Sequence record: SRR31156797_2235
Direction: 5' to 3' (one strand)
DNA length: 51,399 bases
Positions within the stretch are counted from its first letter, which is position 1. Each line of letters opens with the position of its first letter. The notes beneath the pieces are model-generated. The model did no database searches. It was not told the DNA's origin and worked only from the letters and a program-made list of their open reading frames with translations. Position numbers and translations under genes: made by a program. Shown one piece after another: positions 1 to 51,399 of this stretch.

Positions 1-27
1 AAAAAAAGGAAGCCGAAGCTTCCTTTT
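1..27 (-). terminator. Rho-independent terminator of the minus-strand gene 49..519
   Basis: Minus strand reads AAAAGGAAGC-TTCG-GCTTCC-TTTTTTT: C(UUCG)G tetraloop hairpin plus U tract. Confidence 0.85.
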
Positions 28-48
28 ATACAAACATCATATTATAGT

Positions 49-519
49 CTATTTAAATTCTTCATCAAAAGCATTTTTCTTCATATCCTTTTTCCCCCCT
101 CTCAAATTCTTCCTGGCTTTTTCAAGCTTCATTTCTTTACGAATTTCTTCAACAACTTCTTTTGGAATACGAACTGAAACCCAATATTCTACTCCATAAT
201 CTTTAAATTTATATACATCTAAGCTTCTTAATCTGGCATTATTAATCATCATATCGGGATCATCATGCGAACCACTTACAGTTACACCGGAAATATTCTC
301 AGCTAAATGCTTAATCGCTTTTTTCCGTGCTTCTTCAACATAATCATTCATATATCTTTCACCAGTTTGCTTATAATGAGATCTTGGAGCCTTTTTCTTA
401 AAACTCATCCCAACTCCATAATAAAAATACTTATCTGAAGTTTTATTAGCCCAAGGCGGAGTTTTAGCCGTACCCACGATTGTAAACAATACAAAAATTC
501 CTATCAAAATCTTTCTCAT
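49..519 (-). CDS. Exported hypothetical protein, LPP20-like
   Basis: Signal peptide, then PPWA...YYGVG...EARKKAIKHLAENI, resembling the LPP20 family; no lipobox Cys. Confidence 0.5.
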   Translation of the reverse strand: MRKILIGIFVLFTIVGTAKTPPWANKTSDKYFYYGVGMSFKKKAPRSHYKQTGERYMNDYVEEARKKAIKHLAENISGVTVSGSHDDPDMMINNARLRSLDVYKFKDYGVEYWVSVRIPKEVVEEIRKEMKLEKARKNLRGGKKDMKKNAFDEEFK

Positions 520-604
520 GACATTTAAATTTTATTGTACTAAAATAACCTAAAATAAAGAACAATTCAAATATTTAGTACCTGATTTACAAAAATTTAA
601 CAAA

Positions 605-1150
605 TTAAGCAATTGAAATTTCGCCACTTTCATACCTTTTATAATTGAAAGCTAGCTCCTTTAGAAAAGTACTAACAGTTTTTACAGCCAGTTCTGTTTC
701 TTTGGTTATTTTATGCTTTTTCATTTTCAATAAGATAAAATTATATAACATTTGAAAAGCTAATTCGATTTCATTAGAGAAACTCAATTTAACTTTAGAG
801 TGATATTCCATCAGAATTGGCTTTACGGTTTCAAATTGACTTTTATAGTTTTGATATTCAGCATTATTCAGTAACCATAAATGCAATTCATTAACTTCAT
901 TTATAATATTTTGAAGTGATTGCAAATTACCAATCTCCTCTTTACCTTCTTTCCTCATTTGCTCAACAAGGCCCAAATACCACCCTTCAATCTCTTCAAT
1001 GCTAAACGGTGAATCTTTATACCCAGGCAAAAGATTCGCCTTAATATTCCCTGTATTTAACCCTAAAGCTCTGATGGTATCTTGAACTTGAAACATATAC
1101 AAAACATATTCAACAATATTCTCTTTTCTTTTCTTTTTTGCTATATGCAT
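605..1150 (-). CDS. DUF4924 family protein
   Basis: N-terminus MHIAKKKRKENIVEYVLYMFQVQDTIRA is typical of this Bacteroidota family. Confidence 0.8.
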   Translation of the reverse strand: MHIAKKKRKENIVEYVLYMFQVQDTIRALGLNTGNIKANLLPGYKDSPFSIEEIEGWYLGLVEQMRKEGKEEIGNLQSLQNIINEVNELHLWLLNNAEYQNYKSQFETVKPILMEYHSKVKLSFSNEIELAFQMLYNFILLKMKKHKITKETELAVKTVSTFLKELAFNYKRYESGEISIA

Positions 1151-1162
1151 TTCTTAATAATT

Positions 1163-1193
1163 AAAGAAGGGCTACCTCTATGAGGCAGCCCTT
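1163..1193 (-). terminator. Probable terminator after the TPR lipoprotein gene
   Basis: Minus strand AAGGGCTGCCTC-ATA-GAGGTAGCCCTT then CTTT; 12-bp stem with one G-U pair. Confidence 0.65.
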
Positions 1194-1215
1194 GTATATT
1201 GTAATTAATTATTAA

Positions 1216-2973
1216 TTACTCTACGATAGATTTAAATGTAGCATCTTCTTTGAAGCGAATAAACTCAACATCAGTTTTAGCCGTTTCTTTAAGATCAGCA
1301 TTCTTTTCTATAGCTGTTCTTAAATTGTTCATTAACATATCAGTATCTTGTTTACGTGCTCCGATAACTGACTTAAGGTAATACCACATTGGGTTTTCTT
1401 TATCCTCAACTTTTTCAAGAATTCCTAAAGCAGCATCATAAGCTTGTACATTTTTAGTTAGACTAAACTGTAATAGTTTAGTTAAAGCAAAGTTTACAGT
1501 TTGGAATTTGCTACTAGCATACATATCAATAGCTTTTTCGTAATCACCTTTTTTAGTAGCGATCATTGCCTGATTGTAACTTGCTTCATTTCCACCTGCA
1601 GTTGCAGCATTTAAATATTCAACAGCTTTATCAATATCTCCTTGAGCTAAAGCTACAGCTCCCAAGTTATTTAGAACTTTACTATTGCTTGATTCTATAT
1701 CTTTAGCTGCATTAAAGCTAGTCATTGCTTCAGCATAATTTCCTTGTTGGAAATTAACAACACCTAAGTTGTTATGTCCTCTCCAATCATCACTGAATTG
1801 TTGAGTTGTTGTTGTATAAATCTTCTTAAGTGTTTCTTTATCATCCGTTAAAGTACCTGCATATAATAGTTCCTCAACGTCTAAAGTATCTGGTTTTTCA
1901 AGTGCATATTTAGATATCTCTTCATCAGAGAAACCAGTAATAGCTACCTTTACTTTAAATTCTGAACGACGTAACTGTGGAAGTACATCATCTTTCAATT
2001 GATTGAAAGCAGCTGAGATGTTTTTAATCTCTTTTTCACGTACTTTTGGATCATTGTACATTGAAAGAACTCTTAAAATAAGGTCTTTGTCTTGCACATC
2101 TGATTTTTGAAGCTCGCTTTTAAATCCTTCCCAGTCTTCAGCAACTGAACGAGAATTGTAAACGCTCTCTTCATTTTCAATCTCTAATTTTGCTTTTTTA
2201 GATTGCTTACCGATATACTTTTCAGTAATTTTTTTACGATTTTCTGAAAGCTTAGTGTTAAGCTCAACAGTTCCGTCTGGAGAAGCATAAGCATCAATTG
2301 TAATGTTTTCAACTGCCATATTTTCTTTCTCAGCAACTTCAACAATATAATCGTTTAATGCTTTAATTTCTTCTTTCTTAAGCTCTCTTCCGCGAATATT
2401 GTAGCGGTTGATTAAGAATTGGATTTTAGCTTCTTTAGTTTCGTAAGTTACTCTTTCAAAGTTATCTGCAGCTTTAATAACTTTACCATCAGTAAAGTCT
2501 AATAAAGTAGCTGTAGACATTACTCCAGGAGCAACTTCGCGTTCTAATACAGCCAGATTTTCATCTTTAATTGTTGCATTACCACGAACAACAAGCGTTG
2601 CTTCACGCATTGCAGGATCGTACGCGATTTTGTCAACTATTTCAAATGATCCTCCGCTTTCAAAAGGAATTACTTTATTGTTAGCTTCAACGTCTTCTCC
2701 TTGCATGGTAAGTGACTTGAATGCAACTTCCTGACCTCCATATTGAAGGACTGGTGTTACCTCAAGTGTAACTTTTTTCTGGAAAAATTTTGCAGGAAAT
2801 GAGCCTGAAAGTTTAATTTCAATACTATCTCCGTGCATTTCAACAGGACTAGTTGATACACTTAAAGTTACCTGATCAGCCATTTTCTGCATTTTCTCAA
2901 GATCTTTACATCCTGTGAAAAACAAGAAGGCCGTTACTAACATGATTGCTAAATACTTGAAACTTGTTTTCAT
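1216..2973 (-). CDS. Lipoprotein with OmpA-like domain and C-terminal TPR repeats
   Basis: Lipobox FFTGC; OmpA-like AYASPDG...NTKLSENR; TPR repeats (DWRGHNNLGVV, VLNNLGAVAL). Confidence 0.8.
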   Translation of the reverse strand: MKTSFKYLAIMLVTAFLFFTGCKDLEKMQKMADQVTLSVSTSPVEMHGDSIEIKLSGSFPAKFFQKKVTLEVTPVLQYGGQEVAFKSLTMQGEDVEANNKVIPFESGGSFEIVDKIAYDPAMREATLVVRGNATIKDENLAVLEREVAPGVMSTATLLDFTDGKVIKAADNFERVTYETKEAKIQFLINRYNIRGRELKKEEIKALNDYIVEVAEKENMAVENITIDAYASPDGTVELNTKLSENRKKITEKYIGKQSKKAKLEIENEESVYNSRSVAEDWEGFKSELQKSDVQDKDLILRVLSMYNDPKVREKEIKNISAAFNQLKDDVLPQLRRSEFKVKVAITGFSDEEISKYALEKPDTLDVEELLYAGTLTDDKETLKKIYTTTTQQFSDDWRGHNNLGVVNFQQGNYAEAMTSFNAAKDIESSNSKVLNNLGAVALAQGDIDKAVEYLNAATAGGNEASYNQAMIATKKGDYEKAIDMYASSKFQTVNFALTKLLQFSLTKNVQAYDAALGILEKVEDKENPMWYYLKSVIGARKQDTDMLMNNLRTAIEKNADLKETAKTDVEFIRFKEDATFKSIVE

Positions 2974-3017
2974 AGTTCTACAATAATTTTATGGATATTA
3001 TCTTTTACTTCCTATTA

Positions 3018-3033
3018 CAAAGTTACAAAGCTA
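3018..3033 (-). promoter_or_regulatory. Tandem Bacteroidota -7 promoter elements
   Basis: Plus strand CAAAGTTA-CAAAGCTA equals two adjacent TAnnTTTG on the minus strand, 45-60 nt upstream of the start at 2973. Confidence 0.6.
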
Positions 3034-3116
3034 TAAATGTTTTTTGGAAAAAAAAAGCATCACTTACAATTTGTAACGTTTATTTAATGCCGAAAATCAA
3101 TAATTTAGTTGAAATT

Positions 3117-3692
3117 CTATGTTCGTTTAGAGAATTCAGACCTTATGTCCTTAAAAAAAACATCAAACAACTTTCTTAATTTCAACTGATTAGCATCGAA
3201 ACTCTTTTGAAAACCCTTAACATTTTGAGGCATTGAGGTATAATATGACATACCTGTTAAAACCCGCAATAAACCTTTTTTAGTACTATATAATTCCGGC
3301 CAACGATGTTTAACCCAAAAAGGCATCATAATTTGAATTCGATAAGGCAGGATTTCAAAATAAGATAACAAAACAAAATTTACAAAATCTACAAAGTTTG
3401 GTAATGATCTCGGATGATATTTTGCCCAACTTGAAGCTAAAAAATGATCGAATAAAATATCAACTACAACTCCTGAATATTTCCCATATGATTTTGCAAA
3501 ATATGATTTAGCCTCTCGAATAATTGAATGATTATCTGTATAAGTATCTATTTGTCTGTGCAATAAAACACCTTCTCTAATTTTTCCAGGAAACTGCTTA
3601 TATAAGTTACCTTTCACAGCATCTCCGATAAAATTACCTACCATCAAATGATGATCATTTCCTGATAAATATAAATGTGCTAGATAATTCAT
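3117..3692 (-). CDS. acpH: Acyl carrier protein phosphodiesterase
   Basis: MNYLAHLYLS, GNFIGDAVKG, LHRQIDTYTDNH and DILFDHFLA motifs. Confidence 0.9.
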   Translation of the reverse strand: MNYLAHLYLSGNDHHLMVGNFIGDAVKGNLYKQFPGKIREGVLLHRQIDTYTDNHSIIREAKSYFAKSYGKYSGVVVDILFDHFLASSWAKYHPRSLPNFVDFVNFVLLSYFEILPYRIQIMMPFWVKHRWPELYSTKKGLLRVLTGMSYYTSMPQNVKGFQKSFDANQLKLRKLFDVFFKDIRSEFSKRT

Positions 3693-3745
3693 TAAACAAT
3701 TTCTGAGTTAGTTGGACAAAGATTAGGAATTTTTGTTTAAACCCG

Positions 3746-3753
3746 TATATTTG
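3746..3753 (+). promoter_or_regulatory. Bacteroidota -7 promoter element for the gene at 3805
   Basis: TATATTTG about 50 nt upstream of the ATG. Confidence 0.6.
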
Positions 3754-3804
3754 TTCATTCAATTTATTACCAATTATTAACTTTAAAAATGGAGGACTAA
3801 AATT

Positions 3805-5145
3805 ATGACAAAACGTAATGTCATTATTATTGGTGCTGCAGGTCGTGATTTTCACAACTTCAACACTTATTACAGAGGTAACGATTTATTCAATGTAGTA
3901 GCATTCACAGCTGCTCAAATTCCTGACATTGATGGACGTAAATACCCTGCTGAATTAGCTGGAGAATTGTATCCAGAAGGGATTCCTATTTACGCTGAAG
4001 AGGACCTCGAAAAATTAATCAAAGATTTAGATGTTGATGAATGTGTATTCTCATATAGTGATGTGCCTTATGAGCACGTAATGAAGGTAGCTTCTAAAGT
4101 TAACGCTGCAGGTGCAACTTTCTCATTAATTGGTGGAAAAGACACAATGATTAAAAGTACCAAACCTGTAATTGCTGTTGGAGCAGTTCGTACAGGTTGT
4201 GGGAAATCTCAAACATCTCGCCGGGTTATTGAATTATTGATGGAAGCAGGACTAAAAGTGGTTGCTATTCGTCACCCAATGCCTTATGGCGATCTAGTAA
4301 AACAAAAAGTTCAGCGTTTCGCAACAATTGAAGATTTAGCCAAGCATGATTGTACCATTGAGGAGATGGAAGAATACGAACCACATGTAACTCGCGGTAA
4401 CGTGATTTATGCTGGAGTTGATTATGAAGCTATCGTAAGAGCAGCTGAAAATGATCCTGATGGATGTGACGTAATACTTTGGGATGGTGGTAACAATGAC
4501 TTCCCATTCTATCAGTCTGATTTAATGATCACTGTGGTAGATCCTCATCGTCCAGGTCACGAATTAAAATATTACCCAGGTGAAACAACTCTTCGCATTG
4601 CTGATATTGTAGTGATCAACAAAATGGATAGTGCCGATGCAGATAATATTCAAATTGTACGTGAAAATATCGCAAAAGTAGCTCCTAATGCAATGGTTGT
4701 TGATGGTGCTTCACCATTAACTATCGATAAGCCAGAAATCATTCGCGGGAAGAAAGTATTGGTTGTAGAAGATGGACCAACCTTAACTCACGGTGAAATG
4801 AAAATTGGTGCCGGTACAGTAGCAGCTCAAAAAGCAGGTGCTGCTGAAATGGTTGACCCACGTGAATATGCAGTAGGTAAATTAAAAGAAACTTTCAAAA
4901 TTTACCCTGGTATTGGTGATTTACTTCCAGCTATGGGTTACGGTGATGAACAAAAGAAAGATCTGGAAAAAACAATTAATAACACTCCTTGTGACGCTGT
5001 TGTAATTGGTACTCCAATCGATCTAAGCCGCATTGTTAAAATTGACAAGCCTACTGTAAAAGTTGGATATGACCTTCAAGAGATTGGACAACCTACATTA
5101 GCTGAGCCAATTAACGACTTTATCAAGAAACACAACTTGAAATAA
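3805..5145 (+). CDS. arcE: Arginine synthetase ArcE-like P-loop NTPase (often annotated as cyclic 2,3-diphosphoglycerate synthase or GTPase)
   Basis: GAAGRDFHNFN, Walker A AVRTGCGKS, RHPMPYG, WDGGNND, VEDGPTLTHG and LPAMGY; matches my recollection of the Thermococcales ArcE/cDPGS-like family over the full length. Confidence 0.75.
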   Translation: MTKRNVIIIGAAGRDFHNFNTYYRGNDLFNVVAFTAAQIPDIDGRKYPAELAGELYPEGIPIYAEEDLEKLIKDLDVDECVFSYSDVPYEHVMKVASKVNAAGATFSLIGGKDTMIKSTKPVIAVGAVRTGCGKSQTSRRVIELLMEAGLKVVAIRHPMPYGDLVKQKVQRFATIEDLAKHDCTIEEMEEYEPHVTRGNVIYAGVDYEAIVRAAENDPDGCDVILWDGGNNDFPFYQSDLMITVVDPHRPGHELKYYPGETTLRIADIVVINKMDSADADNIQIVRENIAKVAPNAMVVDGASPLTIDKPEIIRGKKVLVVEDGPTLTHGEMKIGAGTVAAQKAGAAEMVDPREYAVGKLKETFKIYPGIGDLLPAMGYGDEQKKDLEKTINNTPCDAVVIGTPIDLSRIVKIDKPTVKVGYDLQEIGQPTLAEPINDFIKKHNLK

Positions 5146-5176
5146 ACATTTTGTGACTAGCGACTAGTCATAAGTT

Positions 5177-5212
5177 AAAGGCTTGCCAATCATGGCAAGC
5201 CTTTTATTTTTT
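5177..5212. terminator. Bidirectional terminator between convergent arcE and pgi
   Basis: AAAGGCTTGCCA-ATCA-TGGCAAGCCTTT, perfect 12-bp stem followed by TATTTTTT. Confidence 0.9.
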
Positions 5213-5224
5213 CACAAACTGATG

Positions 5225-6562
5225 TTAAAACCCTAAGGATTTCCTCAAAGCATTTAACTCTTCATTTTCTTTCTCAAAACCCGGTTTATTCAATAAAGCA
5301 AACATGTTTCTTTTATAATCTTCAACTCCCGGCTGATTAAAGGGATTAACCTGTAGCATTAATCCGCTTATTCCGCATCCTGCCATGAAAAACTGCAATA
5401 AACCTCCAATATTTTCAATATTATCGTTTTCAATCGTAAGTCTAATATTTGGAACTCCTCCTGTACGGTGCGCCAGCATAGTACCTTCGAGAGCATTAGA
5501 ATTTACAAAAGTTAAATCTTTGCCAGATAAATAATTTAATTTATCAAGATTATCTTTATCTGCTTCAATTGATTCTGCTTTTAGTTGAGTATTGGCAAAT
5601 TGAATAACTGTTTCAAAAATATTTCTTTTACCGTCTTGTAAATATTGCCCCATTGAGTGCAAATCTGTAGTTAAATCGACACTAGCTGGAAATATACCTT
5701 TGCCATCTTTTCCTTCGCTCTCTCCATAAAGTTGTTTCCACCATTCTGAGATATAATGAAACTTATGATGATAGTTGGCCAAAACTTCAATTCCGTACCC
5801 ATTTTGATTTAAAGCATTCCTAAGTGCAGCATATTCTAATGCAAGGTTTTGATCATTTTCCGTCCAAACATTTTGCTCCATTTCAACTGCACCTTTGATA
5901 AGTGCCATTATATCAAAACCAGCAACTGCAATAGGCAATAATCCAACTGGAGTAAAAACCGAAAAACGGCCACCCACATTATCTGGTATTACAAAAGATG
6001 GCAAATTCTCTGAATCCACAAGCTGACGCAAGGCTCCCTTTTTCTCATCAGTTATTGCAACAACTCTCTCTTTGAGACTTTCTTCACCATATTGTTTTGT
6101 CAATTTGTTTCTCAAATATCTAAAAGCAATTGCTGGTTCTGTTGTTGTACCAGATTTTGAAATTACAATAATGCTCCATTTTTTTCCATCTAAATAATTT
6201 GACAATTCACTCAAATAACCAGGAGAAAGATGATGGCCAGCATATACAACCTCTGTCCCATTATGATCAAAAGAATTCAATTGACTTTCAATAACAGCAC
6301 GAGCACCCAAATAAGACCCTCCAATTCCGATGACAACAACTACCTCACTATTTGCACGGAGATTATTTGCGACTTCTTCTATTTTTCCTAAGTCTTCATT
6401 TGATATATTCGAGGGCAAGTTCATCCACCCTAAAAAATCATTTCCTTCACAAGTATTATTTTTTAATGATTGTATAACATCACTTCCCATTTCAAGAAAT
6501 CGATTATAATGATTATCAATCATCAATCCTTTCACTAATGATTTATCTATTGAAAGTTGCAT
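5225..6562 (-). CDS. pgi: Glucose-6-phosphate isomerase
   Basis: GIGGSYLG, SKSGTTTEP, VGGRFSV, QLYGESEGK, DLHSMGQ and FNQPGVEDYK motifs. Confidence 0.97.
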   Translation of the reverse strand: MQLSIDKSLVKGLMIDNHYNRFLEMGSDVIQSLKNNTCEGNDFLGWMNLPSNISNEDLGKIEEVANNLRANSEVVVVIGIGGSYLGARAVIESQLNSFDHNGTEVVYAGHHLSPGYLSELSNYLDGKKWSIIVISKSGTTTEPAIAFRYLRNKLTKQYGEESLKERVVAITDEKKGALRQLVDSENLPSFVIPDNVGGRFSVFTPVGLLPIAVAGFDIMALIKGAVEMEQNVWTENDQNLALEYAALRNALNQNGYGIEVLANYHHKFHYISEWWKQLYGESEGKDGKGIFPASVDLTTDLHSMGQYLQDGKRNIFETVIQFANTQLKAESIEADKDNLDKLNYLSGKDLTFVNSNALEGTMLAHRTGGVPNIRLTIENDNIENIGGLLQFFMAGCGISGLMLQVNPFNQPGVEDYKRNMFALLNKPGFEKENEELNALRKSLGF

Positions 6563-6771
6563 ATTGATATGTTTAGTTATTTAATTTTCAGTTACTTATT
6601 AATAATTTTCAGGACTAATAAAGTTAGTGAATTCATATTAACCCAACAAAACTTTGCGAAAATACATTAATTTTTACCGCTTTGTTTTAACTTATCCTAA
6701 AATCTATCAAATGAAATGAGCAATCGTTTGCACTCATCCTGAAATAATTAATAGACTTTTAACAATTTTTA

Positions 6772-6779
6772 TATCTTTG
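6772..6779 (+). promoter_or_regulatory. Bacteroidota -7 promoter element for queE
   Basis: TATCTTTG immediately upstream of the ORF. Confidence 0.65.
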
Positions 6780-6789
6780 CGGGCTCAAA

Positions 6790-7446
6790 TTGTTGATTGT
6801 GAAAGGAGAATTGTATACACGCGTAGATAAGAGTATTACTCAACATGGTTTAAAACTCCCACTGGTTGAGGAGTTTTATAGTATCCAGGGAGAAGGATTT
6901 CATAGTGGCAAAGCTGCCTACTTTATTAGAGTTGGAGGGTGCGATATTGCTTGTCATTGGTGTGACTCAAAATTAAGTTGGAATGCCAATATACATCCTT
7001 TAGTAAGCATAGAAGAAATTGTTGATAAAGTATTAGGAACTCCAGCACAATCAGTTGTAGTAACCGGTGGTGAACCTGCTATTTATAATCTTGAACCTTT
7101 GAGTAACTTACTTCGAAAAAACAAGATAAGTAATTATCTCGAGACCAGTGGAGCTTATGAAATAAAAGGCTCATGGGATTGGATTTGTGTAAGTCCCAAA
7201 AAGAATAAAGTACCGCTAACTGAAAACCTTAAATTAGCCAATGAATTAAAAGTGGTTATTTTTGATGAATCTGATTTTGAATTTGCTGAAAAATGGAAAT
7301 CTGAAGTTACTGATTCGTGCAAACTACTTTTACAACCTGAATACTCTCAGTTTGCTAAAATGGCTCCTAAAATGGTTGATTATATAAAAAACAACCCGGA
7401 TTGGAATATATCACTACAATCTCATAAATATCTTAATATTCCTTAG
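6790..7446 (+). CDS. queE: 7-carboxy-7-deazaguanine synthase (radical SAM); true start uncertain (6790, 6799 or 6811)
   Basis: FYSIQGEG, CDIACHWCDS (CxxxCxxC), VTGGEP, ETSG, SPK and SLQSHK motifs. Confidence 0.93.
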   Translation: MLIVKGELYTRVDKSITQHGLKLPLVEEFYSIQGEGFHSGKAAYFIRVGGCDIACHWCDSKLSWNANIHPLVSIEEIVDKVLGTPAQSVVVTGGEPAIYNLEPLSNLLRKNKISNYLETSGAYEIKGSWDWICVSPKKNKVPLTENLKLANELKVVIFDESDFEFAEKWKSEVTDSCKLLLQPEYSQFAKMAPKMVDYIKNNPDWNISLQSHKYLNIP

Positions 7447-8358
7447 TTATAGGAAGAAAAAAGCCACACCTCCAACTGCCACAAATGCTCCAAGAATTTC
7501 TCTTAAAGAAACCTTTTCTTTAAAAATAAAAACAGAAGGTAAAATAATTATAACAGGTGTTAATGACATTAGTGTTTGAGCAATTCCCGCAGAAGTAAAT
7601 TTAACAGCTACTAAAGATAATGTTACACCTAAAAAAGGTCCGAAAAAAGCACCACCTGAAGTGAATAGCATTCCTTTTCCATTCTTTAGTGCCGCAAATA
7701 CTTTATGCCACCTTCTCATAAAAAAGAATACTATCATAAATCCAACAGCACCTGTCATAACCCTTATATGAGTAGAAGCAACGACATCATAATCGGCCAT
7801 TCCTTTTTTACTCAAAACCAAACCAATAGCCTGCCCAGTTGCTCCTCCAAATGCTAATAATAAACCTATGGGATTATTGAACCAATCTTTTAATTTGGCT
7901 TTTTTACCATTGTCATCTTTTGCAGGCTTATTCAACACTACCATCATGATTCCGGTGAGTGTGATTACCATCCCCAAGATAGCACTATTCTCCATTGTCT
8001 CTCCAAGAATCATCCAACCTGCTATAGCGGCTACTGGAGGTGAAAGCGCCATTATTAACATAGAGATTCTTGCGCCAACAACTACAAAAGCCTGAAACAA
8101 TAATAAATCACCAATAGTAAAACCAACCAATCCGGATAAAGCCAACCATATCCAATTATGCATACTTGCATCTATTGGAAGAAAAAGACCTCGATTAATC
8201 CATGTAACAGTACCGAGTAATACAAAAGCCATAATTAACCTTATCAAATTAACCGATAGTGAACCAATCTTTTTTCCTGCTGCTTCAAAAAACATAGATG
8301 TTGCAGTCCAGCAAATTGCTGTTCCAACACCTGCTATTTCACCATAATATTGTTCCAT
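7447..8358 (-). CDS. DMT/EamA family transporter
   Basis: About 10 hydrophobic segments in two repeats; LSGLVGFTIGD and IFKEKVSLREILG. Confidence 0.9.
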   Translation of the reverse strand: MEQYYGEIAGVGTAICWTATSMFFEAAGKKIGSLSVNLIRLIMAFVLLGTVTWINRGLFLPIDASMHNWIWLALSGLVGFTIGDLLLFQAFVVVGARISMLIMALSPPVAAIAGWMILGETMENSAILGMVITLTGIMMVVLNKPAKDDNGKKAKLKDWFNNPIGLLLAFGGATGQAIGLVLSKKGMADYDVVASTHIRVMTGAVGFMIVFFFMRRWHKVFAALKNGKGMLFTSGGAFFGPFLGVTLSLVAVKFTSAGIAQTLMSLTPVIIILPSVFIFKEKVSLREILGAFVAVGGVAFFFL

Positions 8359-8459
8359 TATAAATCTTGGGTAGAATGAGGCTGCAAGATGGTAAAAAAA
8401 TCTAAAAAATGCATAGATAACATCTTCCTAAAGTATCATTATTTGATTATCTTCGTTAT

Positions 8460-9725
8460 ATGTACGTGAATTCTGAAAATATCGAATATATAAAGGAGAA
8501 AATAGCCTCAGCTCCATTATTTGAAGGAACGCAAGGCCACCAGCTTGAAACCATTATAAAAACTTCTATGTTGGTCGATTATCAAAGTGGGCAGGTCATA
8601 TTTGAAAGAGGTGACAGAGCGAACGGGTTTTTCATCATCATTGAAGGAAGGGTTAAAATTCATGTAAGGCAAATAAAGTTTATTGAATTAGGTCCTGGGA
8701 AATATTTTGGTGAATATGCAATGATACAGCAGCAACATCATACATCAACTGTTACTGCAATTGATGATTGTAGATGTTTAGTTATTCCTCCGGATATATT
8801 CGGTAATTTATTGCAGCAAAATCTTCCATTCAGCAATCGGCTTCTTAAAAGTCTCATTCAAAGGTTGCGTTCCAAGGACAAACTAGAGATATCATTGCTT
8901 GAGAAAAACAAGGAGATTAGTGATCAAAATGAAAGAATCAGGAAACAAAACCAAAAGATCAAGGAGCAAAATGAGCGAATTCACGAAAGTATTGAATATG
9001 CTGGCATGATTCAATCAACCATGTTGCCATCGAAAAAACTACTTAACCTAAAACTTGAAAACTACTTTCTTATATTTCACCCGAGAGAGAAGGTTAGCGG
9101 TGATTTTTATTGGTTTGCACAAAAAGACAATAAATACTGTATTGCAGTTAGTGACTGTACAGGTCATGGCGTACCCGGAAGTATGATCAGCATTCTTGGA
9201 GTATCATTTTTAAATGAGATATTCAATCAAGTTAATGAACCCGATCCCGGGAAGATACTATCGAAACTGAACAATAAAATGCAGAATGCATTAAATCAAA
9301 ACAGAGAAAAATACCAGTCTCATGATGGTATGGATATTTCTATTGTATTGATTGATTTTGATAGCATGGAATTATCTTATGCAGGAGCTCAAAGTCCATT
9401 ATATTTACTCAGAAATAATGAACTTACTATTTTCAACCCAGACAAAGTAAATGTTGGAACTGCCCCACATAATTATAAATTTAACAGACAGGATACTCTT
9501 CTTGATAATAATGACATGCTTTATCTATTTACTGATGGAATTTTAGATCAACTTGGGGGTGATGACTTCAAGAGATTTAGTACAAGTAAATTTAAAAAAG
9601 TACTTGAGCAAATTGGTCACCTTTCTTTGGAAAAACAAGAACAAGCAATTTTAGATAATTTTTATGATTGGAAAGGTGAAAACAAGCAAACCGATGACAT
9701 AACACTCCTGGGCATTAGGATATAA
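8460..9725 (+). CDS. cNMP-binding domain plus coiled coil plus SpoIIE/RsbU PP2C phosphatase
   Basis: IFERGD...GKYFGEYA (cNMP); VSGDFYW, DCTGHGVPG, DGMD, FTDG and QTDDIT (SpoIIE). Confidence 0.9.
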   Translation: MYVNSENIEYIKEKIASAPLFEGTQGHQLETIIKTSMLVDYQSGQVIFERGDRANGFFIIIEGRVKIHVRQIKFIELGPGKYFGEYAMIQQQHHTSTVTAIDDCRCLVIPPDIFGNLLQQNLPFSNRLLKSLIQRLRSKDKLEISLLEKNKEISDQNERIRKQNQKIKEQNERIHESIEYAGMIQSTMLPSKKLLNLKLENYFLIFHPREKVSGDFYWFAQKDNKYCIAVSDCTGHGVPGSMISILGVSFLNEIFNQVNEPDPGKILSKLNNKMQNALNQNREKYQSHDGMDISIVLIDFDSMELSYAGAQSPLYLLRNNELTIFNPDKVNVGTAPHNYKFNRQDTLLDNNDMLYLFTDGILDQLGGDDFKRFSTSKFKKVLEQIGHLSLEKQEQAILDNFYDWKGENKQTDDITLLGIRI

Positions 9726-9754
9726 AAAAAGAGGCACTTCAATGAAGTACCTCT
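9724..9754 (-). terminator. Terminator of the tlpA-DUF6029-omp28-T9SS operon
   Basis: Minus strand AGAGGTACTTC-ATT-GAAGTGCCTCT followed by a T run. Confidence 0.8.
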
Positions 9755-9772
9755 CTCAATGCTGTATTAATC

Positions 9773-10477
9773 CTACTTCTTGATAATCTTCTTAGTTTGA
9801 ATGACATTTGAATTATCCATCAATTTAAGCATATAAATGCCACGAGGTAAATCACTTAAATTGAGTTGATAATTTGTAGCACTATTAATTGGTTGTGAAA
9901 TAACCAATTTACCTACGGCGTCATAGATATCAACCTTTGTATCAGGATTGGTGCTTCCATTAAAATATACATTCATAGTTGAAGTCACCGGATTTGGGTA
10001 TGCATTTAGTTCGTTTGTATTTGTATTGAAAATTCCTACAGGACTCACAAAATAATTAACATAAAAAACTAATGTTTCAGAATTATCTGTATTTGTTAGT
10101 GTGATTTTAACAACTGCATCACCACTGTTTTCATATGGCCACAAGTCAACATCGAGAGGCTGACTATCATTAGCTGCAATTGTAAAATCAACTTCAGTTG
10201 TATTTGGGGCATAACAAACATCCAAACAAAAGACTGAAGACATTCCATCTGGAAGTTCAGTATTTTCTTTCAATATATTCATTCTCAACTCCGAAGCTGT
10301 TAAGTTATTGATTACAAAATGCCTTTTAATATCAAAATCATCAGCCATTCCATAGGCTGTCAAGGTATCATTATTTGATACAATCGTATCTGTATTAAGG
10401 ATTTTAACCTCAAAATTTTGAGCTCCTGCAATAAATGCGATTAAAGCAAAAACAATTGATAAGTAGACTTTTTTCAT
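9773..10477 (-). CDS. T9SS type A sorting domain protein with CxxxC motif (start moved to 10477)
   Basis: Signal peptide MKKVYLSIVFALIAFIAGAQ; FCLDVCY; C-terminal domain AYPNP...IYDAVGK...LPRGIYML...KKIIKK. Confidence 0.9.
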   Translation of the reverse strand: MKKVYLSIVFALIAFIAGAQNFEVKILNTDTIVSNNDTLTAYGMADDFDIKRHFVINNLTASELRMNILKENTELPDGMSSVFCLDVCYAPNTTEVDFTIAANDSQPLDVDLWPYENSGDAVVKITLTNTDNSETLVFYVNYFVSPVGIFNTNTNELNAYPNPVTSTMNVYFNGSTNPDTKVDIYDAVGKLVISQPINSATNYQLNLSDLPRGIYMLKLMDNSNVIQTKKIIKK

Positions 10478-10505
10478 AGTATAAAATTTGGGTAGTTTCA
10501 TGAAA

Positions 10506-11303
10506 TTATTCAACTAATTTTCGTTGCTCTCCAGTATAAATTTCTAGGGTATTAGCATCAACAATGATGCCAATTACATATAGATTATTTACATCCCAAC
10601 TTTCATCAACACTAACATTTAAGCTTAGAGAAGCTGTGCCACTATCGAATGAAATACTATTACCGCTTAATCCGGTAAAACACTTTCTTAGTACATGTCG
10701 ATGATCGTAAGGATCAATTTCAGTACCTATCTGAGGGCCTTCTATATGATCTTCAATTATAAAGCCGTAAAACCTTAAATCAGAGTTTACTTCTTCCCTT
10801 TCTGTTATTTCGTAATCAGCAGTTATCACATTGTCATCTAATGTGATATTTGGCTCAATTACAAACTTAGAATACTGAGGAACATAATATCCTACTTCAC
10901 CCTGCCAAGAAGCTGTCGCACCTACAATTGCATTGTCAGGATGCATACTTGAAAAAATTATCGAAGGTGTTGCGGGTTGACCTAATGATTCATATAGCTG
11001 GTCACCAAAAGGGGTACGAAATTCGGGCTCATCACCATGAGGGATTGCAAAAAAACCGGCATGAATACTTATCGGAATTACATGGCCATGATAAACTGAA
11101 TCAATCTGCTCTATTGCAACATGACCTTCCGGGCAATTTGTACAGTGTATACCTGTAAATTCAAATATAACAGCTTTACGTGTCAATTCAGTTGGTTCTT
11201 CTATTTCAATCTGATTTCCATATGGTTCATTAACCTCATCGCAGCTTTGCAAGCTAAAGATTATAAAACCTGTTAATAGAGTTATCAATATATTTTTCAT
11301 CAC
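10506..11303 (-). CDS. Omp28 family outer-membrane lipoprotein (thioredoxin-like CxxC)
   Basis: Lipobox SLQSC followed by acidic DEVNE; EFTGIHCTNCP; ISIHAG; YDHRHVLR. Confidence 0.88.
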   Translation of the reverse strand: MMKNILITLLTGFIIFSLQSCDEVNEPYGNQIEIEEPTELTRKAVIFEFTGIHCTNCPEGHVAIEQIDSVYHGHVIPISIHAGFFAIPHGDEPEFRTPFGDQLYESLGQPATPSIIFSSMHPDNAIVGATASWQGEVGYYVPQYSKFVIEPNITLDDNVITADYEITEREEVNSDLRFYGFIIEDHIEGPQIGTEIDPYDHRHVLRKCFTGLSGNSISFDSGTASLSLNVSVDESWDVNNLYVIGIIVDANTLEIYTGEQRKLVE

Positions 11304-11316
11304 TATTAATTTTAAA

Positions 11317-12945
11317 TTAGAACGTAGAGGAAATTGTTATGTATGCTCCATAAGCAGAGGGTACCTGACGGCATACTCCTCCAACACAAACTATTCCTTC
11401 TCTTTGCTTACCAAAATTGAGTTGGATCCTGTTTCCTCCTTTATTATATCCCATACCCAATGTATAATAATGAACGCGTAAATCTTTATCCTCATTGCCA
11501 TAATTAAACTGATCCATTATAGAAAAAAACCAATGAGGTGAAATAGTATATTCTAACATAGCACTATACCAATCTCCTCTGTCTTGTTCAGTTAATAATA
11601 ATTGCTGTTCTAAACGCACAGTATGACGTTTGAAAAGGCGATAACTAAGATCTAAAACTCCTGTTTTTGCATAAACAATACCACCTTTTCCTTCTATAAT
11701 CTGCTTATTATAACTCACATATTGTACAACTAGTACGCCTTTAAACTTCTTGGTAAACTTACGTTCAATTTTTAAATTAAAATCATCATATAAAAGCTCA
11801 TCAGAAATAGCAAGGAATTGATCTTTGTATCCTAATGTATCATTCTCAAGACCTTCTGTGTCTCTTTCAATATCATGAACTCTTGAATAGTTTAATGTAA
11901 TAAGAGTTCCATATTTTCCTCCAAGCAAAGATTTACGTTTTAGCCTGTAATAAACTTCACCTTGAAAGCCAGCTTCTCCAGTTAATTGGGTAGCATAAGG
12001 ATACATGGCAGCTAAAGCATAAGTATGATTTTGGGTTATAGCTGGTAAATAATTTATCAATAAGTTTTTATCTACTGCTTGATAATCAGACCTAAAACTC
12101 ATATTATCAACCCATTTTCCGTCCAGCACTATTCCGAAAGGTCCTTTTGAATATGTAGCGTTTAGCATTAAAGCATTTCCATCTTTGTATATCAAATCAT
12201 TATCAGCTGAAGGATCATTTGCTTTGTGTGCATACTCTCCTTTTAGTCCAAATAACCCATACTGGTAATTGAATCTCCCGGCAAAAGCTGCAACATTCTC
12301 TGGTAAATTATACTGAATATTTTCATCCTTTTGATACTTCGAAACAATACTACCACCAATAACCAGACGTGATTTCATTGATCCTAGCGTGTCAAAAAGT
12401 TCGTTAATATTTATTTCCGCATCCAAACCGCGGACAATACCTTCGCCTAATTCAAAGTAAACACGTTGTTTTCCATACAATCCCTTAAAATAGACTCCTT
12501 TATACGGATTATACTTCACATGCACACCTTCTAGAGCATTATCGTACCCTAAGTTTTTATCTTCCCATGCTCTTAAAACCAGTCCATTTCCAAACTGATC
12601 ATAAAAATTACCTACGGTAAATTGTAGTTCCTTATTTTTATAAGAAAGAAATTTATAAGGAATACCTGTTCCATCATTCCCTTTTTCAAATCCTTGTAAG
12701 GTATTCAAATAACCTTCAAAACGAAGACCTGCAGTAAAGTTTCCATATTCATATCGGAAATTACCATAAGCATTCATCAATGTTTTTTCAGGTGGAACTT
12801 CAGTACCAATGACTGAATCTTTCAAATAGTACCAGGCTTCTAAATTAAAGTTTCCGCTTAATCTGCCTTTCGGTTGTTCATCGGGTTGGGCAAAAGCAGA
12901 AAAGCCTGTAACTAATATCAGTAGTGATATAATAGTTTTTTTCAT
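11317..12945 (-). CDS. DUF6029 family outer-membrane beta-barrel (start moved to 12945)
   Basis: Signal peptide MKKTIISLL; VGNFYDQFGNGLVLR; C-terminal GKQREGIVCVGGVCRQVP; terminal Phe. Confidence 0.85.
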   Translation of the reverse strand: MKKTIISLLILVTGFSAFAQPDEQPKGRLSGNFNLEAWYYLKDSVIGTEVPPEKTLMNAYGNFRYEYGNFTAGLRFEGYLNTLQGFEKGNDGTGIPYKFLSYKNKELQFTVGNFYDQFGNGLVLRAWEDKNLGYDNALEGVHVKYNPYKGVYFKGLYGKQRVYFELGEGIVRGLDAEININELFDTLGSMKSRLVIGGSIVSKYQKDENIQYNLPENVAAFAGRFNYQYGLFGLKGEYAHKANDPSADNDLIYKDGNALMLNATYSKGPFGIVLDGKWVDNMSFRSDYQAVDKNLLINYLPAITQNHTYALAAMYPYATQLTGEAGFQGEVYYRLKRKSLLGGKYGTLITLNYSRVHDIERDTEGLENDTLGYKDQFLAISDELLYDDFNLKIERKFTKKFKGVLVVQYVSYNKQIIEGKGGIVYAKTGVLDLSYRLFKRHTVRLEQQLLLTEQDRGDWYSAMLEYTISPHWFFSIMDQFNYGNEDKDLRVHYYTLGMGYNKGGNRIQLNFGKQREGIVCVGGVCRQVPSAYGAYITISSTF

Positions 12946-13004
12946 TATAATGTTGTAGTTAGGACACACAAGTAAGAAAAACTAATGGTCAGAGGAAAAT
13001 AAAA

Positions 13005-13487
13005 TTATTTAGTTAGCTCAAGAATTTTTTCGTAAAGCTCCTCTTCATCACCTTCAACATATGAAGTATGCTGCCAAACAATTTTACCATTTCCATCTAA
13101 AAGAAATGTATGTGGTACATTGGCTACATTCATAGCACGCTTAAAGCTTCCATTTTCATCAAGAAATACTTCAAATTGCCATCCTCTAGCATTGACATAA
13201 GGTGCCACTCTACCTGAACTACGGGTATCATCAGTTGAAATAGCGATCAACTTTACGCCTGTTTCATCAACCCAATCATCATAATTATCACTGTAAGCAT
13301 TTAATTCTTTAACACAAGGCTTACACCAAGTAGCCCAAAAGCTTATGACCATTGGCTTACCATCATTATTAAACTTACTTGTGTTAACGGTTTCTCCAGA
13401 AAGCTTTTTCACATCAGCTGAAGGAATTGATTGAGCTGACAAATTTAAAGTGAAAAAAACTAACGTAACAAATAGTAGACTCTTCAT
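13005..13487 (-). CDS. TlpA/ResA family thiol-disulfide oxidoreductase
   Basis: Signal peptide; SFWATWCKPC; cis-Pro motif VPHTFLLD. Confidence 0.93.
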   Translation of the reverse strand: MKSLLFVTLVFFTLNLSAQSIPSADVKKLSGETVNTSKFNNDGKPMVISFWATWCKPCVKELNAYSDNYDDWVDETGVKLIAISTDDTRSSGRVAPYVNARGWQFEVFLDENGSFKRAMNVANVPHTFLLDGNGKIVWQHTSYVEGDEEELYEKILELTK

Positions 13488-13769
13488 AGTTGCGAAATTT
13501 TAGATAATGTTTATTTAAAATGCCATTCCTTAATTTACAAGCAAATACGGGTTTTCAAGCTCGTAGGATTACATTTATCAGGACGCAAGATACAAAAAAG
13601 TTTTACTGATAAAAACTGACAAATATCAACAAGCATAAAAAAATATAACTCTTAATATGTCAAAACATGTTGATTAGTCTATACTTTGGTATTTTTTATA
13701 AAAAAATAATAGGATGAAAACTTAGAATTACTAACTTCAAATCCTAAACACGCCAAACGCCTCACACGT

Positions 13770-15755
13770 ATGAAACTAACTAAAGAAGAATTGGCCTATT
13801 ATAAATTATTGGCCAGGTCTTACCCTACCATTCAGGCAGCTAGTACTGAAATTATCAACTTATCTGCCATATTAAATTTACCCAAAGGAACCGAGCATTT
13901 TATGTCTGATATACATGGAGAATATGAATCATTCATTCATATTGTAAATAATGCATCCGGGGTGGTAAAAAGGAAAATAAATGATGTTTTTGGAGACACC
14001 ATTTCACAAAAAGATAAAGAAGAACTGGGAACCTTGATCTTTTACCCCAAAGATAAAATGAAGCAAATCAAGCATGATAAAGAAGACGAGCTTGAGGACT
14101 GGTACAAAGTCACGCTTTTTAGGTTAGTAGAAGTTTGTAGAAATGCATCAACAAAATATACCCGTTCAAAAGTAAGGAAAGCTTTACCTAAGGACTTTGC
14201 ATATGTAATTGAAGAACTATTGCATGAGCAGGAGAATGCCCCCAATAAGCAAGAATATTACAATGGTATTATTGATACAATCATTAGAATTAGTCGGGCA
14301 GATAATTTTATCGAAGCTATCTCAAATTTAATTCGAAGGCTTGTTATTGATCATCTGCATATTGTAGGAGATATATTTGACAGAGGACCAGAGCCGGATC
14401 GCGTAGTTGATACACTAATGAGTTTTAAAGACGTAGATATACAATGGGGAAACCACGACATACTATGGATGGGAGCTGCCATGGGTTGTCAGGGATGTAT
14501 TTCCAATGTTTTACGCATTTCTGCAAGGTATGAAAATCTTTCCATCATCGAGGAGAATTACGGAATTAACCTAATGCCATTGGCTACATTTGCTATGGAG
14601 ACATATGCTGAGGACCAATGTGAAGTTTTCGCTCCAAAAGAAGAAATTCAAACAGATATATCACCACAGCAGGAATTACTCATACGCCAAATGCATAAAG
14701 CCATTAGTGTAATTCAGTTTAAAATTGAAGCAGCAATAATTGACAGAAATCCATGGTATCAAATGGAAGACCGCAATTTACTGCATAAAATAGATTTTGA
14801 AAATGGCACTGTAGACATTGATGGTAAGAAGTACGATCTTAAAGATTTTAGTTTTCCTACTATTGATCCAAAAGATCCATACATACTGACTATGGATGAA
14901 GAAAAACTAATGCGAAGACTCCAAAACTCTTTTGTGAATGCAGAAAAACTTCAAAAACACTTGCATTATCTTTATGAAATTGGAAGTATGTATCTGGTTT
15001 TCAATAACAACCTACTCTACCATGGTTGTATACCTATGACTGAGAATGGTGATTTTCAGACCATGAAAATCTTTGATAAAGAATACAAAGGAAAGGCACT
15101 GGTTGTCAAACTTGAGCACATTGTAAGAAAAGCATATGCAAATCATTTAAAAGGAACTCCCAACAGTTATGAGCTTGATTTTCTATGGTATTTGTGGGCT
15201 GGCCCAGTATCTCCATTATTTGGAAAGAAAAAAATGGCAACCTTTGAAAGGTATCTAATTGCTGATAAAACTGCTCATGAAGAAGAAAAGAACCCGTATT
15301 TCAAACTTAGAGATGATGAAGCTTCTTGCAGAAAAATACTATCTGATTTTGGAATTGACCCGGAAGAAGGCCATATTGTGAATGGCCATACACCTGTAAA
15401 ACGAAAAAAAGGTGAAAACCCTGTAAAAGGAAATGGAAAATTAATTGTAATTGATGGTGGGCTTTCAAAGCCATATCAAAATATTACCGGAATTGCCGGC
15501 TATACATTAATTTACAATTCATATGGACTTATTTTAGCGGCACATAAGCCATTTTCATCAAGGAAAGAAGCTATCAAGGAAAATATAGATATCTCAACTA
15601 CACAGCAAATTTTGGAACGAAATAACATTCGCAAGCGTGTTGGAGATACTGATATTGGTGTTGAATTAAAAGAACAAATCAAAGATCTAGAAAGATTATT
15701 GGAAGCATATCGTGAAGGCTTTATAAAAGAGCAAACAACCAGAATGCAGAATTAA
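13770..15755 (+). CDS. fbp: Fructose-1,6-bisphosphatase class III
   Basis: LNLPKGTEHFMSDIHGE, VGDIFDRGP, QWGNHD, NGHTPVK and IDGGLSKPY motifs. Confidence 0.95.
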   Translation: MKLTKEELAYYKLLARSYPTIQAASTEIINLSAILNLPKGTEHFMSDIHGEYESFIHIVNNASGVVKRKINDVFGDTISQKDKEELGTLIFYPKDKMKQIKHDKEDELEDWYKVTLFRLVEVCRNASTKYTRSKVRKALPKDFAYVIEELLHEQENAPNKQEYYNGIIDTIIRISRADNFIEAISNLIRRLVIDHLHIVGDIFDRGPEPDRVVDTLMSFKDVDIQWGNHDILWMGAAMGCQGCISNVLRISARYENLSIIEENYGINLMPLATFAMETYAEDQCEVFAPKEEIQTDISPQQELLIRQMHKAISVIQFKIEAAIIDRNPWYQMEDRNLLHKIDFENGTVDIDGKKYDLKDFSFPTIDPKDPYILTMDEEKLMRRLQNSFVNAEKLQKHLHYLYEIGSMYLVFNNNLLYHGCIPMTENGDFQTMKIFDKEYKGKALVVKLEHIVRKAYANHLKGTPNSYELDFLWYLWAGPVSPLFGKKKMATFERYLIADKTAHEEEKNPYFKLRDDEASCRKILSDFGIDPEEGHIVNGHTPVKRKKGENPVKGNGKLIVIDGGLSKPYQNITGIAGYTLIYNSYGLILAAHKPFSSRKEAIKENIDISTTQQILERNNIRKRVGDTDIGVELKEQIKDLERLLEAYREGFIKEQTTRMQN

Positions 15756-15756
15756 T

Positions 15757-15787
15757 AGAAAACCCGGCCTTGCCGGGTTTTTATTTA
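15757..15787. terminator. Bidirectional terminator between fbp and the E2 gene
   Basis: AAAACCCGGC-CTT-GCCGGGTTTT. Confidence 0.9.
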
Positions 15788-17119
15788 TACTGTTCTATTT
15801 TCATCAAATTCTTCTAGGTATTCTCCGACTCGATTCAAAAACATTCCTCCCAGTGCACCATCCACTACCCTATGGTCATAAGACATAGCTAATACCATAA
15901 TATGTCTAATTCCAATTGTATCTCCTTGAGGTGTTTCAATAACAGCAGGTTTCTTTTTTATTGCACCAAGAGCAAGAATAGCAACTTCCGGTTGATTAAT
16001 TACAGGCGTTCCAGTGATATTATTAAATGTACCCACATTGGTTATTGTAAATGTGCCGCCTTGAATTTCATCTGGCTTCAACTTATTATTTCTAGCTCTA
16101 TTAGCCAAATCATTCACACTTCGTGCTAAACCAACAAGATTCTTCTCATCAGCTTGTTTAATAACCGGTACAATTAAATCACCACTTGGCAAGGCCGTAG
16201 CCATTCCAATATTAATTTGTTTATGCACTACAATTTTAGTCCCTGATACTGATACATTTATCATCGGATAATCAGCAATTGCTTTGAGCACTGCTTCTGT
16301 GAAAATTGGAGTGTAAGTTAATTTTTCACCATGTCTTTCGAGAAAGAGGTTTTTATTCTTATTCCTCCAATTCACAATAGGTGTAACATCAACTTCAACA
16401 AAAGAAGTTACATGCGGACTAACTTGTTTACTGGTAACCATATGATCGGCAATAAGCTTTCGCATACGGCTCATTTCCACAATCTCATCACCTGGTAGCG
16501 AAGGAATAGAAATTTCAGCTTTCTTTTGATCTTGTTGTGGAATTGTTACAAGCTCTTGTGTAACCTGTTTGGTTGCTTTTTTAGGATCTTTCAACCAATT
16601 CATTACATCATCCTTAGTAACTCGCCCATTAAGCCCGGTACCTTTAATCTGCGATAATTGCTCTTTACTAATATTCTCTTCTTTCGCAATGCTTTTAACT
16701 AATGGAGAAAAAAACTTATCGGTATCAATCTCAACCACATCTGAAACGTCCTGTTTATTTTCTACGACAACTTCTGCATTAGTTTCACCCTCTTCCTGAA
16801 CATTTTCTTTATTGTCTACCTTAGTTGCCTCTTCACCACCGTCCGTTAAAATCAATGATTCATCTACACCATCAATTGAATCTACTTCAATTACAGCAAT
16901 TAGGTCACCAACTTTGGGCACATCATTTTCATTAAAAAGTAATCGGGTAATTTTTCCGGAAACAGGTGCTGGTATTTCACTGTCTACCTTATCTGTGGCA
17001 ATTTCTACAATCGGATCATCTTCCTCAACCTGATCTCCCACTTGCTTCAACCACTGTGTTATTGTAGCTTCAATAACTCCTTCGCCCATTGCCGGGAGTA
17101 ATACTTTAATTTTAGCCAT
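15785..17119 (-). CDS. 2-oxoacid dehydrogenase E2 (dihydrolipoamide acyltransferase)
   Basis: Lipoyl domain IATDKVDSEIPAP; E3-binding SPLVKSIA...GTGLNGRVTKDD; catalytic SYDHRVVDG. Confidence 0.95.
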   Translation of the reverse strand: MAKIKVLLPAMGEGVIEATITQWLKQVGDQVEEDDPIVEIATDKVDSEIPAPVSGKITRLLFNENDVPKVGDLIAVIEVDSIDGVDESLILTDGGEEATKVDNKENVQEEGETNAEVVVENKQDVSDVVEIDTDKFFSPLVKSIAKEENISKEQLSQIKGTGLNGRVTKDDVMNWLKDPKKATKQVTQELVTIPQQDQKKAEISIPSLPGDEIVEMSRMRKLIADHMVTSKQVSPHVTSFVEVDVTPIVNWRNKNKNLFLERHGEKLTYTPIFTEAVLKAIADYPMINVSVSGTKIVVHKQINIGMATALPSGDLIVPVIKQADEKNLVGLARSVNDLANRARNNKLKPDEIQGGTFTITNVGTFNNITGTPVINQPEVAILALGAIKKKPAVIETPQGDTIGIRHIMVLAMSYDHRVVDGALGGMFLNRVGEYLEEFDENRTV

Positions 17120-17170
17120 AACTATTTTTGAAATGTAATTTCTGTAAATTTAAACCAACAGTAATACAAA

Positions 17171-19111
17171 TTAGTGTCCTAATTGTTTCCATAACCTGAA
17201 AACTATAGCTAAGTCATTGATTACCCGATAGTCTTTTGCATAAATCATATTAAGTCTCTGAAGCATATCTTCGCTCAAATTTCTATCCTTTTGGAGCATA
17301 GCGGGATTTAGCACTCCCGTCCTAATCAACGGTAGTTCATGAATTTTTGAAGTTTTAGCAAATCCAACCCAGCTTCTCTTGCCAAAAAGAACTTGCCAAA
17401 TATTTTTAAATAGCTTTTGCTTTTTTCGAACAGTAAAAATAGCAATCGGAAAAAACACTAATAGAAACAATGCAAAACCAAAGTCAAATGTTCTTTTGAA
17501 ACGTTGATTATCAGGCTTCACAATTGTATTTACTTCCACACTGTATAAATCATCAAGTGAATGAATAGTGCTACTTCCTATTACGGAAATACCATCAGGA
17601 GAAACAATTTTAAACTTAATGCCAGGCTGACCCAATCTTATCATTAGCCTTATAATATCACGGGCAGCTAAATGTTGAGCACTAAAAACAACCTCTGATA
17701 CTTTGTTCACCCTTACAACCTCATCTATATTTTCAAGATTTCCCAATGCGCCATGCTCAGATTGCTTATTTACAGCTACATGACCAATTATCTCATTGAA
17801 TTTCTCAATGGCTAATATTTTCTCTAACTGCTCGATGTCGCTCTGATCTCCGACAACTAACGCATATTTCTTCGTGTCTTTTGCACTTGAAGAAATTCTT
17901 GTATTGTTATAAATTAATCTTAATACAGGCAGCATTATTCCAGCCCATACAGCACCTAAAATCAACATCACACGGCTAAAGCGATATTGTTCAGGCAACA
18001 GCGCATAAATAATTAACAAGAGTAGAACACCCCAACCAACACCTTTGAAAGTATTTTGCAGCCTAAATGGTTTGTCATAAGCCCCTGAGTATAATAATGC
18101 AAATACCCACACCAACGCATAAACAGGTACTGCAATCAACAAATAATGATCCGGGAACCAATTCTCTACACCAAACTGGTATTTTTCCCAAAAAGGAGTA
18201 ATAATCCAGAAACCCAACCAAAGCATTGCAAAATCAACAACCGGATAAAATAATCTATGTAAGATTCTCTTAGTTATTGCAAGTGCTGCACTAAACATAA
18301 TTGCCATCTTGATCATAAATGAGAAGAATGAAGCATATTTTTTTGCAAAATGCTTTTTAGCAAAAATGATCATGGCATTATAAAATACTACTACATAGTT
18401 AATAGAGTCTTTTTTTGTGCTTTCTCCTTTATAGTGGATGATTGTTGTATCTGGGAAATAATAGTTTTTAAATCCTGCCTGAGTAATTCGATAACTTAAA
18501 TCTATATCCTCACCATACATAAAGAAAGTTTCATCGAGTCCGCCAATTTTATCAATTACAGTTTTTCTAAGTAACATAAAGGCACCCGACAATACATCAA
18601 CTTCATGCACTTTTTCTTTATCAAGATACTTAAGGTGATACTTTCCAAATTTCTTCGAATTAGGAAAGAGAGTAGAAAGGCCGGCTATTTTGTAGAAAGC
18701 TACCATAGGTGTGGGCAATCCTCTTTTTGATTCCGGCAAGAAACGCCCATTTCCATCAATCATTTTTACCCCAAGTCCACCAGCATCAGGAGTTTTATCC
18801 ATAAATTCAACAATCTTAAGGAATGTATCCTCCTCCACAACTGTATCGGGATTTAGAAGCAGCAAATATTCACCTTTAGCTTGTTTAATTGCCTGATTAT
18901 TAGCCTTTGAAAAACCAACATTATCAGTATTTGGTATAAGTTTTACATTTGGAAATTCTTCTTTAACCATAGCCACAGAACCATCAACAGAGTTGTTATC
19001 AACAACAAAAACCTCTGTATCAATCTTTTTTGAAGCATTTTCCACAGACTGCAAGCACTGCCTCAAAAAGTGGAGCACATTATAATTGACTATTATGACT
19101 GATAATTTCAT
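17171..19111 (-). CDS. GT2 glycosyltransferase with membrane region and C-terminal sugar-transferase-like domain
   Basis: SVIIVNYN, VDNNSVDGS, LNPDT, FFMYGEDIDL; several TM helices; KRTFD...SWVG. Confidence 0.88.
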   Translation of the reverse strand: MKLSVIIVNYNVLHFLRQCLQSVENASKKIDTEVFVVDNNSVDGSVAMVKEEFPNVKLIPNTDNVGFSKANNQAIKQAKGEYLLLLNPDTVVEEDTFLKIVEFMDKTPDAGGLGVKMIDGNGRFLPESKRGLPTPMVAFYKIAGLSTLFPNSKKFGKYHLKYLDKEKVHEVDVLSGAFMLLRKTVIDKIGGLDETFFMYGEDIDLSYRITQAGFKNYYFPDTTIIHYKGESTKKDSINYVVVFYNAMIIFAKKHFAKKYASFFSFMIKMAIMFSAALAITKRILHRLFYPVVDFAMLWLGFWIITPFWEKYQFGVENWFPDHYLLIAVPVYALVWVFALLYSGAYDKPFRLQNTFKGVGWGVLLLLIIYALLPEQYRFSRVMLILGAVWAGIMLPVLRLIYNNTRISSSAKDTKKYALVVGDQSDIEQLEKILAIEKFNEIIGHVAVNKQSEHGALGNLENIDEVVRVNKVSEVVFSAQHLAARDIIRLMIRLGQPGIKFKIVSPDGISVIGSSTIHSLDDLYSVEVNTIVKPDNQRFKRTFDFGFALFLLVFFPIAIFTVRKKQKLFKNIWQVLFGKRSWVGFAKTSKIHELPLIRTGVLNPAMLQKDRNLSEDMLQRLNMIYAKDYRVINDLAIVFRLWKQLGH

Positions 19112-19143
19112 TTGCTATAGATTGCCTTTGCAAGCTACAAAAA

Positions 19144-19174
19144 TAGAAAAAGCCGGCATTGTATACCAGCTTCT
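19144..19174 (-). terminator. Terminator after the HU-SPOR gene
   Basis: Minus strand AGAAGCTGGTAT-ACA-ATGCCGGCTTTT followed by a T-rich tail. Confidence 0.65.
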
Positions 19175-19196
19175 TCTATGAATTATTTTATAATTT

Positions 19197-20375
19197 CTAA
19201 TGTCTTAACACCCAAACTTGAATATCCTGACCTTTCATTCTGCGATATTCATTAAATGCCTGTTGACGATCAACGTAGCTGTTATATGATACGCGGTAGA
19301 AACCATGTCGTTCCATAAATATTTCAGCTTGATATCCTTCAGTTTTCAATTTTTCAACAAACATATCAGCATATTTTTTGGTTTTAAAGCTACCAGCAAC
19401 CAAATAATACTTCTTCTGATTTTTCTGTTTCTTCAATTCCTCAGCCTTATTGATACTGTCTTGTTTAGCTTGTTTAATACTATCTTGTATCATCTGTACT
19501 TTTTGAATTGAATCTTTTCTAGCCTGTTCCTTCATCATAGCTTCTTTATCAACTACTACCTCTTTAGGTTCGTCTTTACCAAGCCATGATTCTGGAAGCC
19601 ATGTTTTCACAGTATCCCAATTCAAGTATGCAAGAAATGCTCCTGCACCAACCACTACAACTATTGCAGCAATTACGATTATAAGTGTTGCACTGTTTTT
19701 CTTTTTAGGTGCCTGTTTTGCAGGTGCTTTTTTAGCAGTTGCGCTTGGCGGTGTTGTTGCTTTCTTTGCATCAGGCATTCCTGATTTTACTTGTGTTTTA
19801 GCATCTTTAGGAGGGACTGTTGTAGCAGCCTTCTTGTTGTCACTTAATTTTTCATTTATTGTTTTTGTATCACCGGCAGCTTTTTGAGGAGTTTCAGCTT
19901 TCTTTTCTGGTTCTTTCTTAACAGTTGCATCGGCTTTCTTTTCTACCGGCTTATCTGATTTTTCATCTAATTTCACCTCTGCCTTGGGTTTTGGAGTATC
20001 TGCAGCTGCTTTAGCTTTAGTATCGGCAGGTTTCTCTTCAGCTGGTTTATCCTCACCTGATTTAAACTTAACTGAACCTCTAGGATCTTTAAATAAATAG
20101 CCTAATCCCTCAACCTTAAATGGCTTGTTCGCTTTCAATTCTTTTTGTATATCATCTACAAAAGCTTTCACTTTTTTTAGCGCTTCATCTTTTGTAATGT
20201 TTTCAGTTTTAGCGATGTGATTAACCAGAAGGCCATCATTGTATTTCAAAAAGTCGTTAAATGAAATTTGTTTTTCACTTGTTCCTGCGGCAGACTTAAC
20301 CATAAATGCTCCGAAATCTGGAACAATTACTCTGGTATTAGTCTTTAATAATTCGGCTATGTATTTATCAATCAT
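19197..20375 (-). CDS. HU-CCDC81-like domains, K/A/P-rich linker, TM helix and SPOR domain
   Basis: IAELL...VIVPDFGAF, NDGLLVNHIA and VEGLGYL; TM LIIVIAAIVVVVGAGAFLAY; SPOR YYLVAGSFK. Confidence 0.85.
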   Translation of the reverse strand: MIDKYIAELLKTNTRVIVPDFGAFMVKSAAGTSEKQISFNDFLKYNDGLLVNHIAKTENITKDEALKKVKAFVDDIQKELKANKPFKVEGLGYLFKDPRGSVKFKSGEDKPAEEKPADTKAKAAADTPKPKAEVKLDEKSDKPVEKKADATVKKEPEKKAETPQKAAGDTKTINEKLSDNKKAATTVPPKDAKTQVKSGMPDAKKATTPPSATAKKAPAKQAPKKKNSATLIIVIAAIVVVVGAGAFLAYLNWDTVKTWLPESWLGKDEPKEVVVDKEAMMKEQARKDSIQKVQMIQDSIKQAKQDSINKAEELKKQKNQKKYYLVAGSFKTKKYADMFVEKLKTEGYQAEIFMERHGFYRVSYNSYVDRQQAFNEYRRMKGQDIQVWVLRH

Positions 20376-20455
20376 GGCAATAAGTTTTCATACAATTTTG
20401 ACTAATATATTTAATTTTTTTCAATTCAGCAACAAAGATCGCCTTTTTTACTTTG

Positions 20456-21526
20456 CTACTTAAATGATATACGTTTCATTAGCAGCTTAAATTCTTCTTC
20501 AAAATTCGGAGTAAAAAAGGATTTACCCAAATTTATTTTTATTTCTTGCAAACTCATAAATTTCCCATCATCAACTTCTTTCGGATTTGGTTCCGGCGTA
20601 TCTTTTGTTTTAAGGGCAAAAACATAAATAAACTCCTTCTCAATTTCACTTTCCCAAATGTACGAAAACAAAAAATCGGGATTTGAGATATCCAAATTCA
20701 ACTCTTCCTTTGCTTCTCTCTGTAAAGCTTTCTGAGGAGTTTCCTTGAAGGAAACGTGACCACCTACTGCTGTATCCCATTTATTAGGTTGAATCTTCTT
20801 GAATGCCGGTCTTTTTTGAACATATAACTCACCTTTCGAGTTAAAAACATGCAAATGAACAACAGGGTGGAGAATTTTATTACCGCTATGTACTTGTTCT
20901 CTGGTTGCCTTGCCGATAACCTTTCCATTATTATCTAACACAGGAACCCATTCAACGTTACCCATTTTAATTCTTTGCCTTATTATTTCAATCACAAACC
21001 AAACTCCTGCAATTATATAAAATAGTCCACCACTAATAAATGCCCAGGCTTCTTTTGACATAAAAAAAGCACTGTAATAAACCAGAATAGTGTGTCCCAA
21101 AAACAACCAAAACATAATCCTGGTCTGATTTCGCAATTGTTTTAATTGTAGCTCATCTAACTCTTGTCCCGGCATATAACGTTTTGCCATTCCCAAAATT
21201 AAATTCTTAGGAGAATAAGCACTAATTCCAATAATTACGATTAAAATGGTTTGAATAATTCCGGGTTTTAGTTTGAAGAAAATCTCATCATGCAATAATA
21301 TGCTCACACCTCCAAAAGCAGCAAGTAAGAGTGTGTCAAACAAAACAAAATTATCTGGTTTTCCGTTCCGAATCCATGTAAAAGCAAAAATTACAATACC
21401 GGAAATAAGAGCGATTAGAATTGCCCATTCAGTACCAAGAAACTCATCAGCTAATACAAAAACAAATAGAGGTAGTAATCCCGGTAGAAGTAATCCGAGA
21501 TATTTAAATTTGTCCTTTAAATTCAT
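20456..21526 (-). CDS. YciB/IspZ-like membrane domain fused to a Nudix hydrolase
   Basis: About 6 TM helices with LLHDEIFFKLKP (YciB-like); WDTAVGGHV...ALQREAKEELNL Nudix box. Confidence 0.8.
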   Translation of the reverse strand: MNLKDKFKYLGLLLPGLLPLFVFVLADEFLGTEWAILIALISGIVIFAFTWIRNGKPDNFVLFDTLLLAAFGGVSILLHDEIFFKLKPGIIQTILIVIIGISAYSPKNLILGMAKRYMPGQELDELQLKQLRNQTRIMFWLFLGHTILVYYSAFFMSKEAWAFISGGLFYIIAGVWFVIEIIRQRIKMGNVEWVPVLDNNGKVIGKATREQVHSGNKILHPVVHLHVFNSKGELYVQKRPAFKKIQPNKWDTAVGGHVSFKETPQKALQREAKEELNLDISNPDFLFSYIWESEIEKEFIYVFALKTKDTPEPNPKEVDDGKFMSLQEIKINLGKSFFTPNFEEEFKLLMKRISFK

Positions 21527-22872
21527 TCTACAATATTATCATCATATTGAAGTGGAATAAAGATTTCCATTCCTTCTTTCAGGTTATCTGCATTATCAAA
21601 TCGATTGGCTTTGATAATATCTTTAACGGGGACGCTATATTTCTGAGCAATAAAACTCAAATTTTCACCACTTTGAACTATATGAAGTGCTTTTACCGGA
21701 ATACGAATACGTTGCCCTAACCTTAACCTTTTGGCTTGAACATTATTAACACGCTCCAGATATTGCACTGTAATGTTAAATCGGATTCCTAATCTATAAA
21801 AATTATCTCCTTTTTCAATTTTGTAAGGTATAAACTTAGGTTTGACGCCTTGCTCTTCCACTACTTCTTCTTCAACTATTTTTGCGGTGTCTTCTATTTC
21901 TTTTTGTATGGGTTGTTCCACAATCTCTTCTTTCACCTTTTTATCGGGTTTACTTTGAGTTAAAGTTTCATGTGTAAAAACCATTTCATTAATGCTATAT
22001 AATAAGGCCGCCAAAGCAATAATGGCTACAATGATCCAAACAAATTTTGGTATTTTCTTGGTGGATTTCACTACTTCAGTACTTTCATTCACTTCCGGCT
22101 CATAAGGAACCTTATCTTTATCAAAGACATTCATTACTGTCAATGTAATATTGTCATTACCACCTGCTTCATCTGCCTTTCTTGCTAAACTATCAGCAAC
22201 AAAATCAACAGAAGCATCAGGGTTGTCCATGATTTCTGCAATCTGGGTTTCTGTTAATTCTTTAAACAGACCATCAGATGTGAGCAATATTTTATCCTCC
22301 TCAACAACTGAAATAGGCTGCTTGCAAACAGAAAAATTAACATCTTTATTAAACCCAAGTGCTCTGTCAGCGATAAAATAACCTTCATGATTTTCTAAGT
22401 CATCTTCAACAACCTTTTTATTCATAAAAGCTGTTTGAGCAACAGTATGATCTCTGGTAAGACGGTAAATTGTATTATCTCTTAGAAAGTAAATTCTGAT
22501 ATTTCCAATGTATGCGTAGTATACCAGATTATTAATTACCAATACTACTCCGCAACTAGCACCCATACCTTTAAAACGTTCATTTTTTTGAATATGGTCA
22601 AATAATTGAAAATTAGCTAGTGTAAGTGCATTGGTAAGTGCTTTTTGTGGATTATTGAATTGACTATTTCTAAACTGTTTTTTTATAGATTCAATCGCCA
22701 TTTTCGAGGCTATGGCTGCTCCACCCTCTTTTCCATTTATTCCATCGCAAATGGCAAAACCAAACCCTCCGGGTATTAAAAACTCAGCAAAAGCGTCCTG
22801 ATTATGCTTTTGCTTACTTCCAATTATACTAAGTGATTTATATTTGATAGATAGGTTGTGCTCTTTCGCCAT
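21523..22872 (-). CDS. PP2C Ser/Thr phosphatase, TM helix and two LysM domains
   Basis: HNQD, CDG, LTRDH, SDGL, GGNDNIT; TM FVWIIVAIIALAALLY; YKIEKGDNF and HIVQSGENLSFIAQKY. Confidence 0.88.
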   Translation of the reverse strand: MAKEHNLSIKYKSLSIIGSKQKHNQDAFAEFLIPGGFGFAICDGINGKEGGAAIASKMAIESIKKQFRNSQFNNPQKALTNALTLANFQLFDHIQKNERFKGMGASCGVVLVINNLVYYAYIGNIRIYFLRDNTIYRLTRDHTVAQTAFMNKKVVEDDLENHEGYFIADRALGFNKDVNFSVCKQPISVVEEDKILLTSDGLFKELTETQIAEIMDNPDASVDFVADSLARKADEAGGNDNITLTVMNVFDKDKVPYEPEVNESTEVVKSTKKIPKFVWIIVAIIALAALLYSINEMVFTHETLTQSKPDKKVKEEIVEQPIQKEIEDTAKIVEEEVVEEQGVKPKFIPYKIEKGDNFYRLGIRFNITVQYLERVNNVQAKRLRLGQRIRIPVKALHIVQSGENLSFIAQKYSVPVKDIIKANRFDNADNLKEGMEIFIPLQYDDNIVE

Positions 22873-22889
22873 AGTTTATCCAATTTTCA

Positions 22890-22897
22890 CAAATTTA
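22890..22897 (-). promoter_or_regulatory. Bacteroidota -7 promoter element for the PP2C-LysM gene
   Basis: Plus strand CAAATTTA equals TAAATTTG on minus, 17 nt before the ATG. Confidence 0.6.
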
Positions 22898-22991
22898 ATG
22901 CTTATAATCAAACCTGCATATAAATATAAAAATAATTACCTACTTTTTATAAATTTCTATGATTCTGCAAAAATTTAATATTCAGCGACTG

Positions 22992-24479
22992 CTAATGAAT
23001 GACTGAAACAGTCCCCTTTTTCACTTTTTCTTTGGAATCAACAAACTTATAAGTTGCCACATATAAATACCCTCCAGGCATTACAAGATTACCATTAAAA
23101 GTTCCATCCCAACCATTTTCTACGTTGTCACTCTCAAATAAAAGCTGCCCCCATTTATTGAATATTTTCAAATTATAACGCTCAGGTACTGACCTTTCAA
23201 CATAAGGTCTAAACACTCCATCCACACCGTAATGACCAGCTATAATTGCATTGGGCCATTTCAACCTATCTTTAATTATTACAGTAGCTGGATTTGAAAT
23301 TATTTGTATAGAGTTTTCAGTCAGCGCTTTTACTCGATAAATTACTTCTGGATTAGTTAAAGGTTGTTGTAAAATTTCCTCATCAGTTTCGAAAATTGGT
23401 GAAGATACATTAAATAGGTTAAGCTGACCATCTGCTAACCTTTGCAAAACATAAGTTGCCTCTCCAAACTCATAATCATTTGCTGATAACTCAATATAAC
23501 TAATTCTATCGTTTAAGGTTAATATGATAGAATTTACAGTATCACTAGAAATTTGATCCATTAAGCATAAATCTGAAGCTTCAAGATAATAATAAGCAAT
23601 TTCATTAGTGCCCAAATCATCTATAATTTCAACATTTTCATTTGGCAAATAAATATCTTCAATAGTATCAAAACTAAAATCTAAATCACTACTACGAAAA
23701 ACTAATAGCCTACCGGTAAGATCGCTATCCAATTCAATATTTAAGTTATTTGAAAAGCTTTCATTTGTTTCCAAAAGACTAACCTTTGCAGGAGGGGGCA
23801 TTTCAGGTTTATTTGTGAAATACTCAGTTGGGGTTGAAGTTGAAGTAAAATCAGGACCGATGGCACGAACACGGAATGTATAATTTTCATTTAAGTTTAA
23901 ACCAGAAAAAATAAAACTATTAGAAGATGTAGATTCTTTACGAAAATCATTATCAGAAACGGCAAAAACTTCATAGGGAGGTTCGATTGTGCCTGAAGGT
24001 GCTTCGTCGCTATAATATGTATTCCAACTTAAAGTCACCGCAGTTTGGCAGGAATCATAATCTGTAACCTCGACTTGCATGTTTTGTGAATGATCGTAGG
24101 CTATTTCCCCTAGAATAAGTTGATCATTAATGTGCGTAAAAGCATCCAAACGAAAACCCTGAATTTCTTCAACAGGATTAGATACTGAATCAAAATAAAA
24201 GGTTGCAAAAGCATCATGAATAGTATCAGGATTCCCAAATCCAGTTATTGGAATCACATCCCTGACAATAAAACCACTTGAATCAGTATTATAACCCGTC
24301 CAGTCATATGGTTCCCAGCCAAGCACGCAACGGTATTGTCCATTTGGCAATGTATCTACTGAAATAGAGTCAATTACAGGAGGATCTAATGTTATCTGCC
24401 CCATTGCAGAATTGACATTAGAAATAAGATAAACTGTAAATATAATCCAACTAATTCTTATGATACCTTTCTTCATCAT
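22992..24479 (-). CDS. T9SS type B (CHU_C, gliding-associated C-terminal domain) protein with FN3-like domains
   Basis: Signal peptide; FSGLNLNENYTFRVRA; C-terminal PNAI...IFNKWGQLLF...GWDGTFNG...KGTVSVIH. Confidence 0.85.
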   Translation of the reverse strand: MMKKGIIRISWIIFTVYLISNVNSAMGQITLDPPVIDSISVDTLPNGQYRCVLGWEPYDWTGYNTDSSGFIVRDVIPITGFGNPDTIHDAFATFYFDSVSNPVEEIQGFRLDAFTHINDQLILGEIAYDHSQNMQVEVTDYDSCQTAVTLSWNTYYSDEAPSGTIEPPYEVFAVSDNDFRKESTSSNSFIFSGLNLNENYTFRVRAIGPDFTSTSTPTEYFTNKPEMPPPAKVSLLETNESFSNNLNIELDSDLTGRLLVFRSSDLDFSFDTIEDIYLPNENVEIIDDLGTNEIAYYYLEASDLCLMDQISSDTVNSIILTLNDRISYIELSANDYEFGEATYVLQRLADGQLNLFNVSSPIFETDEEILQQPLTNPEVIYRVKALTENSIQIISNPATVIIKDRLKWPNAIIAGHYGVDGVFRPYVERSVPERYNLKIFNKWGQLLFESDNVENGWDGTFNGNLVMPGGYLYVATYKFVDSKEKVKKGTVSVIH

Positions 24480-25750
24480 TTGGGTTGCACAATTACTTTG
24501 GTAAAGTTATCAAAATTGATATATTCATTAGCCATAGAACGGATATATGATGGATTTAATTTTTTAACTGTATCCAAAAATTTCTGATAATAGTCTAATC
24601 CTAAGCCAAAATTATATACGGACTGAAAAGAGCTATCGCATGAAAACATTCCATCAAATGCACCTAAAAGTTCTCCGGATAAATAATTTTTTAATCGTAC
24701 CAATTCATCTTCTCCGACAGGTTCATTTTTGAGTCTATTTATCTCTTTTTCAACTTCTGCCAAAACTTTTTCATCTGTACCTTTAATAATTTCAGATGCA
24801 ATTCTGAAAACTCCTACCTGTTCATTACTTACTATTGAACTATAAATATCGTAGGTATATCCTGATTTTTCTCTTATGTTTTGCATTAATCGTGAACCAA
24901 TGTAACCACCTAAAAGTGTAGACACGATTTTGAGTCCTATATAATCAGGATGGCTTTTTATAATGCTTTGAAAACCAAGTAAAATGTAAGTCTGACTAGA
25001 GTATGGATTTTGAATATTCTTAATAAGAGGTTGATAATTAAAATCTTCTAGTATGGGAGGAATTGCGTTAAAACCACTTCCTTTTTGTGTCTCAAATAAT
25101 GATAATAGGTTTATCTTTTCACTATCGTTCAATTCACCTGATATCAAAACATATCCATTATCAGCATTGATATATTTATGATGAAAATCTCTCAATTCTG
25201 TATGAGATATATTTTGAAAATCCTCTGGATGTAAAACTTTACTATATGGATTATTTTCACCCAAAATAGCTGGCAAAAAAATGTCTTCTGCAATGGTAGC
25301 ATTATATTGAAATGCTTCAATTAATGAATTTTCTTCACGCTTTGCTGCAACATTTATTCTATCAGCATTAAGTTCGGGATGAAAAACTGAATTCTGAAAA
25401 ATTTGAGCCAGCTCATAAAGATTTTGTTTTTGGCAAACCAAAGAAAAAACCAACTTATCTTTATCAGCCTTACTAAAAATATATGCACCTAAGCCATCAA
25501 CTTTTTCAGATAGCGAATCTCCCGGAAAATCTTCACTCCCTTCAAAAATCACCCTGGATAATAATTTAATGACGGCTGCATTACCATACTTAGTTCCTGC
25601 ATTAAATACATAATTCAATTTTATAATATCTGTATTAACAGCAGGAATATAAAAGCAGGAAAGGTTATTGGCAAGAATTTGCTTTTCCACTTCAAACAAT
25701 TCCAAATTATAATCTGAATATATATCTGGTTGAAGTATTTTATCCATCAT
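24476..25750 (-). CDS. M16 peptidase, non-catalytic subunit
   Basis: LGGYIGSRLMQNIREKSGYTY; lacks HxxEH; paired with the adjacent catalytic subunit. Confidence 0.85.
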   Translation of the reverse strand: MMDKILQPDIYSDYNLELFEVEKQILANNLSCFYIPAVNTDIIKLNYVFNAGTKYGNAAVIKLLSRVIFEGSEDFPGDSLSEKVDGLGAYIFSKADKDKLVFSLVCQKQNLYELAQIFQNSVFHPELNADRINVAAKREENSLIEAFQYNATIAEDIFLPAILGENNPYSKVLHPEDFQNISHTELRDFHHKYINADNGYVLISGELNDSEKINLLSLFETQKGSGFNAIPPILEDFNYQPLIKNIQNPYSSQTYILLGFQSIIKSHPDYIGLKIVSTLLGGYIGSRLMQNIREKSGYTYDIYSSIVSNEQVGVFRIASEIIKGTDEKVLAEVEKEINRLKNEPVGEDELVRLKNYLSGELLGAFDGMFSCDSSFQSVYNFGLGLDYYQKFLDTVKKLNPSYIRSMANEYINFDNFTKVIVQPK

Positions 25751-26981
25751 TTTGTTTCTTATAAATCAACAAATTACGCTTTTCAGGCTGAAAAAGACTA
25801 TTAGCAAAATCAGAAATTTCATCTCTTGTGGTTACCTCGTATTCTTCAATCTGTTTATTAATATGGGAAGGACTATGAACTACATCAGCATAGCACAAAT
25901 CCATGGCTCTGTTTGCATGCTCCAAATAGCCAACTTTTTGAAAAGTAATGAGTTTGTTTTTCACTTTTCTTACCTCATATGGCTCAATATCTTTCTTTAT
26001 CTTATCCAATTGACTTTCAATCAAATCAACACCCTGTTCAATAGTGCAGCCCTTATTTAGCTTTCCTCTTATCATAAACAATCCACAATCCACATTACCT
26101 GTAAGAGAAGCATTTAATGATGTAAAAACAGCATCATTACGTCTTAGGTACTGTTGAAACCTACTGGACTTATCAAAGGACAAAACATCTGACAATAAAT
26201 CAGCCCTGTAAAATTCACGTGAATTTCTTGGCCCCATGTGGTAAGCCATTACAATCATTTCCATCGGAATATCCTTACTAACGACTTTTTCTTGCTGAGC
26301 AATCTGAGGACTTTCCATAACAATTTCACTTTTATCCTTTCTTTGACCTGTGATTCTGCCAAAGTATTTTTCAGTTAGTTTAAATACTTTTTCATGATGT
26401 ACATTTCCCGAAACGGCAATTACAGCATTTGAAGGTTGATAAAATCTCTTATGAAAATCAATTACATCATCAAACTGAATCTGTTTAATATGCTCTATTT
26501 CAGCACCAATAACCGGCCATCTATATGGATGACTTTTATATACTAGCGGTAATAAATATGACATTACATCTCCATATGGTGGATTTAAAACCCGCTGGTT
26601 ATATTCTTCTAAAACTACTTTTCGCTGTATTTCCAAGACATCCGGTGATAGATTTGGATAAAACATCCTATCGGATTCTAAAAAAAATGCAGTTTCGATG
26701 TTTAAAGCAGGTAATGTAATATAGTAATTGGTATAATCAGAAGTTGTAAAGGCATTATTATTACCCCCAGAAAGCTCAACTTGCTGATCGTAATGAAGCA
26801 CATTTTTAGAACCTCCGAACATCAAATGTTCGAATAAATGGGCTAATCCAGTTTTATCCGGATTTTCATGCTTACTACCCACTTTATAAGCAATACTAAA
26901 AGTGGCCATTGGAGTATCAGGATTATAATCTGATATTATTGTGAGGCCATTAGCTAACTTTATACTCTTGAAATCAATCAT
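25740..26981 (-). CDS. M16 (pitrilysin family) zinc peptidase, catalytic subunit
   Basis: TGLAHLFEHLMFGGS, NNAFT, LESDRM, HPYRWPVIG. Confidence 0.93.
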   Translation of the reverse strand: MIDFKSIKLANGLTIISDYNPDTPMATFSIAYKVGSKHENPDKTGLAHLFEHLMFGGSKNVLHYDQQVELSGGNNNAFTTSDYTNYYITLPALNIETAFFLESDRMFYPNLSPDVLEIQRKVVLEEYNQRVLNPPYGDVMSYLLPLVYKSHPYRWPVIGAEIEHIKQIQFDDVIDFHKRFYQPSNAVIAVSGNVHHEKVFKLTEKYFGRITGQRKDKSEIVMESPQIAQQEKVVSKDIPMEMIVMAYHMGPRNSREFYRADLLSDVLSFDKSSRFQQYLRRNDAVFTSLNASLTGNVDCGLFMIRGKLNKGCTIEQGVDLIESQLDKIKKDIEPYEVRKVKNKLITFQKVGYLEHANRAMDLCYADVVHSPSHINKQIEEYEVTTRDEISDFANSLFQPEKRNLLIYKKQNDG

Positions 26982-27924
26982 TAAAAAATGAAGTTAATGC
27001 GTTTTTTGCTTGTGAATATTCTTTGATTAATCTCTTAAAAATTTCACTTATAGGCTCAACAGCATTAATAAGCGCTGATGATTGTCCAATTTCTAATTCA
27101 CCTTCCACCAAATCACCCTCTAACATTCCTTTTTTTGCCCTTCCTTTTCCTAGCAAATTAGCAAACTCTTGAGCATCTGCTCCGCTAATCTCTAATTTTT
27201 GCACCTGTTCATAAAACTCATTTCTAATCATTCTTACAGGTGCTAATTTTTTGAGCGTCAACACCGTTTCACCCTCTTTTATTTTGGCAATTTTAGATTT
27301 AAATGCCATATCAGCTGATGACTCCTGACTAGCTGCAAATAAACTTCCAATTTGTACACCTTCTGCGCCCAAACTTTGAGCTGCAAGAATTGCCTTACCT
27401 GTTGCTATGCCACCTGCAGCAATTAACGGAATATCAACACTTTGTTTTACCAATTCTATTAATGTTAAAGTAGTAGTTTCTTCTCGTCCATTATGACCTC
27501 CCGCTTCAAAACCCTCTGCCACTATTGCATCAACACCGGCTGCTTCACTTTTCTGTGCAAATAAAGCACTGGAAACCACGTGCACTACTATAGCCCCATT
27601 ATCGTGAAGCATTTGTGTATATTTCTTAGGACTTCCTGCTGATGTGAAAACAATCTCTATTTTTTCATCTAATACAACCTGAATTAAATCATCCGCATAA
27701 GGAGAAATAAGAGGTATGTTTACACCAAAAGATTTATGCGTAGCATTTCTTACTTTTTGAATTTGCTCTCTTAATAAATCGGGCTTCATAGAACCTGCTC
27801 CCAATAAACCAAGTCCTCCGGAATTACTTACAGCTGACACCAGGCGCCAACCACTGCACCAAACCATACCTCCCTGTACTATTGGATATTTTATTTTAAA
27901 TAGTTCACAAACTCTGTTTCTCAT
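26974..27924 (-). CDS. Nitronate monooxygenase / FabK-like FMN enzyme
   Basis: PIVQGGM, EGFEAGGH, IAAGGI, GAEGVQIG. Confidence 0.88.
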   Translation of the reverse strand: MRNRVCELFKIKYPIVQGGMVWCSGWRLVSAVSNSGGLGLLGAGSMKPDLLREQIQKVRNATHKSFGVNIPLISPYADDLIQVVLDEKIEIVFTSAGSPKKYTQMLHDNGAIVVHVVSSALFAQKSEAAGVDAIVAEGFEAGGHNGREETTTLTLIELVKQSVDIPLIAAGGIATGKAILAAQSLGAEGVQIGSLFAASQESSADMAFKSKIAKIKEGETVLTLKKLAPVRMIRNEFYEQVQKLEISGADAQEFANLLGKGRAKKGMLEGDLVEGELEIGQSSALINAVEPISEIFKRLIKEYSQAKNALTSFFND

Positions 27925-27977
27925 AATTATTCATTTAATGAATTAATTTAAAAATATCTTTTTTAGTAACCAGACTT

Positions 27978-28056
27978 CAAACTTATTTAATTTAAATAAC
28001 GAACAGCTATTTATTTCTAAAAATAATTGCAAAGATTTCTTTACACATTATATTTG
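27978..28056. promoter_or_regulatory. Divergent promoter pair
   Basis: TAAGTTTG on minus (27978-27985) and TATATTTG on plus (28049-28056). Confidence 0.55.
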
Positions 28057-28121
28057 CATGTTCTGAACAAAAATGAAAGTTATTCTTTAGTAATAAAAAT
28101 CAACGTTTAAAATATAATCAA

Positions 28122-30743
28122 ATGAAGCACATATTTGTAATTCTTGTCTTAGTTATTTCAATGTTTTTCGGATGCTCTACTGATGAAAAAAAGGTTTTTC
28201 CTCCGTTTACCCTTGACAATGTAAGTAAAGACAGCATGGTTTTGAAAGTAACTTATGATGAATTTTTAACTGAGTTCAATGAGCGAAAGCGATATCAGAA
28301 AATCATATCCAAAGGTGAATTTTCCAAACACAATGAGGAGAGTTTGTATTCAAAAACTTTTTTATCATTAGTGCTCAATAAAAAACTAAAACACGAATAT
28401 GATTATTTAGGAATTCAAGTAACGGATAAAGAAATAGAAGATTTCACATATGGCAAAAATATAGATGAACAAATTAGTTCAATGCCTGTATTTAGAAATC
28501 CTCGTACAAAGCAATTTGATAAAACACTTATTAAGCCCTTTATTGAAAAATTATCGAAAGACAAATCTTCAGAACCATATTTTATCTGGAATCAACATGT
28601 CAATAGTATTAAGGAAGGTCTTTTGCGTAAAAAATACGAATCACTTCTACAATTTTCACAAATCACTACAAAAACTGCCAATGAATGGCACAACAAATTA
28701 TCTGTAGGAGAATCATCCCTTAAAGTTTTTAGTGTTCCTTATAACATGTACTATGACTCAATCAACCCAACAGATGATGATTTTTTAGATTTAATTAAAG
28801 ACAAAAGTTACGATTACCAAATAAGTGATAAGCGATATATAAGAGTTGCTAATATTCCGGCTAAAATTCATAAACATTTCCATGAAAAAGAATATAACGC
28901 ATTAAGTCGATACTTAGAAACAGTAAAAGACTTCGATGAAATCGCTAAGCAAAATGATATAATTAAAACATTCTCATCATATTATACAGAAAATACTTTG
29001 CCTGAAGATCTACAAAGTTTTTTCACAAAAGGTAAAGCCGGTGATACTTATGGACCTTACTTTGTGAATAATAGTTTTAGAATATTGAAGATAAATGCCA
29101 TTGACAATATGCCAACTGAAGCCAATGCTCAACATCTTGTTATAAAAAATGTCTCCAAAGAAAAAATTGAAAGCATTAAAAAAGACATTGAGGTTAAAGT
29201 TGACAACGGAGAGTCATTTCTTGAATTATCTAAGTCCTATGCTGCAAAATATGGACCGGATGGTAAATGGGGTGATTTGGGTTGGTTTACTTATGGTGAA
29301 ATGGTTGACGACTTTAGCGATAGCGTTTTTATGAATAAACCTGGCAAAATTGTATTAGCTCAAAGCCAATATGGTTGGCACATTATCTCAATAGTTGATC
29401 ATAAAAATATAAGTAAAAAATATAATTTTTCTGCACTTTACTGGCCACTTCAGCCAGTTGAAGAAGATTTCAAATCGACTATACAAGAAGCAAAAGAATT
29501 TATTGGAAGCCTTGAAAGTCACAAAGATTTTGAATCAAAAGCATCAGAAAGAGGTTATCCAATGGAAGAATATCAAGCTTTTGCATATAACCAGGCATTT
29601 GTTGATTTTGAAAATAGCGCTGAAGTATATAATTGGGCCTACAATGCATTTGAAAACGAGATTAAAACATTTAGAATCAATGATAAAATTTATGCAATTA
29701 AACTCTATAAAATTGCACCTCCTGGATTAATGCCAGTATTTGATGCCAGAGAATTTGTTAGAAATGGAGTTCAAAACAGATTGGTTAAAGAATATTTGAA
29801 AGAAAATCTCGATGCTGATAAAATCAACAATATGTCAATAGAAGATGCAGCGAAACATTTCAAAGCTCCGATATATATAATTAAAGGAGTCAAATTTACA
29901 GACGTAACTGCTCCAAGGGTTGGCACAGATCCATATATTGTAGGTTTGATGACGGCAATTGAGCCTGGAGAAAAATCAAAAATTGCATATGGAGGTCAAC
30001 GAATCTACATGTTTGAAAAGTTAAGTGAAAACAATAAACAACTTACCACTATAGTTGGTAAAAATAAATTAAAAGAGTGGAAAACTAACATTATCAATGG
30101 CCGTTACCAATATGCATTCAAACGAAATGACAGGCTTTCAATAAATTTACCAAGGAAGCAGGACTCATATTTCCTTGTTTCAAAATATGAGAAAAACCTA
30201 CCTAACAATTTAGACATAGCAAATCAAATGTATGATGCAGAACGTGCATTCAGAAACAAAGATTACGAAAATGCATTAAATGGTACGCAACAATACAAAG
30301 GGTTTGCATCACTTATTGACAATGCAAAAGGCTCAAAACAACATCGTTTATTACTCATTTATGCAGGTTTAAGTGCTTTACAAATTGGTGAATATGAAAA
30401 GGTAATAGAATATATGTCAGAGCTTGAAACAGAAGATAGGTTCTTTTCTATCGTCAAATATGGAGCAATGGGAGATGCCTATTCAGAATTAGGAGATGAC
30501 GATAAAGCACTTGATTTGTATTTAAAAGCTGATAAAGCGAATAACAACTTTGTAATAGCACCCGAATACTTAATGAAAGCTGTTGCTATTTATGATAAAA
30601 AAGGAGAATACAAAAAAGCTTTGGAAACTTATAGATTATTTGAAACCAAACATGGTCCAACAAGACATAATTTTGATACTGGGAAATATATTGCCCATTA
30701 TGAATTTATGTCGAACAAATCTCAAATTGTCGTAAGTAAATAG
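28122..30743 (+). CDS. Lipoprotein with PpiD/SurA-like chaperone and parvulin PPIase domains fused to a YfgM-like TPR domain
   Basis: Lipobox MFFGC; LGIQVTDKEI...FRNPRTKQFD; rotamase AQHLVI...GDLGWF...QYGWHII; C-terminal AERAF..KDYENALNG...GF...YAGLS...GAMGDAY. Confidence 0.8.
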   Translation: MKHIFVILVLVISMFFGCSTDEKKVFPPFTLDNVSKDSMVLKVTYDEFLTEFNERKRYQKIISKGEFSKHNEESLYSKTFLSLVLNKKLKHEYDYLGIQVTDKEIEDFTYGKNIDEQISSMPVFRNPRTKQFDKTLIKPFIEKLSKDKSSEPYFIWNQHVNSIKEGLLRKKYESLLQFSQITTKTANEWHNKLSVGESSLKVFSVPYNMYYDSINPTDDDFLDLIKDKSYDYQISDKRYIRVANIPAKIHKHFHEKEYNALSRYLETVKDFDEIAKQNDIIKTFSSYYTENTLPEDLQSFFTKGKAGDTYGPYFVNNSFRILKINAIDNMPTEANAQHLVIKNVSKEKIESIKKDIEVKVDNGESFLELSKSYAAKYGPDGKWGDLGWFTYGEMVDDFSDSVFMNKPGKIVLAQSQYGWHIISIVDHKNISKKYNFSALYWPLQPVEEDFKSTIQEAKEFIGSLESHKDFESKASERGYPMEEYQAFAYNQAFVDFENSAEVYNWAYNAFENEIKTFRINDKIYAIKLYKIAPPGLMPVFDAREFVRNGVQNRLVKEYLKENLDADKINNMSIEDAAKHFKAPIYIIKGVKFTDVTAPRVGTDPYIVGLMTAIEPGEKSKIAYGGQRIYMFEKLSENNKQLTTIVGKNKLKEWKTNIINGRYQYAFKRNDRLSINLPRKQDSYFLVSKYEKNLPNNLDIANQMYDAERAFRNKDYENALNGTQQYKGFASLIDNAKGSKQHRLLLIYAGLSALQIGEYEKVIEYMSELETEDRFFSIVKYGAMGDAYSELGDDDKALDLYLKADKANNNFVIAPEYLMKAVAIYDKKGEYKKALETYRLFETKHGPTRHNFDTGKYIAHYEFMSNKSQIVVSK

Positions 30744-30747
30744 AAAC

Positions 30748-30785
30748 ACGCAGACCTTAATTCAAATTTGACTTAAGGTCTGTGT
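30748..30785. repeat. 38-bp near-perfect inverted repeat (terminator or operator)
   Basis: ACGCAGACCTTAA-T-TCAAATTTGA-C-TTAAGGTCTGTGT. Confidence 0.8.
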
Positions 30786-30807
30786 ATTATTAAATTACTA
30801 TTTATTA

Positions 30808-30839
30808 TTTGCATCTTAGTTTTTAGTGTGTTATATTTG
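30808..30839 (+). promoter_or_regulatory. Full-consensus Bacteroidota primary-sigma promoter
   Basis: TTTG (30808-30811), 20-nt spacer, TATATTTG (30832-30839). Confidence 0.75.
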
Positions 30840-30876
30840 TTAACAATATATCAAACAACTAAAAACCTTAATTATT

Positions 30877-31428
30877 ATGATTTGCAAATTACCGCTAAAA
30901 AATGCTGAAGATCAAGCATTGGTTGACGATGTAGTCTATGAACATCTTGTTAACCATCCTTATCTTACAAAGATTAAATTTCTAGAAAACCTGCGTCGTC
31001 ACAGTAGAGGTTATGCTTTTTTCCAAAAAAATTGGAAGCAGTCTGATGGCTCTTATAAAAATGAAACTATTTATTTACAGAAAGTTGTAGCTGAAAAGTT
31101 CATTAAAAAGCCTGATGAAGAAAGAAGATACTGGGTAAGGTTTATTAATGGAAATCCATTGGATTGTAGAATTAAAAATCTAGAATGGTCAACACTTTCA
31201 AATGTTGTGCGAAATACAAGCAAAACTGATAATCAATTCGGTTACAGAGGTGTTGTAAAGAACTCTAACAAGTATCAGGCTATCATTTATGTAAACAGGA
31301 AAGCTATTAATCTGGGTTCATTTGAAACACCTGAGGAAGCAGCTCTTGCATACAATAAAAAATCAATAGAACTATTTGGAGTCACTAAGAGTTTAAATAA
31401 AATTAAAACCAAGAAAAAAGATAAATAA
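30877..31428 (+). CDS. HNH-like plus AP2 DNA-binding domain protein
   Basis: ALVDD, VRFINGNPLDCRIKNLEW, GYRGV...YQAII...INLGSFETPEEAALAYNK. Confidence 0.85.
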   Translation: MICKLPLKNAEDQALVDDVVYEHLVNHPYLTKIKFLENLRRHSRGYAFFQKNWKQSDGSYKNETIYLQKVVAEKFIKKPDEERRYWVRFINGNPLDCRIKNLEWSTLSNVVRNTSKTDNQFGYRGVVKNSNKYQAIIYVNRKAINLGSFETPEEAALAYNKKSIELFGVTKSLNKIKTKKKDK

Positions 31429-31721
31429 TGAAAGCGAAGTTATTATCATTACTTTTTTTAATAGGATTAATTATAATATCATGTAATAATCCTAAGCATC
31501 AAATTGAAGATGATGCAATGATGTTAATCAAAATGGAAAAAAAGATAGTTGAACTAACCATTCAACTTAATGAAAAAAATGATCCCAAAATGGCCAAAGA
31601 AAGAGATTCCATTGCTGATAAACTGCAAGAGATGAGTATTGAGTTACAAAAAAAGTATCGTGATGCTGATTTAACAAAAGAATTTCAACAAACTTATGAT
31701 GAATTAAAAAGGAAAAAGTAA
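31428..31721 (+). CDS. Small helical lipoprotein, hypothetical
   Basis: Lipobox IIISC; TAATG stop/start overlap with the upstream gene. Confidence 0.7.
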   Translation: MKAKLLSLLFLIGLIIISCNNPKHQIEDDAMMLIKMEKKIVELTIQLNEKNDPKMAKERDSIADKLQEMSIELQKKYRDADLTKEFQQTYDELKRKK

Positions 31722-31743
31722 TTATAGTAATGAATAAAGTCCT

Positions 31744-31772
31744 AAACCTGCGTATTCCGCAGGTTTTTTTTT
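31744..31772 (+). terminator. Rho-independent terminator
   Basis: AAACCTGCG-TATTC-CGCAGG followed by 9 T. Confidence 0.9.
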
Positions 31773-31816
31773 GTTTGTATGGATCAAATTAGCATAGATT
31801 TATTTCAAATAAATGT

Positions 31817-31824
31817 TAACTTTG
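31817..31824 (+). promoter_or_regulatory. Bacteroidota -7 promoter element
   Basis: TAACTTTG about 50 nt upstream of the likely ATG at 31876. Confidence 0.6.
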
Positions 31825-31875
31825 TAAGAAGAGGTATAAAACGCTGACCTGTATATGTTTCAAAAGGTACTGTTT

Positions 31876-34542
31876 ATGAAAAAAATATTGATAACTCTCC
31901 TTATTGTATGTTCACAATTATTTCTGATTGGACAAAAAGTATCAAAAGAATATAAACAACTTTTCATAGAAGGCTATACAAATATGCAGTATGGCTCATT
32001 TAGTCAAGCTCTTAAATTCTTTGAAGAAATAGAGAGTAAAGATATGATTACTGCAAATGTGCAGTTTAATATGGGGATGTGTTATTTGAACTTATTGGGT
32101 GACAAATCAAGAGCTATACCATATTTGGAAGCAGCTGCAGAAAAAACATCATTTGAATATAGGGAGGGATCTTACAAAGAACAAAACGCTCCCCCTGAAG
32201 CTATTTTTTATCTGGCAAAAGCTTACCGAATTGACATGCAATTGGATAAAGCAGTTGAGTATTTCGAAAAATATAAAGAAACATTGGATCCAAGTGATCT
32301 GTTTTACCTTGAATTCGTTGATTTGCAAATACAAGCCTGTGAAAAAGCAAAAGAACTATCAAAAAACCCCATTCCACTTAAAATTGAAAATCTTGGATCT
32401 GTAATTAACAATGGCGATGACAATTTTAATCCAGCCATTACACCTGACGGTCAAACAATGATTTATACAACGTTGCAAAGAATATTTGATCGCAATACAG
32501 GTCAAGAAACATTCTATGAAATCATTAACTATACAACAAAAGAAAATGGGCAATGGACAACACCTCAGGATATAACATCTAAAATAAATTCTGATGGATA
32601 TTTAGCAACAGTAGGAATATCTAGTGATGGGACAAAGATGTATTTCTTTAGAGACGATTATGGTGATGGAAATTTATATATGGCTGAAAAAAAAGGATAT
32701 AGATTTACCGAAGTTGAAAAATTAAGTAAAGACATCAACACAAAAGAATGGGAGTCTCATATTTCTTTTACCACTGATGGAAATACTGCCTATTTTGCCA
32801 GCACCATGAAAGGTGGTAGAGGAGGAAGAGATATTTACTTCACTGAAAAAGACCGAAAAGGAAAATGGAAAGACCCTGTAAACCTGGGAAGAACTATCAA
32901 TACGCCGTATGACGAAGATTGTCCTGTGATATCAGAAGATGGCAAAACGCTTTATTTTTGCTCTGAAGCGCATGAAGGAATGGGTGGGTATGATATTTTT
33001 TATTCAACCAGAAATTCGCTGGGAGAATGGACAAAACCTCTCAATATTGGATATCCCATCAACACAACCGATGATGACATATTTATAATGCCATATGAAA
33101 ACGGTAAATATGCGCTTTTCTCATTTAGTAAACCAGATGATACTTTTGGACGAAAAGATATCTATCGTTTACAATTAAAATTTGACGAAGATGAAAAGCC
33201 TGATCCAAAGGCAACTACTGACATTGTAGCCATAAAAAATGAAACTGTAAATAAAACATCTGAAGGCGAATCAGAAACTGCTGATGCAACAACTGAAACT
33301 GAAACATATACAGAAACAGAAGAACCTAAAAGATATGATAATTTTGATCTTAGAGGCTTAATCATACTAGCTGATAATAAGGGAGTTAATTCCTCTTTTA
33401 ATGTGAGCGTTAAAAATACAGAGACAAATTCAGTATTAGGAAATACACAAGCTACAACAGATGGAACTTTCACAATTAATATTCCAGCTGGTGAATATCT
33501 AGTAACATTTACTGGACCGGGATATGAACCTCTACAAAGGTCAATTTCCATCCCACCTGATTATGGTTTACCAAAAGTAACCCTTGATGTAGAAATGACC
33601 CCAAGAGCGGTAGTACGTGGTGAATATGTTTTAATGAGAGGTGTCCTATTCGATAAAAATAGCAGTGCACTTAACAGAAATGCGAATATTGAATTAGAAA
33701 AACTCTATGAAGTAATGGAGCAAAATCCTCATCTTTATGTTGAAGTCACAGGCTATTCCAGTGCAGAAGAGAAAGCTGCGATGAGTACAAATCTAGCTGC
33801 TGAAAGATCAAATAGTGTAATAAACTTTTTGGCTAATAAAGGAATTGATAGAAGCAGATTTATAGCAAAATCTACAGGTCGCACTCTTGTAACAGCTGAA
33901 AACAAGCATCCTGAAGCACAGAAGTATAAACGTAGAGTTGAAATTAACGCCATTAGAACAGGTGAGACAAAAATTACTTATAAAGAATTTCAGGTACCAG
34001 AGAGCTTAAAGTTTGGAGAAAAACGTGGTCAATTGCAATACACCATACTGCTTATTGATTCCAAAACACCATTAGAGCCTTCTTATTTTGTTGAAGTTGA
34101 AAGAAAAGGAGTAAGTAATGTTTGGTTATTCCCATCGGCAAGAGGCTATTCATATACCATAGGAAAATATGCTTCAAAAGGAGAAGCATCTGAATTACTT
34201 AACATAGCTGTTGATATGGGATTTCCCAATGCAAGTATTATTAATTTCAAAGAGTTAGAGAAACGAAAAAGAATGGGGCAATATGCTTCTAAAATGAGAT
34301 TTAAAAAGGCAAGCGAAGCAACCGGAGAATATACTATTCAGCTTTTAGCACTCAAAGTACCTGTTGAAATCGGTTATTTCAAGAATGTTGAAGGCGTTGA
34401 ACGTGTAAAGGGTAATGACGGAATATATAGATACATATGGGGCAGATTTGATCATAAAACAGCCATTAAGAAAAGAGATCAATTACGAAAAATAGGTCAT
34501 ATAAATGCTTTTGTGATGGATATTGACTTTTATAAACAATAA
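31876..34542 (+). CDS. PorE-like protein with TPR, PD40 propeller, carboxypeptidase-regulatory-like, OmpA-like and C-terminal SPOR-like domains
   Basis: Signal MKKILITLL; TPR; PD40 repeats (NPAITPDG, GGRDIY, GMGGYDIF); VLFDKNSSAL; YTIQLLALK. Confidence 0.82.
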   Translation: MKKILITLLIVCSQLFLIGQKVSKEYKQLFIEGYTNMQYGSFSQALKFFEEIESKDMITANVQFNMGMCYLNLLGDKSRAIPYLEAAAEKTSFEYREGSYKEQNAPPEAIFYLAKAYRIDMQLDKAVEYFEKYKETLDPSDLFYLEFVDLQIQACEKAKELSKNPIPLKIENLGSVINNGDDNFNPAITPDGQTMIYTTLQRIFDRNTGQETFYEIINYTTKENGQWTTPQDITSKINSDGYLATVGISSDGTKMYFFRDDYGDGNLYMAEKKGYRFTEVEKLSKDINTKEWESHISFTTDGNTAYFASTMKGGRGGRDIYFTEKDRKGKWKDPVNLGRTINTPYDEDCPVISEDGKTLYFCSEAHEGMGGYDIFYSTRNSLGEWTKPLNIGYPINTTDDDIFIMPYENGKYALFSFSKPDDTFGRKDIYRLQLKFDEDEKPDPKATTDIVAIKNETVNKTSEGESETADATTETETYTETEEPKRYDNFDLRGLIILADNKGVNSSFNVSVKNTETNSVLGNTQATTDGTFTINIPAGEYLVTFTGPGYEPLQRSISIPPDYGLPKVTLDVEMTPRAVVRGEYVLMRGVLFDKNSSALNRNANIELEKLYEVMEQNPHLYVEVTGYSSAEEKAAMSTNLAAERSNSVINFLANKGIDRSRFIAKSTGRTLVTAENKHPEAQKYKRRVEINAIRTGETKITYKEFQVPESLKFGEKRGQLQYTILLIDSKTPLEPSYFVEVERKGVSNVWLFPSARGYSYTIGKYASKGEASELLNIAVDMGFPNASIINFKELEKRKRMGQYASKMRFKKASEATGEYTIQLLALKVPVEIGYFKNVEGVERVKGNDGIYRYIWGRFDHKTAIKKRDQLRKIGHINAFVMDIDFYKQ

Positions 34543-34543
34543 T

Positions 34544-35083
34544 ATGCTCGAATCACTTCTGCAGAACGAAAATATCTTACTCAGAGCCGTGGAACCTGAA
34601 GATGCTGAGGTTATTTTCAAATGGGAAAATAATACTAAAAACTGGCAGGTATCCAACACAATTGTACCTTTTTCAATGCATACAATCAAAGAATACGCAT
34701 TAAATGCTGCTCAGGATATTTATGAAAATAAGCAATTGCGCTTAATGATCATTTCAAAAAAAGATAATAAACCTGTTGGTGCAATTGACCTTTTCGACTA
34801 TGACCCATTTCATTTAAGAGCCGGGGTCGGAATATTAATAAATGATGAACAAAATCGTGGAAAAGGATTCGCTAAACAATCACTGGCCATTTTAAAAGAC
34901 TATGCATTTAAATATCTGCATTTAAAACAATTATATTGTTCCATTTCTGAGGATAATAAAATCAGCCAGCAACTTTTTGAAGATATGGGATTTGTTAAAT
35001 GTGGCACAAGAAAAGCATGGCAGCGAACGATTGAAGGTTGGATGGATGATCATTTTTATCAATGCATCGACAATAAATCATAA
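34544..35083 (+). CDS. GNAT acetyltransferase (RimJ/SpeG-like)
   Basis: LRAVEPED, GAIDLFDYDP, RGKGFA, LHLKQLYC; ATG at 34544 follows the upstream stop. Confidence 0.88.
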   Translation: MLESLLQNENILLRAVEPEDAEVIFKWENNTKNWQVSNTIVPFSMHTIKEYALNAAQDIYENKQLRLMIISKKDNKPVGAIDLFDYDPFHLRAGVGILINDEQNRGKGFAKQSLAILKDYAFKYLHLKQLYCSISEDNKISQQLFEDMGFVKCGTRKAWQRTIEGWMDDHFYQCIDNKS

Positions 35084-35520
35084 TCAGGAATTTCATTTAA
35101 TTGTGTAATTGCGCCAGTCTCAAAATTAATCTTAAACGCAAAGTGTTGTTTTCCATTTGTAACAAGTAAAAAAGGTACTTTTAGCGTAGTATTGTATTGA
35201 CTGGCTTGCTCCAGAGTCTTTTGAGATATTTTTACATGTGGCGCTTTGCACTCTACAATCATTTTAGGTTTACCCGAATTATTATGAGCAACAATATCAC
35301 ACCTCCGCTGCATTTTATTCACTTTTATGGGCATTTCAATTGCAATCAAAGATGAAGGAAAATTCTGATGATGAACCAGAAAATGAAGGAAAGATTGCCT
35401 CACCCACTCCTCTGGTGTGTAATTTAACCATTGCTGTCTTATAAAATCAAAAATCTGGACCTGATCGCCCAGATTCCTGATTTTTATATCTGATTGAGGT
35501 AAATTTAAAGCTTCAAACAT
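35059..35520 (-). CDS. Stand-alone HsdR N-terminal domain protein
   Basis: TPEEWVRQ, RCDIV, IVECKAP, QASQYN, VTNG. Confidence 0.88.
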   Translation of the reverse strand: MFEALNLPQSDIKIRNLGDQVQIFDFIRQQWLNYTPEEWVRQSFLHFLVHHQNFPSSLIAIEMPIKVNKMQRRCDIVAHNNSGKPKMIVECKAPHVKISQKTLEQASQYNTTLKVPFLLVTNGKQHFAFKINFETGAITQLNEIPDYDLLSMH

Positions 35521-35527
35521 ACCACAC

Positions 35528-36853
35528 TTAACTCAATTTTCTAGTTGCCCTCTTTAATACTAAATAACCAGCCACACCGGCTATAAAGGAACCTATTAAA
35601 ATACCAATTTTTGCATTATTCAATAATCCATCATCGGCGTAAGCTAAGTTACTTATAAATAATGACATTGTAAATCCAACAGCTCCCAACAGGGCTGCAC
35701 CGAATATCATGCTATAATTCACATTTTGAGGCAAGCTTCCGACTTTCAGCTTTACTAAAAGCCATGTAAAACCAAATATACCAAGCAGTTTTCCTATAAT
35801 TAATGAAATCATTATTGATAAAGAAACCCCAGAGAAAATGCTAATTTCAGCACCTGAGAATACTACACCTGCATTGGCAAATGCAAAGACTGGCATTATT
35901 ACAAAAGTTACAAAAGGGTGAAGCAAATGTTCAAGGGATTGAAGCGGACTTTGTACCTTCGAAATTGTACTTTGCATATTATCAATTGAAACAAGTTGTT
36001 TCTTGGTTAATGTCATTCGCTCAGGTTCTGCATACTTACAGAAATTGTTGGTCATTCGCTTAATATTTGATTGAAACTCCTCAAATCGGATCTTTCTGTT
36101 AGCTGGAATTACAAATGCAAGCATAATTCCGGCCAATGTAGGGTGAATACCAGATTTTAAGAATAAAAACCAAATGACATGGCCTATAAGCACATACCAG
36201 GTTATTGATCTGATATTAAACAGATTGCTAACAATCAAAATGGCATACAGCCCCATACTTACTAGTATTAGATTCCACATAATATCCTGACTGTAAAACA
36301 ATGCAATAACGATTACAGCACCAATATCATCAACTATGGCAAAGGCTACAAGAAAAATTTTGAGCGCTAATGGAACTCTTTTACCAACCAATGTTAGAAT
36401 ACCAATTGAAAATGCAATATCAGTAGCCATTGGAATTCCCCAACCGTCCATTGCGGGATTATCAGTTTGTAAGGCAAGAAAAATTATAGCTGGAAAAACC
36501 ATTCCACCAATTGCAGCCCCAACAGGAACTACTGCCTTAGAAATTTCAGAGAGCTCCCCTGATATAATCTCGCGTTTTATTTCTAGTCCAACTACAAAGA
36601 AGAAAAATGCCATTAATCCATCATTTATCCAATGATGTAGTGACTTATCTAGTAATAAATCGCCAGCACCAATGCTTATTGGAAAATGTAAAAAGTCGAA
36701 ATAGGAAGATGAAAAGCCTGAGTTTGCCCAAATTAATGCCAATAAGGTTGCAAATATGAGTATTATTCCACCCGACGATTCAATTCTTAGAAATCTATAG
36801 AAAGGATTAATTATATTATCTTTTACAGCTTCTTTAGTTTTTTCAATAACCAT
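35528..36853 (-). CDS. nhaA: Na+/H+ antiporter NhaA
   Basis: WINDGLMAFFFFVVGLEIKRE, GWGIPMATDIAF, AIVDD, GFTMSLFI. Confidence 0.96.
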   Translation of the reverse strand: MVIEKTKEAVKDNIINPFYRFLRIESSGGIILIFATLLALIWANSGFSSSYFDFLHFPISIGAGDLLLDKSLHHWINDGLMAFFFFVVGLEIKREIISGELSEISKAVVPVGAAIGGMVFPAIIFLALQTDNPAMDGWGIPMATDIAFSIGILTLVGKRVPLALKIFLVAFAIVDDIGAVIVIALFYSQDIMWNLILVSMGLYAILIVSNLFNIRSITWYVLIGHVIWFLFLKSGIHPTLAGIMLAFVIPANRKIRFEEFQSNIKRMTNNFCKYAEPERMTLTKKQLVSIDNMQSTISKVQSPLQSLEHLLHPFVTFVIMPVFAFANAGVVFSGAEISIFSGVSLSIMISLIIGKLLGIFGFTWLLVKLKVGSLPQNVNYSMIFGAALLGAVGFTMSLFISNLAYADDGLLNNAKIGILIGSFIAGVAGYLVLKRATRKLS

Positions 36854-36909
36854 GATTCTTCAATTAATAATTAAAAATAACCCATTGCACAATATATACC
36901 AAAATCACG

Positions 36910-36917
36910 CAAACTTA
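36910..36917 (-). promoter_or_regulatory. Bacteroidota -7 promoter element for nhaA
   Basis: TAAGTTTG on the minus strand, 56 nt upstream of the ATG. Confidence 0.55.
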
Positions 36918-36977
36918 AAGGGTAGCGATAACTAAACCCCTACCCTAACAAAATGTTTACTAAGAAATTATTACAAC

Positions 36978-37241
36978 TTAAAGTGCAAATGTAATATTCT
37001 TTGCTTCAACGCTATTAATTTTATTCAACTCAAACTCAAGCTTATCCATGTCACTTTTATCGCCGGTTAACTCGAGTATGATCAATCCATGCGGAGCACA
37101 GCGATCATCAGTTGCTTCGTGCATCCCCAGGCGAGTTTTAATACTACATCCATATTTTGTAAGTACATCCTGAACTTGAGTGGCCACATGTTGACGCTCT
37201 TTAATTAAAATTCCCATTAATCTAATTTGATCATCTTTCAT
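36978..37241 (-). CDS. TM1266-like ACT/NikR-C fold protein (putative iron-only hydrogenase system regulator)
   Basis: GILIKER...VQDVLTKYGCSIKTRLGMHE...GLIILEL; located in a hydrogenase operon. Confidence 0.75.
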   Translation of the reverse strand: MKDDQIRLMGILIKERQHVATQVQDVLTKYGCSIKTRLGMHEATDDRCAPHGLIILELTGDKSDMDKLEFELNKINSVEAKNITFAL

Positions 37242-37262
37242 AAGGCTAGATTTTAGTTATTG

Positions 37263-38444
37263 TTAAATATATTTCATAGCTACTTCTTTCAGGAATTTCT
37301 CCTCAAGTAATCGAGCTATTCTTTTCACCACTGTTCTTCTAATCTCAAGCTCAACAGGTAAGGTTGGATCCTGGTGCGCAATATTTATTTTTGTCCCGAT
37401 TATAATACTAATCTCATCAGATTCTAAAAGCATTTTAGCAATACTATCTGCAGGCCCTTTGCCAAAAGAATAATTATTATCATAATCTTTTAAAATATTA
37501 TATGCTTTACTCAAAGTCAAAATCCCTTCAGTTATCAAATCCACTCCCTGCATATGGCTAACTGGAGGTAAATCAGGATCATGGAATTCAAACTCATCTT
37601 TAATCTCACGTCCTAACTCACGCCCAATAATCTCTGCAGTGGTTGCACCACAGATAATCTTTTTTCCTTCAAACTGATGTACACTTAATGCCAACTCTAT
37701 ATCACGACTCTTTTCGTAAGGAGGTCCGGTAGAAATTAATAGCTTACGTGGCTCTCTAAAGTAAACTGATCCACAGCTTGTATCGTCCTTTGACTCGTAA
37801 CCATCATTCATTACCGCCATATTAAGGACCTTCTGGGCCAACTTTCGTGCTGATATAAAAGCCGTCTTTTGGAGTGTCTTTTCAACAAAATCAGTAGCAT
37901 TATCTACACCCCAACCAAAAGGATACTTTGATGATCCTAACCCTGATTGAATAATTCCATCTGACCAAAATACAATACGATCTTCTTTATTCGGTCTAAA
38001 GCGTACTGCCCGTAATTCTTTTCCCTTATTCTTCTCACTTTCCATCACAATTTGCTCCCATCCCGGATCATAAACTTTATTGTTTCTCAGTATTATACAA
38101 TTAGGATTATCATATTCAAGGATGCTCACATCACCAGAATCCTCTACATCGATGATGGTAAAAGTGGAGTAACTAATTTTTCGAACACTACAAACAGGTA
38201 GGGTGTTCATTATTATTTCAGCAATAGTCTGATAGTCTTTATGTTCACGCGTAAAATTTACCGCCATAGTGGCTGTTAAAGTAGCCAGCATGTTGGCTTT
38301 CACGCCATGCCCCATCCCATCGGAAAGTACAACGATAGTTCTTTTTTCCTCACGTAATCGTTTAGAAATGAACACATCACCACATATACGCTCTCCCACA
38401 TGATTTCGCTGCTGACAGTTAACCTCTGTATAAAATGCGCTCAT
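37263..38444 (-). CDS. SpoIIE-type Ser/Thr phosphatase, HfsC-like
   Basis: CGDVF, LSDGMGHGVKAN, TLPVCSVR, SDG, DDTSC, CGATTA, TEGILTL. Confidence 0.88.
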   Translation of the reverse strand: MSAFYTEVNCQQRNHVGERICGDVFISKRLREEKRTIVVLSDGMGHGVKANMLATLTATMAVNFTREHKDYQTIAEIIMNTLPVCSVRKISYSTFTIIDVEDSGDVSILEYDNPNCIILRNNKVYDPGWEQIVMESEKNKGKELRAVRFRPNKEDRIVFWSDGIIQSGLGSSKYPFGWGVDNATDFVEKTLQKTAFISARKLAQKVLNMAVMNDGYESKDDTSCGSVYFREPRKLLISTGPPYEKSRDIELALSVHQFEGKKIICGATTAEIIGRELGREIKDEFEFHDPDLPPVSHMQGVDLITEGILTLSKAYNILKDYDNNYSFGKGPADSIAKMLLESDEISIIIGTKINIAHQDPTLPVELEIRRTVVKRIARLLEEKFLKEVAMKYI

Positions 38445-38447
38445 AAA

Positions 38448-40298
38448 CTATTGCTTTTTGCCTTTTTTATAAGTTTCAATAATTGAATTCAACATACGTT
38501 CTGTTTCTGAAGCACCTTCTCCAAGTAAAAATCCAATTTCCTGAACCATATTCAAATTACGCTCAATTACTTCAGTTACCCGACTAATAATCTCTTCACG
38601 TTGAACTGCAGGTACAAGCATATCACGGAACACAGCCCCTACAATTTTATTCTTTTTAATGGGGAATACTGAAATATTTAAAAGCTTATCATTCAAATGA
38701 ATATCCTTATTCTCTACTGTATTGTTATTCTCAAGCACATAACTAAAAAAGTTATTTACATATGGAGGCAATAATGACTCTATTGCTGCACCAACCAATC
38801 CAGGTACCACATCGCTTATTTCTTTGGCATCATCTCCCAATAAATTAATAAAAGCGTCATTAGAAAGTATAATTTTCAATTGATCATCTACGATGATTAT
38901 CCCTGCTTTCAATTTATTGAACATTTCATTGGCAGTAGTTGAAATCTCTTGTAATTTCTCCTTCTCCTGCTGAGCATTTGCTTCAGAATCTTTTAGAGCA
39001 TTCTTAGTATTAGCCAATTTTTCATTGGTTAATTTCAATTTTCGTATATACTCTTTTTTGTTGTCTAATGCATAAGTATGACACATATCCATTCTGGCAT
39101 AACCATTACAGACAGCAATAGCAAACTCACGACATGAATTGTATCCACATGCGCCACAACCACCCTTACTTTCAGTTCCATCTTTACCCAACTTTAATAA
39201 TACTTCCTGCACTTTTTCTTCTGGTGGTGGCGGTACTCTCATATCACGGTTTTCGAATTTTCGGCTAAAATCAAGTTTTTCGTACTTATCAATTGTAGCT
39301 TCCCATTCATTCTTATCCCAACTTTTCAGCCTTTTCTTAGTATAGTTAATAACCAGTGATCTGCGCAGGAACTTTTGACCTCCTTGTGAAGTTCCTGGAC
39401 CCATAATACAACTTCCATCACAATGGAAAAGATCTAAATGTTGCTTAAGCGCAGTAAACTCTTCAAACTCTCGTAAAGCATCAATTACATTGTCTTTGCC
39501 ATCGGTTGAGATGAGCCTGCCAGTCAATAAATTTTCATTAATATCAACAGCTTGAAACATTCCACGACTGATAGGGAATAATGAACCTTTGCCACCTATA
39601 GGCGGGTCAAAATCTGCGTATTCAGTATTATTTTCATTCAAGCCTGCCTCTTTAAACATTTGACGAATTTCTGTAAAAGTTAACACCACATCAATGCGAT
39701 TATCCCTATCAAATTTCATGGCCTCTTCTTTTGCTGCAATGCATGGTCCGATATATACTATTCGCACATCTTTCCCATACTTTTCACGAACCACTTTTGC
39801 TGTGGCTATCATTGGCGATACCAGCGGTGCCATATTATCTATCAAATTCGGATGATATTTCTCAACGTAGCTTACAACTGCCGGACAATTGGCTGTAATG
39901 AAATATTTTCCTTTAAAATCATCAAATAATTTGCGGTATTCTAATCCAACAAGGTCACTACCGAATGAAACTTCACATACACGCTTAAAACCAAGCGCCC
40001 TAATCATACCTACAAAACTGCGATAATTGGTAATATCGTTAAATTCTCCTGAAATACTGGGGGCACAGATCGCAATTACTTCTTCATTTGAATGCAAAAG
40101 CCCTTTTACTGATTTCTTTCCGTCTAAATATTCTATGGCATCATAAGGACAAACGCTTACACAATTTCCGCAAGAAATACATTTGTCCGGAATTATTTTC
40201 GCATGTCCATCTGTTACTTTAATAGCATCAGCCGGACACTCTTTGATACAGGCATAGCACAGTTTACACTTTTCTTTTATAGTCTTAACTATCTGCAT
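38448..40298 (-). CDS. Sensory [FeFe]-hydrogenase-like protein (HfsB/HydS type) with 2x[4Fe-4S], H-domain, FeS, coiled coil and PAS-like domains
   Basis: CKLCYACIKECP, CISCGNCVSVCP, TANCP, GPCIAAKEE, HCDGSCIMGPG, CGACGYNSC...C, QEIGFLLGE. Confidence 0.88.
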   Translation of the reverse strand: MQIVKTIKEKCKLCYACIKECPADAIKVTDGHAKIIPDKCISCGNCVSVCPYDAIEYLDGKKSVKGLLHSNEEVIAICAPSISGEFNDITNYRSFVGMIRALGFKRVCEVSFGSDLVGLEYRKLFDDFKGKYFITANCPAVVSYVEKYHPNLIDNMAPLVSPMIATAKVVREKYGKDVRIVYIGPCIAAKEEAMKFDRDNRIDVVLTFTEIRQMFKEAGLNENNTEYADFDPPIGGKGSLFPISRGMFQAVDINENLLTGRLISTDGKDNVIDALREFEEFTALKQHLDLFHCDGSCIMGPGTSQGGQKFLRRSLVINYTKKRLKSWDKNEWEATIDKYEKLDFSRKFENRDMRVPPPPEEKVQEVLLKLGKDGTESKGGCGACGYNSCREFAIAVCNGYARMDMCHTYALDNKKEYIRKLKLTNEKLANTKNALKDSEANAQQEKEKLQEISTTANEMFNKLKAGIIIVDDQLKIILSNDAFINLLGDDAKEISDVVPGLVGAAIESLLPPYVNNFFSYVLENNNTVENKDIHLNDKLLNISVFPIKKNKIVGAVFRDMLVPAVQREEIISRVTEVIERNLNMVQEIGFLLGEGASETERMLNSIIETYKKGKKQ

Positions 40299-40328
40299 AA
40301 TACACTCCTAATTGAATAAATAAAAATG

Positions 40329-40583
40329 CTAATAATACCCTTCGAACTCATCACTTAAAATATCAATTACATTTAAACTATCCACTTGCTCATAGATTCG
40401 TTTATCGATTCGAAGAATTGGGGCTTTTTCGCAGTGACCAAAACAATGACCACCATGGAAGAACACTTTCTCTTCCAATTTATGATCTTTGATGAATTTT
40501 TGAATCACCTGGAGGGTTTTCTTATTGCCACGTGCAAAACAAGAACTCCCTAAACATATAGTAATTTCTTTCTTTTCAGGCAT
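40329..40583 (-). CDS. Thioredoxin-like [2Fe-2S] ferredoxin (NuoE/HfsA-like)
   Basis: ICLGSSCFARGN...HCFGHCEKAP. Confidence 0.88.
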   Translation of the reverse strand: MPEKKEITICLGSSCFARGNKKTLQVIQKFIKDHKLEEKVFFHGGHCFGHCEKAPILRIDKRIYEQVDSLNVIDILSDEFEGYY

Positions 40584-40692
40584 GTTTTCAAATTTTAAAC
40601 CTTACTTTAAAGATGCAATTTTTTTCCTGTTAAAAAAATGATTTTTATCGCTTTATATTAAAACGATAAATCAATCTAGTTACTGCTAAAAA

Positions 40693-41322
40693 CTATTGAT
40701 GGAAAAATATTAAATCAGGAAGAATAATCTCTGCTTTATAGCTGAAGTAAGCTGAAATCCATTTGATAGACTTTTCAGAATAAAAACAAACGTGGGTAGA
40801 ATCGTTTTTATAATGCCAATTTGGAAAGTCAACATCATCTGTTACTAATTTTGTCATTATGGCAAGTACACCATCAGGATTTAACCTGCTAAATAAAAAT
40901 TCAAATTCACGCTGAGGGTCAAACATATGCTCTGCAACTTCGGTAGAGATTATGAAATCATACTTTTGATCCAACACTTCTTTTTGATTAAAGAAAAACG
41001 GATCAAAGTTCGACATCTTAAAGTTTCTGTTAGACAACAATTTAGATAAAACAGGATTAGGTCCACAACCATAATCAAGTCCTGATGCATTAGCTTTAAC
41101 TCTTATGCTTAATGGTTCAATTATCCTGGAAAGAAACCTTACATAGCCCTCATCAGCTTCATCATTCTCATGAAGCATGTATCTAAATTTCTCTTGTTCC
41201 TCAGTAAGTTTTTGGTGTGCAGGCACAAAAATCAAATCACAACCGGTACAACGGTAATAATCTCTCTTTTTATCACTGTGGAAATGAGTATGGTTGGTAT
41301 TTTCACAAAGAGGACAATGCAT
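40693..41322 (-). CDS. Class I SAM-dependent methyltransferase with N-terminal Zn ribbon
   Basis: CPLC...CTGC; LDYGCGP; EVAEH; WHYKNDSTHV. Confidence 0.9.
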   Translation of the reverse strand: MHCPLCENTNHTHFHSDKKRDYYRCTGCDLIFVPAHQKLTEEQEKFRYMLHENDEADEGYVRFLSRIIEPLSIRVKANASGLDYGCGPNPVLSKLLSNRNFKMSNFDPFFFNQKEVLDQKYDFIISTEVAEHMFDPQREFEFLFSRLNPDGVLAIMTKLVTDDVDFPNWHYKNDSTHVCFYSEKSIKWISAYFSYKAEIILPDLIFFHQ

Positions 41323-42048
41323 TTAATCTATCTTTTTAAACCAGCTTTTCACATCATCTCGTATAAACTTCAATCCAAACCCACTAATATCCTTAGACTT
41401 TTTATAGAGTTTTTTGTCAATTACCTCCACCAATACAAATAACTCAGCCATGGTAATAAACATATCTTTTAAATCAAATGTATAAAACGGTCTAATTGTG
41501 ATATAATCCAGTGATCCTCCATGAAAAATATTATCAATTACATTGGCAAAAGCCCCCACAAGGAAAAGATGAACAAAACCCTTATTCCAAAAACTCACCT
41601 CACGCTTGGTTAAATAGAAGCGCCAATATTCAAATAATACAAAAGCCAAGACTGAAACAAAAATTACATGAGGTACCTTTTTCACATCTTCTAAACCAAG
41701 TAATACCCATAAATATGATCCGGCAGTATTGTGAGATGGATCCATATAAAACACGGGTTCAATTAAGGGAATATTCATTGACTGCCAATGTAATCCAAAT
41801 AAATATATTTTGATTGCCTGGTCAGCACCAAGCAGTAAGATTATCCATAACCAACAAACTTTGCGATTTGGCCTATACCAATTTTCACTCATTGTAAGCA
41901 CTGCTCCAATCACACCCAAAACAACAGCCGGGACAGAAAAATAAAGTATGTATAATGACTTATCATCCACCCCATAAGCAATGGTGAAAATTAACATTGC
42001 AACTATCCAGGCACCTGCAAACAATCCAAAATTTCTTAAATATCGCAT
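41323..42048 (-). CDS. Divergent signal peptidase II (LspA-like) with extra N-terminal TM helices
   Basis: ADQAIK, HNTAGS, GAFANVID...GGSLDYI, FDLKD. Confidence 0.72.
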   Translation of the reverse strand: MRYLRNFGLFAGAWIVAMLIFTIAYGVDDKSLYILYFSVPAVVLGVIGAVLTMSENWYRPNRKVCWLWIILLLGADQAIKIYLFGLHWQSMNIPLIEPVFYMDPSHNTAGSYLWVLLGLEDVKKVPHVIFVSVLAFVLFEYWRFYLTKREVSFWNKGFVHLFLVGAFANVIDNIFHGGSLDYITIRPFYTFDLKDMFITMAELFVLVEVIDKKLYKKSKDISGFGLKFIRDDVKSWFKKID

Positions 42049-42299
42049 ATTGGTATTCTTTTATCCGCGTAAAACTACAAAAATTAACCAATTTCAATAG
42101 AAGTATATCTTAAAAATGATTAGTTGACATAAACCATTCACAAATGTATTATTAAGGTATTATGTATATACATCAAAATCAGCAGTATTATTTTTTCACT
42201 TAAAATTCTATTAAAAGAATTCATCTAAAAATACATTTAGAGCATAACTTTTTAATTAATTAGATGTTATATTTCTAAATTCATAAAAAAATAAAAACT

Positions 42300-43220
42300 A
42301 TGGAAAAATTTAATAAATATATTCTTGTACCAATAGATTTTGAACCAGCATCTTTAAAAGCATTGAAAAGTGCTATGTTATTTACTCAAAGGCAAGAAAC
42401 AACAATTATTCTGCTTAATGTTTTACAAACTCCCGGTTTTTTTAATGAAATATTTTCCTCAGGAGAAGAAATTGTAAAACTTACGAATCATATAAAAGAC
42501 AAGCTTAACAAACTTGCTGAAGAAACCAAAGAAAAGTACCCCGGCGTTGAGATTATTACACGCGTTGAAAGTGGAAAGGCCTATAAAAAAATTATTGAAG
42601 TTGCGGAAGAGCTTAAACCTCGCCTGATTATTATGGGTGAAAATCACGAAGGCGATAAAGCTACTCAAAAGCTTGGAACTAGCGTTTATCAAGTCACATT
42701 GCAATCTCCAGTTCCTGTTTTGACTATAAAAGGTGATTTTAAGGAAATAGGTAAAAAAATTATTGTGCCATTGGATCTCACTAAGGCAACAAGCAAACAG
42801 GTATTTAGTGCTATTGTTTATGGTTTGAGATATGGTGCAAAAGTATACCTGACATCAGCTCTGGTTGGTGGTATTTCTATTGAGCAAAGTCGAATAAATA
42901 AGAAAATCGAGAATGCTTTAATAACTTTAAAAGAAAACCATGTTGAATGCGATTATAAACTTTTTGAAAGAAGTGATGTACCTCCATATCAAAGAGTTTT
43001 GGAGTACTCTAAAGAGGTTGAAGCGGATCTAATTCTTATTATGACACATCAGGAAGGTTTTACTTACGATAATTATATTGGAGCTTTTGCCCACCATATT
43101 ATCAATGAATCGCAAATACCTGTAATGAGCCTGACTTCATCTGCAAGTGGCGAAACTTTCGCTAAACTTTTTACAACATTTGTTGATCCTGCAAATGTTT
43201 TATCTAACAAAAATTTATAA
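42300..43220 (+). CDS. Tandem-domain universal stress protein
   Basis: ILVPIDF...LIIMG...LGTSV...PVPVLTI; second domain IIVPLD...ADLILIMTH. Confidence 0.92.
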   Translation: MEKFNKYILVPIDFEPASLKALKSAMLFTQRQETTIILLNVLQTPGFFNEIFSSGEEIVKLTNHIKDKLNKLAEETKEKYPGVEIITRVESGKAYKKIIEVAEELKPRLIIMGENHEGDKATQKLGTSVYQVTLQSPVPVLTIKGDFKEIGKKIIVPLDLTKATSKQVFSAIVYGLRYGAKVYLTSALVGGISIEQSRINKKIENALITLKENHVECDYKLFERSDVPPYQRVLEYSKEVEADLILIMTHQEGFTYDNYIGAFAHHIINESQIPVMSLTSSASGETFAKLFTTFVDPANVLSNKNL

Positions 43221-43276
43221 TACGAATACGACACAATATTCAAATGCAAAATACTAATCTATTTTAAATGCAATAA

Positions 43277-45577
43277 ATGATTAAAACTCTAATCATACTA
43301 TTATTGTTATCATTCTCGCTATTGTTTTTTAAAGGTATTTTAAAAAAACAAATGGCAAACGTGATTGCAACATTTCAGATTGGATTATTTGCTTATATTT
43401 CATATTTATACTTTAGTGAAGGAACTATTCAGGAATCACATGACTGGATTAGTGCACTAAATTTATCATTTATCTTTAAACTTGATGGAGTCAGCTTAAT
43501 ATTTGCTCTGCTTATTACAGGGATTGGGGCACTTGTTTTTCTATATGCGCAGTATTATATGAAACAATACCAGCGCACCACATCATTCTATATTTACCTA
43601 ACATTGTTTAGTGGTGCTATGCTGGGTATTGTATTTAGCGGAAACTTAATACAAATGTTTGTTTTTTGGGAGCTTACAAGCGTTTTGTCTTTTCTGCTGA
43701 TCACGTTCTTTCATGAAAAAGAGCAAGCCCGTAAAGCTGCTTTTCAATCATTATTTATCACCATTCTAGGTGGATTAGCAATGCTTGGGGGCATTATATT
43801 AATTGGATCTGTGGTAGATAGCTACAGTTTTGATGTGTGGACCCAAAATGCTAACATTATTAAAGATTCAAATTTATATACGATTGGCCTTATTCTGATA
43901 TTTATTGGAATATTTACAAAATCAGCTCAGTTTCCATTTCATTTTTGGTTACCCGGTGCCATGCAAGCTCCTACTCCTGTAAGCTCATATTTGCACTCAG
44001 CCACTATGGTTAAAGCAGGATTCTTTTTATTGCTAAGGTTGCATCCTTCACTAGGAGGTACTTCTGAATGGTTTTATATACTTACAACCTTTGGTGCCAT
44101 CACCATGTTTGTGGGAGTTTACTTTGCCATATTAAGAACTGAAATAAAGTCTGTTTTAGCCTACACTACCATTAATGCACTTGGTATATTAACTTTATTA
44201 ATGGGTATAGATACTTTTCTATCTGTAAAAGCAGCCTTGCTGTTTTTAATAATACATGCCTTTTACAAAGCCACCCTGTTTATGGTTGCCGGAATTATTG
44301 ATAAATCTACTGGTACAAAATTGTTTTCAAACTTAGGAGGACTAAGAAAAGAATTACCTTTTTCATTTGCTTTTACTTTATTAGCTGCCCTTTCAATGGC
44401 CGGCCTCCCCCCTATGCTTGGTTTTCTGGGGAAAGAACTCATTTATGAAGCTAAAACCACAATACCGGAAGCTTCAGATTTGATTTTAATTATTGGTGTA
44501 ACCTCTAATATACTGCTAGTGGCAGTATCAATACTGTTTACGTACAAGATTTTCATGAAAAAACCAGAAAAAACAATAGTTTTAAAAAAGAAACCAGGCT
44601 TAAAAGCATTAGCAGGTCCCGGTATTTTAGTCACTTTGAGCTTGATATTTGGACTATTTCCTCAATTATTGGGTGGCACCATTATAAATAATGCATTAAA
44701 TAGCGTATTTGATAGCTACGTACCTGTAAAACTTAAACTATGGCATGGATTTAACGAAGTATTCTTTTTAAGTCTATTTACAGTTGTAATAGGGACTATC
44801 GTTTCAATTCTTATTATTAAATACTCAAAAATAACCTATTATTGGAATGAATTTAATAAGCGAATTCTGCTTTTTCGGTTCACAGATGTGTTTGTAAAAT
44901 CAATTGATAGCTTTGTAAATATCTCTCGCAAAAAAGATAAAATTGTACAGCATGGATATCATAGATATTACCTTTTAACTATTTTCCTACTGACGAGTGT
45001 CCTTTTATGGTCGCAGTTTTTCGAGACTAATTCTTGGATTTTCAATATTGATAATGATAAAAACTCATTTTATATTCTTATTGTCATAGTGATTACCATT
45101 CTGGCATCCATATTGGCTATGTTCTCGAATAAAAGGCTAGCAACCATTGCCATACTTGGTGTTTCGGGATATGGTATTGCCTTAATTTACCTGTATTACA
45201 GTGCTGTAGATTTGGCCATTACTCAAATTTTGGTTGAAACTGTTGTTGTGGTGCTGTTTGTAATAGTGCTCCAAAAACTTCCTCGATTTGCAAAATTAAG
45301 TAGCTGGAAAGTAAAAGTAAGAGACCTTGCTATTGCACTAACTTTCGGTACTGTTATGGGACTGTTGGCGCTTAAAGCAACTGAAGTTAATTTCGACAGT
45401 TCACTATATGATTTTTACTCCCAGAATAGTTATTTACAAGGTTTTGGGAAAAATGTAGTAAATGTAATTCTGGTCGATTTTCGTGGACTAGATACTTTCG
45501 GTGAAGTAATCGTATTAGCTATTGCAGCGCTTGGAGTATCTGTACTTTTGAGTAAAAATAAAAAGAAAAAGGTATGA
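43277..45577 (+). CDS. mrpA: Mrp Na+/H+ antiporter subunit A
   Basis: FWELTS, TKSAQFPFHFWLPGAMQAPTPVSSYLHSATMVKAG, NVVNVILVDFRGLDT. Confidence 0.95.
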   Translation: MIKTLIILLLLSFSLLFFKGILKKQMANVIATFQIGLFAYISYLYFSEGTIQESHDWISALNLSFIFKLDGVSLIFALLITGIGALVFLYAQYYMKQYQRTTSFYIYLTLFSGAMLGIVFSGNLIQMFVFWELTSVLSFLLITFFHEKEQARKAAFQSLFITILGGLAMLGGIILIGSVVDSYSFDVWTQNANIIKDSNLYTIGLILIFIGIFTKSAQFPFHFWLPGAMQAPTPVSSYLHSATMVKAGFFLLLRLHPSLGGTSEWFYILTTFGAITMFVGVYFAILRTEIKSVLAYTTINALGILTLLMGIDTFLSVKAALLFLIIHAFYKATLFMVAGIIDKSTGTKLFSNLGGLRKELPFSFAFTLLAALSMAGLPPMLGFLGKELIYEAKTTIPEASDLILIIGVTSNILLVAVSILFTYKIFMKKPEKTIVLKKKPGLKALAGPGILVTLSLIFGLFPQLLGGTIINNALNSVFDSYVPVKLKLWHGFNEVFFLSLFTVVIGTIVSILIIKYSKITYYWNEFNKRILLFRFTDVFVKSIDSFVNISRKKDKIVQHGYHRYYLLTIFLLTSVLLWSQFFETNSWIFNIDNDKNSFYILIVIVITILASILAMFSNKRLATIAILGVSGYGIALIYLYYSAVDLAITQILVETVVVVLFVIVLQKLPRFAKLSSWKVKVRDLAIALTFGTVMGLLALKATEVNFDSSLYDFYSQNSYLQGFGKNVVNVILVDFRGLDTFGEVIVLAIAALGVSVLLSKNKKKKV

Positions 45578-45984
45578 ACCTAAATATACTACAATACGCC
45601 GAAAAACCAATCAGGTGGCTATTAATCATCATATCGATTGTAGCCTTGCTGCGTGGACATAATTATCCGGGTGGTGGCTTTATTGGTGGTCTTTTGGCCG
45701 GATTGGCCATTGTATTCCAGAGTTTGGCCTATGATGTAGAAACCGTCCGAAAAAAAATGAAGCTTTCTCCACAAAGTTTTATCGGAATAGGACTGGCCAT
45801 AGCAGCAATTAGCCTTTTACCATCAATTATTGGAGGTGCAGAACTGATGCAAGCCTATTGGGTTAAATTGCAAATAACAGAAAGTTATGTGCTTAAGTTA
45901 GGCACTCCGTTAATATTTGATATTGGTATTTTCTTTTCGGTTATCGGAATTGTATTAATGTTCATTTTTAATCTGAGTAAATAA
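45574..45984 (+). CDS. mrpB: Mrp antiporter subunit B
   Basis: RGHNYPGGGFIGG, FDIGI. Confidence 0.93.
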   Translation: MNLNILQYAEKPIRWLLIIISIVALLRGHNYPGGGFIGGLLAGLAIVFQSLAYDVETVRKKMKLSPQSFIGIGLAIAAISLLPSIIGGAELMQAYWVKLQITESYVLKLGTPLIFDIGIFFSVIGIVLMFIFNLSK

Positions 45985-45986
45985 TT

Positions 45987-46334
45987 ATGGAAATATTACT
46001 GGCCATATTGATCGGATCGCTATATACAGCAGGGGTTTACATGCTTTTAAGAAGAAGTATCCTGAAGTTCATTATCGGCATTATTTTCATCAGCAATGCT
46101 ACAAATTTGCTGGTTTTTATGTCCTCAGGACTGGTAAAAGGAAACCCACCTTTTGTAGCACCCGATGGTACACCTTTGGAACAAACTGCTGATCCACTCA
46201 ATCAGGCATTGGTTTTAACTGCCATAGTAATAGGGCTTGGAGTTGTAGCTTACACACTCGCATTAAAATATAAATTTTTCGAACTTACAAAAACTGATGA
46301 TTTGGACGAACTGAAACAAACTGAAGAAGTATGA
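45987..46334 (+). CDS. mrpC: Mrp antiporter subunit C
   Basis: ADPLNQALVLTAIVIG. Confidence 0.93.
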   Translation: MEILLAILIGSLYTAGVYMLLRRSILKFIIGIIFISNATNLLVFMSSGLVKGNPPFVAPDGTPLEQTADPLNQALVLTAIVIGLGVVAYTLALKYKFFELTKTDDLDELKQTEEV

Positions 46335-47812
46335 TATTGACTACGATGCCCATATTAATCCCGCTGGTGTTGATCATCGTACTGATGTTTTCAAGATCAT
46401 CAATATTCAGCGAAATCGTCACATTAATCGGAACAGTTACATTAATGGTTGTTTCAATAATAGCAACAATTTATGTTAATAACAATGGACTTTTAGTGGC
46501 ATACATCGGGGGATGGCAGGCGCCTTATGGGATCACGATGGTCATAGACCATTTTAGTGCAATACTTTTGCTTACAACATCCATCATATTAGTATCAATC
46601 TCAATTTATGCCTTAAAATACTTTCCAAAAAGTAGTCAATATAAACGATTTTACATTTTCTTTTTCACCCTTACAATGGGCATAAACGGTGCATTTATAA
46701 CTGGTGATATATTCAATCTATATGTATGGTTTGAAGTAATGTTACTTTCATCGTTTGTACTTATAACCTTTGGGAATCAAAAAAAGCAATTACAGGGAGG
46801 TCTAAAATACCTTGCTATGAATCTTGTGGGATCACTTTTTCTATTAGCAGGAATTGGCTTAATTTATGGAAAAACAGGCACACTAAATATTGCAAAACTA
46901 GCCGAAATAATTGCTAATTATCAAGGTGAAATTTTTTGGTTGAATACATCAGGCATACTCATTTTTATAGCATTTGGAATTAAAGCAGCACTATTTCCAC
47001 TATTCTACTGGTTGCCTGCATCATATCATACTCCCAACATCACAATAACATCACTTTTTGCCGGTATTCTGACTAAAGTAGGAGTATATGCATTAGTAAG
47101 GTTTTTTACATTATTTCTTGCAATGGATCAATTTTTTTGGCAAAACTTGATTTTAACTATTGCCGGACTCACTATGCTAAGCGGAGGTATGGCTGCAAGC
47201 ACACAATACGATAACCGAAAAGTTTTATCATATCATATAATAAGCCAAATTGGTTATATGATCATGGGATTAGGTATAAATACCACACTTTCAATTGCCG
47301 GTGCTATATTTTTCATTATGCACAACATGATTGCCAAGACTAATATATTCCTAACAGCAGGTATGATTGATAAAATAAAAGGTACATATAATCTAAAAAA
47401 CCTTGGTGGTCTATATAAAACGAATCCACTTTTAGCATTGCTATTTATTATTCCTGCGTTTGCCTTGGCCGGTATTCCTCCAATATCTGGTTTCTTTGCC
47501 AAATTTATTCTCATAAAAGCAGGTTTTGAAGACGCACATTATATCACTACATCGGTAGCACTTTTCACTGGACTATTAACCCTCTACTCAATGATCAAAA
47601 TTTGGAATGAGGCTTTCTTGAAAAAAGCACCGGAAGAAAGCAATGAAAGAAATGACATTAAGCTTACATTTAAAGATTATATACCTTCAATAATATTAGG
47701 AAGCATTAGTATTTTAATGGGAATATTTGCATCCGAAGTATTTGATTTTGTCCATGATGCAGCTAAAGCTCTTATGGATAATACAAATTATATAAACAGT
47801 GTGTTAAAATAA
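46331..47812 (+). CDS. mrpD: Mrp antiporter subunit D
   Basis: TGDIFNLYVWFEVML, KAALFPLFYWLPASY, LTKVGVY, LAGIPPISGF. Confidence 0.95.
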   Translation: MILTTMPILIPLVLIIVLMFSRSSIFSEIVTLIGTVTLMVVSIIATIYVNNNGLLVAYIGGWQAPYGITMVIDHFSAILLLTTSIILVSISIYALKYFPKSSQYKRFYIFFFTLTMGINGAFITGDIFNLYVWFEVMLLSSFVLITFGNQKKQLQGGLKYLAMNLVGSLFLLAGIGLIYGKTGTLNIAKLAEIIANYQGEIFWLNTSGILIFIAFGIKAALFPLFYWLPASYHTPNITITSLFAGILTKVGVYALVRFFTLFLAMDQFFWQNLILTIAGLTMLSGGMAASTQYDNRKVLSYHIISQIGYMIMGLGINTTLSIAGAIFFIMHNMIAKTNIFLTAGMIDKIKGTYNLKNLGGLYKTNPLLALLFIIPAFALAGIPPISGFFAKFILIKAGFEDAHYITTSVALFTGLLTLYSMIKIWNEAFLKKAPEESNERNDIKLTFKDYIPSIILGSISILMGIFASEVFDFVHDAAKALMDNTNYINSVLK

Positions 47813-47819
47813 TGATGAA

Positions 47820-48155
47820 ATGAAACAAAAGTTGTTAATACCCTTATTGATTATTGACTTGCTGGTTTTTTATATCATTCAGGTGGTAAAAAGTAACTTT
47901 ATTATTGCATGGGATATTTTAACCCCAACAATGAAAACAAATCCAGGTATTATCAAGCAAGAAGTGGATTTAATGTCAAAACAAGCCGTACTTATTTACT
48001 CTAATCTGGTTTCAATGACTCCGGGCACAATCGCTATTGAGTATTGTGAAGAAACATCAACTTTTGATATCCATGTTTTATATAAACAAAATGAACCTGA
48101 AATAATTATAGATTTATTAAGAATTGAACGAAAAATCAATCGATTAATAAAATGA
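47820..48155 (+). CDS. mrpE: Mrp antiporter subunit E (short form)
   Basis: SN...PGII...NLVSMTPGT. Confidence 0.88.
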   Translation: MKQKLLIPLLIIDLLVFYIIQVVKSNFIIAWDILTPTMKTNPGIIKQEVDLMSKQAVLIYSNLVSMTPGTIAIEYCEETSTFDIHVLYKQNEPEIIIDLLRIERKINRLIK

Positions 48156-48424
48156 TGCCTGACTTTTTATATATCGCACTTTTAATATCTATGGGATTTA
48201 TTGCCCTTGCATTAATTCTCGTGTTTATCAGAGTAATTTCTGCCCCAGATACAAATAACCGTATCATTACGCTTGATTTGACAGCATCTATAGCAATAGG
48301 TTTCACACTAATATTCAGTGCATTAAGTAATAAAACAATCTATTTCGACATACCCATTATTATTGCCCTAATATCCTTCATTGGAACAGTGGCATTATCT
48401 ATTTATCTGAAAAATAAAAAATAA
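48152..48424 (+). CDS. mrpF: Mrp antiporter subunit F
   Basis: RVISAPDTNNRIITLD, ISFIGTVA; position in the operon. Confidence 0.88.
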   Translation: MMPDFLYIALLISMGFIALALILVFIRVISAPDTNNRIITLDLTASIAIGFTLIFSALSNKTIYFDIPIIIALISFIGTVALSIYLKNKK

Positions 48425-48427
48425 ACT

Positions 48428-48706
48428 ATGATTCAATACTTTATAACCGCCATATTAGTTATTCTGGGATCTGCATTTATTGCTATTTCAGCTTTGGGTC
48501 TGTTACGTTTTAAAGACCTAACCAGTCGGTTACATGCTACAACCAAAGCTACATCTTTTGGTATATTGCTCATCGTAACCGGCATTACTATTTATTTCAA
48601 TGACCCAATCACATATCTAAAAGGTGCTTTAATAATCATATTCATATATCTTACTGCTCCTCTGGCTGCCTATGCTATTGTAAAGTCGAAAGGAAAAGAT
48701 AATTAA
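48428..48706 (+). CDS. mrpG: Mrp antiporter subunit G
   Basis: GLLRFKD...RLHATTKATSFG, LTAP. Confidence 0.9.
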   Translation: MIQYFITAILVILGSAFIAISALGLLRFKDLTSRLHATTKATSFGILLIVTGITIYFNDPITYLKGALIIIFIYLTAPLAAYAIVKSKGKDN

Positions 48707-48794
48707 AGCCGAAAAAATATTCCTGCAAACAAATGATACACTAACACTTGCAATACAACCTTCTTCTTACTAAAAAAAAATCCTCACCGTTTTT

Positions 48795-48819
48795 TAACCT
48801 TTTTCTCCTACCTTCGTCT
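48795..48819 (+). promoter_or_regulatory. ECF-type promoter, probably autoregulatory
   Basis: TAACC...CGTCT with AAC-N16-CGT spacing directly before the ECF sigma gene. Confidence 0.65.
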
Positions 48820-48829
48820 TTAGACCAAA

Positions 48830-49393
48830 TTGATGAAAAAATTGGAGTTAGTTAAAAAATCTCAGCAGAAACTAATTGAACAGTGCAAAAAGGGTAACCA
48901 AAGGGCACAATATGATCTGTATCAACAGTATGCAGACTCAATGTATAACATAGCCTACAGGATTACCGGCACCCAACCCGATGCTGAAGATGCACTACAG
49001 GAAGCGTTTATTAAAGCTTTCCAAAAAATAGGTTCTTTTAAAGCTGAAGCTACATTTGGGGCGTGGCTCAAACGAATAGTTATCAATCAGTGCATTAGCG
49101 ACATAAGAAGACGTAAAGCACACTTTGAAGAGTTTAGCAATGAAGCCGAGCAAAAAATCGAAAATGAAGAAGAGCCTCAAATTAGCGAAAAAGTTCCCAT
49201 CAACAAAGTGATGGATGCCATTGATGAACTGCCCGACGGAGCACGTGTAGTTTTTACACTCAAAGCCGTTGAGGAGTATAAATTTAAAGAGATAGCCGAA
49301 ATGCTCAATTTAAGTGAAAGTAATTGTAAAGTACAATATCACAGATCAAAAAAACTATTAAGCAAAAAGCTGTCTGAAGTATTTGAAATGTAA
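48830..49393 (+). CDS. ECF sigma-70 factor
   Basis: DAEDALQEAFIKAF, FGAWLKRIVIN, LPDGARVVFTL...EIAEML. Confidence 0.95.
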   Translation: MMKKLELVKKSQQKLIEQCKKGNQRAQYDLYQQYADSMYNIAYRITGTQPDAEDALQEAFIKAFQKIGSFKAEATFGAWLKRIVINQCISDIRRRKAHFEEFSNEAEQKIENEEEPQISEKVPINKVMDAIDELPDGARVVFTLKAVEEYKFKEIAEMLNLSESNCKVQYHRSKKLLSKKLSEVFEM

Positions 49394-49404
49394 AATATTA
49401 CAAA

Positions 49405-49935
49405 ATGAAATTCGAAGATTATATACAAAAGCACCGCAGCGAAATGGATTATCGTAAACCGGATAAAGATCGAATCTGGCAGGGTATTCAAGCTGCAACC
49501 CATCAACGCAAAACAAAGCGCGTAAGGTTTTATCAATGGTCTGCTGCAGCTGTAATAGTTTTACTAATAGCGGGCATGTTTTTAAGACAGGAATTTGTTT
49601 TACAGCGTCAAATTGAAAGCTTATCGCAGATTAATTCAAACCTTGCGAAAAAAGAGCAAGCATACCAGGTTCAGATTAACCAAAAATGGCAACAATTTCA
49701 AAGCATTGAGTCCGGTGCTTCACCAATTGAGAGCATGTTAATTGATGAACTGCAACAATTAGATACACTTTATCAGGAAGGACTAAAAGACATTCAAAAA
49801 GATAAAAATAACGAGAGAGCTATCATGATTTTGCTCGAAACATACGAAAAGCGCTTAAGAATTATAGAAAAATTGATTTACGAACGACACAAACAGATTA
49901 AATATGAAAAACGTAACCCTAAAACCCAACTTTAA
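49405..49935 (+). CDS. Putative single-TM anti-sigma factor
   Basis: Follows the ECF gene; RIWQGI, TM WSAAAVIVLLIAGMF, helical periplasmic part. Confidence 0.7.
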   Translation: MKFEDYIQKHRSEMDYRKPDKDRIWQGIQAATHQRKTKRVRFYQWSAAAVIVLLIAGMFLRQEFVLQRQIESLSQINSNLAKKEQAYQVQINQKWQQFQSIESGASPIESMLIDELQQLDTLYQEGLKDIQKDKNNERAIMILLETYEKRLRIIEKLIYERHKQIKYEKRNPKTQL

Positions 49936-51259
49936 GCAGTTAATTAAAACCCAATTAACGCTGCTATTAATCCTAGCCCTTTCTTTGCCAACATTTGCAG
50001 CAAAAGAGGGAGATAAAGAAATGAAATCATCTGTCAAATTTGATGGCAGACCTAATGTAAGTGTAATGCTGTATGACTCTGAAACCGATATTACAAAAGC
50101 ATCTGGCAACGAAATCACCATCAAAATTAATTACATTGCTGAAGGCCTCAATGAAGAAGAACTCAAGATTCTTGAGAAATCCATGAAAGAAAATCTGCTT
50201 CAGAAATCAGGTAATAAAATCACTATTAGCACTCGTTTCTACGAGTCCTACCAATCATTTGTGATAATAGGAATCAGAAAAACCAAAATGAAACTGAAAA
50301 GTGGAGAAGAACTCAGCATGACCAAATTCAAGGTAACCAACGTGGCCATCACCTTACCTGATGATATGGACCTTAAACTCAACTCAAAATACAATGAGGT
50401 TAAGATAGATTTTGATATAAAAGGTGATGTGGAGATCAAAGGATATGATTTAAAATTTTATGGACAAAAAATATCAGGAACGTTGGATATTGATGGTAGA
50501 TATAGCACCTTAAATTTAAAGCAAGCTGGAGACACCAAATTGAAGTTGTATGAGTCAAAAGTTGATTTAACTGGAGCTAAAGATCTTGATATAGACTCCA
50601 GATATTCCAAAGTAAAATTGCTAGGTTGTGAAAGCCTTAAAATTAAAGGATACGAAGATAGATTTGAAAGTATAGTTAGCGGAGATGTTGAGATTGATGG
50701 AAGGTATAGTGATTATACAATTTTAAGTGCCGAAAATATCAATGCTAAAATGTATGAAGGATCAATTTTATTGCCTAAAGTGAATGGTACATTTACATTA
50801 AACGGTAGATATGTTGAGGTTAACATTTCATATATCAATGCATTAAAACTACAAGATGGCTATGAAAATAATCTTAAAATAAAAGAGGCAAATGAAGTAA
50901 TTTCCAAAAAAGGACGCTACAATGAATTTGATATAGACAAGTTGAATAATAAAATTGAAGTTGAAGGCTATGAGGAAGAAGTGGAAATATTAGAATTATC
51001 AAGTGATTTTGAAAAGGTTTTGGTTGATGGAAAGTATATGGAACTGAAAATAGATTTCAAAAATGAAGTTAATTATCTGTTGCATGGGGCAATTCAATAC
51101 CCGGATCTGGATGTGGATATGAATGATTTTGATGTTGTGTTGAATGACAAAGATGGTTCCCGGTTAGATTTTAAATACATACGTGGAACAAATAAAAATA
51201 CCACTAAGGAGATTTATTTAAAGGGGTACGAAGTAGATGCGAAAATCAACCACAATTAG
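49904..51259 (+). CDS. Exported beta-strand repeat protein (DUF4097-like)
   Basis: Signal peptide ending LPTFA; periodic GRY/SKY and YE/YD motifs; typical third gene of Bacteroidota ECF units. Confidence 0.65.
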   Translation: MKNVTLKPNFKQLIKTQLTLLLILALSLPTFAAKEGDKEMKSSVKFDGRPNVSVMLYDSETDITKASGNEITIKINYIAEGLNEEELKILEKSMKENLLQKSGNKITISTRFYESYQSFVIIGIRKTKMKLKSGEELSMTKFKVTNVAITLPDDMDLKLNSKYNEVKIDFDIKGDVEIKGYDLKFYGQKISGTLDIDGRYSTLNLKQAGDTKLKLYESKVDLTGAKDLDIDSRYSKVKLLGCESLKIKGYEDRFESIVSGDVEIDGRYSDYTILSAENINAKMYEGSILLPKVNGTFTLNGRYVEVNISYINALKLQDGYENNLKIKEANEVISKKGRYNEFDIDKLNNKIEVEGYEEEVEILELSSDFEKVLVDGKYMELKIDFKNEVNYLLHGAIQYPDLDVDMNDFDVVLNDKDGSRLDFKYIRGTNKNTTKEIYLKGYEVDAKINHN

Positions 51260-51399
51260 CTATTCAATTGAATTACGCATTTCGCCGATGGAATATATCT
51301 ACAATAAATAAAGCTGGATCGCGGCGAATAGTACATAAATATAAATGGGGCTGTCTCAAAAGTAAGAAGAAATAGATTTTCAGCTACTTTTTACCCCAA

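Follow-up and report, generated by a model that had tools for sequence, protein, structure and literature searches.

Four adjacent genes in a 51,399-nucleotide stretch of DNA (sequence record SRR31156797_2235, hereafter the window) may encode a conserved envelope thiol-disulfide module of the Bacteroidota, in which exchange would be passed across the outer membrane by way of a β-barrel, a reading to which we give a probability of about 0.4. The parts of this module, their folds, their invariant cysteine pairs, and their synteny, co-occurrence and fusions are what the analysis shows, and they connect the barrel with thiol chemistry at the periplasmic as well as the outer face of the outer membrane. 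We found no description of the four-gene module in the literature.

A compact gene cluster with a cysteine pair in each product

An ORF listing confirmed all coordinates of the original prediction, placing four minus-strand ORFs at 9773..13487. In order of transcription these are a TlpA-like gene (13487..13005, 160 aa), a DUF6029 barrel gene (12969..11317, 550 aa, with the ATG at 12945 the likelier start), an Omp28-family lipoprotein gene (11303..10506, 265 aa), and a PorA-like gene (10513..9773, 246 aa, with the ATG at 10477 the likelier start). The first two are separated by 35 to 59 nt, depending on the DUF6029 start, and the second and third by 13 nt; the Omp28 and PorA-like ORFs overlap by 8 nt, or leave a 28-nt gap if the later PorA-like start is used. 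The cluster ends at a minus-strand intrinsic terminator (9757..9727) that starts 16 nt past the stop codon of the PorA-like gene, and its 14-bp stem, 3-nt loop and T-run, together with the ORF coordinates, bear out the predicted set of four co-oriented, tightly spaced genes sharing one terminator. At the other end, a divergent intergenic region of 282 nt (13488..13769), presumed to be the promoter region of the cluster, separates the TlpA-like gene from a plus-strand fructose-1,6-bisphosphatase gene; the sigma-70 scan of this region used a model unsuited to Bacteroidota promoters. RNA contigs from one metatranscriptome sample span 9702-10490 only, a weak hint that the PorA-like gene may also be transcribed from a promoter of its own. 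No CcdA/DsbD gene lies within the window.

The TlpA-like protein carries a type-I signal peptide (..LNLSAQ, cleaved before S) and a WCKPC active site, of which the CKPC codons occupy 13314-13325 as predicted, with the W codon just outside that range. It matches Pfam AhpC-TSA (E 9.1e-22) and Redoxin (E 2.2e-19), and its best named relatives are ResA (2.4e-16), StoA and DsbE. Its closest solved relative, over the full length, is 2m72_A (E 5.4e-51), an entry titled ‘uncharacterized thioredoxin-like protein’. The product of 13005..13487 is thus, judging by its sequence, a probable TlpA/ResA-like periplasmic thiol-disulfide oxidoreductase. It shares the periplasmic thioredoxin fold, WCxPC motif and signal peptide with the pathways that run from DsbD/CcdA to TlpA/ResA/CcmG but misses all NCBIfam equivalog cut-offs, those of the ResA, TlpA and DsbE models included. 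Those pathways also end in the periplasm, whereas the reductase of this cluster is linked with a barrel in the outer membrane and with surface thioredoxins.

The second protein matches PF19494 over its full length (E 4.3e-184, 613.6 bits). Read from the ATG at 12945, it begins with a signal peptide ending ..SAFAQ, and its last residue is Phe. The AF2 model (pLDDT 95.4, pTM 0.89) shows roughly 24 strands and lacks a plug domain, in line with the predicted β-barrel ending in Phe. As also predicted, the mature protein has exactly two cysteines, both within CVGGVC (codons at 11371-11388), and these belong to an invariant hairpin, GIVCVGGVCRQVP. In the model, strands 517-521 and 524-528 flank a GG turn, and the cysteine pair closes the β-hairpin. 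Strand parity puts the pair at the tip of what would be the last external hairpin and gives no support to a loop in the lumen reachable from both faces; with the hairpin external by topology, a periplasmic TlpA could reach it only via the lumen. At a two-residue turn, the modelled CX4C pair has the look of a cross-strand staple and is no CxxC active site; because this geometry is typical of structural disulfides, the pair could be purely structural.

Comparison of the barrel model with solved structures by VIA-align returned the usher pores FimD (3ohn_B; Z 18.0, rmsd 4.4, 370 residues aligned) and PapC (Z 17.4) as the closest folds and geometries, both of about 24 strands, at 10-12% identity, a likeness of barrel size and shape and not of homology. 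Wzi (Z 12.4), MtrB (Z 12.3) and LptD were also among the structural matches. We count it in favor of the module that the barrel is plug-less, with roughly 24 strands, and that its nearest folds pass folded domains.

The Omp28-family protein matches Pfam Omp28 over residues 101-251 (E 1.7e-14, 54.4 bits) and scores 117.6 bits with NCBIfam lipoprot_Omp28, under the cut-off of 150. It pairs an N-terminal thioredoxin-like domain with a C-terminal β-sandwich (AF2 pLDDT 91.8), with the active site FTGIHCTNCP (CTNC at 11133-11144, as predicted). Its further cysteines are Cys21 of the lipobox, SLQS followed by C21, and Cys208, which is not conserved. The Foldseek top match of the model is HBP35 (5y1a, E 3.6e-16, TMq 0.69), and the family profile matches 2r2c (5.4e-33) and, over the full length, 5y1a (8.8e-8). 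Fold and profile alike therefore make the protein a homologue of HBP35, down to the FTxxxCxxCP site. Both combine a thioredoxin domain with a β-sandwich, but HBP35 carries a C-terminal sorting domain, is anchored through A-LPS and depends strictly on the T9SS as its cargo, whereas the window protein lacks such a domain and is a lipoprotein. In the HBP35 study (PMC2907840), thioredoxin activity and surface location are proven by experiment: insulin reduction needs Cys48/Cys51, and the protein complements an E. coli dsbA mutant, in which it can be an oxidant. It also binds haemin there and is required for growth under haemin limitation. The predicted lipobox of the window protein stands; its acidic tether, CDEVNEPY (family consensus C-D-K-[IV]-[ED]-E-P-Y), resembles the tested surface-export signal C-X-K-(D/E)2-X (PMC5080379) without matching it, and surface exposure is therefore putative. 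Counterparts elsewhere that bear a T9SS tail argue for a surface location.

The last product (9773..10513) had been predicted as a T9SS cargo. That holds, since it matches Por_Secre_tail (E 1.2e-15) and TIGR04183 (55.4 bits) with a type-A T9SS C-terminal domain at about 9782-10000, but its identity had been missed: the family profile matches PDB 6kjk (E 4.8e-7, profile positions 32-152), and the protein is probably an orthologue of PorA, a regulator in the PorXY/T9SS pathway. The title of 6kjk reads ‘N-terminal domain of PorA (28-171)’. Its N-domain is Ig/FimH-lectin-like, and its only two cysteines form CLDVC (10214-10228), at the position and with the exclusivity predicted. Porphyromonas gingivalis PorA is likewise 246 aa long, with Cys92 and Cys96, so that both proteins hold a Cys-x3-Cys pair. 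The P. gingivalis porA locus, PG2175-PG2174-PG2173-PG2172, agrees with the window cluster in all four genes and in their order, going by locus-tag numbers and names: a thioredoxin-domain protein, an uncharacterised protein found in vesicles, Omp28 and PorA (PMC13744359; PMC4335976). From this synteny we infer that PG2174 is a DUF6029 protein. The PorA papers examined contain no occurrence of the neighbour genes or of a disulfide.

The module is conserved across DUF6029 subfamilies

Among 80 close DUF6029 loci, counting those with room for the neighbour in question, TlpA lies directly upstream of the barrel in 69/74 (median gap 33 nt; adjacent TlpA is missing in five), and the Omp28 thioredoxin-fold partner comes immediately after the barrel in 70/71 (median gap 13 nt). 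We also chose 20 distant loci with weak DUF6029 matches (own profile E 1e-17 to 1e-54). TlpA with WCxPC adjoins the barrel in all 20 and a thioredoxin-fold partner in 19; in some loci this partner resembles Omp28 and ends in a T9SS tail, and in others a redoxin lipoprotein with CPHC takes its place, accompanied by a T9SS-tailed paralogue. The order TlpA, barrel, thioredoxin partner is thus common to close and distant subfamilies. For these three core genes the proposed inside-to-outside gene order holds; it fails for the PorA-like gene, which at most other loci lies upstream of the module and divergent.

The cysteines are conserved alongside the order. C[VI]GG[VI]C is present in 80/80 close loci and a CxxGxC barrel tail in 20/20 distant ones, and in an alignment of 85 barrel sequences C525 and G523 are invariant, with C520, G522, R526 and P529 conserved in at least 90%. 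WCxxC occurs in 69/69 TlpA proteins adjoining DUF6029. In 70 Omp28 sequences of 26% mean identity the CxxC is invariant (70/70), as are C21, T50, C54, C57 and P113, and N59, C85 and C89 of the PorA-like protein are invariant in 32 homologues of about 22% identity (Cys pair 32/32). Invariant against such low overall identity, the four cysteine pairs are not chance, and the conservation and synteny expected of the module were found.

In one phylum sample of 301 genomes, DUF6029 is present in 80. Omp28 exceeds the Pfam cut-off in 50 genomes, all of them DUF6029-positive, and in 0/221 negative genomes (Fisher 2e-36, uncorrected for phylogeny, with co-occurrence statistics partly restating synteny). 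Many genomes have 2 to 6 Omp28-domain matches versus a single full-length barrel. The PorA N-domain occurs in 35/80 DUF6029-positive versus 8/221 negative genomes; among the 35 that have both, 23 encode it no more than 7 kb from the barrel. In two genomes the Omp28 thioredoxin and PorA N-domain are fused as one T9SS cargo (478 and 685 aa). These fusions, the PorA linkage and the order kept in distant subfamilies uphold the claim that the four genes belong together. Of the 80 loci, a small OMP_b-brl_2 barrel recurs as a neighbour in 26, a flavoprotein in 21 and mannose-6-phosphate isomerase in 14; polysaccharide-export genes are not among the recurrent neighbours, and no transporter, TonB-box or metabolic gene is consistently linked.

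How the module may work, and other readings

Of the proposed trans-outer-membrane relay, the module linkage and a real thioredoxin fold stand, while the barrel hairpin is a CX4C staple and no CxxC active site. We infer the location of the parts, their assembly into a complex, and the passage of redox equivalents and its direction. A soluble TlpA-type reductase of the periplasm, which CcdA/DsbD in the inner membrane presumably recharges, would act with the plug-less barrel of roughly 24 strands as a dedicated module part and with an Omp28/HBP35-type thioredoxin-fold protein at the cell surface, a lipoprotein here and T9SS cargo in other lineages. The barrel would be the site of exchange between the periplasmic and surface thioredoxins, either through its invariant external cysteine hairpin or by letting one thioredoxin domain in the wide lumen touch the other, as with MtrA and MtrC in MtrB. 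MtrCAB (6r2q) follows the same logic, in that one gene set encodes a redox protein of the periplasm, a wide barrel and a redox lipoprotein at the cell surface; its carriers are haems and those proposed here cysteine pairs, and with no sequence relation and no CxxCH here the comparison is an analogy only. Surface thioredoxins would then act on clients, the likeliest being the invariant cysteine pair of the PorA N-domain. In PMC12152298, mutation of P. gingivalis PorA Cys92, 96, 137 and 181 left PorXY activation unaffected, so any redox action on PorA is dispensable for its one known function.

That the cargo is PorA and the barrel usher-like together make a strong rival, the main one, although we consider it unlikely: DUF6029 could be an usher-like translocon or anchor for PorA. 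TlpA and the surface thioredoxin would be redox chaperones, the former holding the client pair reduced in the periplasm and the latter, or the barrel hairpin, oxidising it outside, with a disulfide ratchet driving export. The PorA N-domain has been likened to the FimH lectin domain, the type that the best-matching ushers pass; porA adjoins the module in the window as in many genomes; and the oxidant activity of HBP35 fits. Yet the PorA N-domain match is absent from 45/80 DUF6029-positive genomes and 8 PorA-positive genomes lack the barrel, whereas TlpA and the thioredoxin partner are nearly always adjacent. The partner itself has a T9SS tail in several lineages, and tailed HBP35 depends on T9SS. 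FimD and PapC, moreover, have plug, N-terminal and C-terminal domains and a chaperone, none of which is found at the DUF6029 locus, and the usher match reflects barrel size and shape.

It is improbable that nothing crosses the membrane, with the barrel doing an unrelated job, its hairpin disulfide structural, and TlpA and Omp28 either maturing or proof-reading cysteine pairs in the barrel and in adjacent proteins, or merely co-regulated. Outer-membrane proteins are known, LptD among them, whose essential disulfides depend on oxidoreductases of the periplasm, and LptD-LptE resembles the module in joining a large barrel to a lipoprotein; LptE, however, is no thioredoxin, a periplasmic jellyroll domain forms part of LptD, and the pair functions in LPS insertion. 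The staple geometry favors this reading, as does a polysaccharide role suggested for DUF6029, in PMC9603273, from HHpred similarity to the Wzi barrel, also a structural match here. Against it, the association outlasts a swap of partner thioredoxin type and barrel divergence to profile E 1e-17, Omp28 domains are confined to barrel-positive genomes, polysaccharide-export genes are not recurrent neighbours, and two thioredoxins, apparently on opposite faces, exceed the need of a single hairpin.

Barrels paired with surface lipoproteins are common in Bacteroidota, and the least probable reading is an uptake device of SusCD-like logic without TonB, in which the surface thioredoxin-fold protein would capture a thiol-reactive or redox-sensitive substrate (a disulfide or persulfide compound, haem, or metal) and TlpA resolve or reduce it; the wide, plug-less barrel, the haemin phenotypes of HBP35 and, in the Omp28 family, a His81 that hardly varies along with further conserved polar residues fit, but transporter, TonB-box and metabolic genes are not consistently linked, the PorA link and fusion are left unexplained, CxxCH is absent, and no ligand can be named.

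If the thiol-disulfide module is real, it may do what no known system does, handling cysteine chemistry across the outer membrane, and if the PorA cysteine pair is its client, the module would be tied to a regulator of type IX secretion.

A co-oriented TlpA-DUF6029-Omp28-PorA gene cluster

ORF calls and a terminator scan bore out the original prediction of four co-oriented genes closed by one terminator. All lie on the minus strand and encode, in order of transcription, a 160-aa Redoxin/AhpC-TSA thioredoxin-fold protein by Pfam and NCBIfam (TlpA-like, 13487..13005), a 550-aa DUF6029 protein whose signal peptide begins at ATG 12945 (12969..11317), a 265-aa Omp28 protein by Pfam and NCBIfam (11303..10506), and a 246-aa PorA-like type-A type IX secretion system (T9SS) cargo for which ATG 10477 is a likelier start (10513..9773). 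A strong terminator follows on the same strand (9757..9727). The Cys motifs of all four proteins lie where they had been placed, except that the range given for the TlpA-like motif spans CKPC and leaves out the W. As had also been claimed, CVGGVC is the sole Cys pair of mature DUF6029, CLDVC holds the only two Cys of the T9SS cargo, and Omp28 carries a lipobox (SLQS preceding C21). None of the four proteins contains a CxxCH motif, in contrast to MtrCAB with its multihaem CxxCH cytochromes.

In one metatranscriptome sample, RNA contigs 98% identical to the window cover 9702-10490 only, that is, the PorA-like gene, and end 13 nt upstream of ATG 10477. The extent of this cover is a weak hint that a separate promoter, within the 3′ end of Omp28, serves the PorA-like gene; matches of the sigma-70 type lie there, at 10561-10533 and 10533-10505, found with a model that is ill-suited to Bacteroidota promoters. 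That the other three genes are uncovered in this sample carries no evidential weight.

The TlpA-like protein exceeds the Pfam cut-offs for AhpC-TSA (77.8 bits) and Redoxin (70.1 bits), and its closest solved relative is 2m72 (E = 5.4e-51), with ResA at E = 2.4e-16. It misses the NCBIfam equivalog cut-offs for ResA (78.2 vs 170 bits), TlpA (40.4 vs 230 bits) and DsbE (52.6 vs 123 bits), scores that place it in a family related to ResA/TlpA/DsbE and not as one of them. Its active site is WCKPC. No CcdA or DsbD gene occurs within the window.

DUF6029 is predicted to form a wide, plug-less barrel with an external Cys hairpin

The barrel protein matches PF19494 over its full length (613.6 bits, cut-off 27), with residues 9-550 aligned to positions 1-538 of the model. 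Clustering at 90% identity gives at least 5806 clusters for the family, and 50% identity leaves 1173 representatives; no fused DUF6029 protein longer than 950 aa was found, which argues weakly against fused forms, and among the 150 representatives listed none exceeds 618 aa. Across 85 aligned full-length sequences, 28-83% identical to that of the window and with fragments excluded, C525 and G523 are invariant and C520, G522, R526 and P529 are conserved in at least 90%. The AF2 model (pLDDT 95.4, pTM 0.89) has about 24 membrane strands by DSSP and consists of barrel and loops throughout, with no globular plug. The C-terminal CxxGxC hairpin precedes the last strand, and the protein ends in Phe. 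Strands 517-521 and 524-528 border the GG turn in the model, so C520 would lie opposite C525 across a two-residue hairpin. Because the C-terminal Phe of outer-membrane barrels marks the periplasmic side, and because strand parity is consistent from the N-terminus, we infer from topology that the hairpin tip is external.

A sequence search of DUF6029 against the PDB gave only spurious RecA matches. Among solved folds, the barrel comes closest to two usher pores of 24 strands, FimD (Z 18.0, 370 residues aligned at rmsd 4.4) and PapC (Z 17.4), with LptD, Wzi (Z 12.4) and MtrB (Z 12.3) ranking lower. Ushers share the 24-strand barrel but also have a plug and N- and C-terminal domains that are missing from the DUF6029 model, and the cognate chaperone gene of usher systems is not found among DUF6029 neighbours. 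DUF6029 may work in an usher-like manner but is not a member of the chaperone-usher family. Conservation in the barrel family peaks in a loop of 42 residues at 281-322 (window about 11980-12105; consensus NMSFRSD..INYLPAITKNHTY..MYPYATQ), which lacks Cys, has no regular secondary structure in the model and may be a constriction or docking site. The sole literature mention of DUF6029 that we found, in the accessible part of one paper, reports that HHpred likens it to the barrel of Wzi and suggests, as a guess, a part in polysaccharide export (PMC9603273). We rejected such a role, as no OPX or polysaccharide genes are among the recurrent neighbours and Wzi scores below FimD (Z 12.4 vs 18.0). A complex prediction for DUF6029 (22-542) with Omp28 (21-265), run in ESMFold2 with alignments unused and without controls, scored 0.01 and carries no weight either way.

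Omp28 is a lipoprotein relative of the surface thioredoxin HBP35

We aligned 70 Omp28 sequences, namely that of the window and 69 of the 71 full-length DUF6029 neighbours; the two dropped were a near copy (L013, of L011) and a split frame (L031). Mean identity is 26%, and the lipobox Cys21 (70 of 70 sequences), T50, C54, C57 and P113 are invariant. The beta-sandwich domain is recognised by PF11551 (54.4 bits vs a cut-off of 34.9) and by a profile match to 2r2c (E = 5.4e-33). The protein aligns with lipoprotein family NF033782 over its full length (5-260 of 264) at 117.6 bits vs a cut-off of 150, and is best classed as a divergent member of it.

In the AF2 model (pLDDT 91.8), an N-terminal thioredoxin-like beta-alpha-beta unit, with the CxxC at a helix start, precedes a C-terminal beta-sandwich. 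The top structural match is HBP35, a Porphyromonas gingivalis surface protein with thioredoxin activity (5y1a, E = 3.6e-16, TMq 0.69 over 251 columns). With the Omp28 family profile, HBP35 is matched along its entire length (E = 8.8e-8; FTGhkCvnCP aligns with FTAEWCGYCP), and plain thioredoxins are matched at about 1e-4. Both HBP35 hallmarks, a CxxCP thioredoxin domain and a beta-sandwich, are present in the window's Omp28. Insulin reduction by HBP35 depends on Cys48/Cys51, according to the accessible part of the report (PMC2907840), and the window's Omp28 is thus a lipoprotein relative of an experimentally characterised surface thioredoxin. Unlike HBP35, which has a T9SS sorting domain, it shows no Por_Secre_tail in Pfam or NCBIfam; some relatives at other loci carry one. 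In the window, the tether reads CDEVNEPY and is acidic; across the family, the consensus reads CDK[IV][ED]EPY, and the tested signal for lipoprotein surface export is C-X-K-(D/E)2-X (PMC5080379). Against the NCBIfam model 'Omp28-related selenoprotein', the window's protein scores weakly (43.8 bits vs a cut-off of 200). Selenocysteine at the CxxC was considered for three loci flagged for an in-frame TGA (L083, L101 and L102) and rejected, no UxxC or CxxU being found in a plausible frame.

The fourth gene encodes a PorA-like protein

In an alignment of 32 PorA-like homologues over their full length (about 240 aa, identity about 22%), N59 is invariant, as is the Cys pair, with 3 to 10 residues between the two Cys. 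Their profile matches 6kjk, 'N-terminal domain of PorA (28-171)' (E = 4.8e-7, profile 32-152 on chain 14-140), and the window's protein bears a type-A C-terminal domain (TIGR04183, 55.4 bits vs a cut-off of 23). Judged by sequence, the fourth gene is PorA. A Sco-like copper or CuA-like site was rejected for want of an invariant His or Met beside the Cys pair, and a search of the ESM Atlas with the cargo's N-domain returned only unnamed clusters under 0.9.

The accessible parts of two papers describe P. gingivalis PorA (PGN_0123/PG2172) as a 246-aa protein with Cys92 and Cys96 and a FimH-like N-domain, required for PorXY-SigP-driven T9SS gene expression (PMC7712824), whose C-terminal domain binds PorY in the periplasm and whose four Cys are dispensable for PorXY activation (PMC12152298). 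In those parts, PorY-PorX-SigP activation via the PorA C-terminal domain is known for P. gingivalis only (PMC7712824, PMC12152298), and the neighbours of porA go unmentioned. PG2173 is Omp28, PG2174 an uncharacterised vesicle protein and PG2175 a thioredoxin-domain protein (PMC13744359, PMC4335976); by locus-tag numbering and these published names, gene order at the P. gingivalis porA locus is that of the window. Omp28, PGN_0121-0125 and thioredoxin are absent from one supplementary file of PMC12152298, and other proteomics tables might list the neighbours. Literature searches on the tags PG2172-2175 and PGN_0120-0126 gave nothing on the porA neighbours, and those on DUF6029, on outer-membrane Omp28 thioredoxins and on TlpA with type IX secretion likewise turned up no description of the module.

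Gene linkage persists across divergent DUF6029 loci

Conservation of the Cys pairs and of synteny had been proposed as a check, and both are kept in close and distant DUF6029 loci. For the close set we took the top 80 among 582 confirmed genomic relatives; their identity to the window is 44-54%. Among loci with enough flanking sequence, 69 of 74 have TlpA immediately upstream in the same orientation (median gap 33 nt) and 70 of 71 have Omp28 immediately downstream (median gap 13 nt); WCxxC is present in all 69 adjacent TlpA proteins. The five loci without TlpA have unrelated genes instead, such as UbiA, a methyltransferase or, at L057, COX3 and SCO1.

The distant set comprises 20 loci of DUF6029 subfamilies picked from weaker matches. 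In all 20, a TlpA with WCxPC adjoins the barrel, often with a 4-nt overlap, and the barrel has a CxxGxC tail (CIGGVC, CTNGVC, CSNGVC, CANGIC or CTSGIC). A thioredoxin-fold partner is adjacent in 19, the exception (L084) lacking one in the stretch analysed. At L085-L090 this partner is Omp28-like, has CxxC and combines a type-I signal peptide with a T9SS tail; at L091-L100 it is a Redoxin lipoprotein of 175 aa bearing CPHC, accompanied by a paralogue of 270 aa that has a T9SS tail (Pfam). A linkage that persists when the partner is replaced is not easily put down to drift or to the common descent of one operon. In the close set, TlpA has a large T9SS cargo with either a Redoxin/CGPC or an Omp28 domain as its neighbour at 10 of the 80 loci.

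In a single sample of 301 genomes of the phylum, DUF6029 occurs in 80, as a single copy in the five genomes checked. Omp28 exceeds the Pfam cut-off in 50 genomes, all DUF6029-positive, and in none of the 221 DUF6029-negative genomes (Fisher 2e-36, a statistic that ignores phylogeny). Many genomes have 2 to 6 Omp28-domain matches, several of them in frames of 600-1000 aa far from the barrel, so one barrel appears to be accompanied by several Omp28/HBP35-type proteins. The PorA N-domain is found in 35 of the 80 DUF6029-positive vs 8 of the 221 negative genomes; in 23 of the 35 genomes having both, no more than 7 kb separates it from the barrel. A full-length PorA-like gene is present at 28 of the 80 close loci. 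Two loci fuse these elements: L103 encodes a 478-aa T9SS cargo that joins an Omp28-type thioredoxin (CQWC), a PorA N-domain and a sorting tail, and L104 a 685-aa fusion of the same kind. Such fusions would carry both the Omp28 thioredoxin and the PorA N-domain to the outside of the cell.

Together, these data establish a conserved module that combines a TlpA-type protein, presumably periplasmic, with a wide, plug-less barrel and with thioredoxin-fold proteins putatively at the surface; PorA often joins as a fourth member, and the invariant Cys hairpin of the barrel is placed on the outside by topology.

Other features of the window and of related loci

The L103 fusion gene lies in a seven-gene minus-strand cluster (G173:C105, about 3500-12800), with genes for an Omp28-like lipoprotein with a PEGA domain, two Omp28 proteins with T9SS tails, a cargo with three tandem PorA N-domains, TlpA and DUF6029. 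L057 (6757-8461) is the sole locus with neither TlpA nor Omp28 beside DUF6029; downstream of its barrel gene are genes for cytochrome oxidase subunit III and for a thioredoxin-fold copper chaperone of the SCO1/SenC type. In the close set, 26 of 80 loci have a small OMP_b-brl_2 beta-barrel gene (about 214 aa) directly after Omp28, usually in the same orientation; it is missing from the window.

Elsewhere in the window, a gene for a cyclic-nucleotide-binding and SpoIIE/PP2C phosphatase protein (8460-9725, plus strand) converges on the cluster terminator. An 895-aa protein (31855-34542, plus strand) has PD40, CarboxypepD_reg and OmpA domains, a set resembling the T9SS component PorE. At 22992-27924 (minus strand), a gene upstream of an M16 peptidase gene pair and a nitronate monooxygenase-like gene encodes a 495-aa protein that bears a CHU_C (type B) T9SS tail. 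At 37263-40298 (minus strand), the gene for a 616-aa protein with Fe-only hydrogenase large-subunit, ferredoxin and PAS domains adjoins a SpoIIE-type phosphatase gene, and the two look like a sensory hydrogenase-like regulator pair. Genes for an Mrp/Mnh-type multisubunit cation/proton antiporter (Proton_antipo_M, MbhD/E, MnhB) occupy 43277-47812 (plus strand).

A candidate thiol-disulfide relay across the outer membrane

We rate a thiol-disulfide relay across the outer membrane as the likeliest role of the module, with a probability of roughly 0.4; it explains together the thioredoxins that appear to lie on both faces, the exclusive co-occurrence of Omp28 with the barrel, and the many-to-one relation between them. 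More tentatively, the module may form a porin-thioredoxin conduit, in which periplasmic TlpA and a surface thioredoxin of the Omp28/HBP35 type would swap thiol-disulfide equivalents through or on the 24-strand barrel. A family of surface thioredoxins would be kept charged in this way, and the conduit would act on PorA, coupling envelope redox state to type IX secretion control.

The main rival, which we think rather unlikely, is an usher-like route that brings PorA to the surface with the help of redox chaperones; it draws on a published finding, that PorA is exported independently of the T9SS, and on the likenesses of the barrel to FimD and of the PorA N-domain to FimH, but fits the distribution more poorly than the relay does. 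That nothing crosses the membrane is improbable, and an uptake device about equally so.

We know of no explanation for how surface thioredoxins such as HBP35 are recharged outside the cell, where there is neither NADPH nor DsbD. For this recharging, a dedicated barrel whose gene lies between those of a periplasmic reductase and a surface thioredoxin offers a concrete and testable candidate. As the module adjoins porA, it also bears on the T9SS-independent route of PorA to the surface and on the role of its conserved N-domain. The module appears to be present in P. gingivalis, which is genetically tractable, so it can be tested there now. DUF6029, a family of thousands of members with no function known to us, now has a testable hypothesis attached to it and, if true, the conduit would be the first known cysteine-based redox carrier across a bacterial outer membrane.
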